A stretch of 59,941 nucleotides of DNA, filler included, from Stramenopiles sp. TOSAG23-6 (Eukaryota), in NCBI GenBank assembly GCA_900128565.1. It is 11 parts of 11 records of this genome, joined end to end, with 100 filler letters (N's around TTAATTAATTAA, not from the genome) between each part and the next. Parts side by side here need not be neighbours in the genome. Positions count along the whole stretch, not along the records: positions 38,296 to 43,633 come from LT636920.1; positions 43,734 to 49,069 come from LT636921.1; 9 more parts are not named here. One strand, written 5' to 3'. A model generated the notes under the pieces. It was given only the letters and a program-made list of their open reading frames with translations. It was not told the origin of the DNA and ran no database searches. Below, one piece after another: positions 1-59,941 of the stretch (its first letter is position 1; each line of letters starts with the position of its first letter). Both the position numbers and the translations under genes were made by a program.

Positions 1-1
1 A

Positions 2-1590
2 ATGCTTTCTGTCCACAAGGATTTAAGGCTGGGTAATACTGGATGGACATCCACAGGAATACAAACCAACATGCATGTAGATTGGCACAAGGATAAAGGT
101 AATGTCAAAGGATCACTTCAGGCAATCCTAGTAATTGGAGAATTCGAAGGTGGTATTCTTTCTGTGAAAAAGAATGATGGTTCTACTGAAGATATGTATG
201 TTTTATCCCACACTGTAGTACTTGAAAAATAATTTATCGAAAAGACAATTGTATCACCAGCTCAGTGGGTGATTTGAATTTTTTTTTGATTTTTTTTTGA
301 TTTCGAATTTTTTTTGTATGCAATTTTGTACCTAATGATTTTTTTTTAAATATTTTTCCAAAATACATTCAAACTGAAAATTTTATGTTGCTCATTGGGA
401 ACTTCGCCAAATTCGATCATATGGTCAGCAAGGTTACATCTGGGCGTCGAACAGTCTTTATTTTTTTCTTAAATGAAAAAATTAAGTTCTTTTCGGACAG
501 GTGCATGACGAGTATTTTGCAATTCTCTTTGCAAGATACTGCACAAATTCTTGAAACTCGAAAAAAACAAAGGGCACAACTACTTCAATTTTCGTACAAG
601 GACATCTTGCATCTTTTGGCTAAAAAGCGAAGTACAATGTCATTGAAACAATCCGAACAAATTCAGAAAGAAGCACAAACTGTATGTTTTATTTTTTTTA
701 ATTTTTAATTTTTTTTGTACGAAATTTTGTACCTAACAATTATTTTTTTGAAATATTTTTCCATCTTACATGAAGTACAAAAAGCAAACCAAATAAAGTG
801 CCAAGTTGGATTATCTTTTGATGAGAACAAAGCCCAGAGAAAATCATTACAAAAAATACTCCTAGCATTGAAAGCTATACAAAAAAGAGTATTTGATTTG
901 GAACCAGTGAAAAATCCTCGCGGCTCTGGTGGCTATATGAAACCACCAAAATGTGCAAGTCAATGTCAAATATCTCAACTTTCAAGGGATTTCAATCCTG
1001 TTTCAACTGAACCACAACTTTTCGATTCAAACAATCAGTGTCCACATCGGCATGATAAAGTTGTGTGTGAAAATTTGGATGGTCGATGCTGCGTAAATGA
1101 AGCCATCAATTATGCGTTGGGTGAAAAAAAATTTAAAAATAATGATGAAAATGTTGGTATTGAAGATATAATTAAAAAACTTCAACCAATGTTCCAACTT
1201 CGAAAGTTCAAGAAAAACAACAAAAAACAAAATACACTAAACGCTATTGTTCAGGCCAAAGGTCAAATTATTATTGCTCGAATAACAGTCAATGTAGCGA
1301 AATCATGTGTACCTGATCATCATTACATTGCATTCAACTCGTGGAATTCGGTATTATTTCTTGGTACTTCATATCCAATTATTTTCGTTGAAGACAATGA
1401 TAAAATCACAGACTTTGCTAAAAAATTGAAAAATGATTTCAATGAAATTGGGCACATAACCCATGCATTTACATTATATGTATCTGGACGCCATTTACAT
1501 CAGACAATGTATAATACCCCAGACGATGCTTTGTACAATAAACAATTGCGCTGGGGTGCAGCACCAACAAAAAGAGCGAAACTGCAATAA
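2..1590 (+). CDS. 5'-truncated spliced gene (exons <2-195, 369-681, 772-1590): 2OG-Fe(II) oxygenase-like domain followed by a possible papain/Josephin-like domain
   Basis: Removing introns 196-368 and 682-771 joins three ORFs in frame. Motifs WHKD (HxD), GEFEGG, FDHMV and GRRTVF (H...R) match 2OG-Fe(II) dioxygenases. Confidence 0.6.
196..368 (+). other. Non-canonical GT-AT intron (family member)
   Basis: gatAT|GTATGT...TTGTACCTAAT...AAATATTTTTCCAAAATACAT|t caa; restores the frame (D-I-Q-T-E-N-F-M). Confidence 0.7.
682..771 (+). other. Non-canonical GT-AT intron (family member)
   Basis: act|GTATGT...GTACGAAATTTTGTACCTAAC...CCATCTTACAT|gaa; removes an in-frame stop. Confidence 0.7.
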
Positions 1591-1849
1591 TTCACTCAAT
1601 AAGAAGCAACATTTTTTCAATTCCACCTAGTTAAGGGTAGTCTGAATGCTTAATTATTATATATAAATGATTTATATATATATATATTTTTGAGTGTATT
1701 AGTATGATATATATTCTATTTTCAATGTAAAACTTTTCTTCTTCTATTAATACTTTTTTTAATGAAGCCTCAAAAACATCAGTTCTCTAAAGCTAGTTGC
1801 TGACTATAGCCACACTGATACTATACTACTATTTTTTTTGTATTGGTCT

Positions 1850-2680
1850 TGGTGATGATTTGAAGTCTCGGTGATCATTTGAAGTCTCATTGATGATTTG
1901 AAGTCTCGTTGATGATTTGAAGTCTCGTTGATGATTTGAAGTCTCATTGATGATTTGAAGTCTCGTTGATGATTTAAAGTATCGGTGATCAATTGAAGTC
2001 TTGGTGATCAATTGAAGTATCGGTGATAGTTTGAAGTCTCGTTTTTTTATGATTTAAAGTCTCATTGATGATTTGAAGTCTCATTGATGATTTGAAGTCT
2101 CATTGATGATTTGAAGTCTCAGTGATAATTTGAAGTCTCGTTGATAATTTGAAGTCTCGTTGATAGTTTGAAGTCTCGGTGATCATTTGAAGTCTCGGTG
2201 ATCATTTGAAGTCTCGTTGATAGTTTGAAGTATCGGTTGTAATTTGAAGTCTCGGTGGTAATTTGAAGTATCGTTGATGTGATGATTTAAAGTCTCGGTG
2301 ATAGTTTGAAGTATCGTTGATGATTTAAAGTATCGGTGATAATTTGAAGTCTCGGTGGTAATTTGAAGTCTCGGTGGTAATTTGAAGTCTCGGTGNNNNN
2401 NNNNNNNNNNNNNNNNNNNNNNNNNNNNNNNNNNNNNNNNNNNNNNNNNNNNNNNNNNNNNNNNNNNNNNNNNNNNNNNNNNNNNNNNNNNNNNNNNNNN
2501 NNNNNNNNNNNNNNNNNNNNNNNNNNNNNNNNNNNNNNNNNNNNNNNNNNNNNNNNNNNGAAGTCTCATTGATGATTTAAAGTCTCATTGATAATTTGAA
2601 GTCTCAGTGATGATTTGAAGTCTCAGTGATATGATTTAAAGTCTCATAGATGATTTAAAGTATCGGTGATAATTTGAAGC
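1850..2680. repeat. 19-bp minisatellite (consensus ~TGATGATTTGAAGTCTCRT), interrupted by an N gap
   Basis: Dozens of head-to-tail degenerate copies, with no unique spacers. Confidence 0.9.
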
Positions 2681-2976
2681 ATGGCGTCGCAAGGCTTGGC
2701 GTGAGACCACTTCGCCTCCCCGCCCCTGTCCCATTACTCCGCGGTCACGTTTGTGCAGGGGCGGCGCATGTTGCGGACACCGACAGAGCTGTTGTTGTTC
2801 GTGAGGCGCGGTGGTGGCGAGTTGCCCCCGTTGCCGATCGAGTTTTAATTACGGATTCCGAAACAAAAGGGGCGAAAAAAATCAAAAACCAAACTCTTTG
2901 CTCAAATAGAAGCTCAAATAAAAGCTATAATCGTACTCTTTTTGTATCGCGGTTACATTGTTGTATCACGGTTACA

Positions 2977-3140
2977 TTGTCGAAACAAGAATACTTTGTC
3001 GAAACAAGAAAACTTTGTCGAAACAAGAATACTTTGTTGGATCACAGATACTTTGTTGAAACAAGAATACTTTGTTGAAACAAGAATACGTTTTTGAAAC
3101 AAGAATACGTTTTTGAATCGCGGATACTTTGTTGGATCAT
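2977..3140. repeat. Second 19-bp tandem repeat (~TTGTYGAAACAAGAATACT)
   Basis: About 8 degenerate tandem copies visible. Confidence 0.75.
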
Positions 3141-3580
3141 ACTCAAGTCGCTATGGAACTTACCAGTAAGTACATCCACTGAAGTCAGTAGGAAAGGATC
3201 GGATTGACTTAGGCGTCCTCTCTTTCCCAATTTTATCAGATTTCATTTGCACAGGAGTGCACATGAGTTGATTTCAATAGCATTTTTTATCAGATTTTGT
3301 TTGTATAGATGCCAATGTCGATCAAGCTTTGTCAAATAGAATTACTCCATTGTTTATGGCTTCACAGGAGGCTATGTAGCCGGATCAATACGACAACAAC
3401 AAATACTTTGNNNNNNNNNNNNNNNNNNNNNNNNNNNNNNNNNNNNNNNNNNNNNNNNNNNNNNNNNNNNNNNNNAAATTTAGAAATGGCATCCATGGGT
3501 CCCGGGTAACCAACGATCACTAAAATTAAAATCAAAAATGTAATATTATCTTTGTTTGGAAGAAAAAAATGAAAAAAGGA

Positions 3581-3652
3581 AGGTTTTGCCGGGAATCGAA
3601 CCCGGGTTGCCAGATTCAAAGTCTGGAGTAATGACCCCTATACCACAAAACC
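3581..3652 (-). tRNA. trnQ-UUG: tRNA-Gln (anticodon TTG)
   Basis: Reverse complement GGTTTTGTGGTATAGGGGTCATTACTCCAGACTTTGAATCTGGCAACCCGGGTTCGATTCCCGGCAAAACCT: acceptor stem, CCAGA/TCTGG anticodon stem, GTTCGATTC T-loop, and a downstream T-run. Confidence 0.95.
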
Positions 3653-5410
3653 TTGTGTTCACCACTGTTTTTGTTGTGTTGTATCCCTTTCTAAAGTATA
3701 TAAAGTTTTTCGTTTTCTTTTTTTTTATGCACCGGTTCACCAAAAAACGTTACCCGGTTCACCAAAAAAAAAGCAAACGAAAATAATTTGACTAATGTAA
3801 TTTTGGCCAACTACCACCACTAACCTCTCTCTCTCTCTTGTGCAACCATATGTTTCTCACTCTTTCAAAGTTATATAATTTCTTTTTTCTTTTTTTATCT
3901 TTTTTTGATAAAAAAAAATTACCCGGTTCACCAAAAAAAGCGAAAAAAATGACAAAAAATTATTGATCCGATATATTTGAGCTCAGAAATGAACACCAAC
4001 TACTATTAGTAGTAGGTACTACACAGGACGAGTGTCATTACAATACTACAGCGCCGAATTTGCCATCCACATATATACAGAGACTTGGACTGCCATCAAA
4101 TGCAAGACTGAAATTTGCTTTTCCAATACGCAAAGCTGCTCAATCTGAACTAATGTATAAAGGAAAATTTAACAGAGAGTACATTAAAAAAAGTTTCGGA
4201 GACAATGTCAACATCACAAACACATAGAAGGAAAACCATGTTCACTAAAGGCCATGTTGCTATTTTCCAGCACAATTCATTGTTTATAATGGATCATTCA
4301 AACGACATTTATGGAGAAAATGCGTTAATGCACTTCTTCATACTTGTGCTTGTCTAGAGGGTCAGCAGCCTGTAACAACAAAGACTGCAATTCAGGCAGC
4401 TTTGACTGACCAGTCCGTATATGTGTTTGGGACACTTTTAGATCATCTATATGTGCATTCACTAAAGGCTTCTGGACAACATAGTGATTGGCTCAACGTG
4501 TTGGAATTTTTTTATATCGCAATACTTTCTGTTCCGATCACCACATGTATTGGTGTTGAATCAATTTGGTAGTCTGTTATCCACAAAATCCAAAATCCTT
4601 GTCTATTAAAGGGCGGACGACTCATTGCAGATTTCGAATGAGCGTGAAGTGTTTTTTCAATATCCAAACAAAGTCAACCTGATGCTAATGCCAATGATAC
4701 TAATGGCAATAAAGGATTGATTCAAATTAATTTTTGAATAAAAACACAATACTTTGCCAGATTCATTTGGATTTGCTTCTGGAGACTGCGCACACATCTG
4801 GCAAGTTCGCGCTGTGATGGATTGGCGCCATCAAGGCCGAGATGGAGAACTTGGTGGAGCATGGTTGCTTTGAGTGGNNNNNNNCCAGGAGCTTACAAGA
4901 TTTGAGGGACCTGGGCGTGAAAGGTCAAGGCATGGGACAACAGGCTTCAGAAAGAAAATTCTTCAATTCAACAACACTCTTCTCTATTGCATGTGCAAAA
5001 AATACAGTCTCTACAATTTGCATAGAATTTAAACCACATTTCCAATACAGGGTATACTTTTAGAAAATGTAATTATAAATAGGTGGTATGGAACCAAAAA
5101 TAAAGATATTTATTGATTTTTATGTAAAGCTTTCTTCTTTTTCTTCTTTTCTCGCATTTCCTTGCACTGTAGAACTCTCATACGTTTTTTTATTTGACAT
5201 ATTAGTTCCCCAGCCTATCTTGTCAACAGTGTGGGCGCAATCCTAGAATATTATGGCAAACAGCCAACATCAAATCTACATTTAAGTATGAGTTCAAGGT
5301 ACCCTTTCAATTGTGGGTTCAATGCAAAGAAGAATTTATGTGCAAATGAAGGTCTTTGGACTTCATATGGACGTGGTAATTCGCATGACGAAGAAGTGAA
5401 ACGTATTCTA

Positions 5411-5510
5411 NNNNNNNNNNNNNNNNNNNNNNNNNNNNNNNNNNNNNNNNNNNNTTAATTAATTAANNNNNNNNNNNNNNNNNNNNNNNNNNNNNNNNNN
5501 NNNNNNNNNN
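5411..5510. other. Artificial contig spacer N-TTAATTAATTAA-N (recurs near 10934, 16410, 21886, 27359, 32800, 38240, 43678, 49114, 54550)
   Basis: Identical six-frame-stop linker inside N runs; the flanking contigs decrease steadily in length. Confidence 0.97.
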
Positions 5511-5565
5511 TTTCGTACCTAACGATTTTTTTAGATTTTTTTTTAAATATTTTTCCAAANTACAT

Positions 5566-6286
5566 TCCTGGAAAAGGTGATCCGATTGCTATCGATTGTG
5601 AATTTGTTGCACTAACAGAAGAAGAATATGAAGTTCAATCTGATGGTCGGCGTGTTTGTACACGTGAGGCCGACATGAGTTTAGGTCGAATGAGTATTTT
5701 AGATGGTCGTGGGGTCATGGTCGATAAATCCGCCAAAATGGAGAAAGAAATTGACGAAAACGGACAAATTGTTGAAAGAGCGGCTGTAGTGGGAAAACCA
5801 TTTATTGATGATTACATCATTACACCAGAGCCTGTTGTAGATTATCTTACAAAATTTTCTGGACTGGAACCTGGAGATTTAGATCCAGCCGTGTCCCGTC
5901 ATCATCTCATACCATTGAAAGCAGCCTATTTAAAACTTAGGCACTTAATCGAACGAGGTTGTGTTTTTGTGGGTCACGGTTTATTTAATGATTTTCGTGT
6001 TGCCAATATTTATGTACCACCACACCAAGTTCGTGATACTGTAGAATTATTTAAGTTACCCAATCGAAGATATATTTCACTTCGGTTCCTTGCAGCATAT
6101 TTTCTAAATATGAATATTCAATCAGATAACCATGACTCTGTTGATGATGCTCGAGCTGCTTTATTGTGTTATCAAAAGTACGAAGAATTAAGGGAAAATC
6201 GAACGTTGAACAAGACTCTGCGGGCTATGTACGCTCAAGGGAAGGCTAGCAAGTGGAAGAATGCAAATGGCATTGCCATTACATAA
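5566..6286 (+). CDS. PAN2: PAN2 poly(A) nuclease, last exon (DEDD exonuclease domain)
   Basis: IAIDCEFV, PFIDDYI, VVDYLTKFSG, YLKLRHL, FVGHGL.NDFR and HDSVDDARAAL motifs. The exon follows a family intron end (...TACAT). Confidence 0.9.
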
Positions 6287-6458
6287 TAAGTGTAATGATG
6301 TCGTATTATTATATTAAGAAACATTAAAATTATTATCCCGAATATAAAAAAATTCAGAGAAATAAAAATAACAATTACAAGTATTTAAAATAGAACTTTA
6401 TATTCACTATTACCTTATTATTTAAAATCCTGTATAATCTTTCACAGAGCTCCAGATT

Positions 6459-8290
6459 CTATAATGGAGAGAATAGCCCAGTACATGTATTGTCAAAAAC
6501 AATTTTTTTTTGGTGTACAAAACCAATTGTTAGGTAAGAAAATTTTCTATGAAAAAAAAATGTAGGAAAAAAAAAAAAAAAGGAAAACGAACAGTTCAAT
6601 ATTCCATTACAAAATTCATTATAATCAAGTATACCATTTTTGTTTGTATCTAATTCATTTATAAGCGCTGTGAATTCTTCAGGAATTAATTTGACTCCCA
6701 TATCATTCAAAAGCCATAATAATTCTTCCGCCTCAATGCCACCACATAATTAGTGTAACAATATGTCAAATTCAAAATTCGTTAGTAATTACAAAAAGCA
6801 TTTTACATTGAATATTTGAAATGAATGATAGGAACGTGCTCCTATCTTTGTCCAAATCCAAGAAAGCTTGTCTCATACTCGTATATTTTACATGTATTGT
6901 CAAAAAATATTTCAAAACATTTAAATGTAGTTAGACAGTACAAAATTTCGTACGAAAAACCAAAAAAAAAAATAATGAAGAGAAAAAGACAAGGTACATG
7001 AAGTTTACGATTCATTGCTTTTAATGTTTTGAGGGTAGTTTGATTTTTATTTGAAAGTTCCATGATTTGAGGAGAATATTTTTTTATGTCGTTTGCTGGA
7101 TAGCCTCCCATAACAGCAATGAATTCGTTATAGTTGATCAAACCATTTTTATTCGTATCAATTAGTTTCAAAAGTGTATCCTCTTGTTTTTTATCAAGAC
7201 CAAAATCAAATCTAGAAATCGCAGAGAGAAATTCGGAAGTTGTTATATATCCGCTTTTATTCGCATCAAAAGATCGGAAAGCATATCTTGAAAAAACATA
7301 TTTAAAATTCGGAATTTGTTAGGTATGGAATGGAATTTGGTATAAAAAGCCCAAAAAAAAAAATTGCACAAAAAAAAAACATACATCTCGCAGNTGAAAC
7401 CATTTTCTGTACACCCAATTTGAAACTGTACACATGTATAAAGAAAAAATATCTCAAATTTGAAATTCGTAAAAAAAATCTATAAATAATGTACTACAGT
7501 ATGCTATCCCACTGAAATTGGGTTGTGAAAAGTTCAGAATTTTTTTTGTCAGGTACGAAATTTCGTTAGAAAAAATTCGAAATTGAAATTACATCACACC
7601 CCAAGCCCAAAGTTTTTGATCTTCTTTTAATACTAAATCGTTAGAATCAGAAAAGGCTTCCAGCATTAGTTTTGTACCCTTCGAAGAAATTACACGTTTT
7701 ATCCGTCTTTGTTGAGTTTGTAGTTCTCTTTTTTGTTCCCAGAGTCTTCTGGTGGTGAGAATGATGAGGTTCTGTTTTTCAGGAAATTTATATTCCCAAA
7801 GAGATCGATTAGGCATGAGAATTTCCTTTGTCTGGGGTACAACCAAATGATAGCATGATGGATAATTAATACAATTTGGTGCATTCCAATTAGTTTGTGA
7901 AATTAATCGAGCCTTAATAGTTTCAGAAGTATCAGAAGGTTTAAACAAACCAACACAACTACCTTTGGTTGTTTTTACAGTTATATAGTAACTTCGACCT
8001 TCAGCATCTCTACGAGAAAGATTCCTGGATTCATTTAAACGATTCTTATCCGTAGTTATAAGCAATATAGAATTATCTTTTGAAAGATGGAGTTTACCGA
8101 GAGCACAATTATCTAGAATCCGCCTTCCACCAAGGGCCAAAAAATAGCAACTTGGGAATTGAAGAAAGTTTGGACCACCAATAGCCTTTACTTCTTGTCG
8201 TAGTGTCTCCTTGAGCATACCTACAGTACTTGATGAAGCACCCTGTATAGTGTATACATCTCCTTCTTGTGTTGCCAATTTTAGGCGCAT
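6459..8290 (-). CDS. Protein with N-terminal ubiquitin-like domains and multiple EF-hands; 6 introns (7518-7597, 7434-7497, 7283-7384, 6892-6997, 6746-6839, 6485-6592)
   Basis: Splicing gives LRD|AFRSFDANKSGYIT, DTNKNGLINYNEF, DLDKDRS|GGIEAEE and DTNKNGILDYNEF EF-hand loops. The N-terminus has Ub-like repeats (STVGMLKETL...GRRILDN; SDTSETIKARL). Confidence 0.7.
6746..6839 (-). other. GC-AT intron splitting an EF-hand loop
   Basis: agg a|GCACGT...TTACTAAC...CACTAATTAT|gt ggt restores the 12-residue loop DKDRSGGIEAEE. Confidence 0.7.
7283..7384 (-). other. GT-AT intron (family member)
   Basis: cga gAT|GTATGT...ATACCTAAC...TTCAAGATAT|gct ttc gives LRDAFRSFD; the nearby AG would shift the frame. 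Confidence 0.72.
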
Positions 8291-8583
8291 GGTCCTCACA
8301 AAATTTGGCATAATGTGAGTCAAGTGACTAAAAAAAATCAATTTTTTTATGATATCAGATCAGTGTTGATGAATACTAATTTAATTTTGATTTGATAGAA
8401 TTTTCTGATTCAAAATTTTTTCGTTTGATTAGTAGTACCGGGTAGCTAATTAAATANTANTTTTTTTAATTTTTGAAGCTCTGGACTGCACTGGCTTTAT
8501 ACGTATCAATTGGCTTTATTTTGTACTATTATTTGTTTTTGGTTCCTCGTGTGTAGCCAAAACTGCGCCCCGTTACACTGAAA

Positions 8584-9354
8584 ATGAAATACATGCTCGT
8601 ACTATGCTTACATCTACTCAATGTAACTGCTGTTATGGGTGCGGATATGTTGAACAATGGTGAACACGAAGGAAATAGTACGTTACGTCACTCGTCTGGT
8701 ACTCTTCCTGAAGCTACGCAACTTATTGAAGAACTTCAATTTGCACTGTTATTTGAAGAACCAGGAAATTTGCTGAAATATAATAAAGAGCCATTTTTGG
8801 GAACTACTAAAGATGATGGNTTTNTAGAAGGATCGTCTGAGGAATCGACTGGTGATGAAGGNTATGTATCGGAACAATTTTTGCTAGAAAAAGTGCCTGA
8901 AGAAATGCGTGATGATGAAGCAACTGTATTGGATGCCGTTAGAATTGATGGATATGAACTTGAATTTGCCTCAGATAGGCTACGGGATAACGATAAGATT
9001 GTATTGGAAGCAATTTTAAGTTACGCATTTTCTATTCAATACGCATCAAAGAGGCTCCGTAATAACAAAAAAATTGCTTCTGTTGCTGTTGAGTATCCAG
9101 GTCTTATACTCCAATATGTGTCGGAAGCGTTACGTGATGACCACCAGATAGTAGAGACTGCTGTTAGACACTGGGGAGGTAACCTTGAAGATGCATCGGA
9201 TAATCTGCGGGACAATAGAGAAATCGTCCTGATTGCCATAGAAGAAAACCCATGGGCTCTCATGTATGCATCAGAAAGATTGCGGGGAGAAAAAGAAATT
9301 GTAGATGCTGCAGTTAACAAAATTCCGCACACTAAACAATACTCACTACTATAA
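8584..9354 (+). CDS. DUF4116-repeat protein with a putative signal peptide
   Basis: Repeats of L.YAS.RLR.(D/N).EIVL.AV; hydrophobic N-terminus. Confidence 0.8.
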   Translation: MKYMLVLCLHLLNVTAVMGADMLNNGEHEGNSTLRHSSGTLPEATQLIEELQFALLFEEPGNLLKYNKEPFLGTTKDDXFXEGSSEESTGDEXYVSEQFLLEKVPEEMRDDEATVLDAVRIDGYELEFASDRLRDNDKIVLEAILSYAFSIQYASKRLRNNKKIASVAVEYPGLILQYVSEALRDDHQIVETAVRHWGGNLEDASDNLRDNREIVLIAIEENPWALMYASERLRGEKEIVDAAVNKIPHTKQYSLL

Positions 9355-9390
9355 AAAAATCATAAAACTTCCCATTTATTTAATAGTTCA

Positions 9391-10813
9391 TCAGTCTTCT
9401 TTCCCACCTGCACCAAAATGAATACATGTTTTGATTAATTGTCTCATATGCTTTATAGAGGATAACACCTTTACAGAAATATGATCCTCTTCATGAACAA
9501 TTTTTTCTGTGCAATCATTCGTAGGGTTGGGGTTTAATTTCTTTTCAACCACAACGGAATCCAACTCTTTTATTTTCTGTAATTGTTTCACGCAGTGTTT
9601 ATCTAATTGTTGTAATGTTTTGTCCATTTCGTTTTTTCCTTGCCATGAGTCGAAAATATTCCATTCTTTCTGTGCATTAACAAATCTACGCAATAAATCT
9701 AAAATTCTTATTCTTTCTATTTCATTTTCATCAGTCGTCTCATTAGGGCAAATGTTTCTATCTTGAGACAAAGTAGACCATGAAAATTGCAACCGTATAG
9801 AGGATTCTGCTATAGATAGCAATGTACTGTCTACCAAAGAAAGTCCGATAAGCCATAAGATATCGGCGTGTATTGATATTCTTTGTTTTCGATCTTCAGT
9901 CATTACAGTAGGGTTAGGGCTATGATGCACAAGATTCAAAGGGACGTCAATGTTATCAATCAAATAATTACTTGCCTTATGAATATCATTCACCATATTT
10001 AGAAAATTGGGAATGCGAGCAATAAAGGATCTGCAGGTACTATTTGACAGTATTGAATACAATAACACTCTCTCTATACCAATTCCAATATTTGCAACAG
10101 TAAACGCTTTCTTTATATCATTTTCACTGATATTTGCAACAGTAAAAGCTTTCTTTATATCGTTCTTTGTCACTAAATTAATTTTCTGATTCATTTCATC
10201 AAAATTATTGGCATCTGAAACCTGAGTATTCTTCCTCTTTAACAGCTCTTTAAAATACTTGTCAATAAATCCAAATATACAAACAATTTCTCGTAAAATA
10301 CCTAGATCTGATATTTCTTTCGCAAAGTATGTATTGTAAAAAAATTTAAAAAAACAAAAGTTGTCAGGTACAAAATTTTCATCGTAAAAAAAAATGATGA
10401 AAACTCAAAACGTAAAAATCTTAAGTACACAATTTCGTACGAAAAAAAAAAAACATACATGAAACTCGTGAACAATGTGACAGTAATAGCATCCATGATG
10501 TCCAAGAAGACTCGAATCCAGTACAAAATGTATTAGACGTAGAGCTTCTAATAAATTTTGATACTAGCGACAGTAGCGTTCTAAAATTTATCTTTTCAAA
10601 AAAAATGTCATCATATTTTTCACATTTCTCAAAATTGGGTAAAATCAAACCGGTCATGTCGGACTCCACATTCACTGTTTTTGTATTTATTAATTTAAAG
10701 ACTTCTGTAGAGATAGTGCGTACCATACCACCATGGTGGTACTTTCTGAAAGACTCTCCTGATGCGACTGAGGAAAGAAAGTGTACCTTACTGATGTTTG
10801 ATTCTAAAGCTTG
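9391..10813 (-). CDS. 5'-truncated hypothetical protein (exons 10813-10459 and 10328-9391)
   Basis: GT-AT intron 10329-10458 (tcAT|GTATGT...ACAATACAT|ac) joins ORFs 10421-10726 and 9391-10194 in frame. An upstream family intron ends ...CACAATACTT at 10814. Confidence 0.65.
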
Positions 10814-11052
10814 AAGTATTGTGAAGAAATATTGAAAAAAAAAAAATGTTAGGTACGAAATTTACTATGAAAAAATATTTATGTATACTNNNNNNNNNNN
10901 NNNNNNNNNNNNNNNNNNNNNNNNNNNNNNNNNTTAATTAATTAANNNNNNNNNNNNNNNNNNNNNNNNNNNNNNNNNNNNNNNNNNNNACGAAATTTTG
11001 TACCTAACAATTTTTTTTAGATTTTTTTTTGAAATATTTTTTCAAAATACAT

Positions 11053-12752
11053 GTGACACCAAATCGAAAAGTGGAGTTTTTACATGTGCAACTGCTGATG
11101 TTTGTGCTATTAATCATATGGCATTAAAAATTGCTGCTTCTGAATTTGGTTTACCTGGATTTTGGATGGGAGATCTTCGTGGTTTTGGATTAACTCTTAC
11201 GAAACTTCAGCCGTTACCTGGTACTGAAGTGAATAAGGGGAACATTGAAAAATATTTTTCTTCATCCTCGTCTATTACAATGCCAGTATCAATCTCAAAG
11301 AGAGGTGACACTCAACAAATTCGAAATTCGTTAGATACAAAATGTATTAAAGATTTAATTTCGAATTCTGCTGAAATGGAACAAAATAAAAATAATGTGG
11401 TATTGCCATGTAAGAGAGACCTTTTCAATATAGATGTTATTGAGGAATTAAATCCAGATATACAAGATAAACCAGATAAACCAGATAATATACAAGAAAA
11501 AAACACAAATAATAATGATATGAATTATTTTTCATCAAAAAACACAAAAAATACAAAAAACAAATCTTCAACAGTATCTGTGGTACAACAAAATATACAA
11601 CCAAGTATAAAATACAGTAAACCAAATAAATTCCAAATCAGGCGAAGTGCAATGTTTTTGTCTCAACCAAGTGTATATGACCATCTAAAGCTCAATGCAT
11701 GGAAGAAGGAGGCAAATGACCGGAACTCCATAATATCTACTAGCAGTCATAGTTCAAGTAGAATGTTGGAGAGGAATTCTGTAACGATAAATAATCAAAC
11801 TCATAGTAAAGAAAAGATAAATAATCAAAATAGTAGTAAAGAACCAATTGTTGTTGATTCTAATATAGGAAGTTGGGTATGTGGATTCTGTACATTTGAA
11901 AATTTAAAACCANTATCATTGGTGTGTTATATGTGTAGAAGTGAGCGTTCATCGTATTCCAAAAATTCATCATATATAAACAATGTAACACTTCAAGCAT
12001 TATCATCTATTGATACTGTTGATACTGCAACACCAAATATAGTAAAAAATAATTTATCTTTACTGGATAAAAAGAAAAATGTTGATAGTATACCTCATAG
12101 TAAAGAAGAAAACAACATATTAGATATTGTTTCAATTTGCAGTGGTAGTAGTGATAGTAGCTTTTTTATTGAAGAGAATAACACCATCAAGAAATCTATT
12201 GAAGAGAATTTTGATATTTCACAAATGACAATAGAAACATTTTCTACAGTACGTCCTCATCTCCGCTCTTGGTTACAAAGGACTTATGAATCTGCTGTTC
12301 TTAATGTTACGAAATATCTATCAAACAATGAAAAACATAAAAAACTTAACATGAAGAAAAATAGGGAAAATGAATTTTGTGTTCATCTAAATTATTCAGA
12401 TTGCATGTTATGTAAAGTTCGTAACAAGTCCTATTGGGATGATGAAATATTTATTTTACAAAGTTTTTCGTGTCGGCTAATTTTGGAACGGCGCTTAGAC
12501 GAAGCTGCTCTTTTACTGAGATTATTACATCGTTGGAAACCTATAAAACCTATAAATTATTGTTACCCGGTACTATCGCAAAATCCAAGTGTTGATGGGA
12601 TTTCGATTGAGAATAAGGATGATACTATTGAAATGATCGAAAGCGAAGCATTATCTAATACATTATATGGTATTCGAAATGCTTTATGTATAGTATGTTC
12701 AGAAACACAAAAGGATATAACAAATATTTATCCAGGCTTTGTATTGTATTAA
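11053..12752 (+). CDS. REV1: REV1-like Y-family polymerase, C-terminal exon (end of little finger, RanBP2-type zinc finger, Rev1-CTD-like region)
   Basis: CDTKSKS...GDLRGFGLTLTKL, WVCGFCTFEN...CYMC and LRSWL...LDEAALLLRLL. The exon begins after the family intron end ...CAAAATACAT. Confidence 0.6.
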
Positions 12753-12978
12753 AGTAGCCTAAACCCTAACCCTCGTATATAAAATTTGTAGCAAATATTG
12801 GTAAATAAAATGGAAAAAGTTATAACTATGAGATGAAAAAAGAAACAATTCTTATTTTCGTTTAATTACATTATATACGATGTTAATGTTATAAGATTTT
12901 ACCTAAAAACAAAGCTATTACATCTGCAAAAAATCACCTTCAAAAGATTTACATATTTCCGCAAAGTGGATTTACATT

Positions 12979-13698
12979 TTACTCCAGAATTATTTCCCCT
13001 CCCAATTCTTCAAGCTCTTTTTTCAATTGCTCAGCTTCATCTTTTGTAAGTGACTTTTTGACAACAACTGGTGCAGACTCAACCATAGCTTTTGCCTCTT
13101 TTAAACCCAAATCAGCGATCTTTCGGACTTGTTTGATGAGTTTTATCTTACTTTTAGCTTCGAACTTTTCCAATTTCACGTCAAATTCTGTTTTCTCCAC
13201 AACTACTTCTTCCTCTTCAACAGCAGCAGCTCCGCCACCACCGCCACCGCCACCCATGTTCATCGTAGAAATGTCTGGTAAGTTCAGTTTATCCTGGAGT
13301 AAATCCACAAGGTCAGCAACTTCGAGCAAGTTCAAAGTAGAGATTTCAGTTGCAATTGCCTCGAGTTTTGGTGAGAAGACTTTTTTTTCACCCGCTACCT
13401 TTGGTTCTTCAACTGTAACTTCAATTTCACCATCAGCATTTCGTGTAACATCCGCAAGAGTTATATCAGAATCAGATTGAGCAGTATCGGCAGCAGCTTC
13501 ATCACCCCCTGCGGCTTCAACAGCGGCGTCCCTTACTTTTTTCATTTTCTCCATTTCCTCAGGAGTAGTTGAGAAAGAGCGCCAAGTTCGATTGAAAGAT
13601 GTGTTAAAAGCAGTGCTACTGCGCTGTACTATGGTTGATGTGCCGAACGAACGTTTGGCAATAATTCTCACATTACGACTAGCAACAGAGAAAAACAT
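12979..13698 (-). CDS. MRPL12: Mitochondrial ribosomal protein L7/L12 (bL12m)
   Basis: Arg/Ser-rich presequence; LNLLEVADLV, EKTEFDVKL and [14 protein letters not shown] motifs. Confidence 0.93.
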   Translation of the reverse strand: MFFSVASRNVRIIAKRSFGTSTIVQRSSTAFNTSFNRTWRSFSTTPEEMEKMKKVRDAAVEAAGGDEAAADTAQSDSDITLADVTRNADGEIEVTVEEPKVAGEKKVFSPKLEAIATEISTLNLLEVADLVDLLQDKLNLPDISTMNMGGGGGGGGAAAVEEEEVVVEKTEFDVKLEKFEAKSKIKLIKQVRKIADLGLKEAKAMVESAPVVVKKSLTKDEAEQLKKELEELGGEIILE

Positions 13699-14063
13699 TG
13701 TACTATTTACTACTTTTTGTTATGTGTACCTAGTTAGAGTAGTAGTGTTTGCACAAAATTACTGCGGACGAGCACGTGGTGTAAACTGGATGTTTCGAAA
13801 ATGTCGGATTTCGTGTTTTGATAATTCGCGGGAGACGTCAAAAAGAAGAAGACTTCTTCAAAAAAATAAGAAAAAGTTCAAGTGTAACAAAAGACTATAA
13901 TAAATATTTCCCAAGAGAGAAGCACCCGAGTGATACATCAACTGATATAGATTTACTCATTAGCGATATAGGTCTCTAAATTTATATAATTCGCATCTAC
14001 ACTATACAAATCCATATTATAAAAGTAGCGTCATTTTATCTGTGCTGCGTTTTTTTTTTGTAA

Positions 14064-14242
14064 ATGTCTTCTATTATAGTTGCGAAGCCAGAGTTGGTAA
14101 AGTGGGCAGAAAAAAATCAACCTGATTTTAATGTTTCCCTTGTAGATAGGAAAATGCTAGCTAAAAAGTATGGTGTAAAAAAGGAATATATAGATAATTT
14201 TTTTAGACGCCTTCGCGACTCAGATATCTCAAAAAAACGTAA
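14064..14242 (+). CDS. Homeodomain-like protein, truncated by the chimera junction
   Basis: [10 protein letters not shown]...[23 protein letters not shown] resembles the homeodomain helix pattern. Sequence after 14242 is inverted L7/L12 DNA. Confidence 0.45.
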
Positions 14243-14602
14243 ATTTGGGTTTAAAAGAGGCAAAAGCTATGGTTGAGTCTGCACCAGTTGTTGTCAAAAA
14301 GTCACTTACAAAAGATGAAGCTGAGCAATTGAAAAAAGAGCTTGAAGAATTGGGAGGGGAAATAATTCTGGAGTAAAATGTAAATCCACTTTGCGGAAAT
14401 ATGTAAATCTTTTGAAGGTGATTTTTTGCAGATGTAATAGCTTTGTTTTTAGGTAAAATCTTATAACATTAACATCGTATATAATGTAATTAAACGAAAA
14501 TAAGAATTGTTTCTTTTTTCATCTCATAGTTATAACTTTTTCCATTTTATTTACCAATATTTGCTACAAATTTTATATACGAGGGTTAGGGTTTAGGCTA
14601 CT

Positions 14603-16302
14603 TTAATACAATACAAAGCCTGGATAAATATTTGTTATATCCTTTTGTGTTTCTGAACATACTATACATAAAGCATTTCGAATACCATATAATGTATTAG
14701 ATAATGCTTCGCTTTCGATCATTTCAATAGTATCATCCTTATTCTCAATCGAAATCCCATCAACACTTGGATTTTGCGATAGTACCGGGTAACAATAATT
14801 TATAGGTTTTATAGGTTTCCAACGATGTAATAATCTCAGTAAAAGAGCAGCTTCGTCTAAGCGCCGTTCCAAAATTAGCCGACACGAAAAACTTTGTAAA
14901 ATAAATATTTCATCATCCCAATAGGACTTGTTACGAACTTTACATAACATGCAATCTGAATAATTTAGATGAACACAAAATTCATTTTCCCTATTTTTCT
15001 TCATGTTAAGTTTTTTATGTTTTTCATTGTTTGATAGATATTTCGTAACATTAAGAACAGCAGATTCATAAGTCCTTTGTAACCAAGAGCGGAGATGAGG
15101 ACGTACTGTAGAAAATGTTTCTATTGTCATTTGTGAAATATCAAAATTCTCTTCAATAGATTTCTTGATGGTGTTATTCTCTTCAATAAAAAAGCTACTA
15201 TCACTACTACCACTGCAAATTGAAACAATATCTAATATGTTGTTTTCTTCTTTACTATGAGGTATACTATCAACATTTTTCTTTTTATCCAGTAAAGATA
15301 AATTATTTTTTACTATATTTGGTGTTGCAGTATCAACAGTATCAATAGATGATAATGCTTGAAGTGTTACATTGTTTATATATGATGAATTTTTGGAATA
15401 CGATGAACGCTCACTTCTACACATATAACACACCAATGATANTGGTTTTAAATTTTCAAATGTACAGAATCCACATACCCAACTTCCTATATTAGAATCA
15501 ACAACAATTGGTTCTTTACTACTATTTTGATTATTTATCTTTTCTTTACTATGAGTTTGATTATTTATCGTTACAGAATTCCTCTCCAACATTCTACTTG
15601 AACTATGACTGCTAGTAGATATTATGGAGTTCCGGTCATTTGCCTCCTTCTTCCATGCATTGAGCTTTAGATGGTCATATACACTTGGTTGAGACAAAAA
15701 CATTGCACTTCGCCTGATTTGGAATTTATTTGGTTTACTGTATTTTATACTTGGTTGTATATTTTGTTGTACCACAGATACTGTTGAAGATTTGTTTTTT
15801 GTATTTTTTGTGTTTTTTGATGAAAAATAATTCATATCATTATTATTTGTGTTTTTTTCTTGTATATTATCTGGTTTATCTGGTTTATCTTGTATATCTG
15901 GATTTAATTCCTCAATAACATCTATATTGAAAAGGTCTCTCTTACATGGCAATACCACATTATTTTTATTTTGTTCCATTTCAGCAGAATTCGAAATTAA
16001 ATCTTTAATACATTTTGTATCTAACGAATTTCGAATTTGTTGAGTGTCACCTCTCTTTGAGATTGATACTGGCATTGTAATAGACGAGGATGAAGAAAAA
16101 TATTTTTCAATGTTCCCCTTATTCACTTCAGTACCAGGTAACGGCTGAAGTTTCGTAAGAGTTAATCCAAAACCACGAAGATCTCCCATCCAAAATCCAG
16201 GTAAACCAAATTCAGAAGCAGCAATTTTTAATGCCATATGATTAATAGCACAAACATCAGCAGTTGCACATGTAAAAACTCCACTTTTCGATTTGGTGTC
16301 AC
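14603..16302 (-). CDS. REV1: Inverted duplicate of the REV1-like exon (artefactual copy)
   Basis: Identical to 11053-12752. Confidence 0.5.
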
Positions 16303-16467
16303 ATGTATTTTGAAAAAATATTTCAAAAAAAAATCTAAAAAAAATTGTTAGGTACAAAATTTCGTNNNNNNNNNNNNNNNNNNNNNNNNNNNNNNNNNNN
16401 NNNNNNNNNTTAATTAATTAANNNNNNNNNNNNNNNNNNNNNNNNNNNNNNNNNNNNNNNNNNNNCA

Positions 16468-17546
16468 AGCATCCAGGACGCGGCCACAGCCCGCCGCAAA
16501 CTCCGTGGAGCGCTGGTCCATGGCCGCACCATCGGCGTAGAATACGGCCAGGAAAACTGCCCGCTTCGTGACCTCAAAGAGGTTTTCGCAGAGTTTGACA
16601 GTGGGGCGCCGGCCACCGCTGTGGGCGCGGCGGGGGACGCCAAGTCCGGCCCTGCACTCGGAGCACAACCGTCCATACCTGACGCGTTTGACTACAAACC
16701 TTCGGCTGTGGCTACCCGCGCGGTGTTGCTCCGTGGGTGCCCGCCCGATGCGCAGTACCGCGACATTTGCAATTTGGCGAACATGCACGGACGGATTCAG
16801 CGCGCGGCACTCGACGCGCAGGGGCGCCGCGTGGCGATCGTGTTTCTGGACACCGAGTCTNNNNNNNNNNNNNNNNNNNNNNNNNNNNNNNNNNNNNNNN
16901 NNNNNNNNNNNNNNNNNNNNNNNNNNNNNNNNNNNNNNNNNNNNNNNNNNNNNNNNNNNNNNNNNNNNNNTTTTTTTTTCAAGCAGAAGACGGCATACGA
17001 GATCTCATCGATTCAGGGGCTTCGCGCAACATTTTTGTGGGCAATGTCGGATCTGTGTCTCGCCAGGAAATGCATCAAGCTTTTGGCCCGTTCGGAAACT
17101 ACGAGAGTATTATCACGCTCGAGTCGCGCGGAATTGCATTTGTCAACATGGTTGATATCGAGGCTGCCACGCGCGCCCGGGATGCCCTCCAAGGCAGTGA
17201 GATCAATGGCAGGCGCGTCACTGTCAACTATGCCAAAGAAAAACTGGGTCCGAATGCGGTAGGCCCATCGGCAAGCCTGAATTCCAGGATCGGCTCCCGA
17301 GGCGGGGGGCAGCGGGGCGGTGGGCAGCGGTTCGGGGGGGGTGGCTATTCCAAACCAACCGGCGGGTATGGCGCTCCTACAGGCTATGGTGGTGGCGCTT
17401 CTGCAGGTTATGGGGGTGCTTCTACTGGATATGGTGGTACTTCCACTGGCTACGGGGGTGGAGGAAACGCAACGTATGGGGGAAATACGTACACTCAGCC
17501 GTCGACTGGCAGTACAGGGTACGACCCAGCAGCACCAGTGCAGTAG
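16468..17546 (+). CDS. Multi-RRM RNA-binding protein with a Gly/Tyr-rich tail (5'-truncated, gapped)
   Basis: RRM tail HGRTIGVEYG, RRM AVLLRGCP...AIVF, RRM NIFVGNV...RGIAFVNM...INGRRVTVNYAK, then GGYG repeats. Confidence 0.75.
16980..17003 (+). other. Illumina P7 adapter contamination
   Basis: Exact CAAGCAGAAGACGGCATACGAGAT next to an N gap. Confidence 0.97.
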
Positions 17547-18928
17547 TGTGCGCGTCAAGAACGGGCGTTTTTTGCGTTAGTAGTTCGTACGTGGTGTGTT
17601 CGTACTGATGAATGACCAGAGAGGCTAACGCAGACACACAAGTAACGGCGCAAATGTTCGCATACCTGACCGCCTATAAGCTGTTTTAAAATGCAGCGCC
17701 CAACAACTAAAGATGGAGAGACACCCTGCCTGGACAGCGCACGCGTGCACGAGACACTACAGCTGTGTATGCTGTCACTAAAATGCATGTTCGTGAGGGA
17801 AAGACTTCCACTTTTCTAGGAACATTCCCTCGGAAGACAAGGCCGAAACAATGAACTAATTACGAATGCGCATATCTAGTACGTGCCTCCAGTTGCAAGC
17901 AACTCTTCAAATATGTAACAGAGCTACCCGATTCGAACCGAGTCAAACATATCCCGCATACGTCTTTGATCATCAGCTACGCCCCCCCTGCAGTCTATAG
18001 GTGCCAATTGAAACGTCCGATGTTCTTGCCGAACGAAAACATTCGCAGACTCCAGACGTCCAAAAAGCTATTTTGGTGATCGCGAAAGGGCTCTTGAAGA
18101 TCTCTGGTTTTCTGAAAAAGAGCATGAAATGTTTAAAAACATGATGGAGAAGATGAAAAGACAGCGGTCCGCACTGTACGGAGAACACGGCAAGACCAAG
18201 GCCCGTGAAAACCTCATTGCGATTTTTGAAGAACACAAGGTCGAGCTCACTCCAAGTACGTTTCAGCTGATAGATGCGAAGTCTATTGGCGTTTTTGGTA
18301 GTTACGTGCGCCCACAACTTAAGCACAACTGCTTTGCCCCCTGTGCCACGCAGAACTTGCAGAGGATCTCCGCGAGTGGAGGGTAACATTTGAGTCACGA
18401 GATGACGCACTTCATGGTGATAATTAGCAACGTCTACGTAAACACAGTTTGTGCAAGGAGTAAAAAGCAAATTCACTGGACTGATCCCACCGTCGCGGCC
18501 TAGACCTCATACATAACCAACACAGTGGTCGGTGCATCGATTTGGCCCTAATTGAAATGTATCTTATTCTGAAAACGAGTGGACGTTGTCAAATAAAGAG
18601 CGAATTGCGTATTATTCATTGCAAACAATGTACTACACACGTGTTGACTTCTACTCGAAGAGCATTGTCTTAGTTGTTAGATGGGCCTCTAGATCCGATT
18701 ATGAATGACTCCCAAGCGTTGAGCTGTTGATGGGATTGACTCGGAGCGAAAAAATATTTCAGGCAGAAAACTGTGAATCTGAACGCTGAAGCTGGCCGGG
18801 CGTGTGTGGGGCTGTTTAAGGTGCGTCCGGGGGCGCTGAATCTGCGTGCTTAGCGCGTATATCGCATAATCTCGTTGATAGGATCCGACTGACAGCTGTG
18901 CGTTTCGCGCGACCATAGGTTTATCTCC

Positions 18929-21841
18929 ATGTCGGACCCGGGAAGTGCCACAGCCGCCACGGCGGGGGGGCCCAATGGTGAGATTGCAGATTGCGGCTTG
19001 AACGCGGCATCCTTGACAGCCATGCTGACAAAATCGCGCCAATGCGCAGATAAAGAAGCGCAAAGTGTGACGAAATCCTCCGCATCTGGCTCTGATCCTG
19101 GAGGGTCCGGTGGAAAGGCTGCCAACAAGTCCAGCCCCCCTCTATCCGATGCCAAAGCGGACGCCAGCGGTGCCGACGCCATTAAAACAGAGAATGGCGG
19201 CAATGCCGAGGCTTCTGAGTCTAATGAAGCCGCTGCTGGCAATGGTGTCAGTGCTGGTAATGAGACAGGTGCCAAGACAAATGGCGCTAAGGCAGCGAAA
19301 TCTGGTGATTCGGTCAAGGCGGCTGATGCCAAGGCCGATGTCGAGGGCAAGGCCGATATCAAAGCTACAGCGGAAGGCCTGGGTACCCAACCTAAGGATC
19401 TCAAGACCAAACCTGGACAAGAGACCGCCTCCGCGACTGAGAGTGTAGCAGACAAGACTGATTCAAAGACTGAAAATGTCACGGATTCAAAGGCGAAAAA
19501 TGTCAAAAACGCAACGGTCACGGGTCCTAAGACCAAGGAAAAGTCCGACAAATCAGATGCAGTGGTGAAAAAAACCAAACGCGAAAAAGGCCGCACGGCA
19601 AGCAACCCGCTCCTTGCTGTGGTCATGCCGCCTGGTGAGGTCTCTCAAGCGGAGAAAAAACCACGTCGTAAGAAGAAGACCAAGTCTATGGGCAGTCGTT
19701 TGGCTGGAATTATGGACAAAATGAAAATTGGCGCTGCCAGCAATGCTCCTGTTCCGCGTCCGGGGCGGAGGAAGTTGAGAAAAAAAGGCAGTTCTGGAAA
19801 ACTCAAGCTCCCTGTTGGCCTTATGGGTTTGATTGGTGGTGGGGCTAAAGATGACACACCTGGCAAGGCGCCTGGCAATGCGGCTGATGCTGTGAAAAAG
19901 AGAAAGAAAAAACCTCTATTCAAACGGACTGGAACAGCGCCATCCATGCTCCGAATGCTGCAAAGCGCGCCTGATATGCCATCCAAGGCTGGGAACGCCG
20001 CGGGTGGAAAGTTCAAGAAAGGTCCTCCTGGGTTCAGCGCCACTGTTGGAGGACGTATTCCAGGCGTTGCCACATTAGGCAGTGCTAAAGCAGGCTCTCA
20101 ATCAAGCACAATGCCAATGCGCGCTACATCAGGAGTTTTGCCATTGCGCAAGGGTCGTGGTGTTCGCAGTGGTGTTCGCAAAGCCCCGAAGGGTTTGGCA
20201 GGTCTCATAGGCAAAGGACGAGGCGGCATCAAAGGTAAAGTCCCCTTGGGTTTGGCATCTCTCATTGGAGGCGAAAGGCGGCCTGGTGTGAAAAAGACCA
20301 GGACATCAGGTGACCAGAACGGCTCTGAACAAACACCTCAAACGACTGCTGATGGCAAAACAGACACGACCGAACAGCCTAAAGAGCAACCTCTGAAAAA
20401 CACGGAAGAAGCGATGGAGAAACAGGATCTTGTTCATCTTACTCTCTCAAGACCAAAGGGCAAAACTAGAAGATCAAAGTCAAAACCGCGAAGGGTACGT
20501 GTTTGCGCGCCAAAAATCATGAGCCGATTTTTTCTTTTCTTTTTCGTGTGGGCTCATTTATCGGTTGTTTTTTGTGCTGTTTTTGATTTTTTTTTGGTGG
20601 ATTTTGGGACGTTTGTGTTTTGCAATTGCAGGCCAGGCTTGATGTGGTCCGCCGCGCGAAGCATGCACTAGCGCGCTGTTCTTCCATGTTTTTCCATGTT
20701 CTTCCACCCGCATTTGTCTGATCCGCATTTGTCTAACCCATTCTCTTGTCATCCACACGCAATACACACGCAACAGCGTAAACGAACAAAACGACGGTTC
20801 AAGAGCTCTCCCGAAAACGACCTGATTCAATTTGTGAAACCGATTCTTGATGAGCAGCATGCGCAGTGGCTCTACCGTCTGGCAGATGCAATCGATGGAG
20901 TCGGCAGCGAATCTGCCGCGGATTCCGATGCAGTTCAGGACGCGAAACGTCCTGTCGCCATGGGCAGTTCTAAAGCTGCAGATGTGTCTCTTGTGACGCC
21001 TCTCACTGGGCAATCAGATGAACAATCAGATGATGCAGAGAAACGGAAATCTGATGAGAAGGCTGATGTTTCAAATGATAAAAGGGATGCTAAATCAGCT
21101 GATGATGGTGCGAACCCCAACGATGATACCAATGGTATGAGAAACAAAGAGATTGAGACCAAGACAGACAAGACACCTAAAACGGCACAGACTGATGAAA
21201 CACAGACTGATTCAAGTGACAAAGCTCCTGCTGACAAGGTCGAATCTGCTAACAAGGCACCTACCAAGGCACCAGAGAAGCCTGTGGGGACAGATTCTCC
21301 ATCAAAACAAGAGAAAACAAGCGAGAACAGGTCCATTCGCATTCGCAAAAACGCCGCATTCCATGCAAAATCCATTTCAAAGCCCACAGTCCCAGTGGCA
21401 CGATTTCAATCCCGAAGATCCCGCAAATTCCGAAAACCAACACCTCCACAACCCTATCCTCCACAACCCCATTCTCCATTGCCCCATCCTGTGCCCCGTC
21501 CTGTGCCCCATCCTGCGCGGCGTAAACCCCCAAGACCCCCAAGACCAACAAAACCCAAACCCTTTTCAATTTCAAAACATACCCGCAAACCCCGAAAAAT
21601 TAAACCACACCCTTCCCAACATCCTGCCAAACCCGCTGCCAAATCTGCTGTCGAGCCTGCTACCCACACCCCTGGAGCGGCGGCACGACCAGCTTCATGG
21701 CTTGAGGCGTTTTGTGCAGCGCCAATCGCACCCCCCAAACCCCCACGTCCTTCTAAACCCCCCTTACCACCCCGGATATCATCTGTATCATCTCGCAGAC
21801 GTTCATCATCCAGGCGGCCATCCTCAGGATCAAAACCCAAA
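18929..21841 (+). CDS. Large low-complexity (Ala/Lys/Pro-rich) protein with a CPI-like motif; canonical GT-AG intron 20495-20776; 3'-truncated
   Basis: agg|GTACGT...GTCTAAC...CAACAG|cgt joins the 580-aa and 397-aa ORFs in frame. LVHLTLSRPK motif and PxxP-rich tail. Confidence 0.6.
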
Positions 21842-21941
21842 NNNNNNNNNNNNNNNNNNNNNNNNNNNNNNNNNNNNNNNNNNNNTTAATTAATTAANNN
21901 NNNNNNNNNNNNNNNNNNNNNNNNNNNNNNNNNNNNNNNNN

Positions 21942-22573
21942 AGAGACAGGGTGAAATGGTTAAAGTCACAGATGTGCCACCTAGTTGGAAGCTGGCATCT
22001 GTAGCAACCACTAAACAGCCAAAAGTTGAAATAAAACATGAATCTTCAATTATTGCAAAACATGATGTCCCGATATTGAATAAGGCTCAACAAGTAGTTA
22101 AAAACAAATCCAACTCAAGTGCAAATGACCACCAAAAAGTTAAAGACGAATTCAACTCAAGTGCAAATGACCAACAAGTAGTTAAGAACGAATTGAATTC
22201 AGGTGATGAACGTGCTTGTAATATCGATAATGAAATATTATTACCACGTGTAAAAACTATCATGCGAGAAATGTTGAAAACCCTAATTTTAGCTGCAGAT
22301 CTTTCATCGACCACAGGACGAATACTCAGGAAAACTTTACAGAAGGAATATGAAAGTTCTAGTGAATTGTCTAGGTACGTTTCCATCATGATTTTTTCAT
22401 ACTCGATTTTTTTTTCGTAAATTTATATACACCTACTAATAATTTTTCTTTCATTTATTTTTGCACCATATATGATCCAAATCATCAACTGGGAGAATCA
22501 TTCAGTGAAAATGTTCATCAGAAATCAAATTAGGGAACTAAGTGCTGAAGTGTTTAAAAAGAGTGATGCTTAA
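21942..22573 (+). CDS. 5'-truncated protein ending in a DEK-C-like domain; GT-AT intron 22375-22473
   Basis: LKTLILAADLSSTTGRILRKTLQKEY...KMFIRNQI. Intron ag|GTACGT...CCTACTAAT...CACCATATAT|g. Confidence 0.6.
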
Positions 22574-22714
22574 AAGTATAGTATAGTTTATTTAGTCAAA
22601 TATCAAGATAAATTTTCAATATATCATTCATATAGTTTTATAAATTGTGCTTTATCAAATATTTCATAGAATTTTTTGTACCTAACATTTTTTTTTCCTT
22701 TTTTGAGTCTTCCA

Positions 22715-25700
22715 CTATTTTTTATTAGTAACACACATCTTTACAGATAATCCTTTACTAGATCCAGGTTTCTCATTTAGGTGTCTTTTAAATCGCCGAG
22801 TATTTGAAAACTTCATTGGGGTTGATTGATTACCAGGTGTTGATTTCTTCTTTAGAAACCATGATTTCATATTATTTCTTCTTTGATCACGTCTTGAATG
22901 TGGTAACATGGATCTCGATGCAGTTTGTTTACTCAATAATTTTTCTCCCTTTACAGATTTTAATGATTTTGTAGATTTAGATGATATTTTCAACATATTC
23001 CGTCTAGTTGGGAAACCACCATAGGTATTGATTGCATTCACTTTGTCCTTTGAGCCTTGTTCTATAACACTTGAAAGTGGTTTATTTCTTTTTTGTGAGG
23101 ATCCTGTTCGATACGAACTCAATTTTCGATCTATTTCAAAATCATCTTTTTCAAGTATACCCGAAAGGTCCATATCCATATTTGATGATTGAATCAGTGA
23201 TAATTTTTCCTTGTATTGTCTCAATAAATCCGTTAATTCACCCAATAAAATATTATTCTCCTGTATAACTAAGTCAAACTCCGATTGCTTCATAGTAAAT
23301 AATTTTCTAGTTTCTTCTAATTCTTGATTTGCTTGATTCAATTGATTTGTCTTGGCCTCAAGTTGCTTTGCAGCGTAGGCGGCTGTGCTTCGAATATGTT
23401 TCACTTTTAGTGACATTAAATGAGTTTCTCTGTTTACTTCTAACTCTAATTTACGTTGAAATGTAACTGTTCTTGGTATTTTCATATCTTTAATTACTTG
23501 AGCAGTAATATTTTTTTGTAACTCCATGGTGAGGTTTTGACGCAAATCATGCTCCATTTTACGTTGAATCCTTTTTAATGTTTCTCCATCTATGCAGTTT
23601 TCTCCTTCTAAACCAAAAGTAGTAGGCTCATGATTGTGGGTATCAGAATTATCAACAACATTTGGACTAAGTAAGGATGAAGGATTTTTAATTCCTTCGT
23701 CGTTATTGGAGGGAGTATTAGGAAACATATTTAATGATTCATCTCCATCTAACATTTTCCTCATGCGAACATTCTCTGTCTTTAATGCTTTAATGTTTTG
23801 ACTAAGTCTCTGAATATCCTTGTCCTTATTCTTGATTTTCAATGAAGACTGTGATAGATCATCTTGCATTGTTCTATATCGTAGCTTCATTAGTTCACGT
23901 TCAGAATTTGCACTCGCAGTTTCTTTTGATAAACTCACAACTTTCTCCTCAAATATGCTATTTTTCAATTGAGTCTTTTGCAAAGTATCTGATAACTTTT
24001 CTAGTTTTTCCTTTAATAAGACAGACATCTTTTCCATATTTTTTGCCTTTGAATTTAACCTACGATTATTATCAGATAACTTTTTGTTGGAGTTCTTCAC
24101 ACTTGTATAATTTTTCATTTCAGATGTCATTTTTCGTACTTTTGACTCAGCATCCTTTTCTGCCATGCGTGATTTCGCAAGTTTATTTTCGAGTTTAATT
24201 TTATCTTTAATTACATTTTGTAGTTTTTGAGCAGCGCCACCTCCTGAAAGAGCTTCTTCCAATTCCTCTATATTCGTTTTATAACGTAAAGTTGTTCGTT
24301 TAAAACTATCTCGTTCCTTTTCTAATTTTTTAATGCTTTTGTTCAATTTCTGAATATGTATTGTGCTATCCTCCACTAGATGTTTTCTATCGGCATCAAA
24401 GTGTTCTTGTAGTCCTTTCACTTTTGTGGATAATATTGCAGCATCTCTAATCTGAACTCTTTGTAAATTCAATAATCCTGCATTGCGTGATTTTGCAAAA
24501 TCATTTTTGAATCGTACTTGCAAATTGTGAATAGTATTCTGATTTTCCTCACATATGTCTCCCAAAGTCGAAGTTAATGCATCTTTTACGCTAGATTGTA
24601 CCAAATTTAACATGGAGTCTTGAATTCTTCTTTGCTCCGTGGCTAATCGAGAAGCATTCTTTGCAACGCGACTATAATGTATTCTATAGACATTTTCTGC
24701 TTCACCAAGTACTTTGCCCATCGCCTGCTTTGCAAAATCAGCTGCAATTTCACGTCGCTTTGGCAGCGAACCTGCTTGTAATGCTCTATCTATAATATCC
24801 ATAAATCTTTGATCCAGAGTTAGTCTCTCTGAATGAACTGACTGATGTACTTTCAACCCCTGTAATTTACTTACTAGGTCTTGTTCTGTACTCTTATCAG
24901 TGTCAAACTCTTTTATTTCATTGTTATCTAATTTGTCAACTTGGTTCATCGTGAAGTATTTCAATCTCAGCAAATCAAGTTGTTGAATCAAATTTGCCTC
25001 ATTTATAGCAACCTGTTTTATATATTCTTTTTCTGAATGTTTCGCTTCGGTAATTTTTGGTGAAGCTGTTGACGCTAAAGCATTCATTACATATGTACAG
25101 TATCTTTGAATAGTTGTAACATTGTTATTATCTTTTTCTAATACATTTACCGTGGCTGAGTTATTTGATTTATTGCCTATATCTATTTTAGTATCTCGGA
25201 CCGAATTTCCATTTTTGCTCCGCGTTAAAAAGGACGCAGCCGCAAGTGGACAGAAGATTTTCCCTGGCCATTTTTTTATAGCAGAATAAACATGGTCACT
25301 ATCTACATCAATATTGGATATCCATGAAATAACGTCTTCAAATCGAATTCTCGGTGTATTTGCAGTTGTACTCCGCAATAAATCCATTTTCATCACCATG
25401 GTAGGATCAACTTTTGAAATACTTCCCTGTTCTCCACCGTCAATTTTCGATAGTAACTTCTGAAACTCCGTTGTTAGTGCAGCATTGCCTAATGCAAGAT
25501 TCAAATTTCTGCAACATTGTTTAAAACTTTGAAAGTCTATATCGTCATCTTCATCTGAGTAAGCTTTTAAACAACTTAGACTCACCCAGACTTCAATAAA
25601 ATGTAGACATATTTTGAGCAAAGTGTCTAAATTACTTTGCGTTACCCATGGTCCATCCAACTTTACATCGAGTTTGATATCACCACGTGTACACGCCTTT

Positions 25701-25951
25701 TGATGAGCTAATATACATGATTCGTCAAAAGCTTCTTTGCATTCGTTGAATATTATCCATCTATCTTTTAGCTTATCAAACAACTGACGTGGATGAAATG
25801 CACGGACTCCTTCTTTATTAATTTCTTCCCAAAATGATACTCGTAATTTTGCCTTTGACAATATGTCAAATATTTCAGGTCTCGCAATATTGAGCTGACA
25901 CAAGCTCTCGTCACATTTAGACCGCTGATGGGCCCGCAAAGTGCCACTCAT
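22715..25951 (-). CDS. Large coiled-coil protein of unknown function (first ATG at 25951)
   Basis: Uninterrupted ORF of more than 1000 codons with long heptad-rich, charged segments. Confidence 0.75.
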   Translation of the reverse strand: MSGTLRAHQRSKCDESLCQLNIARPEIFDILSKAKLRVSFWEEINKEGVRAFHPRQLFDKLKDRWIIFNECKEAFDESCILAHQKACTRGDIKLDVKLDGPWVTQSNLDTLLKICLHFIEVWVSLSCLKAYSDEDDDIDFQSFKQCCRNLNLALGNAALTTEFQKLLSKIDGGEQGSISKVDPTMVMKMDLLRSTTANTPRIRFEDVISWISNIDVDSDHVYSAIKKWPGKIFCPLAAASFLTRSKNGNSVRDTKIDIGNKSNNSATVNVLEKDNNNVTTIQRYCTYVMNALASTASPKITEAKHSEKEYIKQVAINEANLIQQLDLLRLKYFTMNQVDKLDNNEIKEFDTDKSTEQDLVSKLQGLKVHQSVHSERLTLDQRFMDIIDRALQAGSLPKRREIAADFAKQAMGKVLGEAENVYRIHYSRVAKNASRLATEQRRIQDSMLNLVQSSVKDALTSTLGDICEENQNTIHNLQVRFKNDFAKSRNAGLLNLQRVQIRDAAILSTKVKGLQEHFDADRKHLVEDSTIHIQKLNKSIKKLEKERDSFKRTTLRYKTNIEELEEALSGGGAAQKLQNVIKDKIKLENKLAKSRMAEKDAESKVRKMTSEMKNYTSVKNSNKKLSDNNRRLNSKAKNMEKMSVLLKEKLEKLSDTLQKTQLKNSIFEEKVVSLSKETASANSERELMKLRYRTMQDDLSQSSLKIKNKDKDIQRLSQNIKALKTENVRMRKMLDGDESLNMFPNTPSNNDEGIKNPSSLLSPNVVDNSDTHNHEPTTFGLEGENCIDGETLKRIQRKMEHDLRQNLTMELQKNITAQVIKDMKIPRTVTFQRKLELEVNRETHLMSLKVKHIRSTAAYAAKQLEAKTNQLNQANQELEETRKLFTMKQSEFDLVIQENNILLGELTDLLRQYKEKLSLIQSSNMDMDLSGILEKDDFEIDRKLSSYRTGSSQKRNKPLSSVIEQGSKDKVNAINTYGGFPTRRNMLKISSKSTKSLKSVKGEKLLSKQTASRSMLPHSRRDQRRNNMKSWFLKKKSTPGNQSTPMKFSNTRRFKRHLNEKPGSSKGLSVKMCVTNKK

Positions 25952-26106
25952 TGTGTGTAAGATGATAAATATAGCGACAATGATCTGATACCCTAGTAAG
26001 ACCTCTTTCGTGTGTACACGTAACTGCCCGTGTAACTGTCGGTTAATAAAGGGAAAACAAACATCGGAAAAGCTACACAAAAACGAAGAATATTTGTTCT
26101 CTGTAG

Positions 26107-27246
26107 ATGTTTTCTTCTCTAGACAATAGTTTTGAGGAAATAAAGAGTCCCGGGAATCGACCACTTCAACGAACGATTGACTTGGATGGGACAAAGGCAA
26201 AGAGATTTACGCGAGCAAGGCACCAAAAAGTGCAGAAGGAAGAACCAGAAGAACTACGTTGGAATACTGCCTCAATCAATACAGGCTTCGGAAACGATGA
26301 ATTTGACGAGACCTGGGACGTTGCTGATTTCGGTGATGATATTGAAGAAGAAGAAATTACAGTTCCAGAGACCTTTTCTCGGACAAATGCGTTGCAAGCC
26401 ATAAAAGACGCGCGGGGTGCCGGAACATCCACCTCAACTATTTCCACAGAAAGACGAAATCGCAATTCCCCTAGAAAGTCTGAGAGACCAAAGGTAAAGA
26501 GTAATACTGGCTGGGGAGAGACGAGCAACATAACACCTAAATACACCGGTTTTACAAGAAGTGGACAGAATTCAGACAGCGATGATATTATCATATCAGA
26601 TGATGATGCGTCCACTCCTGCATTTTCGAAAGAAGTTGAGAAGAATAGCTACGAGAAGAACGGAGATCACGAGGATTCCAAAAATAATAAAGATTATAGA
26701 GAAGAAAAAGAACTATTTCGCGAAACTGCTGATAAAGATAGACTTACTACAATGTCAAATAGTAGGTCATCATCGCCCAGGAAAATATTCTCAACAAATG
26801 ACGAAATGCATCAAAGTATTGAAATGAAAGATAAACTTTCTCCGAAAAAAAGTGCACCATCAAGTACGTCACCATCAAAATCTAAATCTAAATCTAAATC
26901 TAAATCTACATCTAAATCTAAAAGTCCAGTAAAGAAGGGTCGAACAGAATCTAGACAAGAAACTCAAAAGCCAACAGCAGACAACATAAGTCAAATTAAA
27001 GCTGATTTGCAAAGTCTCGAAAAAGATCTGATGAGAGCCCAAGAAAATAGAAACTGGGGTCGGTGTGCTGAAATTGATGAAAAAATTAAAGAACTCAAGA
27101 ATATTTTAAATAATCCAAATGATGCGTCATTATTCAAGAAATATTCCGGTAATAGTAATGCTGATGCCTCCCTAGCGGAGTCTATTATAGTTTTGAAGGC
27201 CGCAAACAAATTGAAAAAAAAGAAAAGATTTTGCATTCTTCAATAA
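26107..27246 (+). CDS. Disordered protein with a UVR (UvrB/C-type) motif; 3' end may be affected by a contig-end duplication
   Basis: LEKDLMRAQENRNWGRCAEIDEKIKEL matches the UVR pattern. Divergent from the coiled-coil gene. Confidence 0.6.
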   Translation: MFSSLDNSFEEIKSPGNRPLQRTIDLDGTKAKRFTRARHQKVQKEEPEELRWNTASINTGFGNDEFDETWDVADFGDDIEEEEITVPETFSRTNALQAIKDARGAGTSTSTISTERRNRNSPRKSERPKVKSNTGWGETSNITPKYTGFTRSGQNSDSDDIIISDDDASTPAFSKEVEKNSYEKNGDHEDSKNNKDYREEKELFRETADKDRLTTMSNSRSSSPRKIFSTNDEMHQSIEMKDKLSPKKSAPSSTSPSKSKSKSKSKSTSKSKSPVKKGRTESRQETQKPTADNISQIKADLQSLEKDLMRAQENRNWGRCAEIDEKIKELKNILNNPNDASLFKKYSGNSNADASLAESIIVLKAANKLKKKKRFCILQ

Positions 27247-27559
27247 ATTAATAATTTTTAAACAAATTGAAAAAAAAGAAAAGATTTTGCATTCTTCAAT
27301 AAATTAATAATTTTNNNNNNNNNNNNNNNNNNNNNNNNNNNNNNNNNNNNNNNNNNNNTTAATTAATTAANNNNNNNNNNNNNNNNNNNNNNNNNNNNNN
27401 NNNNNNNNNNNNNNTTGGCGCCAAAAATGTAGGGTACCAAAATATATCTTGTACCCGAAGTCCACAGGAACCTTGCTGAGCAAGACATTGGTTGACGTAA
27501 ACTATTCATCACTTACAAAAAGTTCTTGTTTTTAAATCAACAAGAAGAAAAGGAGAAAA

Positions 27560-29095
27560 ATGACTGCTTCTTATCTTACGGATGATTATGTATGGCTCGT
27601 TGTTATGGGTGCGCTTGCGAGTTTCTCTGCTGCATTCGGCATTGGTGCTAATGACGTTGCAAACTCACTTGCTACGGCTGTTGGTTCCANAGCCATTACC
27701 AAAACGCAAGCCGTCTTTCTTGCGGCATTCTTCGAATTCTTTGGAAGTATTTTACTCGGGAACCATGTAACAAAGACTATTCGCAAAGGTATTGCNGACC
27801 AAGAATGCTTTGAAGACAATCCTGCTCTGCTCATGTATGGAATGATGTGTGTTCTTTTCGCTGTTGCAATCTGGCTTTACTTGGCGACTAAATGGAGAAT
27901 GCCTGTAAGTACAACTCATTCTTGTGTCGGTGGTATTGTTGGTATGACTATGGTATTAGTCGGTACCGGATGTGTTACCTGGTATAAAAAGAAAGATGAC
28001 TTCCCATTTGTTGGTGGTGTTGCTGGAATTGTCGTCAGTTGGTTTGTTGCTCCTGTGCTATCATGTGCCTTTGCAACGGTTCTCTTTTTGTTTGTTCGTA
28101 CATTCATTCTTCGATCTGAACACTCTTATGAACGTGCATATAAGTTTTATCCATTCCTCGTATTTGTAACACTGACCGTTTGTGGCCTTTTTATTATCTT
28201 TAAAGGAGCAAAAGGAACAGACCTTGATTTAAGTCTTGGTGAAGCCTTTGCTGTTTCTACAGGTTTTGCCTTTGTAGTTGCTATGGTAATGATACCAACT
28301 GTTCTACCTTGGATTCGTAGAAGAATTGATGAACAAATGGCAGAAAGAGAGAATGCTCTTGAAGCTGGNGAAAAACAAGTTGAAATGACTGAACCAGAAA
28401 AGAAAAACGTAGGTGTACTTAGNAAAATTTCTCATCATGTATCAAAGAATCTTAATAGAGATTCCCATGCTATTGTCCTCGAAGATGCAACAACGGCTGC
28501 NGTTCACGATAACTGTGAAGTATTTGATGAAAAAACTGAAATGTTTTTCAGGTATGTACAAGTATTTACTTGCTGTTGCGATAGTTTTTCTCATGGTGCA
28601 AATGACGTTGCTAACTCTATTGGTCCGTTTGCTGCAATTTATGTGGTTTATAATGCAGGAGAGGTTTCTAAGAAAAATGAACTTGGAGATGACGCATATT
28701 GGATTCTTGCTCTCGGTGCTGTTGGGATTGTAATTGGGTTAGCTATTTATGGTTACAAGATTATGGAAGTTCTTGGTACACAAATGGTGAAATGCACTCC
28801 TTCAAGAGGATTTTCTATTGAATTAGGTGCCGTTGCTGTAATCATTATGGGTACAAGACTCGGAATTCCACTTTCGACAACACATTGCCAAGTAGGTGCT
28901 ACGTGTGGTGTAGCCTGGTGTGAAGGTAGGCAGGGTATTAACTACAAAGTTCTTTTTACAGTTATAGCCGGATGGGTTCTCACTTTGCTTGTTGCCGGTG
29001 GAACTGCTGGAATCTTTTCTGCGATGGGAGCATATGCCCCAAGTGCACACGGAGTTACATTTGAGGGAATGAAAGTTGCGGTACCAGTTGCTTAG
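27560..29095 (+). CDS. PHO4: PHO4/PiT-family phosphate transporter
   Basis: Two GANDVANS signatures plus PVSTTHS and PLSTTHC motifs; many TM helices; intronless. Confidence 0.95.
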   Translation: MTASYLTDDYVWLVVMGALASFSAAFGIGANDVANSLATAVGSXAITKTQAVFLAAFFEFFGSILLGNHVTKTIRKGIXDQECFEDNPALLMYGMMCVLFAVAIWLYLATKWRMPVSTTHSCVGGIVGMTMVLVGTGCVTWYKKKDDFPFVGGVAGIVVSWFVAPVLSCAFATVLFLFVRTFILRSEHSYERAYKFYPFLVFVTLTVCGLFIIFKGAKGTDLDLSLGEAFAVSTGFAFVVAMVMIPTVLPWIRRRIDEQMAERENALEAXEKQVEMTEPEKKNVGVLXKISHHVSKNLNRDSHAIVLEDATTAXVHDNCEVFDEKTEMFFRYVQVFTCCCDSFSHGANDVANSIGPFAAIYVVYNAGEVSKKNELGDDAYWILALGAVGIVIGLAIYGYKIMEVLGTQMVKCTPSRGFSIELGAVAVIIMGTRLGIPLSTTHCQVGATCGVAWCEGRQGINYKVLFTVIAGWVLTLLVAGGTAGIFSAMGAYAPSAHGVTFEGMKVAVPVA

Positions 29096-29254
29096 TTTAG
29101 TNTAGTGTTACAATTTAGGGATAATTTATACATCGATGTATTATTGTTTTAATTGAAAACTGTATATCAATTTGACTTTGGAAATATACAACATATTCGT
29201 ATATGAAAAAATAAAAGAATTCCTAACTATATTATACATTTTTATTGTTTTATA

Positions 29255-30748
29255 TCAATCAATATCATCATTGTGAATACATAACACTTCATTACCTATT
29301 TGAGCAGTATGTATTGAAAAACTTTCAAGAAGAATCTTTTTTTTACTAAATACACAGGAAAAGAATAAAATGATTGATATACCAATAGCTGATAGTAAAA
29401 CACCATTTGCCATCAATATTCCTTCTTGTTTATTCGGTGCATTTTCCATCAAAATGTTACAGATCCATAAAAAGAAAACACCAGCAAATTGTGCAACACA
29501 ATTTAGTACACCAGCAACTACAGCTTCATCAGCTTGAAGGGCAAGTGAAGTAGCTAATTCAAATCCACTGGACAAAACTGCTGCAATAAAGAATCCAGTA
29601 AAAAAAAGTGACGAATACAAAAGTATAACACAATACCCATCACACATAAAATGCGTTCCCTCAAATTTTTGAGCATATACAACAGAATATCCAAAGAAAA
29701 CTGTACCAAGTAAGGTACCTACTAGTAGAAAACCCATTATTCTTAGTTGATTGAAATTGAATATATCGAATAATTTCCCGCTGCTATATGATCCAAATAC
29801 CCATATTGTGAAAAAAGTATTTTTTTTTGTAAAATTTGTTTGGTAAAAAAAATTGACAAAAAAAATAAATTCGAAATTGAAAAAAAAAATAAAACATACC
29901 CCAAACATAATAAAACCAATGCCGAGCCATCCTATACGAAGATTTGAAGTATATGCAGGTAGAAATTGTGCAAGAAATGTTGCAATTCCATAAAATACAC
30001 CTACATTTAATCCATATACAATTGAAAAACTAATAAGGCTACATGAAGAAGTAAAGACTTGAAGTGATTCAATATATCCTGCTTTATGTAAATTCCTCAA
30101 TGAACCATTTGATTCCATAACTATTGGTGGGGTTGGTGGAGAATTTGCCATTAAAAAAAAAATAAGCAATAATGCAAGTAGAGCGATAAGGCATTGAATA
30201 CTTAGATAAATGCTCAACTCCTGAGTAGAGTATATATCAAATACAACTCCAGAGCCTAGACCAAAAGCAGTTCCAAGATTATTAGCAAAAACACCAATTG
30301 ATGTGGCTAAACAACGTTCGTGTTCACCAAACCAAGAATGAGAAAGAAAAGGAGGTATCGCTAGTGTGAATGTTTGTGCAAGTGCTGATATAAAGGTACC
30401 AATGTATACCATCTTATACGTGGAAGAGTAATACCAACGAATGAAAGATCCTGAAAAATTAAAAAGTGCCCCAATCAGTAGTCCTTTTCTCATCCCGACT
30501 CTGTTGATGAACCACAAAGCTGGAATTGATGCTGGAATATATGTGTACATGAAAACCATTGAAAGATTATTAACATCTGCATATGAAGTTTTCCAAATTG
30601 TTGAAACTTCAGTAACCAGCGGAGAAAACGTTATCCATTGCCAACCATTAGATAAGGTCAAAAGAGCAAAGCTAAAGAGAACGAACCACCGCTTGGAGTA
30701 AAGTACTGGATTAGCGGTCTCCTGACCAAGAAGCGAATCGTGATTCAT
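29255..30748 (-). CDS. MFS transporter, FLVCR/SLC49-like, with an in-frame 99-nt intron (29801-29899)
   Basis: YSKRWFVL, QWITFSP and WFGEHERCLATSIG motifs. The Phe-rich insert VCFIFFF...FFTIW is a family intron. Confidence 0.85.
   Translation of the reverse strand: MNHDSLLGQETANPVLYSKRWFVLFSFALLTLSNGWQWITFSPLVTEVSTIWKTSYADVNNLSMVFMYTYIPASIPALWFINRVGMRKGLLIGALFNFSGSFIRWYYSSTYKMVYIGTFISALAQTFTLAIPPFLSHSWFGEHERCLATSIGVFANNLGTAFGLGSGVVFDIYSTQELSIYLSIQCLIALLALLLIFFLMANSPPTPPIVMESNGSLRNLHKAGYIESLQVFTSSCSLISFSIVYGLNVGVFYGIATFLAQFLPAYTSNLRIGWLGIGFIMFGVCFIFFFNFEFIFFVNFFYQTNFTKKNTFFTIWVFGSYSSGKLFDIFNFNQLRIMGFLLVGTLLGTVFFGYSVVYAQKFEGTHFMCDGYCVILLYSSLFFTGFFIAAVLSSGFELATSLALQADEAVVAGVLNCVAQFAGVFFLWICNILMENAPNKQEGILMANGVLLSAIGISIILFFSCVFSKKKILLESFSIHTAQIGNEVLCIHNDDID
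29801..29899 (-). other. GT-GG intron (family member), in frame and stop-free
   Basis: ttt gGG|GTATGT...TACCAAAC...TTCACAATATGG|gta ttt; removal restores the TM helix IMFG|VFGSYSSG. Confidence 0.7.
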
Positions 30749-31118
30749 TCTTCAAAGTATTCTAGATAATGTCAATATGTGACATGCCACTGTTGGAAAA
30801 TCTATTATTTTTGTTTCGAATTTTTGTATGTCCTCAAATAGGTAATTATTAGATTTGACACACTTGACTTGACCGATTTGGGATGACCAACAAAAAAAAA
30901 TTGTCAAATACAAAATTTGAAATTTGGACGATTTGAATTTAGTTCACTTCGAGTGTGATATCATTTATCTTTTTTTCACATTCACTTATATTTGATTTTG
31001 TATGTAAATAATAAAGAAATAAAATACAAATATTTTTTGATTTTGTTTTTAATAGTAGTACTGTATATAGACAATCTTGCAAATGCAATAAAAAGTCATA
31101 TATATATAAGGGTTAGGG

Positions 31119-32539
31119 TTACAAACAGTTTCCAACTTTTACACATAATTCTGCCATTCTATTTGAATATCCCCATTCATTATCATACCAAATATATACT
31201 TTTACTTGAGTACCATTGACAACCATTGTAGATGCGGCATCAACAATACCTGAACGAGGATCATTTGTATAATCCGTAGATACTAAAGGTTTGACCTCGA
31301 TGTATTGTGAAAAAATATTTCAAAAAATTCTAAAAATTTTGTTAGGTACAAAATTTCGTATGAAAAAATATTGATGAAAAAATCTGATGGACAACGTACA
31401 CACCCAAAATGCCTTTTTTAGACCCGGATGATGCAGCATTTGTGAGAACTTGATTTACTTCACATGTTGTTGTTTCTCTCTGCATTTCAAATACACAATC
31501 TGTGAGTGAAGCGTTTGCCACAGGTACGCGAACGGCATCTGTATTTGGAAAAAATATTTCGAATTCAAAATTTGTTAGGTTTGGAATTTTCATGTAAAAT
31601 TTTTGTTTTTTTCATGTAATTTTTTTTTAAATTCATTATGAAAACATACATCCATTTAGTTTACCTGCAAGTTCTGGTATGACGTCACCGATAGCTTTGG
31701 CTGAACCAGTGCTTGTAGGAAACATAGACGCTGGAACAACACCTCGTGATCTACGAATATATATTATAAAAAATATTTCAAAATATTTCAAAAATTTGTT
31801 AGGTACAAAAAATTCTATACAAAAAAAAATAGATAAAAAATTATAATGAAAAACAAACATCTTTTTGTGCTGGCCAGTGTGCATCAAGAACCGTTTGTGT
31901 GTTTGTGACATTATGAATTGTAGTAATCATGCCATGAGAAATTCCGATGGTATCATGAAGAACTTGAATGACTGGAGCAATACAATTTGTAGTACAAGAT
32001 GCTGCGGTTATTATATGATCTGTTTTTGGATTATACTTACAATCATTAACTCCCATAACAACATTCAACACGCCTTCCTTTAATGGGGCAGCTACGATTA
32101 CTTTTTTTACTCCATGTTGAAATAGTGGAGCTAACTTTGATTTTGTTTTAAATTTTCCAGAACACTCAAGGACAATGTCACAATTGCTCCAGTCGACTGA
32201 CTCAAGTGAAGTTTCAGTAGATAGACTTACTTCATTTCCATTAACAGTAAACGAGTTTTCTGAAAACTGTATACCACTTTCATAATCAGTCGTCGCATAT
32301 ATATCATTCTTACCATTTGTATTAGGAATCCAACGACCGTGAATACTATCCCACTCTAATAAATATGCAGAAGTCTCTGGAGTTGATTTAGGTTCATTGA
32401 CGTGTATTATTGTTAATTCATTCGAAGTTGTTTTGTCAGAAAGAGCCCGAAATACTAAACGGCCAATACGACCAAAACCATTGATTCCTACTTTGATAGG
32501 CGATGACTTTGAATTTGAAAAAGTTCCAATTTCTGGCAT
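31119..32539 (-). CDS. GAPDH: Glyceraldehyde-3-phosphate dehydrogenase, ArsJ-associated/gap3-like type; introns 31759-31858 (GT-AT), 31539-31649 (GT-AG), 31300-31399 (GT-AT)
   Basis: [74 protein letters not shown] and WYDNEWGY motifs. Confidence 0.92.
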
Positions 32540-32855
32540 GCTACTTGAGTCAAAGAGAAAAAAAAAATACACTGTGTGGTAAGTCCAAGCTCTAAGATTG
32601 TGTTTTTGGTGAACAAAAAAAAGATTTAAAAATCGACTTTTTGACTACTAGTCGAAAGTTGAAAACTTGAAATCGAAATTGGACTTGGTGGCGCCAAGGT
32701 TTGGCGCCAAAAATGTAGGGTACCAAAATATATCTTGTACCCGAAGTCCACAGGANNNNNNNNNNNNNNNNNNNNNNNNNNNNNNNNNNNNNNNNNNNNT
32801 TAATTAATTAANNNNNNNNNNNNNNNNNNNNNNNNNNNNNNNNNNNNNNNNNNNN

Positions 32856-32906
<51 letters not shown>

Positions 32907-32910
32907 ATAC

Positions 32911-33852
32911 TTGGTTCGGTCATATTCTAAAAGTTTTTTTTGTTGTGCTTCTGCAGCTTCAAGGGACATGGCTAATTTATCTGCTTGTGCACGTTGTCGA
33001 TCAGCTCTTGTAGAGTAAATGCCTCGTCCTGTTCCATTTTTACGACTTCTTTGAACGTCCAATGCATTAAGAGGAGCTCCACAAAATTGGCATATTGTAA
33101 AAAAAAATATTTTTAGAAAAAAAAATATTAGGTTATATTATACAATTATAACAGGTTATATAATATAATATAATATAATATGTATATTACAAATGACAAA
33201 TGACAAATGAAAAATGACAAAAAAATAAATCATAGAAATGTATAGGATACATTTGCATAATACAATTGACATTTGAATTGGATGATAAAAACCTACATGG
33301 ACCGAGTCCTTCAAGCTCACAAATAATTTTACCACATTCTAGACAATTTGTTAATACGCCTACTCCAGAACCATGCGTATAGTAATCTTTTCTATTAGAA
33401 TCTTTACTGTTATATTGAGGAGTTTTCTTTACAACTTTCCATTTTTGTCTTGATAAAGTATTTGTTGCTTTCACTTGGTCTTGAGGCATTTGACCTTCTT
33501 TAGGTACATTATTTATTTTAGGCTTTCCTCGCTTCGTTTTATTTCGTGTCTTTCGTGTAATGGGTACAGCTGTGCGTGATTGACGAACAGGTTTATGTCT
33601 CTCATCTTCTTGTAAACGTCGTGCTATATCAGCGTCACTCTCTTGAGGAGTTATACTAATACGTCTTTTTATTAGCTCTTTCGCAAATTTTCGAGCTGCA
33701 TCTTCACTACCAAAGTATCCCATAGAAAAATTAACCAATGTGGGCTCATCTTCAATACTAATGAGGTAATCTGCTATTTGATCTGTGTCATTGAATCCTA
33801 ACTCTCGTCGGAGGCTTTTCTTTGCCCATTTTTTCAAAGCAGCAGCATTCAT
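32911..33852 (-). CDS. TRIP4: TRIP4/ASC-1-like protein, N-terminal part (zf-C2HC5); intron 33092-33296, next donor at 32910
   Basis: NCLECGKIICELEGLGPC|QFCG and KKLLEYDRT motifs; PWI-like N-terminus. Confidence 0.8.
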
Positions 33853-34352
33853 TGTATTAAAAAAATGTAGCGAGGTGCTTTTGTTGGTGGCCAGGCCAAC
33901 AACAACAACAACAACAACAGTTGACAAGTGCTTGACAAGTTTTATAATTATTCGCAATTTGCCGAGAGCGAGGCAAATGGCAGCTTTGTTCCAATTTATC
34001 AATTTACATCGATCGATACACATCGATACATGTCTTGCAAAACAAACACAACAAAGCGCTGGTAAATTAGCCCAGCGTCAGGAAGTACTACAATTACTGT
34101 CAGATAAACACAACTCTGAAATATTACTACCAGTATAATCTTGGTTTTTATTTTTCAATATCCACATTTCTACATACTGTCAGTTCAGGAGGTGGCGTCC
34201 TAGGTCAGGAGCGCAAAAAAAAACATCGGAAAACGTTTTTGGATTTTAGCCGAAACACCGAAATACAATTTGTTTATTAAAGAACTTGGGATTCTGCAAA
34301 TATTAAATGATTTCTGATGTTCGATCAAAATACTTCAAATGTTGTAAAGTCA

Positions 34353-35327
34353 TTACAGGTGACGCAATAACGCAGCACTCAGAGCAGCGCCTGTCAAAAA
34401 GTATCCAGCAGCCTTAAGTGCCTCACGAGTTTGAAGAGCACTCAAAACATAATCAAGATAACCTTGTTGTGGTGGTTCGTTAGATCCTTGTTCAACGAGT
34501 GTTTGTGATGGTGGTTCGTTGGATTCTTGTCGAACGAGTACTCCATTATTAGCAGCCTCGCGAGCATCTTCAGGTAAAACCACGGTTCCCGGCGGAGATG
34601 CTGATGAAGTTTTATCTGTCATGTATATTCGTGGCAAGGGTTTATTGGATAAATATTCCAGGATACGTTTATCTTCCTCTGCTGACTTGATTCTATTATA
34701 CAATGAAGCATTACGCGCAACATCCTCAAAGTTTGAATGGTCCCCTCCCGCAATACCTGGTAGAAGATTTTCCCTGGGTGTTTCATGTTGTGGTGGTTCG
34801 TTAGATCCTTGTTCAACGAGTGTTTGTGATGGTGGTTCGTTGGATTCTTGTCGAACGAGTACTCCATTATTAGCAGCCTCGCGAGCATCTTCAGGTAAAA
34901 CCACGGTTCCCGGCGGAGATGCTGATGCCCCTCCCGCAATACCTCGTAGATGATTTCCCGTGGATGATTCAAGTTGCGGAGCAGTAATGACAAGCGGTGA
35001 TGCTTCCGACGTTGGATTTGGCAGGTGCGATACCATATGTTTTTCTATTCCTCGTCGTGCTTGTTTAAAATCCTTAAGGGTGATTATGCCCGTTGGAGGC
35101 AAAATCTTGTCTTTGTTTCGAGCTTCCGCTTCCTGGTTAGCTGCCTCTAGCTGTTGCATCAACGACAGTCGTGCCTCCGCTAGCTGTTGCATCAACGACA
35201 GTCGTGCCTCCATTGCCGTCCGAGTGTCTGTTGATGTTACACGACGTACACCACGACGAAGAGTAGCAGCAGCATTAACAATATCTGTAGTAGTTACAAC
35301 GAGGAAAATGATGAGAATTAGTTTCAT
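34353..35327 (-). CDS. Putative secreted or membrane-anchored protein with an internal ~45-aa duplication
   Basis: Signal peptide MKLILIIFLVV; duplicated SASPPGTVVLPEDAREAANNG...EPPQ; hydrophobic C-terminus. Confidence 0.7.
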   Translation of the reverse strand: MKLILIIFLVVTTTDIVNAAATLRRGVRRVTSTDTRTAMEARLSLMQQLAEARLSLMQQLEAANQEAEARNKDKILPPTGIITLKDFKQARRGIEKHMVSHLPNPTSEASPLVITAPQLESSTGNHLRGIAGGASASPPGTVVLPEDAREAANNGVLVRQESNEPPSQTLVEQGSNEPPQHETPRENLLPGIAGGDHSNFEDVARNASLYNRIKSAEEDKRILEYLSNKPLPRIYMTDKTSSASPPGTVVLPEDAREAANNGVLVRQESNEPPSQTLVEQGSNEPPQQGYLDYVLSALQTREALKAAGYFLTGAALSAALLRHL

Positions 35328-35633
35328 GGTAGCGTTTCTCTCTTGTTTTTAATGTAGTTGTAATAATGAAAACGGCGTTAAAAAAACTAAGATACGAAGA
35401 TATACGTCGACGTGTGATAAAACAAAACGTATGTACTGGAAAGTGGTTTTTATACTAAAATTCTGTACCTAAAAAACGAACGCGTGAGAGCGAGCGAACA
35501 AATATCCTTGAGCGAACTTCACTTACGGATGATACGCGCCTTGTTTTTAGGATACGACATACGTTGTTGTAATCAATCGATTTTACGATATCTTATAATC
35601 GACCTCAATTGTTTTACACATCAAAGAAAGAGA

Positions 35634-37859
35634 ATGACTAAGATATTCAAGAATTGCCTTTGGATTACTATGCTTTTAGCGATAAGCTGTGTTTCGTTAC
35701 GTACCGTCCAGGGGTTTGATGTCGGACAGTGCAAGCAAATGTGTCGAATTGGACAACCAGAACCCAACGGATGCGAGAAGTATTGTATTGATCGTATCGA
35801 TGAGCTTGAAAAAGAAGTAGAAAGGTTAAAAGCAGAATTACAAGCGGCGGTGGTAGCAAAAAATGTTGATGCTAAAAAAACTGGGCCGGATCTAGGAGGA
35901 CAAGGAGGTGGTGGATCAACAGCCACAGGTGCATCCGCTATTGTAGCAAAAAAAGTTGATACTAAACCACCAGCAACATCACCAGCAAAATCACCAGCAA
36001 AACCATTACAAGCAGCCACAGGTGCATCCCCTAGTGATGGTGAAGAAGATAAAACAGAAGTAGATCAACTTTTGGATAACGTTCTAGTTAATGTTGTACA
36101 AGAAGGCGAAGTGGCCTTGCCTGATGGGAACATTCCACAGTGTGTTTCAGCAACGACAGAAGGACCAGCACAAACACCGTTCCAGCAGATACCAGGAGGA
36201 GGACCACCACCACCTCCACCACCAGGAGGAGGAGGACCACCACCTCCAGCAAAAAAAAAATTGATCCCACTGCACTTGAATTGCAAACCCTCACACGGGA
36301 CGAAGAATTCCGTCTGGAATTGTACATCAAGTACACTTCACAATAATGAACCACTGGGAGAAAACGAGCTTTTTGTCAAATACCCTAAATTGATCAACAA
36401 ACCAAATAAGGCAAAAGCACCCAAGTCTGCTCCAGATAAAGTTGATGCTACATTCCAAGGCATTGAAATCAGCCATACCATTTTAGTCATAGCAAAAGGG
36501 GCGCAAAGGCGCAAAAATAAGGGTACAACCGGTGGTGATTCCGATAGTACAGATGGTGGTTCAAATGATACACCTGCAGAACCAAACTGCTCTGAAAGAA
36601 AGCTTAACACCGTTGTAGAATTCTTAATGGAAGGTGACACACAGAAAGAGGTCATTTTCAAGTTGTTGGAAGAAAATCAAAGATTAAAGGATAAAAAACG
36701 GAACGATTTTATTGAGCAGTACGAAGTTTTCAAGAGTGAATGTGTACAAAGTGAGAAGCAAAAACGTGAGAAAGCGGGGAATGGAAATGGCGGTAATGAG
36801 GAAACTGATGATGAATTACTGCAGAGATGTTTTCAAAGTCATAAAAATTGTGAAGATTACTTTAATACCTATTACATGCACCAAATAGCCACAAATGTTG
36901 ACACGAGGAATGTTGCGCAGTGTTTGCTTGACTTTGGTGGGAATGAAGAAGCGACTCTTGTGGTTGAATCTCAACTCATAATCGATGAATTAAAAAAAGG
37001 TGGTCTCAAACAGAATTTCGACAAACAGCCAACAACGAATGTTGCAAAACTACTTATTGGTGTTCGAGACCAAGTTTCAACAATTTCGAGTAAAAGCAAG
37101 TGCAAAAAGGGACCTAAAGTAACCGGATTCGAATTAAAAGATCTTAAGATACTTCGCGGCTCTGGTTCTTCTTCGAAAACATATTTAGGACAAATTGTTG
37201 AAAATACTGGCCTTAACAAGTTAGACTTTACAAAGATTCAACGAGAAACAACGGTTAATGAATTTCCACCGCGTGGTATGGGAGAGACTCTATTGAAAGC
37301 CACACGTATTGACCCTAAAAAATGTGTCGAGAAGGTACAACTACTTAGACTTGACATTGACATTGAACCAGGTATTAAACAGTTCGAAGACAACATTGAG
37401 GAAATTAAGCGACTATATAAAGAGGTGATGACAGCATTTGTTCAAATGGTAAAACGGTTTAATGTTACACCAACAAAAAAGAAAGAGGAACTTGTAGCGG
37501 CTATGAAAAATATACCAGAGTTCTTTAAACCTATTAAAGAACTTGCGAGTTATGTTGTGGAAATGTTAGACCAAGGGATTTGGAAGACGAAAAAGCAACC
37601 AAATGGGTCGGGGCAACAAGCAAAAACACCAGCGGGAAAGATGACGAAAAAGCAACCAAATTGGTCGGAGCAACAAGCAGAACCAACTATTCCCTTGGCA
37701 GAACTTACTGAGCAACAAATTCTTAAAGCAATAATGTTAGAAGGAGCGGAGAAAAGGAAAAATTTAGAACATGTCGATCCTATAGTAAGGAACTTCTTTA
37801 AAGGTAAACTGGGAGACGTTAAACAGGGAGACGAACTACAGCGACAGACCTCTCGCTAG
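35634..37859 (+). CDS. Signal-peptide protein with FH1-like polyproline and a divergent FH2-like region (formin-like)
   Basis: PPPPPP-GGGG-PPPP followed by KKKLIPLHL...NSVW; later GFELKDLKIL...KTYLGQIV. Confidence 0.6.
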   Translation: MTKIFKNCLWITMLLAISCVSLRTVQGFDVGQCKQMCRIGQPEPNGCEKYCIDRIDELEKEVERLKAELQAAVVAKNVDAKKTGPDLGGQGGGGSTATGASAIVAKKVDTKPPATSPAKSPAKPLQAATGASPSDGEEDKTEVDQLLDNVLVNVVQEGEVALPDGNIPQCVSATTEGPAQTPFQQIPGGGPPPPPPPGGGGPPPPAKKKLIPLHLNCKPSHGTKNSVWNCTSSTLHNNEPLGENELFVKYPKLINKPNKAKAPKSAPDKVDATFQGIEISHTILVIAKGAQRRKNKGTTGGDSDSTDGGSNDTPAEPNCSERKLNTVVEFLMEGDTQKEVIFKLLEENQRLKDKKRNDFIEQYEVFKSECVQSEKQKREKAGNGNGGNEETDDELLQRCFQSHKNCEDYFNTYYMHQIATNVDTRNVAQCLLDFGGNEEATLVVESQLIIDELKKGGLKQNFDKQPTTNVAKLLIGVRDQVSTISSKSKCKKGPKVTGFELKDLKILRGSGSSSKTYLGQIVENTGLNKLDFTKIQRETTVNEFPPRGMGETLLKATRIDPKKCVEKVQLLRLDIDIEPGIKQFEDNIEEIKRLYKEVMTAFVQMVKRFNVTPTKKKEELVAAMKNIPEFFKPIKELASYVVEMLDQGIWKTKKQPNGSGQQAKTPAGKMTKKQPNWSEQQAEPTIPLAELTEQQILKAIMLEGAEKRKNLEHVDPIVRNFFKGKLGDVKQGDELQRQTSR

Positions 37860-38305
37860 GAGGCCGGGAGGCTGAATAATATATATAAAAAATTATTTTG
37901 ATTAGTTTACTCAATGAATGGACAAAATAGTTTGATGGTCATCAATTTTTAAAACTATTATCCTTTCCTACGGTTTTTTACGAGTACACATTGACTTGAT
38001 TGAATATAAAAATAATTATCAAATATTTCTTTTTGACATGGTATATCAATATATCTCGAACCAAGCAAGGGAATATTTATACGTATGCATGGCATGCATG
38101 CGGAAAGAATAAAATTTAAAAAAAAAAAAAATCGAGGTACTAGTAGTAGTCCAAGGTACAAAATTTTTATAAAAAACCAAAAAAAAAAAAAAAAANNNNN
38201 NNNNNNNNNNNNNNNNNNNNNNNNNNNNNNNNNNNNNNNTTAATTAATTAANNNNNNNNNNNNNNNNNNNNNNNNNNNNNNNNNNNNNNNNNNNNTTTTT
38301 AAAAT

Positions 38306-38345
<40 letters not shown>

Positions 38346-38418
38346 GTTCGAAAAATTTGTACGTAACGAATTGTTTATCTAAAAAAAAAAAAAAAAAAAA
38401 TATTTTTTCACAATACTT

Positions 38419-39788
38419 GTTCAAAGATTCTTTCAGGAAGAAAGCAGGAAAATTCCAGAGAATTTTATTATCTGTGTTAAGGGCATACTCGGTGTACGAT
38501 CCTTCCCTGGGCTACGTTTGTTTTCTGATGAATTTCAAATTTATGTTTTTTTTTTCGTAGGAAATTCTGTACCTAAGATTTTTTTTTCTAGAATATTTTT
38601 TCACAAAATATTGCCAAGGTATGAATTGGTTATGTGGAATAATTGTGCTTACCCATAATGAAAAAATGAAAAAAAATATAGAAACCAAAAGAAAAGATGA
38701 TTGTACTGAGTATACTTTGAACTCTTTAAAAATTAGTGTTAATACTAATGATATGAAAGAAAATGTAACTTTCAATTTCAATTTTTTTTTTTTTTTTTTT
38801 TTTGTAAAATCTATAGTAATTACTAACAAAAAAAACATTTTTTTTTGAAATATTTTTTTTTTTTTGTATATTTCATTGTAATACCTAACAAAAAAAAACA
38901 TTTTTTTTTGAAATATTTTTGACATCATCTCATTCAAGTATTGGTGTGTTTCCTTCAAACCCAAATGTTGAAGTACTAACAGGTGGTGATTTTTCTCAGA
39001 AATTAGGTTTTTCAATAGATTCGAAACTTCCGATGGAACACGAAAAAACAAATGAAAATGAAGCAGAAGCAGAAGCAGCAAACCCTAACCCTAATCAGCC
39101 TCTAGAAAATGATACAATGATGATTTCAGATAATGATAGCATTGTTCCAATTGGTCTTTGCCTTACTAGAGAAGAATGGTGTACAGCACTTGAAGTATTT
39201 ACACTCGTACTTTTTTATCATTTCAATTTTTTATCTAAATATTTTTTCATACGAAATTTTGTACCTAACAAATTTTTTAGAATTTTTTTGAAATATGTTT
39301 TCACTTGATATACATCTGCCATAATGGAAAGACCTTCGTTTGGATTAAGAGGTATGTATGTTCGTGGAATGCCAAAACTTGAAGATCTCTTTATTACATT
39401 AGATATCTTAACTTTACGTCACTTACCCAATCTTCATAAACATATAAAAAAAGCGAGGTGTAGCGCTGGGGTTCCTGTTCAACCCTCGTGCAGACTTTAT
39501 GCCGTTCAATGGTTTCTTTCTTTATTTTGTCGTGATTTCGATCTTAGTCTTGGCTTAAAAGTATGGGATGCTGTGATGTATCGTGGAATTTCCACACTTT
39601 TACGTGTTGCCGTGGCTGTACTTAAAATGGCAGAGCCTGAGTTGATGAAAATGAATTTCGAAGGCATTTTACACCATTTACGAACGGATTTACCAAAGAC
39701 AATTCGTGTAGAACAACTCTGGTCTGAAACATTAAAATTAGACATTACAGAGTCAGTATTGAATAACCTTTTGAATGAAGTTAGATGA
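38419..39788 (+). CDS. Rab-GAP TBC-domain protein (5'-truncated); introns 38516-38611, 38765-38930, 39207-39311
   Basis: VLRAYSVYDPSLGY|CQGMNWL, YAVQWFLSLF and LKVWD motifs. Confidence 0.85.
38516..38611 (+). other. GT-AT intron splitting the TBC GYCQG motif
   Basis: ggc tac|GTTTGT...GTACCTAAG...CACAAAATAT|tgc caa ggt; both neighbouring AGs give frameshifts. Confidence 0.8.
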
Positions 39789-39832
39789 ATCTATAAATTG
39801 AATCTTTATATATATATACTACAATATGATGA

Positions 39833-40234
39833 CTATTTTTGGGAATCCTTTGCATACTTTTCTCCTTCGGCAAAGATTTCTTTTAGAGCTAAAGTCATGA
39901 CGTAGCCATTGAGTTGCTCTGTAATATCCTGATATTGCATTCCAGCAGTCATTATCTCAATCTTATGACCATCATTAAATGTCATTGTTGTTGTAGGGGG
40001 TGCCATATCCTCCATTTGCTTATATGTGATTTCACATTTTGGGTTAGTAGCGAGTAACTTCTTTCCCATACATCTACGGTGAAACTCCCTCTGTCCTTTC
40101 ATCAACGGATCGAAAGCGTCAAAGGTAAAGTGAATACCTTTTACATGCTCCAGTGATGTCAACCTTCGCTGCAATTTTACTGATGCGCTAGTAATTTCTT
40201 TAATTCCCATCGCTGCTAACATTGTGGCCCTCAT
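39833..40234 (-). CDS. MRPL53: Mitochondrial ribosomal protein mL53-like
   Basis: IHFTFDAFD...REF...LLATNPKCEI...MTFNDG pattern. Confidence 0.7.
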   Translation of the reverse strand: MRATMLAAMGIKEITSASVKLQRRLTSLEHVKGIHFTFDAFDPLMKGQREFHRRCMGKKLLATNPKCEITYKQMEDMAPPTTTMTFNDGHKIEIMTAGMQYQDITEQLNGYVMTLALKEIFAEGEKYAKDSQK

Positions 40235-40474
40235 TGTGAATAAAAATGCTTTTCAATACACAGACTAACTATACCTGCTGCTACACTGCATTTGTTGTGT
40301 GTGTACGCAGTTCGAGTTTTGACCGACGCGCGACGACACGTGTCTTTCTGACCGTTCTTGTCTGGAGCCAGTGGAGTGGAGCCAGCCACTCTCCAAGTAT
40401 AGCCTCCAAGTAAGTAAGTATAGCTATCTCTAATATAATTAATATGTATAGTCAAAGTTAACTTATATTTTACA

Positions 40475-42139
40475 ATGAGTAACACGCTTGCATTAAAAAA
40501 AACTAAACGTGAACAGGAACTTTTTCAAAAGGTTTTTAGTGGGATAGGTCCTGCCGTTGTGATCACTAGCTATTTATGCCTGAAAGACAGACTCTCAGGA
40601 AGAGCTACATCAAATGATAAACACCGTCCTTGGATGGTCGATGCTGAGTGGGGTAAAGTGACATGCTCAAAAGTAGCTAGCGCTGGTGACTTGAAATTTT
40701 TAAAATGGCTAAGAAGAAGAAAACCGCCTTGTCCATGGGATGAAGAAACGTGTTGTCAAGCAGCTAAAAATGGTCACTTAGACGTACTACAATGGGTAAT
40801 AAGTCAAAATCCACCTTGTCCTTGGGATGAATATACGTGTCAAAATGCAGCTAAAAATGGTCACTTAGACGTACTACAATGGGTAAGAAGTCAAAATCCA
40901 CCTTGTCCTTGGGATGAAGAAACGTGTAGTGATGCAGCTAAANATGGCCACTTAGAAGTATTGAAATGGTTGAGAAGTCAAAATCCACCTTGTCCTTGGG
41001 ATGATGATACGTGTGAAAATGCAGCTGAAGGTGGTCACTTAAAANTATTAAAATGGTTGAGAAGTCAAAAACCACCTTGTCCTTGGGATATTGGGACGTG
41101 TTGTTATGCAGCTAAAAATGGTCACTTAGACTTACTACAATGGGTAAGAAGTCAAAATCCACCTTGTCCATGGGATGAATTGACGTGTAGTTATGCAGCT
41201 AAAGGTGGTCACTTAAAAGTATTGAAATGGTTGAGAAGTCAAAACCNACCTTGTCCATGGGATGAAAATACATGTCGAGATTCAGCTGAAGGTGGTCAAT
41301 TAGAAATATTAAAATGGTTACGAAGTCAAAATCCACCTTGTCCGTGGAATGTTTTTACGTGTCGTAATGCAGCTGCAAATGGTCACTTAAAAGTATTACA
41401 ATGGGTAAGAAGTCAAAACCCACCTTGTCCGTGGAGTGAATCTACATGTCGTAGTGCAGCTAAAGGTGGCCACTTAAAAGTATTGAAATGGTTAAGAAGT
41501 CAAAATCCACCTTGTCCATGGAATGAAAGTACTTGTGGTTATGCAGCTGATCAATTGGAAGTATTAAAATGGTTAAGAAGTCAAAACCCACCTTGTCCTT
41601 GGGATGCAGAAACGTGTGCTGTTGCAGCTGACGGTGGCCACTTAGAAGTATTGAAATGGATAAGAAGTCAAAACCCACCTTGTTATTGGAATGTATTTAC
41701 GTGTATGAATGCAGCTAAAAATGGTCACTTAAAAGTATTACAATGGGTAAGAAGTCAAAATCCACCTTGTCCATGGAATGTTTTGACGTGTAGTTATGCA
41801 GCTGAATATGGTCACTTAAAAGTATTGAAATGGTTAAGAAGTCAAAACCCACCTTGTCCTTGGGATGTAAACACATGTAATAATGCAGTTGCTTTTGGTC
41901 ATTTAAAAGTATTGAAATGGATAAGAAGTCAAAATCCACCTTGTCCTTGGGATGAAATCATTTGTCAAAATGCAGCTGAAAATCGTCGATGGGAAATATT
42001 AAAATGGTTAAGAAGTCAAGATCCACCTTGTCCGTGGGATAGAAGGACTTACGAAATTGTAGTTAATGCTGCAAATGCTGCAGCTGCTAAAGGCAACTTA
42101 GAAATGTTACAATGGTTAANAAGTCAAAATGCACCTTAA
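40475..42139 (+). CDS. Ankyrin-like tandem repeat protein (~29-aa CPWD..TC..AA..GHL.VL.WLRSQNPP repeats)
   Basis: About 16 near-identical repeats, also visible at DNA level. Confidence 0.88.
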   Translation: MSNTLALKKTKREQELFQKVFSGIGPAVVITSYLCLKDRLSGRATSNDKHRPWMVDAEWGKVTCSKVASAGDLKFLKWLRRRKPPCPWDEETCCQAAKNGHLDVLQWVISQNPPCPWDEYTCQNAAKNGHLDVLQWVRSQNPPCPWDEETCSDAAKXGHLEVLKWLRSQNPPCPWDDDTCENAAEGGHLKXLKWLRSQKPPCPWDIGTCCYAAKNGHLDLLQWVRSQNPPCPWDELTCSYAAKGGHLKVLKWLRSQNXPCPWDENTCRDSAEGGQLEILKWLRSQNPPCPWNVFTCRNAAANGHLKVLQWVRSQNPPCPWSESTCRSAAKGGHLKVLKWLRSQNPPCPWNESTCGYAADQLEVLKWLRSQNPPCPWDAETCAVAADGGHLEVLKWIRSQNPPCYWNVFTCMNAAKNGHLKVLQWVRSQNPPCPWNVLTCSYAAEYGHLKVLKWLRSQNPPCPWDVNTCNNAVAFGHLKVLKWIRSQNPPCPWDEIICQNAAENRRWEILKWLRSQDPPCPWDRRTYEIVVNAANAAAAKGNLEMLQWLXSQNAP

Positions 42140-42407
42140 TAAAATCATCAATAGTAATTTCAAATTTCATTTATTGTTATTTTTACAATTACAATTTATG
42201 ACTCTTTTATAAATTAAAAAATATCTAAAATAATAATATTTATTTCAATCCTTTTTGATTATACATTTTGTCAATATTTTCTCAAAAAATATAATAATAT
42301 TTATTTCAATTCCTTTTTGTTTACACATTTTTTTTTTACCTACATTTTTTTTTCGTACGAAATTTTGTACCTAATAAATTCAAAAAAAAATTAAATTTTT
42401 CTTTTGT

Positions 42408-43575
42408 TTACACATTTTCCTCTTCATCATCACTAAATTCAATATGAATCATAGGACGTTTCCAATATCTCAAACCACTAAAATTTTCATCGATTGAACT
42501 TTGATGACCTAATCTACTACCAGAATGAACAATGGTCACATTTTCGTCAAAAGGTGGAAACATTTGATCGACAAAGTATTGTGAAAAAATATATTTTTTT
42601 AAAAATTCGTTAGGTACAAAATTTTCTACCAAAAAAAAAAAATTAAAAATTAAATTTTGAAAACGTACATATGCGATAGAGAAGAATACGAATCCTGAAT
42701 AGTATGATTATAATGACGAATAAGACCATCGCTATTAATAACGAAAATTTTTCCTTGTGGAACTCCCACTGCATTATATGCCATTACATGTATTATAAAA
42801 AAATATTTTTTTTGTAAAATATTTTGTTAGGTACGAATTTTCCTACAAAAAAAAAAAAAAAAAAAAAATTAATTTAATTTTGAAAACATACATCTGTATG
42901 TCGATTTCCAAAACCAGCATAAAACGGGTTTTCATTTTTTGTAAACAAATTTCGGATACTACGAAGAGCTCCAATTTTAAACTCTTCAGGACGTCTAACA
43001 ATGACTTCTCGTTTGAATGCTTCAAATAAGCGACTTGGTGATGTGATTACCGGACCATCAGGAAGATATCTTGTGAAAAAATATATTTTTTTTTTTTTTT
43101 TTTTTTTTTGTAAAAAAAAAAAATTCGTTAGGTACAAAATTTCGTACTAAAAAAAAATTCAAAAATAATCATGAAAACGTACATGTTGGTCACCTTGACT
43201 TATATTACTTAGATAATTCTTTGTCGCACTAATTTGTCCGATTGCTCTACTTGTTAGGTACAAAAGATGATAGCCATTGTTACGTACTCCTTGAAATAGA
43301 GCAGCAACACCAGAATGAGTCCAATCTCTACCAAGCATATATAAAACATGACCTAGTGCATCAGATTTTGTAATGGTTCCATGAATTGTGTAAAAATATT
43401 TAAAAAAAAAAAAAAATCTTAAGTACAAAATTTCGTATGAAAAAAAAATTATAGATAAAAAATTCATTATGAAAACGTACATCAACATCGCTGACGACAA
43501 TTTTCGAGTGAGATGACCAACAATAGATTGTTGCTTCGACTGTTTGTGTCCCTTGCATTGATGACGTCACACTAA
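42408..43575 (-). CDS. LPIN: Lipin / phosphatidate phosphatase (LNS2 domain), 5'-truncated; introns 43381-43480, 43066-43182, 42788-42891, 42574-42668
   Basis: Spliced product contains [55 protein letters not shown] and VDQMFP. Confidence 0.92.
43381..43480 (-). other. GT-AT intron inside the lipin catalytic DxDxT motif
   Basis: gtt gAT|GTACGT...TACGAAATTTTGTACTTAAG...CACAATTCAT|gga acc att aca. Confidence 0.85.
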
Positions 43576-43797
43576 ATGTATTTTGGAAAAATATTTGAAA
43601 AAAAAAAACTAAAATTTGTTAGGTACAAAATTTNNNNNNNNNNNNNNNNNNNNNNNNNNNNNNNNNNNNNNNNNNNNTTAATTAATTAANNNNNNNNNNN
43701 NNNNNNNNNNNNNNNNNNNNNNNNNNNNNNNNNTAGGTACAAAATTTCGTACGAAAAAAAAAATTTAGACAAAAAATTGAAAAAAAATAAAACATAC

Positions 43798-44482
43798 ATA
43801 GTGTCGATGGACTGGAACTGGGGGGTAATTCCCCTAATAGCAAAGTGGTAGAACAAGAAATAGAATGAGACGTATGATTATTTTGAAGACTTTGTGATGT
43901 GTGATTATTTTGAAGACTTTGTCTTTGTTTCTTTTGCTTCTTTTGAATGTATTGCGTTTGTTGATTTTGTTGATTTTGTTGATTTTGTTTAGTAGGGATT
44001 GGACTTTTGTTTTGAAAAGAAGAACGTGCGAGTACAGTACGTTGCTGATCGGAAAAAGAAGTGGGCTTATAATTGGTTGACTCGTTATGTAGAGAATACC
44101 CCTTGTGTATGTTATATTGACGCTGGTTCGTTACTCTATTCATATTTGAGGGGTCGTTTTCCTGAGAATATTGTCTCGGTGACGTTTGCATGGCATACAC
44201 ATGGTTCCCTCCGAGATGTTTCTGAGAAGATTTTGCAGAAAAACCATACCCGTTTGTAGATCTTTCAGATTCAATAGATCCATTATTGGCATGTAATTTC
44301 GGTCGATAACTCCAAGATCGTTGCGTTGATGAGTTGGACTTTCCAACGCTTCGTTGTAGAGGAGACAAATTTTGGAAATGACGCTGATCTGTTTCATATT
44401 TTATATTACCTTGCTCCTGTTGAAGAGGACGAGAAAAAGTTGTTGGTTGAACTACTCCTTTCTCTGCATCATGTGTTGACAT
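43798..44482 (-). CDS. First exon of a Gln/Ser/Asn-rich low-complexity protein (copies 49234-49918, 54670-55354)
   Basis: ATG-initiated ORF ending at a family donor (ctAT|GTATGT) at 43797. Confidence 0.6.
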
Positions 44483-45154
44483 GATATTCTATCGTTTGGA
44501 TAGAAAATGTAATGTTCTTTTTCAACAACACAATACTTTACTATAGACAACGTCAATAAAATATACTCAAAATAGTAAAAAGGCGCGATGTTTACGAAAC
44601 TTGGTTCAAAAAAAATTGCGCAAGTTTTTTTTTTGAGTTATTTTTGAGTTATTTTGAAAATAATTCAACAAAATTTTGGAACAAACCTGAGACGCCAATT
44701 TTTAGCTCTCCTAGGGTTAGGTTAGGTGCCTAGGGTTAGGGTTCCTGGTGTTTTGGTCAGCCCTTCATTTTTTTTTCGCGAAAAAAATTCAACTCTGTGT
44801 TTCTGCTCTGCGCACGAATTTTCCTTCAACGTAGACCTTTTTTCTATCACTCAAGGAGTACGTAATTCTCTTAATTACTTTATTATTATATACATCATCG
44901 ATTAACTTATCTTGTTGACGATCATTTCATTGATTCTTAAGAAGAGTATGATTGTCTTTCCTTGTTTTTTTGCAATTTGTTTTTCTTCATGAACCAAGTC
45001 ATGACTTTCTTCCTCCGTTTTGTTGTCGTGTCTGTTTTTCGGTTTGAACCTGGCATTCTTTCCTTTGATATAGTGTTTTTTTACTCTAGCATTTCACAGT
45101 GTATGTCTAACCCTTTCCAAATTTCTTATATTCTGAAAAAGCAGTACTCTTACA

Positions 45155-45361
45155 ATGGACGTTAACGAACTTGTATTCAAACCTCTCTTCCAATTCGGTT
45201 TAGATTCGTACCGCCTGGTTCAAAAATGCACCAAGCCAGACCGCACTGAATTTACCCGTGTATTTTTCGCTACTAGCTGTGGGTTCTTTATTATGGGATT
45301 TATTGGTTTCTTTGTCAAACTTGTTCATATTCCTATAAATAATATTATCGTAGGGCGTTAA
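45155..45361 (+). CDS. SEC61G: Sec61 gamma subunit
   Basis: [17 protein letters not shown]...[25 protein letters not shown]. Confidence 0.95.
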
Positions 45362-45769
45362 AACACATGTGAAAAAAAAAAAAAAAAAAACAGGATTTTT
45401 CGTACGAAATTTCGTACCTAACGAAAAAAAAAATCGACGTCTAGTCTATCCTTTTTTTTTTGTGATTATTTGATAAATAAACAACACTCTAGAGAATGTA
45501 GAGACATTATTTTATACTATGTATATATATACATGATACACAAGGAAAATAGCAACATGAAAAGAATGTATATCAACATGAAAAAAATATATATTTTATT
45601 ACACTTCATTTAAAAGTACAACAAGGATAATCAACCCTAACCCTAGTACAAAGACATTCATTGTAGGGCTAGTGGCCTCTTTTTGAGTACTCATTTTGTG
45701 TAATGAGTTCATTGTGTTACTTTATATGTTTTAGATATAATAGATTTTTTCTATGTTACATTCTCCAAA

Positions 45770-47518
45770 TTATACATTTTTGGACGTTTCTTCCATTTCA
45801 ATGTCAAAGTCGTCAGGTACATTTCTCAAAATCCAGCGGTCAATTTCATCTTCCATGTCGTCTTTGTCGTGTATCGAAATATCTCCAACTTGAGCCGCTC
45901 TTTGTGCTTTCAACTTCTTCGCTTCCTCTTCAAAACCCCGGACAGAACGCATATGACTTGTTTCGTTTACTTCAGTCAAGAATTCCTTTATTTTGTGTGC
46001 TGTTGGTGTGGTCGGTCGTAGTGGACTTTGTTCCAATGAACTTTCCAGCGCTGCATTACTATTCTTGAGAACAGTTTTATCAGAAAATGTAGATGCAATT
46101 GCACGATCAATACCTAAAACATGACCACCTAATATATTTCCGACGGCATCACCACGTTCAATAGGTAAATACAACTGCGAATCAATTGGGTTGGAGTGGG
46201 TATCAAAGTCAAGAAATTCGGAAATTACAGTATCCGATATATCACTAAAACTATCATACTTTTTCATAGGATTAGATACACTAGATAATATAGCTCGGGA
46301 GACAGAAAACTCCATTTGAAGACATTCTGCAATGGAATATTCTACTTTTTTACAACCCCCTATACGTTGCATTGCGTGAGTTAGTTTTAGAGCTAGAGGG
46401 GAACGCTCATGGAGTAACACTTGAAGAGTTTGACTCGCCCAGTCAGCTAACGAATCGCCTGCAGAACCTGAAGCAAGTTGTTCCAATTGTTCGATAATTT
46501 CCTCAATACTGTCTTGATTGAAACAAGTATCAATTAATTCTAAATGATTTGACAACCAAGTCTCTGGTATAACTGCAGTATCACCTGTAATAGTGTCTCC
46601 ATGCGTACCGTATGAAATTGCAGTATCAAAACTGGCTTCAACTAGGCAATCTGCTAGTGTTGAGTTCATACGACTTGATATATTATCAATATCGTCTCTA
46701 AGAAATCCTATAGAACCACTTAATACGGGTGTGTAATGCGTGGCAATACCAGTATGAAGAGCATCCGCTCCAGTTACCCGGGCCCCTGTTAACGATAACC
46801 ATAGACCTATACCAGACATTCGATCTTCATTACCACGAAACTGAAGTCGAGGAAGATTATATGATGCACCCATATCTGGTATCCATCCTATTTCTGTCTC
46901 TGGTAATTGAAATATTGTCTTATCAGTAGCAATGCGAACACGATTTAATAAGGAAAGTGAAGCGGCAGACCCGGATGTTAAGCCATCAAGAAGTGTAATC
47001 ACTGGTGTCCCGGATGTCGCTAAACGATAGCTAAGATAATTCTCCTGTCTTAATATGTCAATAGCTTTATCCAATGAACCATTTTGTACCATTTGTACGA
47101 GTGCAGGATGATCACGGCCTCTACAAAACACATCAGAACGTTGGTCATTGCTTCCTTGATAACCACCAAGGAAAATAGCCAAAATTTGAGAATTTGGTTC
47201 CCAAAGTTCATGAAGGCGTGTTAGTTGCTGAACGGTAGAAAGATCAAGAACATTATCTCCATTGTTCGTATTTACTTCTGCCATTCTCCATGTAGCATTC
47301 CCTTCGGAAATTAGAACCTTCTCGTCTGATCGGAAAGGTTGTCGGACAACTTCTTCATCGCGAGATGAGAGAAGACCACGAGACAGAGGATGTTTTTCTT
47401 CATCTTTGTTTGTGTCTATATTACTCGTACTGAAACTACACGATGATAAAGCTGTCGAGTGACGTAAGTGTGATGCGGATGTGCGCGTAAATGTTCGAAC
47501 TAATTGTGTGGAAGACAT
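45770..47518 (-). CDS. HIBCH: 3-hydroxyisobutyryl-CoA hydrolase-like (crotonase/ECH_2), mitochondrial
   Basis: RIATDKTIFQLPETEIGWIPDMGASYNLPRL, LSLTGARVTGADALHTGIATHY and SPLALKLT motifs; presequence. Confidence 0.8.
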   Translation of the reverse strand: MSSTQLVRTFTRTSASHLRHSTALSSCSFSTSNIDTNKDEEKHPLSRGLLSSRDEEVVRQPFRSDEKVLISEGNATWRMAEVNTNNGDNVLDLSTVQQLTRLHELWEPNSQILAIFLGGYQGSNDQRSDVFCRGRDHPALVQMVQNGSLDKAIDILRQENYLSYRLATSGTPVITLLDGLTSGSAASLSLLNRVRIATDKTIFQLPETEIGWIPDMGASYNLPRLQFRGNEDRMSGIGLWLSLTGARVTGADALHTGIATHYTPVLSGSIGFLRDDIDNISSRMNSTLADCLVEASFDTAISYGTHGDTITGDTAVIPETWLSNHLELIDTCFNQDSIEEIIEQLEQLASGSAGDSLADWASQTLQVLLHERSPLALKLTHAMQRIGGCKKVEYSIAECLQMEFSVSRAILSSVSNPMKKYDSFSDISDTVISEFLDFDTHSNPIDSQLYLPIERGDAVGNILGGHVLGIDRAIASTFSDKTVLKNSNAALESSLEQSPLRPTTPTAHKIKEFLTEVNETSHMRSVRGFEEEAKKLKAQRAAQVGDISIHDKDDMEDEIDRWILRNVPDDFDIEMEETSKNV

Positions 47519-47855
47519 AATCACACCAACTTGTTGAATACACTACAAAAGTAATCTGGATATTTTAGTTTTGTTGTGTGTGTTTGCGACTGACTTTTGA
47601 TTAATTCTAATGCGCCACGTGCTCGAAGTTAAAATTTTTGACTCGTGTGTTACCCGGTTCCAAAAATAAAGCTGCTTTGATCCATTGAATTCAGATCGTA
47701 AACCGTAAAATAAAATTGACAAAAAAATGTCATAAAAATTAAATACTACTACGTCAAAGACCGAAAAGACTATTTCCCTGTAAGGGGTAAAGACATACAC
47801 AATACATACAGTAACATTATTTAAATTCACTTCATTTTGAGCAATATTTTTAGCC

Positions 47856-48383
47856 ATGAATGGTCAAATCATGTTTTTCTATCTCTTCATTTTGGGATGG
47901 ATCAGTTCTAGTGCAATACACGTTGAAAAGAATTATATTTGTTTGAATCACAATGAAAATCCTGATAATACTTGCTCTGTTCACAAAGACAGAATTTCTT
48001 GTACGTCTTCGTATGATACAACACATAAGAAGTGTTTATATGTGTATAGAAAAGCCGCACAATTAAATGAAACATGTTGTCCAAATAAGAAAGAAGATAA
48101 TGGGAAATGCGCCGAAAAAATAGGTGGTCTACAGTGTGATGCAAATTTGTACTGCTACGTTTCCACTTTTCGTGGTGACGTTGGCACCTGCGTCTTACGA
48201 AGCAGTGTTGCTTTTATTGGCCAGACATGTTGCAAAACAAAAACAGAAGTATGTACAGCACCACACTGTGCGTCAGGATTGACTTGTTATTCTAGCCCAT
48301 CTTTTTTTGGTACGTGTGGTCGATCGTTTCCATCTCTTCGAAGTCGAAATGGAGAAAACAGTACACTATTTTCCTGGTTTTGA
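47856..48383 (+). CDS. Small secreted Cys-rich protein
   Basis: Signal peptide, many Cys, and two related CC...C...C...L.CY...GTC modules. Confidence 0.7.
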   Translation: MNGQIMFFYLFILGWISSSAIHVEKNYICLNHNENPDNTCSVHKDRISCTSSYDTTHKKCLYVYRKAAQLNETCCPNKKEDNGKCAEKIGGLQCDANLYCYVSTFRGDVGTCVLRSSVAFIGQTCCKTKTEVCTAPHCASGLTCYSSPSFFGTCGRSFPSLRSRNGENSTLFSWF

Positions 48384-50590
48384 ATTTAAAAAAAAAATAA
48401 TACTAGAGAACTGTGTGTAACAAGATCGTTACAATCCCAATATACATTGGATAACTTGGAAGCTTGTGCATTTGTATACAAAATGATAAAATAATACATT
48501 TGCAACTTACATTTCATTCAAATTTCATATTTATTCTTTTATCCTTAGGGTTAGGGTAAAAAGACACATCAGAGGGAAGAAAGATTATTTCTCTCTGGTG
48601 TTTTTTTTCCCTTTACATTATCTATGTGGTTCATTTTGGAACTGTAGCTAGATTGCCTACAATGCAACATAAAGAAAAAACAACAAAAACAAATTTAAAT
48701 TTAAATTTAAATTTTTTTATAAAACAATTAGAAAAAACAAAAACAAATTCATTTATTTTTGTATTTTTGTATGTAACAATTAGAAAAAACAGAAATAATA
48801 AAAACAAAATTAAATTTTTTTTTAATTCACAAATCAACATGTTAACATAATGTTTAAGTGGTCAAGTTTTACACTTCACAAACAAAAAAAGAACAAAAAA
48901 AATACAATTTTTACATTTTGTCATTTTTTTTTGGACATTACAAATTTTTATTGAGTTTCTAATATTTTTGTTACAATACCAGCCGCAATGTATTGTAAAA
49001 AAATATTTTTTTTTTGTAATTTTTTTGTTAGGTACAAAATTTTTATAAAAAACCAAAAAAAAAAAAAAANNNNNNNNNNNNNNNNNNNNNNNNNNNNNNN
49101 NNNNNNNNNNNNNTTAATTAATTAANNNNNNNNNNNNNNNNNNNNNNNNNNNNNNNNNNNNNNNNNNNNTAGGTACAAAATTTCGTACGAAAAAAAAAAT
49201 TTAGACAAAAAATTGAAAAAAAATAAAACATACATAGTGTCGATGGACTGGAACTGGGGGGTAATTCCCCTAATAGCAAAGTGGTAGAACAAGAAATAGA
49301 ATGAGACGTATGATTATTTTGAAGACTTTGTGATGTGTGATTATTTTGAAGACTTTGTCTTTGTTTCTTTTGCTTCTTTTGAATGTATTGCGTTTGTTGA
49401 TTTTGTTGATTTTGTTGATTTTGTTTAGTAGGGATTGGACTTTTGTTTTGAAAAGAAGAACGTGCGAGTACAGTACGTTGCTGATCGGAAAAAGAAGTGG
49501 GCTTATAATTGGTTGACTCGTTATGTAGAGAATACCCCTTGTGTATGTTATATTGACGCTGGTTCGTTACTCTATTCATATTTGAGGGGTCGTTTTCCTG
49601 AGAATATTGTCTCGGTGACGTTTGCATGGCATACACATGGTTCCCTCCGAGATGTTTCTGAGAAGATTTTGCAGAAAAACCATACCCGTTTGTAGATCTT
49701 TCAGATTCAATAGATCCATTATTGGCATGTAATTTCGGTCGATAACTCCAAGATCGTTGCGTTGATGAGTTGGACTTTCCAACGCTTCGTTGTAGAGGAG
49801 ACAAATTTTGGAAATGACGCTGATCTGTTTCATATTTTATATTACCTTGCTCCTGTTGAAGAGGACGAGAAAAAGTTGTTGGTTGAACTACTCCTTTCTC
49901 TGCATCATGTGTTGACATGATATTCTATCGTTTGGATAGAAAATGTAATGTTCTTTTTCAACAACACAATACTTTACTATAGACAACGTCAATAAAATAT
50001 ACTCAAAATAGTAAAAAGGCGCGATGTTTACGAAACTTGGTTCAAAAAAAATTGCGCAAGTTTTTTTTTTGAGTTATTTTTGAGTTATTTTGAAAATAAT
50101 TCAACAAAATTTTGGAACAAACCTGAGACGCCAATTTTTAGCTCTCCTAGGGTTAGGTTAGGTGCCTAGGGTTAGGGTTCCTGGTGTTTTGGTCAGCCCT
50201 TCATTTTTTTTTCGCGAAAAAAATTCAACTCTGTGTTTCTGCTCTGCGCACGAATTTTCCTTCAACGTAGACCTTTTTTCTATCACTCAAGGAGTACGTA
50301 ATTCTCTTAATTACTTTATTATTATATACATCATCGATTAACTTATCTTGTTGACGATCATTTCATTGATTCTTAAGAAGAGTATGATTGTCTTTCCTTG
50401 TTTTTTTGCAATTTGTTTTTCTTCATGAACCAAGTCATGACTTTCTTCCTCCGTTTTGTTGTCGTGTCTGTTTTTCGGTTTGAACCTGGCATTCTTTCCT
50501 TTGATATAGTGTTTTTTTACTCTAGCATTTCACAGTGTATGTCTAACCCTTTCCAAATTTCTTATATTCTGAAAAAGCAGTACTCTTACA

Positions 50591-50797
50591 ATGGACGTTA
50601 ACGAACTTGTATTCAAACCTCTCTTCCAATTCGGTTTAGATTCGTACCGCCTGGTTCAAAAATGCACCAAGCCAGACCGCACTGAATTTACCCGTGTATT
50701 TTTCGCTACTAGCTGTGGGTTCTTTATTATGGGATTTATTGGTTTCTTTGTCAAACTTGTTCATATTCCTATAAATAATATTATCGTAGGGCGTTAA
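50591..50797 (+). CDS. SEC61G: Sec61 gamma (copy 2)
   Basis: Identical to 45155-45361. Confidence 0.85.
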
Positions 50798-51205
50798 AAC
50801 ACATGTGAAAAAAAAAAAAAAAAAAACAGGATTTTTCGTACGAAATTTCGTACCTAACGAAAAAAAAAATCGACGTCTAGTCTATCCTTTTTTTTTTGTG
50901 ATTATTTGATAAATAAACAACACTCTAGAGAATGTAGAGACATTATTTTATACTATGTATATATATACATGATACACAAGGAAAATAGCAACATGAAAAG
51001 AATGTATATCAACATGAAAAAAATATATATTTTATTACACTTCATTTAAAAGTACAACAAGGATAATCAACCCTAACCCTAGTACAAAGACATTCATTGT
51101 AGGGCTAGTGGCCTCTTTTTGAGTACTCATTTTGTGTAATGAGTTCATTGTGTTACTTTATATGTTTTAGATATAATAGATTTTTTCTATGTTACATTCT
51201 CCAAA

Positions 51206-52954
51206 TTATACATTTTTGGACGTTTCTTCCATTTCAATGTCAAAGTCGTCAGGTACATTTCTCAAAATCCAGCGGTCAATTTCATCTTCCATGTCGTCTT
51301 TGTCGTGTATCGAAATATCTCCAACTTGAGCCGCTCTTTGTGCTTTCAACTTCTTCGCTTCCTCTTCAAAACCCCGGACAGAACGCATATGACTTGTTTC
51401 GTTTACTTCAGTCAAGAATTCCTTTATTTTGTGTGCTGTTGGTGTGGTCGGTCGTAGTGGACTTTGTTCCAATGAACTTTCCAGCGCTGCATTACTATTC
51501 TTGAGAACAGTTTTATCAGAAAATGTAGATGCAATTGCACGATCAATACCTAAAACATGACCACCTAATATATTTCCGACGGCATCACCACGTTCAATAG
51601 GTAAATACAACTGCGAATCAATTGGGTTGGAGTGGGTATCAAAGTCAAGAAATTCGGAAATTACAGTATCCGATATATCACTAAAACTATCATACTTTTT
51701 CATAGGATTAGATACACTAGATAATATAGCTCGGGAGACAGAAAACTCCATTTGAAGACATTCTGCAATGGAATATTCTACTTTTTTACAACCCCCTATA
51801 CGTTGCATTGCGTGAGTTAGTTTTAGAGCTAGAGGGGAACGCTCATGGAGTAACACTTGAAGAGTTTGACTCGCCCAGTCAGCTAACGAATCGCCTGCAG
51901 AACCTGAAGCAAGTTGTTCCAATTGTTCGATAATTTCCTCAATACTGTCTTGATTGAAACAAGTATCAATTAATTCTAAATGATTTGACAACCAAGTCTC
52001 TGGTATAACTGCAGTATCACCTGTAATAGTGTCTCCATGCGTACCGTATGAAATTGCAGTATCAAAACTGGCTTCAACTAGGCAATCTGCTAGTGTTGAG
52101 TTCATACGACTTGATATATTATCAATATCGTCTCTAAGAAATCCTATAGAACCACTTAATACGGGTGTGTAATGCGTGGCAATACCAGTATGAAGAGCAT
52201 CCGCTCCAGTTACCCGGGCCCCTGTTAACGATAACCATAGACCTATACCAGACATTCGATCTTCATTACCACGAAACTGAAGTCGAGGAAGATTATATGA
52301 TGCACCCATATCTGGTATCCATCCTATTTCTGTCTCTGGTAATTGAAATATTGTCTTATCAGTAGCAATGCGAACACGATTTAATAAGGAAAGTGAAGCG
52401 GCAGACCCGGATGTTAAGCCATCAAGAAGTGTAATCACTGGTGTCCCGGATGTCGCTAAACGATAGCTAAGATAATTCTCCTGTCTTAATATGTCAATAG
52501 CTTTATCCAATGAACCATTTTGTACCATTTGTACGAGTGCAGGATGATCACGGCCTCTACAAAACACATCAGAACGTTGGTCATTGCTTCCTTGATAACC
52601 ACCAAGGAAAATAGCCAAAATTTGAGAATTTGGTTCCCAAAGTTCATGAAGGCGTGTTAGTTGCTGAACGGTAGAAAGATCAAGAACATTATCTCCATTG
52701 TTCGTATTTACTTCTGCCATTCTCCATGTAGCATTCCCTTCGGAAATTAGAACCTTCTCGTCTGATCGGAAAGGTTGTCGGACAACTTCTTCATCGCGAG
52801 ATGAGAGAAGACCACGAGACAGAGGATGTTTTTCTTCATCTTTGTTTGTGTCTATATTACTCGTACTGAAACTACACGATGATAAAGCTGTCGAGTGACG
52901 TAAGTGTGATGCGGATGTGCGCGTAAATGTTCGAACTAATTGTGTGGAAGACAT
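51206..52954 (-). CDS. HIBCH: HIBCH-like (copy 2)
   Basis: Identical to 45770-47518. Confidence 0.75.
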   Translation of the reverse strand: MSSTQLVRTFTRTSASHLRHSTALSSCSFSTSNIDTNKDEEKHPLSRGLLSSRDEEVVRQPFRSDEKVLISEGNATWRMAEVNTNNGDNVLDLSTVQQLTRLHELWEPNSQILAIFLGGYQGSNDQRSDVFCRGRDHPALVQMVQNGSLDKAIDILRQENYLSYRLATSGTPVITLLDGLTSGSAASLSLLNRVRIATDKTIFQLPETEIGWIPDMGASYNLPRLQFRGNEDRMSGIGLWLSLTGARVTGADALHTGIATHYTPVLSGSIGFLRDDIDNISSRMNSTLADCLVEASFDTAISYGTHGDTITGDTAVIPETWLSNHLELIDTCFNQDSIEEIIEQLEQLASGSAGDSLADWASQTLQVLLHERSPLALKLTHAMQRIGGCKKVEYSIAECLQMEFSVSRAILSSVSNPMKKYDSFSDISDTVISEFLDFDTHSNPIDSQLYLPIERGDAVGNILGGHVLGIDRAIASTFSDKTVLKNSNAALESSLEQSPLRPTTPTAHKIKEFLTEVNETSHMRSVRGFEEEAKKLKAQRAAQVGDISIHDKDDMEDEIDRWILRNVPDDFDIEMEETSKNV

Positions 52955-53291
52955 AATCACACCAACTTGTTGAATACACTACAAAAGTAATCTGGATATT
53001 TTAGTTTTGTTGTGTGTGTTTGCGACTGACTTTTGATTAATTCTAATGCGCCACGTGCTCGAAGTTAAAATTTTTGACTCGTGTGTTACCCGGTTCCAAA
53101 AATAAAGCTGCTTTGATCCATTGAATTCAGATCGTAAACCGTAAAATAAAATTGACAAAAAAATGTCATAAAAATTAAATACTACTACGTCAAAGACCGA
53201 AAAGACTATTTCCCTGTAAGGGGTAAAGACATACACAATACATACAGTAACATTATTTAAATTCACTTCATTTTGAGCAATATTTTTAGCC

Positions 53292-53819
53292 ATGAATGGT
53301 CAAATCATGTTTTTCTATCTCTTCATTTTGGGATGGATCAGTTCTAGTGCAATACACGTTGAAAAGAATTATATTTGTTTGAATCACAATGAAAATCCTG
53401 ATAATACTTGCTCTGTTCACAAAGACAGAATTTCTTGTACGTCTTCGTATGATACAACACATAAGAAGTGTTTATATGTGTATAGAAAAGCCGCACAATT
53501 AAATGAAACATGTTGTCCAAATAAGAAAGAAGATAATGGGAAATGCGCCGAAAAAATAGGTGGTCTACAGTGTGATGCAAATTTGTACTGCTACGTTTCC
53601 ACTTTTCGTGGTGACGTTGGCACCTGCGTCTTACGAAGCAGTGTTGCTTTTATTGGCCAGACATGTTGCAAAACAAAAACAGAAGTATGTACAGCACCAC
53701 ACTGTGCGTCAGGATTGACTTGTTATTCTAGCCCATCTTTTTTTGGTACGTGTGGTCGATCGTTTCCATCTCTTCGAAGTCGAAATGGAGAAAACAGTAC
53801 ACTATTTTCCTGGTTTTGA
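53292..53819 (+). CDS. Secreted Cys-rich protein (copy 2)
   Basis: Identical to 47856-48383. Confidence 0.65.
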   Translation: MNGQIMFFYLFILGWISSSAIHVEKNYICLNHNENPDNTCSVHKDRISCTSSYDTTHKKCLYVYRKAAQLNETCCPNKKEDNGKCAEKIGGLQCDANLYCYVSTFRGDVGTCVLRSSVAFIGQTCCKTKTEVCTAPHCASGLTCYSSPSFFGTCGRSFPSLRSRNGENSTLFSWF

Positions 53820-56026
53820 ATTTAAAAAAAAAATAATACTAGAGAACTGTGTGTAACAAGATCGTTACAATCCCAATATACATTGGATAACTTGGAAGCT
53901 TGTGCATTTGTATACAAAATGATAAAATAATACATTTGCAACTTACATTTCATTCAAATTTCATATTTATTCTTTTATCCTTAGGGTTAGGGTAAAAAGA
54001 CACATCAGAGGGAAGAAAGATTATTTCTCTCTGGTGTTTTTTTTCCCTTTACATTATCTATGTGGTTCATTTTGGAACTGTAGCTAGATTGCCTACAATG
54101 CAACATAAAGAAAAAACAACAAAAACAAATTTAAATTTAAATTTAAATTTTTTTATAAAACAATTAGAAAAAACAAAAACAAATTCATTTATTTTTGTAT
54201 TTTTGTATGTAACAATTAGAAAAAACAGAAATAATAAAAACAAAATTAAATTTTTTTTTAATTCACAAATCAACATGTTAACATAATGTTTAAGTGGTCA
54301 AGTTTTACACTTCACAAACAAAAAAAGAACAAAAAAAATACAATTTTTACATTTTGTCATTTTTTTTTGGACATTACAAATTTTTATTGAGTTTCTAATA
54401 TTTTTGTTACAATACCAGCCGCAATGTATTGTAAAAAAATATTTTTTTTTTGTAATTTTTTTGTTAGGTACAAAATTTTTATAAAAAACCAAAAAAAAAA
54501 AAAAANNNNNNNNNNNNNNNNNNNNNNNNNNNNNNNNNNNNNNNNNNNNTTAATTAATTAANNNNNNNNNNNNNNNNNNNNNNNNNNNNNNNNNNNNNNN
54601 NNNNNTAGGTACAAAATTTCGTACGAAAAAAAAAATTTAGACAAAAAATTGAAAAAAAATAAAACATACATAGTGTCGATGGACTGGAACTGGGGGGTAA
54701 TTCCCCTAATAGCAAAGTGGTAGAACAAGAAATAGAATGAGACGTATGATTATTTTGAAGACTTTGTGATGTGTGATTATTTTGAAGACTTTGTCTTTGT
54801 TTCTTTTGCTTCTTTTGAATGTATTGCGTTTGTTGATTTTGTTGATTTTGTTGATTTTGTTTAGTAGGGATTGGACTTTTGTTTTGAAAAGAAGAACGTG
54901 CGAGTACAGTACGTTGCTGATCGGAAAAAGAAGTGGGCTTATAATTGGTTGACTCGTTATGTAGAGAATACCCCTTGTGTATGTTATATTGACGCTGGTT
55001 CGTTACTCTATTCATATTTGAGGGGTCGTTTTCCTGAGAATATTGTCTCGGTGACGTTTGCATGGCATACACATGGTTCCCTCCGAGATGTTTCTGAGAA
55101 GATTTTGCAGAAAAACCATACCCGTTTGTAGATCTTTCAGATTCAATAGATCCATTATTGGCATGTAATTTCGGTCGATAACTCCAAGATCGTTGCGTTG
55201 ATGAGTTGGACTTTCCAACGCTTCGTTGTAGAGGAGACAAATTTTGGAAATGACGCTGATCTGTTTCATATTTTATATTACCTTGCTCCTGTTGAAGAGG
55301 ACGAGAAAAAGTTGTTGGTTGAACTACTCCTTTCTCTGCATCATGTGTTGACATGATATTCTATCGTTTGGATAGAAAATGTAATGTTCTTTTTCAACAA
55401 CACAATACTTTACTATAGACAACGTCAATAAAATATACTCAAAATAGTAAAAAGGCGCGATGTTTACGAAACTTGGTTCAAAAAAAATTGCGCAAGTTTT
55501 TTTTTTGAGTTATTTTTGAGTTATTTTGAAAATAATTCAACAAAATTTTGGAACAAACCTGAGACGCCAATTTTTAGCTCTCCTAGGGTTAGGTTAGGTG
55601 CCTAGGGTTAGGGTTCCTGGTGTTTTGGTCAGCCCTTCATTTTTTTTTCGCGAAAAAAATTCAACTCTGTGTTTCTGCTCTGCGCACGAATTTTCCTTCA
55701 ACGTAGACCTTTTTTCTATCACTCAAGGAGTACGTAATTCTCTTAATTACTTTATTATTATATACATCATCGATTAACTTATCTTGTTGACGATCATTTC
55801 ATTGATTCTTAAGAAGAGTATGATTGTCTTTCCTTGTTTTTTTGCAATTTGTTTTTCTTCATGAACCAAGTCATGACTTTCTTCCTCCGTTTTGTTGTCG
55901 TGTCTGTTTTTCGGTTTGAACCTGGCATTCTTTCCTTTGATATAGTGTTTTTTTACTCTAGCATTTCACAGTGTATGTCTAACCCTTTCCAAATTTCTTA
56001 TATTCTGAAAAAGCAGTACTCTTACA

Positions 56027-56233
56027 ATGGACGTTAACGAACTTGTATTCAAACCTCTCTTCCAATTCGGTTTAGATTCGTACCGCCTGGTTCAAAAATG
56101 CACCAAGCCAGACCGCACTGAATTTACCCGTGTATTTTTCGCTACTAGCTGTGGGTTCTTTATTATGGGATTTATTGGTTTCTTTGTCAAACTTGTTCAT
56201 ATTCCTATAAATAATATTATCGTAGGGCGTTAA
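56027..56233 (+). CDS. SEC61G: Sec61 gamma (copy 3)
   Basis: Identical to 45155-45361. Confidence 0.85.
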
Positions 56234-56641
56234 AACACATGTGAAAAAAAAAAAAAAAAAAACAGGATTTTTCGTACGAAATTTCGTACCTAACGAAAAA
56301 AAAAATCGACGTCTAGTCTATCCTTTTTTTTTTGTGATTATTTGATAAATAAACAACACTCTAGAGAATGTAGAGACATTATTTTATACTATGTATATAT
56401 ATACATGATACACAAGGAAAATAGCAACATGAAAAGAATGTATATCAACATGAAAAAAATATATATTTTATTACACTTCATTTAAAAGTACAACAAGGAT
56501 AATCAACCCTAACCCTAGTACAAAGACATTCATTGTAGGGCTAGTGGCCTCTTTTTGAGTACTCATTTTGTGTAATGAGTTCATTGTGTTACTTTATATG
56601 TTTTAGATATAATAGATTTTTTCTATGTTACATTCTCCAAA

Positions 56642-58390
56642 TTATACATTTTTGGACGTTTCTTCCATTTCAATGTCAAAGTCGTCAGGTACATTTCTCA
56701 AAATCCAGCGGTCAATTTCATCTTCCATGTCGTCTTTGTCGTGTATCGAAATATCTCCAACTTGAGCCGCTCTTTGTGCTTTCAACTTCTTCGCTTCCTC
56801 TTCAAAACCCCGGACAGAACGCATATGACTTGTTTCGTTTACTTCAGTCAAGAATTCCTTTATTTTGTGTGCTGTTGGTGTGGTCGGTCGTAGTGGACTT
56901 TGTTCCAATGAACTTTCCAGCGCTGCATTACTATTCTTGAGAACAGTTTTATCAGAAAATGTAGATGCAATTGCACGATCAATACCTAAAACATGACCAC
57001 CTAATATATTTCCGACGGCATCACCACGTTCAATAGGTAAATACAACTGCGAATCAATTGGGTTGGAGTGGGTATCAAAGTCAAGAAATTCGGAAATTAC
57101 AGTATCCGATATATCACTAAAACTATCATACTTTTTCATAGGATTAGATACACTAGATAATATAGCTCGGGAGACAGAAAACTCCATTTGAAGACATTCT
57201 GCAATGGAATATTCTACTTTTTTACAACCCCCTATACGTTGCATTGCGTGAGTTAGTTTTAGAGCTAGAGGGGAACGCTCATGGAGTAACACTTGAAGAG
57301 TTTGACTCGCCCAGTCAGCTAACGAATCGCCTGCAGAACCTGAAGCAAGTTGTTCCAATTGTTCGATAATTTCCTCAATACTGTCTTGATTGAAACAAGT
57401 ATCAATTAATTCTAAATGATTTGACAACCAAGTCTCTGGTATAACTGCAGTATCACCTGTAATAGTGTCTCCATGCGTACCGTATGAAATTGCAGTATCA
57501 AAACTGGCTTCAACTAGGCAATCTGCTAGTGTTGAGTTCATACGACTTGATATATTATCAATATCGTCTCTAAGAAATCCTATAGAACCACTTAATACGG
57601 GTGTGTAATGCGTGGCAATACCAGTATGAAGAGCATCCGCTCCAGTTACCCGGGCCCCTGTTAACGATAACCATAGACCTATACCAGACATTCGATCTTC
57701 ATTACCACGAAACTGAAGTCGAGGAAGATTATATGATGCACCCATATCTGGTATCCATCCTATTTCTGTCTCTGGTAATTGAAATATTGTCTTATCAGTA
57801 GCAATGCGAACACGATTTAATAAGGAAAGTGAAGCGGCAGACCCGGATGTTAAGCCATCAAGAAGTGTAATCACTGGTGTCCCGGATGTCGCTAAACGAT
57901 AGCTAAGATAATTCTCCTGTCTTAATATGTCAATAGCTTTATCCAATGAACCATTTTGTACCATTTGTACGAGTGCAGGATGATCACGGCCTCTACAAAA
58001 CACATCAGAACGTTGGTCATTGCTTCCTTGATAACCACCAAGGAAAATAGCCAAAATTTGAGAATTTGGTTCCCAAAGTTCATGAAGGCGTGTTAGTTGC
58101 TGAACGGTAGAAAGATCAAGAACATTATCTCCATTGTTCGTATTTACTTCTGCCATTCTCCATGTAGCATTCCCTTCGGAAATTAGAACCTTCTCGTCTG
58201 ATCGGAAAGGTTGTCGGACAACTTCTTCATCGCGAGATGAGAGAAGACCACGAGACAGAGGATGTTTTTCTTCATCTTTGTTTGTGTCTATATTACTCGT
58301 ACTGAAACTACACGATGATAAAGCTGTCGAGTGACGTAAGTGTGATGCGGATGTGCGCGTAAATGTTCGAACTAATTGTGTGGAAGACAT
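56642..58390 (-). CDS. HIBCH: HIBCH-like (copy 3)
   Basis: Identical to 45770-47518. Confidence 0.75.
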   Translation of the reverse strand: MSSTQLVRTFTRTSASHLRHSTALSSCSFSTSNIDTNKDEEKHPLSRGLLSSRDEEVVRQPFRSDEKVLISEGNATWRMAEVNTNNGDNVLDLSTVQQLTRLHELWEPNSQILAIFLGGYQGSNDQRSDVFCRGRDHPALVQMVQNGSLDKAIDILRQENYLSYRLATSGTPVITLLDGLTSGSAASLSLLNRVRIATDKTIFQLPETEIGWIPDMGASYNLPRLQFRGNEDRMSGIGLWLSLTGARVTGADALHTGIATHYTPVLSGSIGFLRDDIDNISSRMNSTLADCLVEASFDTAISYGTHGDTITGDTAVIPETWLSNHLELIDTCFNQDSIEEIIEQLEQLASGSAGDSLADWASQTLQVLLHERSPLALKLTHAMQRIGGCKKVEYSIAECLQMEFSVSRAILSSVSNPMKKYDSFSDISDTVISEFLDFDTHSNPIDSQLYLPIERGDAVGNILGGHVLGIDRAIASTFSDKTVLKNSNAALESSLEQSPLRPTTPTAHKIKEFLTEVNETSHMRSVRGFEEEAKKLKAQRAAQVGDISIHDKDDMEDEIDRWILRNVPDDFDIEMEETSKNV

Positions 58391-58727
58391 AATCACACCA
58401 ACTTGTTGAATACACTACAAAAGTAATCTGGATATTTTAGTTTTGTTGTGTGTGTTTGCGACTGACTTTTGATTAATTCTAATGCGCCACGTGCTCGAAG
58501 TTAAAATTTTTGACTCGTGTGTTACCCGGTTCCAAAAATAAAGCTGCTTTGATCCATTGAATTCAGATCGTAAACCGTAAAATAAAATTGACAAAAAAAT
58601 GTCATAAAAATTAAATACTACTACGTCAAAGACCGAAAAGACTATTTCCCTGTAAGGGGTAAAGACATACACAATACATACAGTAACATTATTTAAATTC
58701 ACTTCATTTTGAGCAATATTTTTAGCC

Positions 58728-59255
58728 ATGAATGGTCAAATCATGTTTTTCTATCTCTTCATTTTGGGATGGATCAGTTCTAGTGCAATACACGTTGAAA
58801 AGAATTATATTTGTTTGAATCACAATGAAAATCCTGATAATACTTGCTCTGTTCACAAAGACAGAATTTCTTGTACGTCTTCGTATGATACAACACATAA
58901 GAAGTGTTTATATGTGTATAGAAAAGCCGCACAATTAAATGAAACATGTTGTCCAAATAAGAAAGAAGATAATGGGAAATGCGCCGAAAAAATAGGTGGT
59001 CTACAGTGTGATGCAAATTTGTACTGCTACGTTTCCACTTTTCGTGGTGACGTTGGCACCTGCGTCTTACGAAGCAGTGTTGCTTTTATTGGCCAGACAT
59101 GTTGCAAAACAAAAACAGAAGTATGTACAGCACCACACTGTGCGTCAGGATTGACTTGTTATTCTAGCCCATCTTTTTTTGGTACGTGTGGTCGATCGTT
59201 TCCATCTCTTCGAAGTCGAAATGGAGAAAACAGTACACTATTTTCCTGGTTTTGA
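58728..59255 (+). CDS. Secreted Cys-rich protein (copy 3)
   Basis: Identical to 47856-48383. Confidence 0.65.
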   Translation: MNGQIMFFYLFILGWISSSAIHVEKNYICLNHNENPDNTCSVHKDRISCTSSYDTTHKKCLYVYRKAAQLNETCCPNKKEDNGKCAEKIGGLQCDANLYCYVSTFRGDVGTCVLRSSVAFIGQTCCKTKTEVCTAPHCASGLTCYSSPSFFGTCGRSFPSLRSRNGENSTLFSWF

Positions 59256-59941
59256 ATTTAAAAAAAAAATAATACTAGAGAACTGTGTGTAACAAGATCG
59301 TTACAATCCCAATATACATTGGATAACTTGGAAGCTTGTGCATTTGTATACAAAATGATAAAATAATACATTTGCAACTTACATTTCATTCAAATTTCAT
59401 ATTTATTCTTTTATCCTTAGGGTTAGGGTAAAAAGACACATCAGAGGGAAGAAAGATTATTTCTCTCTGGTGTTTTTTTTCCCTTTACATTATCTATGTG
59501 GTTCATTTTGGAACTGTAGCTAGATTGCCTACAATGCAACATAAAGAAAAAACAACAAAAACAAATTTAAATTTAAATTTAAATTTTTTTATAAAACAAT
59601 TAGAAAAAACAAAAACAAATTCATTTATTTTTGTATTTTTGTATGTAACAATTAGAAAAAACAGAAATAATAAAAACAAAATTAAATTTTTTTTTAATTC
59701 ACAAATCAACATGTTAACATAATGTTTAAGTGGTCAAGTTTTACACTTCACAAACAAAAAAAGAACAAAAAAAATACAATTTTTACATTTTGTCATTTTT
59801 TTTTGGACATTACAAATTTTTATTGAGTTTCTAATATTTTTGTTACAATACCAGCCGCAATGTATTGTAAAAAAATATTTTTTTTTTGTAATTTTTTTGT
59901 TAGGTACAAAATTTTTATAAAAAACCAAAAAAAAAAAAAAA

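Follow-up and report, generated by a model that had tools for sequence, protein, structure and literature searches.

A family of probable introner-like introns, most ending in AT, in unrelated genes of Stramenopiles sp. TOSAG23-6

The window, meaning the whole stretch of DNA that was analysed, comprises 59,941 nt from Stramenopiles sp. TOSAG23-6 (GCA_900128565.1), of which about 45 kb is unique sequence; a protein name suggests that the host is a MAST-3 stramenopile. Positions 27,415 to 32,755 come from LT636918.1 and contain a GAPDH gene with three introns.

31119..32539, minus strand: GAPDH gene of the bacterial, ArsJ-associated type, 369 codons, delimited by ORFs, homologues and NCBIfam
32539..31859, 31758..31650, 31538..31400 and 31299..31119 (stop included), minus strand: GAPDH exons
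31759..31858, minus strand: GAPDH intron 1, 100 nt, GTTTGT...ATATAT, phase 0, exon flank AT
31539..31649, minus strand: GAPDH intron 2, 111 nt, GTATGT...ATACAG, phase 1
31300..31399, minus strand: GAPDH intron 3, 100 nt, GTACGT...ATACAT, phase 2

The best NCBIfam model for GAPDH exon 1 was NF033735 (247 bits), and the exon lengths (681 + 109 + 139 + 181 = 1110 nt) are consistent with intron phases of 0, 1 and 2. A preliminary description of this DNA had placed three related introns of 100, 111 and 100 nt in the gene, ending AT, AG and AT at one register, and this was confirmed exactly. Splicing of intron 1 yields KD-I-RRSRG, at a residue where homologues have L (175), M (2), I (1) or A (1), and no in-frame GT/GC-AG alternative was found within 15 nt. 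Intron 2 is the sole copy of the family described below that ends in AG, at the same 3′ register as the other copies; its removal yields LNG-Y-AVRVP, a junction at which H, L, V, I and T occur among 212 homologues, and D or Y in none. For intron 3, the product is GILG-VEVK-PLVS, and the Pfam profile Gp_dh_C runs across the junction, with positions 76-118 matching residues 1-44 of the 45 in exon 3 and position 123 onwards matching from residue 3 of exon 4. A GT-AG alternative for this intron, with both ends moved by +4, was rejected, as it loses an E that is present in all homologue patterns. The existing database model of this GAPDH (P0002) uses other splice sites: the conserved IRRSRG is lost, and VYVV replaces the conserved, E-containing junction. 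A comparison of the 45-aa exon 3 with longer proteins returned no spliced-transcript protein, only the existing model at 100% and then bacterial proteins at 73-76%, and none of the contigs of four RNA-library runs on 29103-32755 spans a GAPDH intron. Since this GAPDH belongs to a bacterial subfamily, its three introns are unlikely to be ancient eukaryotic introns.

Related introns, whole or cut by contig ends, lie throughout the window.

196-368 and 682-771, plus strand: introns of 173 nt (the longest) and 90 nt (the shortest), both in frame, in a gene without a Pfam match
5511..5565, plus strand: 3′ part of a copy, cut by a contig end
6485..7384, minus strand: EF-hand protein gene with family introns 7384..7283, 6997..6892 and 6592..6485, and family-like sequence upstream (7640..7385)
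10329..10458, minus strand: 130-nt intron with two core blocks, in frame, phase 1
10814-10881, minus strand, and 10990-11052, plus strand, repeated inverted at 16304-16366: copies cut by contig ends
22375..22473, plus strand: diverged intron with branch site CTACTAAT, ending ATATAT, exon flank AG, in frame, phase 2
22576 to about 22738 and 42319-42415, both plus strand: two 3′-UTR-like copies, boundaries by eye
29801..29899, minus strand: MFS transporter intron, in frame at the family register only, with an MFS_1 match in the upstream exon
32910 (donor), minus strand; 38328-38418, plus strand; 43576-43633, 43734-43797 and 48988-49067, minus strand: more copies cut by contig ends
38516..39311, plus strand: part of a TBC RabGAP gene with family introns 38516-38611 and 39207-39311, delimited by frames, with a RabGAP-TBC match in the exon after 39311
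42574..43480, minus strand: part of a lipin (LNS2) gene with four full introns (43480..43381, 43182..43066, 42891..42788 and 42668..42574)
43633..43576, minus strand: fifth lipin copy, the one cut by a contig end that is given above
45369..45469, plus strand: family-like copy, also 3′-UTR-like, directly past the stop of a Sec61-gamma gene (45155-45358), boundaries by eye

Across the lipin exons, the Pfam LNS2 coordinates are contiguous (25-55, 56-119 (121), 122-179 and 180-218), and none of the four full introns, of which 42668..42574 ends in TT, has an in-frame GT/GC-AG alternative within 15 nt. The TBC RabGAP junction GY/CQGMN presumably fits the TBC motif. This gene holds a further copy with a duplicated core at about 38804-38928 (plus strand); neither there nor in the family-like 7640..7385 (minus strand) was a donor/acceptor pair with an open frame found. 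Nearby ATACAT or AT sequences were tried as 3′ ends of the TBC RabGAP and MFS introns (39315 and 29803) and rejected, as they are out of frame whereas the family register (39311 and 29801) is in frame. Region 3900-5410 was inspected, and its exon/intron structure could not be read; a weak family match at 35429-35476 was excluded.

Among introns sought by their family blocks, all of those delimited seem to be copies of one sequence of about 100 nt, most of them ending in AT. Profile searches with nhmmer found about 30 distinct copies in the roughly 45 kb of unique sequence, and copies from unrelated genes (GAPDH, lipin, TBC RabGAP, MFS transporter, EF-hand and others) align end to end to one profile. 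A copy begins with the donor GTAYGTTTT, continues to a block of 27 nt whose end is formed by a yeast-like branch site, TACCTAAC(AA), and closes with a 21-nt block, AAATATTTTTTCACAATACAT, that sits 35-45 nt past the branch block. With the triplicated last contig included, an 18-nt core gave 26 matches at up to 3 mismatches (0.14 expected) and the 21-nt 3′ block gave 20 (0.03 expected). The claim that introns of unrelated genes form one sequence family is thus borne out by end-to-end alignment and by motif excess over shuffles, and the donor and branch site are indeed carried by the copies, as had been proposed. At the donor, GT occurs in 17/17 copies, A at +3 in 14, G at +5 in 15 and T at +6 in 17; CCTAAC or a near variant lies in the core of nearly all copies. 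Lengths are clustered, with 13 of 17 copies within 95-111 nt and all 17 within 90-173 nt.

The copies also behave like a repeat. The longest exact match between copies of different genes is 35 nt. Copies make up only about 7% of the sequence yet contain 8 of the 17 distinct contig ends (P = 8e-6), as a high-copy repeat would. When depth was summed over the contigs of two RNA-library runs, most of it fell into the two bins holding intron cores; this sum includes other organisms and is not a copy number. Elsewhere, a 19-nt core had no match in viral contigs, one match in GTDB genomes (in a bacterial genome record) and three in JGI metagenome contigs, which by eye have no other family blocks and look like chance.

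Introns delimited at the family register keep the reading frame open in 16 of 17 full-length copies (P = 2.7e-7). The sole exception is 6592..6485, which is out of frame under the longest-ORF rule and for which the compatible frame leaves only 7 codons to the stop. Domain profile coordinates (LNS2 and Gp_dh_C) are contiguous across four introns, and 1- or 2-nt shifts alter a residue either way at three sites (31649/31539, 22375/22473 and 682/771). Judged by frame and homology, the boundaries are confirmed to the residue in GAPDH and lipin, and they may slide where the flanks are identical. Of 23 copies, 18 end at these boundaries in AT, 3 in TT, 1 in GG and 1 in AG. A canonical U2-type 3′ AG is therefore found in only one, in agreement with the initial reading that the acceptor is not AG, while the GT donor and a TACTAAC-like branch site are both present. 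No in-frame GT/GC-AG alternative within 15 nt exists in 10 of the 16 copies examined. Of 14 copies with a script-detected branch site, 5 have an AG past it that is bypassed before the 3′ end. Information content is 1.57 bits at the last intron position (−1) and only 0.15 at the first exon position (+1).

Could the boundaries be misplaced? The introns might start 2 nt earlier and end in ...ATAC (AT-AC where the flank is AT), or they might form a transformed minor (U12-type) class with flexible 3′ ends. We consider this very improbable. A shift would leave the mRNA unchanged wherever the flank equals the intron end (9/17), but GT is invariant at +1 and +2 in 17/17 copies, while the shifted start would be AT in only 11/19 and the shifted end AC, AT or TC; GAPDH intron 2 would then read D, a residue at odds with all 212 homologues. 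As for a minor class, in U12-type introns the donor is RTATCCTT, and 10-15 nt separate the branch site, TCCTTAAC, from the 3′ end. The donor here, GTAYGTTTT, departs from that consensus at +5 and +6, the corresponding distance for the branch-like block is 35-45 nt in 13/14 copies, and the window contains no snRNA gene (Rfam found a tRNA only). On the other side, GT-AT and GT-GG are among the non-canonical termini of minor introns, and phase 0, seen in 10 of the 17 full-length copies, may be set beside the stramenopile Blastocystis, for which one study predicted 253 minor introns, with AT-AC termini in 77% and phase 0 in 49% (10.1101/2022.09.24.509304).

On the exon side, positions −2 and −1 are AT in 11/19 donors, against a coding background of 0.095-0.121 (P = 2.4e-6), and this flank equals the last two intron bases in 9/17 copies. 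These recounts are close to those first reported (12/22 and 10/22), which had been taken as signs of a decaying 2-bp target-site duplication (TSD) left by a transposon. According to that model, a non-autonomous cut-and-paste element with GTAT...ATAC ends inserts at AT, contributes donor and branch site, and duplicates the AT, which becomes the acceptor. The shuffle test gave no excess of identity, with 9 observed and a permutation mean of 8.36 (P = 0.41) in this small sample; the 9/17 identities are no more than two separate AT preferences would give by chance. Of 7 pairs with a non-AT flank, 6 differ, and both pairs whose introns end in AG or TT differ. The one that agrees, GG/GG in the MFS intron, counts for the transposon in that it lies inside a 6-nt direct repeat, but because this repeat places GGGTAT at both junctions, the intron can also be read as GT...AT after a 4-nt slide. 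The proposed terminal inverted repeat is present at the ends named but amounts to only 4 nt (6 with AT flanks), and it shows no compensatory change, donor +4 being C in 8/17 while acceptor −6 is A in 20/22.

Other features of the termini bear on the same model. The high frequency of AT at both flank and intron end, and a terminal dinucleotide that varies at a fixed register, are what target-derived bases would produce; GTA opens the downstream exon in 4/23 cases (P = 4e-4), which would make sense if some insertions had duplicated a longer site. There are precedents in the available text of PMC11282704: the Micromonas IE1 introner obtains its 3′ AG from a 3-nt duplication, and in Fritillaria an exonic TAC forms the 3′ site. 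However, of the 3 copies that end in TT, 2 also share internal subfamily marks, compared with 2 of the 20 others (Fisher P = 0.07), which hints that the last two bases may travel with the element rather than come from the target. No transposase family was matched among 37 ORF pieces scanned in the window. Every copy seen there is in sense, including 3/3 UTR-like copies relative to the upstream gene, whereas a DNA transposon would be expected to leave antisense or non-transcript copies; neither antisense nor clearly intergenic ones were seen. With no TSD excess, a 4-nt inverted repeat and no transposase match among the ORF pieces scanned, the model of an AT-duplicating transposon is not supported, and we regard it as unlikely.

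A different objection is that nothing has moved: these would be ordinary inherited introns whose long splice signals came under selection after a change in the spliceosome, so that their likeness is convergence. Conservation is indeed blocky, with pairwise identity of 0.80 at the donor, 0.78 at the branch and 0.76 at the 3′ block, and only 0.55 in the two spacers, which we estimate to be near chance for T-rich sequence. RNAalifold, run on 15 full-length copies (all but 196-368 and 10458..10329), predicted 0 pairs, and thus neither additional conserved structure nor base-pairing that would join the ends. Of four Mantel splits, three showed no significant link; the fourth ties variation in the core to that in the spacer together with the 3′ part (r = 0.28, P = 0.012), which counts for copying. 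Physarum and Entamoeba have also been described as having shifted splice signals that co-evolve with their snRNAs. Yet conservation extends to about 58 of 100 positions, among them a run of 16 nt 5′ of the branch site and, more weakly, the block AATTTTTTATCTA of the 5′ half, far beyond what any known signal needs. The tight length clustering, together with the repeat-like identity implied by assembly breaks at copies and by the 35-nt match between genes, also argues against convergence, as does the presence of three copies within a bacterial-type gene, which we count as indirect evidence of gain by copying. Inheritance without mobility therefore seems to us a minority possibility.

The explanation that we favour, if only modestly, is a single introner-like family of spliceosomal introns that has spread by copying, is spliced GT...AT, and has its 3′ site set by its own 3′ block. 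From the pattern in the sequence, we infer both removal by the spliceosome and spread by copying, either through DNA, as a transposon, or through RNA, by reverse splicing. Each copy would bring its own donor, branch block and 21-nt 3′ block. The exon would resume at a fixed register directly after the 3′ block, whatever the last two bases, and intervening AGs would be passed over; the spliceosome of this lineage may thus locate the 3′ splice site from the intron-borne block and not from AG. The introns would largely have arisen by copying of one founder intron into new sites, preferably AT/G, in an introner-like burst, with the terminal AT being part of the copied element and the exon-side AT reflecting a preference of insertion or of splicing. 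Two hallmarks of introners are found here: sequence shared over the full length in unrelated genes, and removal that restores the frame in 16/17 copies, as judged from frame and profile coordinates. If splicing in this lineage does need some 60 specific bases, a new intron could hardly arise except by copying an old one.

How does this family compare with known systems? In yeast, the 3′ end may lie at a considerable and varying distance from the branch site, and the spliceosome uses the first suitable YAG past the latter. The introns described here resemble yeast U2 introns in their donor (GTATGT) and in a branch site one base off TACTAAC, but AGs in that interval go unused, and the predicted splice site directly follows a conserved 21-nt block, at a position without AG. 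The expanded minor introns of Physarum polycephalum have long conserved motifs and many non-canonical termini, and were gained massively. The present family is similar in the first two respects and probably in the third, and unlike the U12 type in its donor and its branch-to-3′ distance.

The introners of Micromonas pusilla and Aureococcus anophagefferens, and the families of Gozashti et al. (2022, 2025), are likewise many short introns in unrelated genes, alike over their full length, with element-borne splice signals, a marine picoeukaryote host and an apparently burst-like spread. As described in the available text on them, they have canonical AG ends, and many have clear TSDs of at least 3 nt and real inverted repeats (PMC11282704, PMC12130899). 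In contrast, the family in TOSAG23-6 is GT...AT with a 4-nt inverted repeat and a TSD signal not above chance, and seemingly includes all introns, not a subset. In the tunicate Fritillaria borealis, too, most introns escape GT-AG, the exon-side motif resembles the 3′ intron end, and a transposon origin has been proposed. Its introns, according to the part of PMC11282704 that treats them, are mostly AG-AC and AG-AT, with a non-canonical and diverse 5′ end, whereas the TOSAG23-6 family keeps an invariant, yeast-like GTAYGT as its donor and departs from the canonical pattern, uniformly, at the 3′ end alone. Amoebophrya introner elements and euglenid nonconventional introns share with the present family a marine protist setting, a majority of non-AG ends and repeated intron families. 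Those introns have inverted repeats of 8-20 nt that pair the intron ends, variable termini and direct repeats of 3-5 nt (PMC7789003, in the text available); here no pairs were predicted, and termini and register are uniform.

Our literature searches found no account of this family. Unusual introns of MAST lineages go unmentioned in the available text of PMC5778133, PMC8163842, PMC12614181, 10.64898/2026.04.17.719054, PMC12130899 and 10.1101/2022.06.06.494994; the supplements may hold such notes.

A broader claim, which we place just short of an even chance, is that MAST-3, a widespread marine lineage, has replaced the AG rule, with nearly its whole intron complement (about 10^4) belonging to one introner family that is spliced GT...AT, takes its 3′ site from the 21-nt block and was copied as a cassette into AT/G. 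At the density of the window, a genome of tens of Mb would hold about ten thousand copies. If so, three lineages in which non-canonical introns predominate would be joined by a fourth, the first whose non-AG acceptor is uniform, and published MAST-3 gene sets, built on GT-AG models, would be systematically mis-spliced. PMC5778133, in the text available, found few genes in its own MAST-3 assemblies, and decayed dynein genes in MAST-3A. Given that the existing GAPDH model uses other splice sites, artefacts of annotation may account for part of the gene counts, 'missing' functions and pseudogenes reported from assemblies of this kind. For the origin of introns, the family would add a clean natural case of a cassette that carries all it needs for its own removal, the 3′ site included; for splicing, it would show a U2-like spliceosome working genome-wide without AG.

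Searches of the window with a family profile, built on 8 copies and then on 15, recovered about 30 distinct copies: 17 delimited full-length introns, six 3′ parts and two 5′ parts cut off by contig ends, three copies immediately downstream of stop codons, and about three unresolved. In 5′ to 3′ order, the copies have GTAYGTTTT(C) as donor, then the weak block AATTTTTTATCTA and a T run; CRTACGAAATTTTGTACCTAACAA comes next and is separated by a spacer from AAATATTTTTTCACAATACAT. They are 90–130 nt long, with a single intron of 173 nt. Allowing up to 3 mismatches, the core 18-mer occurs 26 times (0.14 expected) and the 3′ 21-mer 20 times (0.03 expected), both counts including a contig that is present in triplicate. 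Besides GAPDH, host genes encode lipin (where 1.1 kb holds four full introns and part of a fifth), a TBC RabGAP, an MFS transporter, an EF-hand protein and an RNase T-like exonuclease; several long ORFs of 519–1163 codons had no family copy in the window profile search.

The window consists of contigs of ~5.3 kb each, in length order and with a GC content of ~32%, joined through N44-TTAATTAATTAA-N44 linkers at 5455, 10934, 16410, 21886, 27359, 32800, 38240, 43678, 49114 and 54550. Its final three segments (43734–49069, 49170–54505 and 54606–59941) are identical to one another, so whole-window counts triple-count the last contig. The two ends of contig 10990–16365 are inverted copies of each other, with a 586-codon ORF at 10992–12749 (plus strand) mirrored at 14606–16363 (minus strand), which suggests a chimera of amplification or assembly. 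Unique sequence therefore amounts to ~45 kb. Contig 16466–21841, with an RRM protein gene and without family copies, has a GC content of 46–51% vs. ~32% elsewhere, and may come from another organism or an unusual genome region. A telomere-like motif, CCCTAACCCT, occurs 14 times (0.05 expected), or 7 distinct times when duplicated and mirrored segments are set aside (9910, 12764 with its mirror at 14582, 31109, 39083, 44732, 45635 and 48547). Several of these sites lie directly past stop codons, one immediately after the GAPDH stop, and the motif may serve as a terminator or a promoter element.

Donors were placed at the G of profile position 1, and acceptors at the fixed register that follows the 3′ block; on these boundaries, 16 of the 17 full-length copies connect the longest frame upstream to the longest one downstream (P = 2.7e-7). 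The sole exception, 6592..6485, is uninformative rather than contrary, because the C-terminal exon that follows has just 7 codons before a stop in the compatible frame. In lipin, Pfam LNS2 coordinates are contiguous over three introns (55/56, 121/122 and 179/180), and the following exon continues to 218. Information content is 1.57 bits at the final base of the intron and falls to 0.15 at the exon base that follows; at the donor, it reaches two bases into the exon.

The GAPDH gene, on the minus strand (32539..31119), has an open frame interrupted three times; homologues show which stretches have to come out, and its introns have the lengths, ends and common register given in the preliminary description:

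31858..31759, minus strand, intron 1, 100 nt, ends AT, junction KD-I-RRSRG
31649..31539, minus strand, intron 2, 111 nt, ends AG, junction LNG-x-AVRVP
31399..31300, minus strand, intron 3, 100 nt, ends AT, junction GILG-VEVK-PLVS

At the intron 1 junction residue, I, homologues have L (175), M (2), I (1) or A (1), and there are no in-frame canonical alternatives within 15 nt. Across intron 3, Pfam Gp_dh_C coordinates are continuous, and E holds the second place of the junction in all homologue patterns. A canonical GT-AG pair shifted by +4 nt at both ends of intron 3 was rejected, as it would turn this invariant E into Y. P0002, the database gene model for 31119–32539, forces other splice sites; it loses IRRSRG, gives VYVV instead of the E-containing junction and excises two in-frame segments of exon 1, a sign of mis-spliced gene sets for the organism.

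Boundaries placed 2 nt further left would make some copies AT-AC introns. If an intron ends in the same two bases as the exon ahead of its donor, the splice points can slide with no effect on the mRNA, but on the sequence features such a shift is unlikely. GT occupies the first two positions in 17 of 17 donors, whereas a left-shifted intron would start with AT in just 11 of 19 and would end in a mixture of AC, AT and TC. At GAPDH intron 2, the shifted reading gives D and the unshifted reading Y, while D is never found among 212 homologues, in which the residue is H, L, V, I or T. Nor do the donor and the branch-to-end distance match the U12 type.

At the unshifted register, the last two intron bases of 23 acceptors are AT (18), TT (3), GG (1) and AG (1). 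For 10 of the 16 copies tested (the four lipin introns included), no in-frame GT/GC-AG pair lies within 15 nt of the intron ends. In 5 of the 14 copies with a script-found branch site (and, by eye, in three cut copies), an AG downstream of the branch-site block is skipped before the 3′ end is reached, and the distance from the branch-like block to the 3′ end is 35–45 nt in 13 of these 14. The non-AG ends, the lack of alternatives, the skipped AGs and the branch-to-end distance together suggest that the 3′ splice site is marked by position rather than by AG. The observation in the preliminary description is confirmed, and frame and homology support well both the single family and the non-AG acceptor that it proposed.

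The exon flank is AT at 11 of 19 donors, against a frequency of 0.095–0.121 for coding ORFs of the window (P = 2.4e-6). Exons resume with G after 10 of 23 copies (P = 0.009), and with GTA after 4 of 23 (P = 4e-4); the exon junction therefore prefers AT before the intron and G after it. This AT had been read as the 2-bp target-site duplication of a DNA transposon with GTAT/ATAC terminal inverted repeats. The exon-side AT is indeed strong, but a match of flank to intron end is seen in 9 of 17 pairs vs. 8.36 under shuffling (P = 0.41), which is no excess, and the mechanism is unproven. Among the 7 pairs with a non-AT flank, the sole agreement is GG/GG, in a copy with a 6-nt direct repeat, GGGTAT, at both junctions, where a 4-nt slide allows a GT...AT reading as well; in the AG-ending and TT-ending pairs, flank and end disagree. 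The inverted repeat spans 4 nt and shows no co-variation. AACGA follows the branch site in two of three TT-ending copies vs. 2 of 20 others (Fisher P = 0.07), and the same two share a poly-A spacer (by eye), which hints that the terminal two bases may be passed on with the element. The data neither require nor exclude a 2-bp duplication.

The family introns likely spread by copying, with an introner origin. Homology spans almost the full length of the intron, and takes in both a stretch of 16 nt that precedes the branch site and a 5′ block without a known role; lengths are tightly clustered; and a GAPDH intron and a TBC gene intron share an exact 35-nt match. Eight of 17 contig ends fall inside copies, which make up ~7% of the sequence (P = 8e-6), and core variation is linked to variation in the spacer and 3′ part taken together (Mantel r = 0.28, P = 0.012). 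In X7 and X9, two metatranscriptome runs whose contigs were compared with 29103–32755, summed contig depth was ~10,000 and ~1,000 in intron-core bins (31311–31368, 29858–29899) and 0–56 in other bins, although such depth is not copy number and these libraries may contain DNA. Both runs are thus rich in family sequence, which may be unspliced transcripts, stable introns or DNA carry-over. GAPDH also argues for copying. The top NCBIfam model for its exon 1 is the bacterial ArsJ-associated type (247 bits, vs. 115 for a GapA-like model), its closest relatives other than itself are bacterial (52–55% identity in exon 1, 73–76% in exon 3), and the closest named ones are gammaproteobacterial. The gene is probably a bacterial acquisition that gained three introns afterwards. 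Exon 1 is 100% identical to a database ORF, and the same gene is EukProt record GSMAST32.ASY1.ANO1.1080.1; the source is thus presumably a marine stramenopile of the MAST-3 group, represented here by a single-cell assembly. In public data, the stretch occurs in small 2015 single-organism runs and in seawater metagenomes.

Alternatively, selection on splice signals could have kept the introns alike without copying. Pairwise identity is indeed higher in the donor (0.80), pre-core (0.67), branch (0.78) and 3′ block (0.76) than in the two spacers (0.55), and three of four Mantel splits were non-significant. However, a bacterial-type gene with three family introns means that gains must have occurred, and a signal set so long would hardly be reinvented, so that gains would have to be copies. 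After copying, selection on splicing would keep just the blocks alike.

All copies are sense-oriented in transcripts, including three directly after stop codons, and a search for transposase domains gave no match in 37 ORF pieces scanned in the window. Tandem duplications with a period of ~57–62 nt lie inside three copies:

10329–10458, minus strand, one intron with two cores
38804–38928, plus strand, two full units
42231–42415, plus strand, three consecutive 3′-end-like pieces, with a 17-nt direct repeat around 42319–42415

Given the sense orientation, the lack of a transposase match and the ~60-nt duplications, reverse splicing fits no worse than a cut-and-paste element; the copy sample is too small to choose between DNA and RNA routes, and the published introner literature is mostly for DNA transposons (PMC12130899). 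Within copies such as 31300–31399 (minus strand), the pre-core stretch AATATTTTTTCATAC resembles the 3′ block AATATTTTTTCACAATAC, and the ~100-nt unit may itself have been born as a dimer of a ~50-nt unit. At two convergent gene pairs (22715–22738 and 42406–42415), a plus-strand family-like copy follows the neighbouring gene's stop, and the minus-strand gene's last codons and stop lie opposite its 3′ end. A run of ~50 A (T on the minus strand) occupies a contig end at 32856–32905, right after a family donor at 32910 (minus strand); long T runs in copies probably contribute to assembly breaks.

The literature passages searched held no prior report of such introns in MAST lineages. In behaviour, the family is closest to the introners of Micromonas, Aureococcus and many others; a resemblance also exists to the genomes of Fritillaria, Amoebophrya and euglenids, in which most introns are non-canonical (PMC11282704, PMC7789003). 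What sets the present family apart from all of these is that a uniform, non-AG acceptor at a fixed register goes together with an invariant donor and branch site of the yeast type; the family also lacks end-pairing, a genuine inverted repeat and any demonstrable duplication.

Follow-up and report, generated by a model that had tools for sequence, protein, structure and literature searches.

Introns that appear to end in AT behind a 3' block, and a U1 snRNA complementary to their donors, in Stramenopiles sp. TOSAG23-6

Results

Genes and introns of the window

The window analysed here (59,941 nucleotides of Stramenopiles sp. TOSAG23-6) consists of contigs of about 5.4 kb joined by N-TTAATTAATTAA-N linkers and drawn from an assembly of 21 Mb in 6236 contigs. 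The contig at 10990-16365 is a mirror duplication and those at 43734-59941 are identical copies, as is typical of amplified single-cell assemblies; counts made over the genome are inflated because of such duplicated contigs. The contig at 16466-21841, with about 50% GC and an apparently canonical GT-AG intron, is likely a contaminant or a chimera, and the sequence near 16980 resembles what we take to be an Illumina adapter.

A TBC (RabGAP) gene with three complete introns occupies positions 38296-39788 (Table 1). When all three are excised, 38765-38930 included, the frame is open for 335 codons and has a terminal stop only. Intron 38516-38611 (GTTTGT...CACAAAATAT) contains a branch block at 38553-38577 with the putative branch A at 38576 and an acceptor block at 38590-38611; the equivalent elements of intron 39207-39311 lie at 39245-39269, 39268 and 39290-39311. 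We spliced 61 acceptor positions (-30 to +30) in silico and scored each against TBC homologues. Shift 0 came out top for intron 38516-38611, joining 38515 to 38612 to give GYCQGMN, which is the end that a first-pass annotation of this DNA had assigned. That annotation had also held that the AGs 20 nt upstream and 7 nt downstream of 38611 shift the frame, and both run into stops. The upstream one is a textbook acceptor, TTTTTTTTCTAG, whose TAG ends at 38591, 15 nt past the putative branch A; the downstream AAG belongs to the next exon and ends at 38618. The exact end (CT) of intron 38765-38930 was placed by frame and motif, as it lies in a variable region where homology is uninformative. Composite introns with duplicated branch and acceptor blocks, such as this one, are common, and the last complete block is apparently used.

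On the minus strand, positions 31100-32540 hold a GAPDH gene of the ArsJ type, flanked by an MFS gene and a PiT phosphate transporter. Its closest match is P0002, a gene model of the same sequence with a source label that indicates a MAST-3 marine stramenopile; the model omits RRSRG and two open coding stretches. The other top named matches are mostly bacterial. All five junctions tested, three in GAPDH and two in TBC (38516-38611 and 39207-39311), fit the homologues best at the motif-defined end.

Table 1 Features of the TBC and GAPDH genes in the window
Feature	Position	Strand	Basis and remarks
Family intron, 3' part, cut by contig edge	38296..38418	+	Branch-like block 38347-38367; acceptor block ends CACAATACTT; end placed by motif only
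TBC (RabGAP) exon, C-terminal ...DPSLGY	38419..38515	+	Pfam RabGAP-TBC, E 5e-4; homologue P0242
Family intron GT...AT, 96 nt	38516..38611	+	Best of 61 acceptor shifts against homologues
TBC exon, N-terminal CQGMNW, contains skipped AAG ending 38618	38612..38764	+	Homologue fit and frame
Composite family intron GTAAC...GACATCATCT, 166 nt, two branch/acceptor blocks	38765..38930	+	TBC frame stays open
TBC exon, variable insert, ends EEWCTALEVFTL	38931..39206	+	Homologue fit and frame
Family intron GTACT...CACTTGATAT, 105 nt	39207..39311	+	Ungapped best alignment to 6 homologues
Last TBC exon and stop	39312..39788	+	Pfam RabGAP-TBC, E 4.9e-21
GAPDH intron 1, GT...AT, T run shorter by one base	31759..31858	-	Best shift against 118 homologues, restores KDIRRSRG
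GAPDH intron 2, GT...AG, AG exactly at motif-defined position	31539..31649	-	Homologue fit
GAPDH intron 3, GT...AT	31300..31399	-	Homologue fit; AGs at -30, +4 and +17 all hit stops

Four seawater RNA runs from four studies were compared with positions 28505-32750 of the window, a region that includes the GAPDH gene. They cover the phosphate transporter and pieces of exons, the transporter beside GAPDH being present in polyA RNA at near identity. Within this region no RNA contig bridges any junction, and the six RNA joints listed stem from repeats shared among family copies and are artefacts. In run X8, unspliced family intron sequence from many loci piles up on 31300-31400 at very high summed depth; it could be DNA, pre-mRNA or stable excised introns.

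The 3' end is set by a block within the intron

Scanning 790 kb (115 loci and the window, with overlaps) yielded 135 distinct introns, called with the terminal bases unscored. They come from 303 unique branch matches, the remainder of which are composite, truncated, weak in the donor, antisense or intergenic. The donor dinucleotide is GT in 111, GC in four and AT in 13 of the 135. Eighty introns with one open frame on each side allowed a frame test. The motif-defined end kept the frame in 71 of them, with about 27 expected by chance, against 18 for the first AG at least 8 nt past the branch A and 22 for the nearest AG; among the nine that fail, at least one is a mis-called donor and not all are explained. 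An AG stands between branch and end in 40 of the 135 introns, and 16 YAGs lie at least 12 nt beyond the branch. These results bear out the first-pass proposal that the acceptor is positioned by a 3' element inside the intron while AGs are skipped.

AATATTT is present in 116 introns. Counted from the AATA of the 3' block, the distance to the end is 16 nt in 107 of these and 15 nt in seven; where the T run is one base shorter, as in GAPDH intron 1, the end tracks the local word CANAATAY-NN. A distance of about 33-43 nt from the branch A had been suggested; it is 35 and 43 nt for the two well-supported TBC introns and bimodal over all 135 introns, at 33-36 and 41-45 nt. Since the branch distance is bimodal and the AATA distance fixed, the end is set by the intron's own 3' block and not by the branch point. 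The idea of the 3' motif as a ruler thus holds in that the end is fixed behind the block, but a strict ruler is too strong, because the end shifts with the T run: the 3' cis element is real and is a recognition block with slight slack. Two other details of the earlier proposal did not survive. A (C/T/G)AC triplet 7 nt before the end accounts for 50 of 135 introns, positions -10 to -8 reading CAA in 62, CAC in 39, CAT in 15, TAC in 10 and GAC in one, and the palindrome TTTCGTACGAAA, likewise put forward as a ruler, lies upstream of the branch point at a variable distance from the end and is intact in 47 of 135.

Introns almost universally terminate in AG. Here, among 3381 genome-wide matches to the 3' block AAATATTTTTYCAMAATAC-NN, a number inflated by duplicated contigs, AT follows in 2832 and AG in only 64, so that these are not canonical GT-AG introns, though they work in a U2-like manner. 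The remaining dinucleotides found after AATATTTTTYCAMAATAC are AC or AA (127) and those with a non-A base (358). Upstream of the terminal pair, the logo has A at -4 in 90%, and C or T at -3 in 77% and 18%. The intron boundaries, the skipped AGs and the fixed position behind the 3' block are confirmed as far as DNA can show them.

The terminal dinucleotide copies the end of the upstream exon

The last two bases of the introns repeat the last two bases of the preceding exon. Identity between exon end and intron end is found in 114 of 135 introns at -1 (permutation mean 102.2) and in 110 at -2 (87.7), with p 1e-4 for each. No covariation was seen at -3 or -4 in the 135 introns, nor any in the form of an inverted repeat in 99 introns. 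A targeted sample (100 loci fetched, 60 introns called) contained 25 introns without A at -2, of which 20 copy the exon end exactly (TT 11, GT 6, CT 2, GA 1); eight of its 12 AC-ending introns are preceded by an exon ending in AC. Introner surveys call target-site duplications, in the cases they describe, from locus-specific terminal repeats of this type. The copied dinucleotide is a putative 2-bp target-site duplication, the signature of an old introner family, and the introns would end in AT because their last two bases copy the site into which each was inserted.

Some ends depart from this rule: 22 AT-ending introns follow an exon end other than AT, and of the 23 AG-ending introns 18 come after an exon that ends in AT. 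The latter would mean that AG ends arose later by T-to-G change, and together the two figures require later mutation if a 2-bp duplication was the starting point. Rough scaling gives about 50 T-to-G changes versus at most 32 T-to-C changes. These small samples hint at a lasting preference for AG, provided that it is correctly placed.

Exact 16-mer branch blocks number 6431 in the genome, inflated by duplicated contigs, against one for the control. Identity to the nearest neighbour among the 135 copies has a median of 86% and a maximum of 95.6%, by which measure the family is old. Decayed introns retain the donor and the 3' word and lose the branch block. The inverted repeat at the element ends is only 4 bp long (GTAT...ATAC) and lies inside the duplication; terminal inverted repeats are not obligatory for every introner. 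No autonomous transposon with matching ends was found in the incomplete assembly; two kinds of DDE_Tnp_4 ORF are present, with ends that mismatch or are not visible, and a Harbinger-like element has GGCC-type ends unlike those of the family introns. Outside coding introns the branch/palindrome block is also found by itself, at window positions 22672, 35459, 42361 and 45408 (plus strand) and at about 1050-1100 of a further locus (L071); these settings include the space between the convergent gene pair of a Harbinger-like transposon that four contigs carry. A metagenome search with the intron pattern returned one locus, a chance match in an unrelated sulfatase gene with GT-AG introns; viral loci with this pattern and metagenome loci with the U5-U2 tandem pattern described below each numbered zero. 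Neither an empty site nor a presence/absence polymorphism was observed.

A variant U1 fits the donor

Genes for U5, U2, U1 and U4 stand head to tail within 640 bases of one contig (C1146; L005 9-645), and U6 lies on another (C3740). The spacers are of a few to about 20 bases, and the four may form one transcript. The only U1 found is that of C1146 and its duplicate C6122. It matches RF00003 over model positions 1-166 (E 2.5e-12), with 54.1 bits below the cut-off of 69.5, between U2 and U4, and the match spans the stem-loops and the Sm site; the loops for U1-70K and U1A have also diverged. The gene starts AAACGUACAUGG, where the Rfam consensus has AUACUUACCUGG. Its 5' end, AAACGUACAU, carries three changes from the consensus, each matching the donor AU|GUAYGUUU: they lie opposite U at intron +7, C or U at intron +4 (G pairs with either) and U at exon -1. 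Nucleotides 1-10 form a continuous duplex with donor positions -2 to +8 for both major donors, and 3 and 8 of 200 shuffles do as well. Averaged over the 135 introns, the variant U1 makes 10.1 of 11 pairs and the consensus U1 7.3; the figures for +4 and +7 are partly circular because both positions were used to call donors. Exon -1 played no part in donor calling, and there pairing is 0.85 with the variant versus 0.04 with the consensus. The variant U1 is predicted to be expressed and to function in splicing.

U2 GUAGUA, U5 loop I and U6 ACAGAGA are all standard, and the branch consensus GTACCTAAC could pair with U2 GUAGUA. The first-pass annotation had also invoked a variant snRNA acting at the 3' end. 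An altered U1 does exist, but it fits the donor, and none of U1, U2, U4, U5 and U6 pairs with the 3' block better than shuffles do. As no known snRNA pairs with the block, a protein probably reads it.

At least two fully canonical GTAAGT...CAG introns keep the frame on contigs that also bear family introns: one in a TBC gene (L018 6182-6285, plus strand) and one in a C2-domain gene (L017 6250-6350, minus strand), both candidate ancestral introns. Several family-like AG-ending introns without a duplicated end keep the frame on the same contigs. Judged by these frames, GT-AG splicing is predicted to persist as a minority. Pairing between the canonical introns and the variant U1 is poor, so the assembly, being incomplete, may lack a second U1; a search for a canonical one with AHACTTACCTG gave 22 matches versus 30 in the control, and no RNA family in the 20 of the 22 loci that were scanned.

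Splicing proteins

Prp8, U2AF2 (one), Slu7, Cwc24, Prp38, Prp19 and Cwc15 were found. U2AF1 is absent from 16 CCCH matches (11 of 15 loci were translated, and the other four overlap those) and was also missed by a peptide pattern. The genome search found neither SF1 nor Prp18, and no clear U1C. SKIP was missed by the search as well, so the non-detection of U2AF1, SF1 and Prp18 is only suggestive of absence. In yeast, as described in PMC10711555, non-YAG 3' sites that lie downstream of U tracts become usable once Prp18 is lost.

The alpha-finger of Prp8 is nearly identical to the human one. [quoted passage not shown] The near-human finger fits the presence of a pyrimidine at -3 and of A at -2, both of which the family introns have kept. 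Elsewhere in Prp8 (L030 4086-9998, minus strand) MASGSTTF reads MTAGQATF, RGATVD reads RGATCN and RTDFKQYQVLKQNPF reads RKHFRQYIQYRTDPF. Against 119 homologues, 51 near-invariant positions are listed at which this protein departs from the rest, some of them at the ragged end; this is a lead only.

Discussion

We consider it likely that the introns are of the U2 type and belong to one old introner-like family, with ends made by a 2-bp duplication, a retuned U1 and an acceptor defined by the 3' block. The host would be a marine stramenopile of the MAST-3 type. The element, GTAYGTTTT ... TTTTCGTACGAAATTTTGTACCTAAC ... GAAATATTTTTYCAMAATAC, would have brought its own donor, branch site and 3' recognition block and would have inserted, presumably by transposition and mostly at AT, duplicating 2 bp of the target. 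This pair would then have become the last two bases of the intron, so that splicing restores the gene. The rewritten 5' end of U1 would recognise the donor, having been retuned later to the dominant donor with the target base included. Branching would take place at the adenosine of CCTAAC through the unchanged U2. The 3' site, as the reading frames show, is taken from the CANAATAY word behind the AAATATTTTT block and not by a scan to the first AG. A protein, for example a retuned U2AF2 complex, is the most likely reader of the block. Second-step docking may keep the pyrimidine at -3 and the A at -2 and relax only the G at -1.

A more far-reaching version, which we think rather unlikely, is that the introner invasion rewrote the major spliceosome: its sole U1 would be fitted to the donor and the AT target, the AG-checking arm (U2AF1, SF1, Prp18) lost or remodelled, and the 3' site set by the 20-nt block, with the terminal AU perhaps recognised by A9-U10 of U1. 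If this were true, the rewritten spliceosome would amount to a natural AG-to-AU swap of the splicing code.

The likeness of the introns might also be explained without any mobile family, if a retuned spliceosome imposed long cis signals and selection kept them alike. The confinement of divergence to A/T tracts with all three blocks conserved, the pattern of loss in decayed introns, the lack of copies more than 95.6% identical, and AG-ending introns in a thiolase and an NDR kinase gene that have family-type signals and no duplicated end would all fit. A fixed signal, however, cannot yield the locus-specific matches TT/TT, GT/GT, CT/CT and AC/AC, and three family introns in a GAPDH gene with otherwise bacterial top matches suggest intron gain; selection as the whole explanation is therefore improbable. 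Selection on the blocks is compatible with an introner origin and probably acts as well. The register of the junctions raises a different question, since a cut two bases further 5' would give introns NN-GTAYGT...AATAC that end in AC. With a duplicated pair both registers produce the same mRNA, and the A at -4 and C at -3 would suit this reading. At the 33 junctions where the pairs are discordant (one of them a mis-called donor), however, in-frame stops number zero in the GT register, four in the -1 register and two in the -2 register. U6 ACA pairs with intron +4 to +6, and the standard U6 ACAGAGA thus sets +1 at G; the U1 register indicates GT too. The donor logo contains neither a U12-type ATATCC donor nor ATATCCTT, and we hold introns of the AT-AC kind to be very improbable. 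A coupling between A at +1 and C at -1, suspected earlier, was dropped, A+1 being unenriched in the AC-ending introns of the targeted sample (p 0.31).

Recognition of the 3' end by an RNA, in the manner proposed for U1 and the AG in fission yeast, would call for a dedicated small RNA, or for U1 acting through the A9-U10 that it has gained. U1 with CU reportedly suppressed 3' AG mutations in S. pombe (Reich et al. 1992), and the change of C9 to A turns this CU into AU, complementary to the AU end. The same change is already explained by the U at exon -1, about 16% of the intron ends are not AT, and the 3' block gives no pairing above shuffles, a result confined to the five snRNAs, as the complement of the block matches thousands of introns. 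Such a reader seems very unlikely. The least credible proposal is removal by a non-spliceosomal route, at the DNA level, or ends governed by intron RNA structure, be it donor/acceptor pairing or a branch-to-end hairpin that hides AGs. Donor and acceptor do form imperfect inverted repeats (ATGTAT...ATACAT), and one RNA run contains unspliced family sequence at great depth. Yet folding from branch to end is no better than in shuffles (median z -0.2; z < -2 in 12 of 135), and the donor/acceptor pairing raised in the first-pass annotation finds no favour, with a median of -2.7 kcal/mol against -9.2 for donor and U1 and no compensatory change at +4/-6 or +1/-3. U1 matches the donor, moreover, and GC donors occur as they do in U2 introns.

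The introner-like family proposed here can be set beside several known systems, as far as the published accounts at hand describe them. The larvaceans Fritillaria borealis and F. pellucida have non-canonical U2 introns derived from transposons. A 3' AT is common there too (34% and 44%), the three bases ahead of the donor recur where the intron ends (YAY), canonical introns are a minority and the major spliceosome is retained (PMC13326754). Their 5' ends, however, are diverse (AG/AC, AG/AT), whereas the donors here stay GT; they adapt by U2AF duplication and m6A with unspecialised U1 5' ends, whereas here the U1 sequence is changed, one family with long fixed blocks dominates, and one U2AF2 is present with U2AF1 undetected (PMC13326754). 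The introners of Chrysochromulina, which bring the 5' site with them, likewise comprise many related introns in which a locus-specific terminal duplication supplies the 3' site and no TIR is clear; there a 4-bp duplication yields AG, whereas here 2 bp yield AT, the copies are old and the host U1 matches (bioRxiv 10.1101/2022.06.06.494994). The present family would accordingly file under introners that take their 3' site from the duplication, with mobility presumed. As in this genome, the 5' end of U1 in Entamoeba and Mastigamoeba has been altered and is fully complementary to an atypical, extended donor, but there the change concerns intron positions in an intron-poor lineage; here the exon -1 base is involved, the genome is intron-rich and the AG is missing (bioRxiv 10.1101/2022.06.08.495308). 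By the same account, 69 Saccharomycotina with GUAUGU donors kept a standard U1. ISL2EU (PHIS) transposons share the 2-bp AT target-site duplication (PMC4482050). Their A|AT|T context, however, is not seen here (A at exon -3 in 24%; first exon base G in 69 and T in 32 of 135), nor is a clear TIR or a detectable HTH_Tnp_4 seen, and the PHIS transposases found lack these ends.

Our literature search returned no report of GT-AT introns or of a changed U1 in MAST-3, though survey supplements could list the family. The main text of the introner surveys at hand mentions neither MAST nor stramenopiles, and PMC5778133 mentions introns in its methods only.

Public gene models of Stramenopiles sp. TOSAG23-6 are wrong, as the GAPDH model P0002 exemplifies. 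After the larvacean tunicates, this would be a second, independent lineage whose introns mostly lack a terminal AG, and its solution would be a different one, with a changed U1 that follows the site at which a mobile intron inserts. It would be a natural genome in which the roles of -3, -2 and -1 in docking of the 3' site are separated, it would allow the long-standing idea of U1 as reader of the 3' dinucleotide to be tested, and it would tie intron gain to the evolution of the spliceosome.

Follow-up and report, generated by a model that had tools for sequence, protein, structure and literature searches.

AT-ending inserts of an introner-like repeat family, probably spliceosomal introns, in a marine stramenopile

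Genes and inserts in the window

The window is a stretch of 59,941 nt from Stramenopiles sp. TOSAG23-6 (assembly GCA_900128565.1), in which short contigs are chained via runs of N and TTAATTAATTAA linkers; all intron counts given here refer to these 60 kb of the genome. It carries part of a lipin gene, a GAPDH gene, an MFS transporter gene, part of a RabGAP-TBC gene and an EF-hand gene, together with further open frames, and these are interrupted by inserts that resemble introns (table 1). An earlier note on this DNA had listed 22 such inserts. Every one of them was found where it had been placed, and our recount of the terminal dinucleotides reproduces the earlier tally, with AT at 17 of the 22 3' ends and AG, GG, TT, CT and AA once each. 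Given that AT makes up 12% of the dinucleotides inside these introns, the probability of 17 or more AT ends is 3e-12. The GT donor ascribed to all of them holds for 21, while 6746-6839 begins with GC. All 22 copies lie in sense orientation relative to the host gene.

In 18 of the 22 cases, excising the interval as listed leaves the frame open for 30 codons or more on each side in a single phase. When the 3' end is shifted by 1 nt only five of the 22 pass this test, and three when it is shifted by 2 nt; random 100-nt deletions pass in 432 of 3000 trials. Four of the listed intervals are weakly supported or ambiguous: 6485-6592, 7283-7384 and 7434-7497, where the flanks are short or limited by N, and 7518-7597, where removal restores the frame, but so would a cut at the canonical TTTCAG 6 nt downstream. 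The inserts themselves are a real feature of this DNA.

Table 1. Genes, inserts and partial insert copies in the window. A slash marks the junction left by excision; open codons are given as counted on the two sides of the insert.
Feature	Position	Strand	Evidence or remark
Intron GT..AT	196..368	+	64 + 112 open codons
Intron GT..AT	682..771	+	127 + 272 open codons
Partial intron copy	5511..5565	+	Contig start; ends ...TACAT
EF-hand gene intron GT..AT, weak support	6485..6592	-	52 + 7 open codons
EF-hand gene intron GC..AT, TACTAAC branch motif	6746..6839	-	Excision restores loop DKDRSGGIEAEEL
EF-hand gene intron GT..AT	6892..6997	-	107 + 39 open codons
EF-hand gene intron GT..AT	7283..7384	-	N at 7394 shortens upstream frame
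Short intron GT..AT, no clear branch motif	7434..7497	-	Weak support
Intron GT..AA as listed, ambiguous	7518..7597	-	GT..AG ending at 7512 also in frame
Intron GT..AT	10329..10458	-	134 + 299 open codons
Partial intron copy	10814..10889	-	Contig end; ends ...CACAATACTT
Partial intron copy	10990..11052	+	Contig start; ends ...AATACAT
Intron GT..AT	22375..22473	+	143 + 32 open codons
MFS transporter, two exons	29258..30751	-	Homologue alignment
MFS intron GT..GG	29801..29899	-	Splits IMFG/VFGSY; gap-free against 24 homologues
GAPDH, ArsJ-associated (bacterial) type, four exons	31100..32539	-	Homologue alignment
GAPDH intron GT..AT	31300..31399	-	Splits GILG-V-EVKPL
GAPDH intron GT..AG, same family, sole AG end of 22	31539..31649	-	Homologue alignment
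GAPDH intron GT..AT	31759..31858	-	Splits QKD/IRRSRG
Intron GT..AT, 205 nt	33092..33296	-	260 + 78 open codons
Intron copy, 3' part	38296..38418	+	Contig start; ends ...CACAATACTT right before TBC frame
RabGAP-TBC gene, 5' partial	38419..39785	+	Last exon matches PF00566 positions 116-216
TBC intron GT..AT	38516..38611	+	Splits GY/CQGM; no equivalent shifted cut
TBC intron GT..CT, 3' half duplicated	38765..38930	+	Frame only; poorly conserved stretch
TBC intron GT..AT	39207..39311	+	106 + 158 open codons
Lipin (LNS2/phosphatidate phosphatase), C-terminal part of coding region	42408..43566	-	Spliced frame and homologues
Lipin intron GT..TT	42574..42668	-	Splits H-I-VDQMFP
Lipin intron GT..AT	42788..42891	-	Splits NRHTD/VMAY
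Lipin intron GT..AT	43066..43182	-	Splits QH/LPDGP
Lipin intron GT..AT	43381..43480	-	Splits DVD/GTITKSD
Intron copy, 3' half	43576..43633	-	Contig end; ends ...AATACAT right before lipin frame
Intron copy, 5' part (AT/GTATGT...)	43734..43797	-	Contig start; contig present three times
Intron copy, 3' part	48988..49069	-	Contig end; ends ...ACAATACAT; contig present three times

Junctions fixed by homology

Alignments with homologues fix eight junctions to the codon, four in lipin, three in GAPDH and one in the MFS transporter, and the insert ends at these are AT (five), TT, GG and AG (one each). Excision of the four lipin inserts yields a single open frame with a complete LNS2 domain and exons free of any other stop or frameshift; the contig ends within a fifth copy. 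The spliced frame shows no gap against 22 homologues at any of the four junctions, which are those of the earlier note. At 43381-43480, within the catalytic DxDGT motif, the equivalent cuts are GT..AT, TG..CA, AT..TC and TA..TG only, none of them canonical, and the first AG beyond the cut is 28 nt into the exon. Its use would strip GTITKSD from the motif, as the earlier note had remarked. The insert at 43066-43182 skips a CAAG 4 nt before its junction.

All three GAPDH junctions are gap-free against 30 homologues, again with exons that carry no further stop or frameshift. The IRRSRG that follows 31759-31858 aligns to L-R-R-A-R in 29 of the 30 and is IRRSRG in the closest homologue, while the E after the 31300-31399 junction is conserved in all 30. 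The deposited model of this gene (P0122) agrees with our own splicing at the AG intron, 31539-31649. At 31759-31858 it is forced onto a GT-AG pair and loses IRRSRG, and at 31300-31399 it gains one residue and loses the conserved E. Such a model corresponds to the proposal that splicing in fact takes place at cryptic GT-AG pairs close by and that the proteins tolerate small indels. In-frame GT-AG pairs do occur by chance at both GAPDH AT introns, and the TTTCAG beyond 7518-7597 is a comparable case; however, the GAPDH pairs would delete IRRSRG and disrupt G-I-L-G-x-E, and the corresponding AG in lipin would cost the catalytic motif. Unused internal AGs lie within the last 45 nt of seven of the 22 inserts, where they would shift the frame in six and, as we read the sequence, bring in a stop in the seventh. 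We therefore consider cryptic GT-AG splicing very unlikely.

The MFS insert is preceded by a 5' exon that also ends in GG. An assignment of this neighbour of GAPDH as ArsJ was rejected, its NCBIfam match being to generic MFS only. In the TBC gene, the GY/CQGM junction falls in what we take to be the TBC Y-x-Q motif; the short TBC exons give nothing usable in Pfam at E values up to 10, so the motif is the basis for placing this junction.

Comparison with a metagenome variant of GAPDH showed eight of 10 base differences to be synonymous (P = 2.7e-4), and this gene is under purifying selection while carrying its introns. For the MFS transporter the changes are 6 synonymous and 10 non-synonymous (P = 0.14), with no clear purifying selection. 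The closest GAPDH homologue, P0123, is continuous across two of the junction sites, consistent with lineage-specific intron gain, and since the GAPDH is of bacterial type its introns are probably recent gains. Used as a query for related genomic loci, P0123 returned only loci of 50-56% identity, its own contig not being among them.

One repeat family

The inserts belong to a single repeat family, with the pattern [AT]/GTAYGTTTT ... CGTACGAAATTTTGTACCTAAC ... AAATATTTTTTCACAATACAT/. This common membership had been overlooked in the earlier note. Aligned end to end, the copies are on average 63% identical in pairwise comparison, with a maximum of 84%, and conservation is concentrated in blocks that correspond to the donor, to the branch site and to the 3' block. 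Approximately 45 kb of non-redundant AT-rich contigs hold 22 full and seven partial copies, so that many related copies lie in unrelated genes, the pattern by which introners are recognized. Many hundreds of seawater metagenome contig pieces stack on the element. The contig that starts with the copy at 10990-11052 recurs, reversed, at 15443-16365. A 20-base word of the element gave no match in public metagenome contigs and one in public genome contigs, in a Bacteroidales MAG, which we take as chance. As the inserts share one family, part of the AT uniformity may stem from common descent rather than from a genome-wide rule.

The inverted termini amount to ATGTAT and ATACAT only, approximately 6 nt. 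The last two nucleotides of the 5' exon equal those of the insert in 10 of the 22 cases (AT/AT nine times, GG/GG once); 12 of the 5' exons end in AT (P = 9e-8), and seven inserts end in AT where the exon does not. Eight of the 22 introns were folded with 10-nt flanks, giving z-scores of -0.86 to +0.88 against shuffles, with no unusual structure and no stable pairing that joins the intron ends, as it does in the hairpin-type non-conventional introns of euglenids and the introners of Amoebophrya.

Repetition on this scale raises the question of whether the inserts are plain transposon insertions left in place, and the loci broken copies. The family has a high copy number, contigs come to an end within its copies, the MFS gene lacks clear constraint, and any insertion can be excised on paper, so that conceptual excision is no proof of splicing. 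Against this, the lipin catalytic domain holds four inserts and GAPDH three in exons that are otherwise intact, GAPDH bears the mark of synonymous change described above, and all 22 copies are not only sense-oriented but equipped with donor, branch site and T-run. Broken copies are accordingly a highly improbable explanation.

Splice signals

At the 5' end all 22 inserts have G at +1 and 21 have T at +2; A stands at +3 in 18, G at +5 in 17 and T at +6 in 20, giving the consensus GTAYGT; this is the form of a U2-type 5' splice site, GT (or GC) followed by A-Y-G-T. A CTRAY-type branch motif stands 31-62 nt before the 3' end in 18 of the 21 inserts scanned, and 6746-6839, treated separately, has TACTAAC. 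The longer motif TTTGTACCTAAC, with up to two mismatches, occurs 39 times, a count that takes in one contig present three times, against 7.35 expected, and none of 100 shuffles reached 39. Downstream of it, 17 or more of the 22 have a T-run over positions -16 to -11, the pyrimidine tract typical of U2-type introns. The claim that a U2-type donor and branch point are kept is thus upheld.

The 3' end departs from the U2-type pattern in its last base. The profile is A at -4 in 19, Y at -3 in all 22, A at -2 in 19 and T at -1 in 19; T at -5 is present in just 14, and the last two positions match the best positions of the block in conservation. Terminal AG occurs in one of the 22 inserts and at one of the eight homology-fixed junctions. 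In register, the 3' site is A-Y-A-T, directly after the T-run and a CACAA block and at fixed spacing. On the aligned sequences the YAT site stands where a YAG would, with only the final G apparently replaced. The suggestion that the 3' site is chosen independently of AG holds in so far as the non-AG end alone gives conserved proteins, but the site is sequence-specific. A rule drawn up by eye, 'first YAT past the T-run', was discarded: it fits 13 of the 22 and fails at the homology-fixed 31759-31858 and 42788-42891. Pairings of 5' junction and 3' end gave no covariation, as copies with GTACGT retain ATACAT-type ends and the GG/GG pair is a direct repeat and not complementary. A search of the window with Rfam at the gathering threshold found no snRNA, one tRNA being the sole match.

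U12-type introns carry the donor consensus RTATCCTT and a branch site, TCCTTAAC, approximately 10-26 nt from the 3' end, while GTAYGT with CTAAC is the textbook pair of U2 or yeast-type introns. The inserts conform to the second description: C is found at +5 in two of the 22 and at +6 in none, so that CC at +5/+6 is absent throughout, as the earlier note had stated for the U12-type donor, and the branch-like CCTAAC lies 31-62 nt from the 3' end. Removal by the minor (U12-type) spliceosome, or by machinery derived from it, is for these reasons quite unlikely, even though CCTAAC loosely resembles TCCTTAAC and the donor GTATGTTTT agrees with the U12 consensus GTATCCTTT at seven of nine positions. 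U12-type machinery is also tolerant of GT-AT and GT-GG introns according to the part of PMC1557818 drawn on here, and the ends in the window include AT 17 times and GG once.

The consensus AT/GTATGT...ATAC AT/ is also compatible with AT-AC introns, in which both cuts are shifted left by two bases (/ATGTAYGT ... AATAC/AT) with the same mRNA, and at 42788-42891 the AT..AC cut indeed yields an identical product. However, only four of the 22 (those starting at 196, 6892, 10329 and 42788) combine an exon ending in AT with AC at -4/-3, and the shifted cut would be AT..TC at 43381-43480 and AT..AT at 43066-43182. At 42574-42668, it would also place F at a junction residue that is I or L in all 21 covering homologues. 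The AT-AC reading is scarcely credible.

DNA and RNA across the introns

Four runs, three of RNA and one of DNA, were compared as assembled contigs with the GAPDH contig. Contigs of a seawater metagenome from an independent study cover the introns at 31300 and 31759 with their AT ends unchanged, and the introns are at equal contig depth to the exons. The AT ends thus exist in the DNA itself and are not assembly errors, an alternative that had been raised for them. No strain lacking the inserts was seen among the metagenome and RNA contigs on the GAPDH contig. Element depth was far lower in the two polyA runs than in the DNA run, but the depth of contigs gives no ranking of the parts within one gene and this difference is not used as evidence; runs with a small share are uninformative on habitat.

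These data bear on the idea that the inserts are cut from DNA, like the internal eliminated sequences of ciliates with a short direct repeat, here AT. The excess of AT exon ends, the agreement of exon and insert in their last two nucleotides in 10 cases, including the sole GG/GG, and the inverted ATGTAT/ATACAT termini could all be read in that way. Ciliate-type sequences should be absent from bulk DNA; here, metagenome DNA runs through two introns at exon-like contig depth, and no insert-free joint appears among the joints listed. Moreover, seven of the 22 inserts end in AT without an AT exon end, and splice-like internal signals would be purposeless in a DNA-level process. Excision from DNA appears extremely unlikely.

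Among the joints listed for the three RNA runs and the GAPDH contig, none is an RNA contig bridging exon to exon; the joints listed were filled by cross-matches between intron copies, with 57 further joints beyond them. One 151-nt contig from the non-polyA RNA run extends 5 nt into the intron at 29801-29899, and so derives from unspliced RNA or from DNA. The protein collection contained no near-identical transcript-derived GAPDH fragment spanning a junction (124-398 and 55-175 aa). As none of the listed RNA contigs or transcript-derived proteins crosses a junction, splicing at AT is inferred.

Discussion

Taking frames, homologues and shared motifs together, we think it likely that the inserts are spliceosomal introns of one high-copy, introner-like family with AT 3' ends in a marine stramenopile; the host is probably of the MAST-3 type. 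Each copy would supply its own strong U2-type signals, from the GTAYGT donor and the CTAAC branch site to the T-run and the conserved block at the 3' end, and removal would take place at the RNA level by the major spliceosome, with the second cut falling after A-Y-A-U instead of Y-A-G, right downstream of the T-run and CACAA block. For the choice of the 3' site we prefer a model in which the local 3' block is recognized and its last base is read in a relaxed or altered way; a ruler from the branch point does not fit, since the distance from branch to end varies between 31 and 62 nt. We are evenly balanced as to whether an entire MAST-3-type lineage, of heterotrophic stramenopiles abundant in the sea, has switched its 3' rule from YAG to YAU, coupled to an intron-making repeat that reached thousands of copies.

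Few signals in eukaryotic gene expression are as strongly conserved as the terminal AG. To our knowledge, very few natural systems drop it genome-wide, these being Fritillaria, Amoebophrya and euglenozoans. If correct, the present case, in which donor and branch site stay canonical and only the last base changes from G to U, would amount to a natural experiment of rare clarity, bearing on how the 3' site is read by U2AF and in the second catalytic step, and would connect a change in the splicing rule with a burst of introners. It would also explain mis-predicted genes, the deposited GAPDH model being wrong at exactly the two AT introns, and should YAU be lineage-wide, published gene models that force GT-AG would be systematically wrong at most introns. 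Such errors matter for functional inference from single-cell genomes of this kind. Splicing at AT is directly testable with existing marine metatranscriptomes.

Comparison with known systems

Yeast-type U2 introns have a GTATGT donor and a TACTAAC branch site, and the first YAG past the branch is used. The inserts are like these in their strong, near-invariant donor and branch consensus and in a branch site tens of nucleotides from the 3' site, but internal AGs are skipped in seven of the 22 and the cut would follow YAT. Introner elements are transposon-like families that create introns, known from Micromonas, Aureococcus, dinoflagellates and others. The present family resembles them as a set of related copies of approximately 100 nt in unrelated genes with otherwise long exons, always in sense and with their own splice signals. 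The introners described so far have canonical ends, whereas the 3' end here is AT. A 2025 survey of introners excluded families with unfamiliar splice sites unless supported by RNA, according to the portion of PMC12130899 consulted. Aureococcus elements have constant TIRs, direct repeats and canonical motifs in the section of PMC7789003 that treats them, in contrast to inverted termini of approximately 6 nt and a 2-nt match of exon and insert in only 10 of 22 cases.

The same section describes repeated introns in Amoebophrya with non-GT/AG borders and short direct repeats overlapping these borders (PMC7789003), which makes that organism, like ours, a marine protist with repeated introns of non-GT/AG borders. 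On the same partial account, the inverted repeats of Amoebophrya elements are 8-20 nt long and form hairpins that bring the ends together, and the terminal dinucleotides are not consistent; here, all eight folded introns lack unusual structure and the ends are uniformly GT..AT. In Fritillaria borealis, going by the extract of PMC13326754 used here, divergent U2AF paralogues recognize non-canonical 3' ends within a U2-type spliceosome. The departure from GT/AG is shared with this tunicate, where the extract puts it at genome scale, and is known here from 60 kb; by the same extract both ends are non-canonical and diverse in Fritillaria, while the inserts keep a strict GTAYGT donor and depart from the canonical acceptor in its last base alone. 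Fritillaria is a chordate and the present host a stramenopile.

Rare GT-AT introns exist in mammals. In the portion of PMC1557818 consulted, human and mouse have seven GT-AT and eight GT-GG U12-type introns, GT-AT is competent for U12-type splicing, and the rare GT-AT introns of mammals are U12-type apart from one of U2 type in DGCR2. Sharing these terminal dinucleotides, they indicate that GT..AT can be spliced, but on those figures mammals have a handful per genome, whereas in the window GT..AT predominates, at 17 of the 22 inserts, and goes with a donor of U2 type and a branch site far from the 3' end. Our literature searches turned up no AT-ending introns reported from stramenopiles, where supplements could hold intron statistics, and the portions consulted of PMC5778133, PMC12614181, PMC8163842 and bioRxiv 10.64898/2026.04.17.719054, supplements aside, make no mention of non-canonical introns. 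Set beside these systems, the AT-ending introner-like inserts would represent a new variant of transposon-like non-canonical introns.

Conceptual removal of the inserts and choice of junctions

The earlier note read 22 inserts as introns, mostly ending in AT. With its four lipin intervals excised, the minus strand reads as a single open frame that contains the whole LNS2 domain; none of the four junctions is gapped against 22 homologues, and the catalytic DVDGTITKSD is exactly rebuilt. GAPDH without its three intervals reads QKD/IRRSRG, KLNG-Y-AVRVP and GILG-V-EVKP, gap-free against 30 homologues, while the MFS junction IMFG/VFGSY is gap-free against 24. A frame test (at least 30 open codons on each side, one phase) was passed by 18 of the 22 intervals, by five with the 3' end shifted by 1 nt, by three with a shift of 2 nt, and by 432 of 3000 random 100-nt deletions. 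Our recount of 3' ends reproduced the previous tally, with AT in 17 introns and AG, GG, TT, CT and AA in a single intron each (n = 22), an excess of AT (P = 3e-12, given that AT makes up 12% inside introns). The list stands overall, with corrections: the donor at 6746-6839 is GC rather than GT, the end proposed for 7518-7597 is no more likely than a canonical TTTCAG lying 6 nt beyond it, and the intervals starting at 6485, 7283 and 7434 are tentative.

Features of the window (w/o, without)
Feature	Position	Strand	Remark
Lipin introns	43381-43480, 43066-43182, 42788-42891, 42574-42668	-	last ends in ACTT
Partial copies ending in ACTT	near 10814, near 38418
GAPDH gene	31100-32539	-
GAPDH introns, AT ends	31759-31858, 31300-31399	-
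GAPDH intron, AG end	31539-31649	-
MFS intron	29801-29899		GG end
RabGAP-TBC intron	38516-38611
RabGAP-TBC intron	38765-38930	+	branch site and 3' block duplicated internally
Intron	10329-10458	-	branch region duplicated internally
Partial family copy	42300-42420	+	antisense to lipin, directly past its stop codon; w/o usual GTAYGT start; direct repeat TTTTGTTTACACATTTT on both sides, ~85 nt apart
Branch-region word in lipin exon	43253-43264	-	codes LLYLTS; chance coding match
5,336-base contig, three identical copies	43734-49069, 49170-54505, 54606-59941
923-base contig, two reverse-complement copies	10990-11912, 15443-16365		either side of 11914-15441
High-G+C contigs	16466-21841		51-65% G+C; no family copies
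tRNA gene	3581-3652	-	sole Rfam match in window (gathering threshold)
Long open frame	40439-42139	+	~15 tandem 33-residue repeats, type GHL..L.WLRSQNPPCPWDE.TC..AA, ankyrin-like

Junction register was fixed by frame and homology, not by motif, and only letters shared by exon and intron allow a cut to be shifted. The lipin intron at 43381 could be cut equivalently as GT..AT, TG..CA, AT..TC or TA..TG, and that at 43066 as GT..AT, TG..TA or AT..AT; the RabGAP-TBC intron at 38516 has no such alternative. An AT..AC cut leaving the same mRNA is possible in only 4/22 introns, and at lipin 42574 an AT..AC reading places F where 21/21 covering homologues have I or L. A U12-type reading also fails, as the donor lacks CC at +5/+6 and the branch distance is unfit. 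Forced canonical pairs, as in the deposited GAPDH protein model P0122, delete IRRSRG and break GILG-x-E at the two AT introns. GT..AT is the sole reading that fits throughout. P0122 agrees with the window GAPDH at the AG intron and is mis-spliced at precisely the two AT introns; it also lacks two exon 1 stretches (18 and 10 residues). Many genes of the host organism are probably modelled wrongly by annotation pipelines in which GT-AG is obligatory.

Anatomy of the intron borders

The last 21 intron bases are conserved in register, as AAATATTTTTT, then C-A-C-A-A, then T-A-Y-A-T. Since position -3 is a pyrimidine in 22/22 introns, -2 is A in 19/22 and -1 is T in 19/22, the 3' site is YAT in place of YAG; the single AG copy carries its AG at exactly the YAT position. 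The CTAAC branch motif lies 31-62 nt from the 3' end, a distance that varies because A/T-run lengths change, while the T-run/CACAA block sits at a near-constant distance, so the cue for the 3' site must be local. The last 45 nt are free of AG in 15/22 introns, and in 7/22 an internal AG is passed over; six of these would shift the frame and the seventh, by reading of the sequence, meets a stop. Folding of eight intron RNAs revealed no unusual structure (z -0.86 to +0.88), in contrast to hairpin-type introns.

On the 5' side, the exon ends in AT in 12/22 cases (P = 9e-8) and in T in 17/22. Its last two bases equal those of the intron in 10/22 (AT/AT nine, GG/GG one), and seven introns end in AT where the exon does not. 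The repeat at the borders may thus reflect either a 2-nt target duplication or insertion preference after AT combined with an element-encoded AT end.

The inserts form one repeat family

The earlier note recognised introns but overlooked their kinship. The inserts align end to end (pairwise identity mean 63%, maximum 84%) with the consensus (AT)/GTAYGTTTTC ... TTTTTTCRTACGAAATTTTGTACCTAAC ... GAAATATTTTTTCACAATACAT/. Seven further partial copies all lie at contig ends; repeats are places where the assembler breaks contigs. Very many contig pieces from one seawater metagenome and one metatranscriptome stack on the element. All 22 copies are sense to their gene, and host exons are otherwise long.

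GAPDH has as its best family match the bacterial 'ArsJ-associated GAPDH' (NF033735), and its protein matches are mostly bacterial (50-56% identity). As it nonetheless lies in a eukaryotic contig and carries three introns, these comparisons suggest horizontal acquisition with later intron gain. P0123, its closest homologue, is uninterrupted at two of the junction sites. The adjoining MFS gene was not recognisably ArsJ. Because family structure, partial copies, pile-up, orientation, long exons and the bacterial-type GAPDH with P0123 read-through combine, the inserts look like an intron-creating ('introner-like') element with lineage-specific intron gain.

The branch-region word TTTGTACCTAAC was counted 39 times across the window (7.35 expected), a figure that includes the tripled contig and, as the lipin exon match indicates, false hits. 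A 20-base element word has one match in a Bacteroidales MAG contig (L001:6187-6206), taken for chance or a stray eukaryotic fragment.

The window (59,941 bases) comprises 34 short pieces, between which lie N runs and TTAATTAATTAA linkers; G+C is 26-40% in most pieces and 46-65% in a few. The repeated 5,336- and 923-base contigs are assembly redundancy, inflating motif counts; the contigs at 16466-21841, unlike the remainder in G+C, may derive from another organism in the sample. Among public data, the GAPDH contig occurs in small runs of a single organism and in metagenomes and metatranscriptomes from seawater. As the window GAPDH is identical across all shared segments to EukProt protein GSMAST32.ASY1.ANO1.1080.1 (P0122), the host is read, from that protein's name alone, as a MAST-3-type marine stramenopile.

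Evidence on removal

When three RNA runs and a DNA run were compared with the GAPDH contig, no junction-bridging contig was found among the joints listed, in a table crowded by repeat cross-matches; one non-polyA RNA contig extends into an intron by 5 nt. The protein collection, in the 55-398 aa range, yielded no near-identical GAPDH derived from a transcript. Metagenome contigs from another study span the introns at 31300 and 31759 with AT ends unchanged and at contig depth equal to the exons, which argues against DNA elimination and against the assembly error (AT for AG) raised previously. In the GAPDH exons of the metagenome variant, eight of ten base differences are synonymous (P = 2.7e-4). 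The MFS gene, by contrast, has six synonymous and ten non-synonymous differences (P = 0.14). Inserts interrupt essential catalytic motifs, and the exons are otherwise without defects. The GAPDH variant pattern, intact exons and metagenome contigs indirectly support removal.

Comparison with known systems

The AT-ended inserts are a real and striking feature, best read as introner-derived, non-canonical introns. We consider it fairly probable that they form a transposon-like intron family spliced at YAU; U2-type machinery would cut them there in place of YAG. Term look-ups in the main texts of the MAST genome papers examined gave no mention of non-canonical introns, and we found no literature report of AT-ending introns in stramenopiles. 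In human and mouse, seven U12-type GT-AT and eight GT-GG introns and one conserved U2-type GT-AT intron are described as rarities (PMC1557818), and introner surveys expect familiar splice sites (PMC12130899). Non-canonical splicing on a genome scale is described for Fritillaria, where odd 3' ends are read by U2AF paralogues (PMC13326754), and for Amoebophrya, whose repeated introns have hairpins and termini that are not fixed (PMC7789003).
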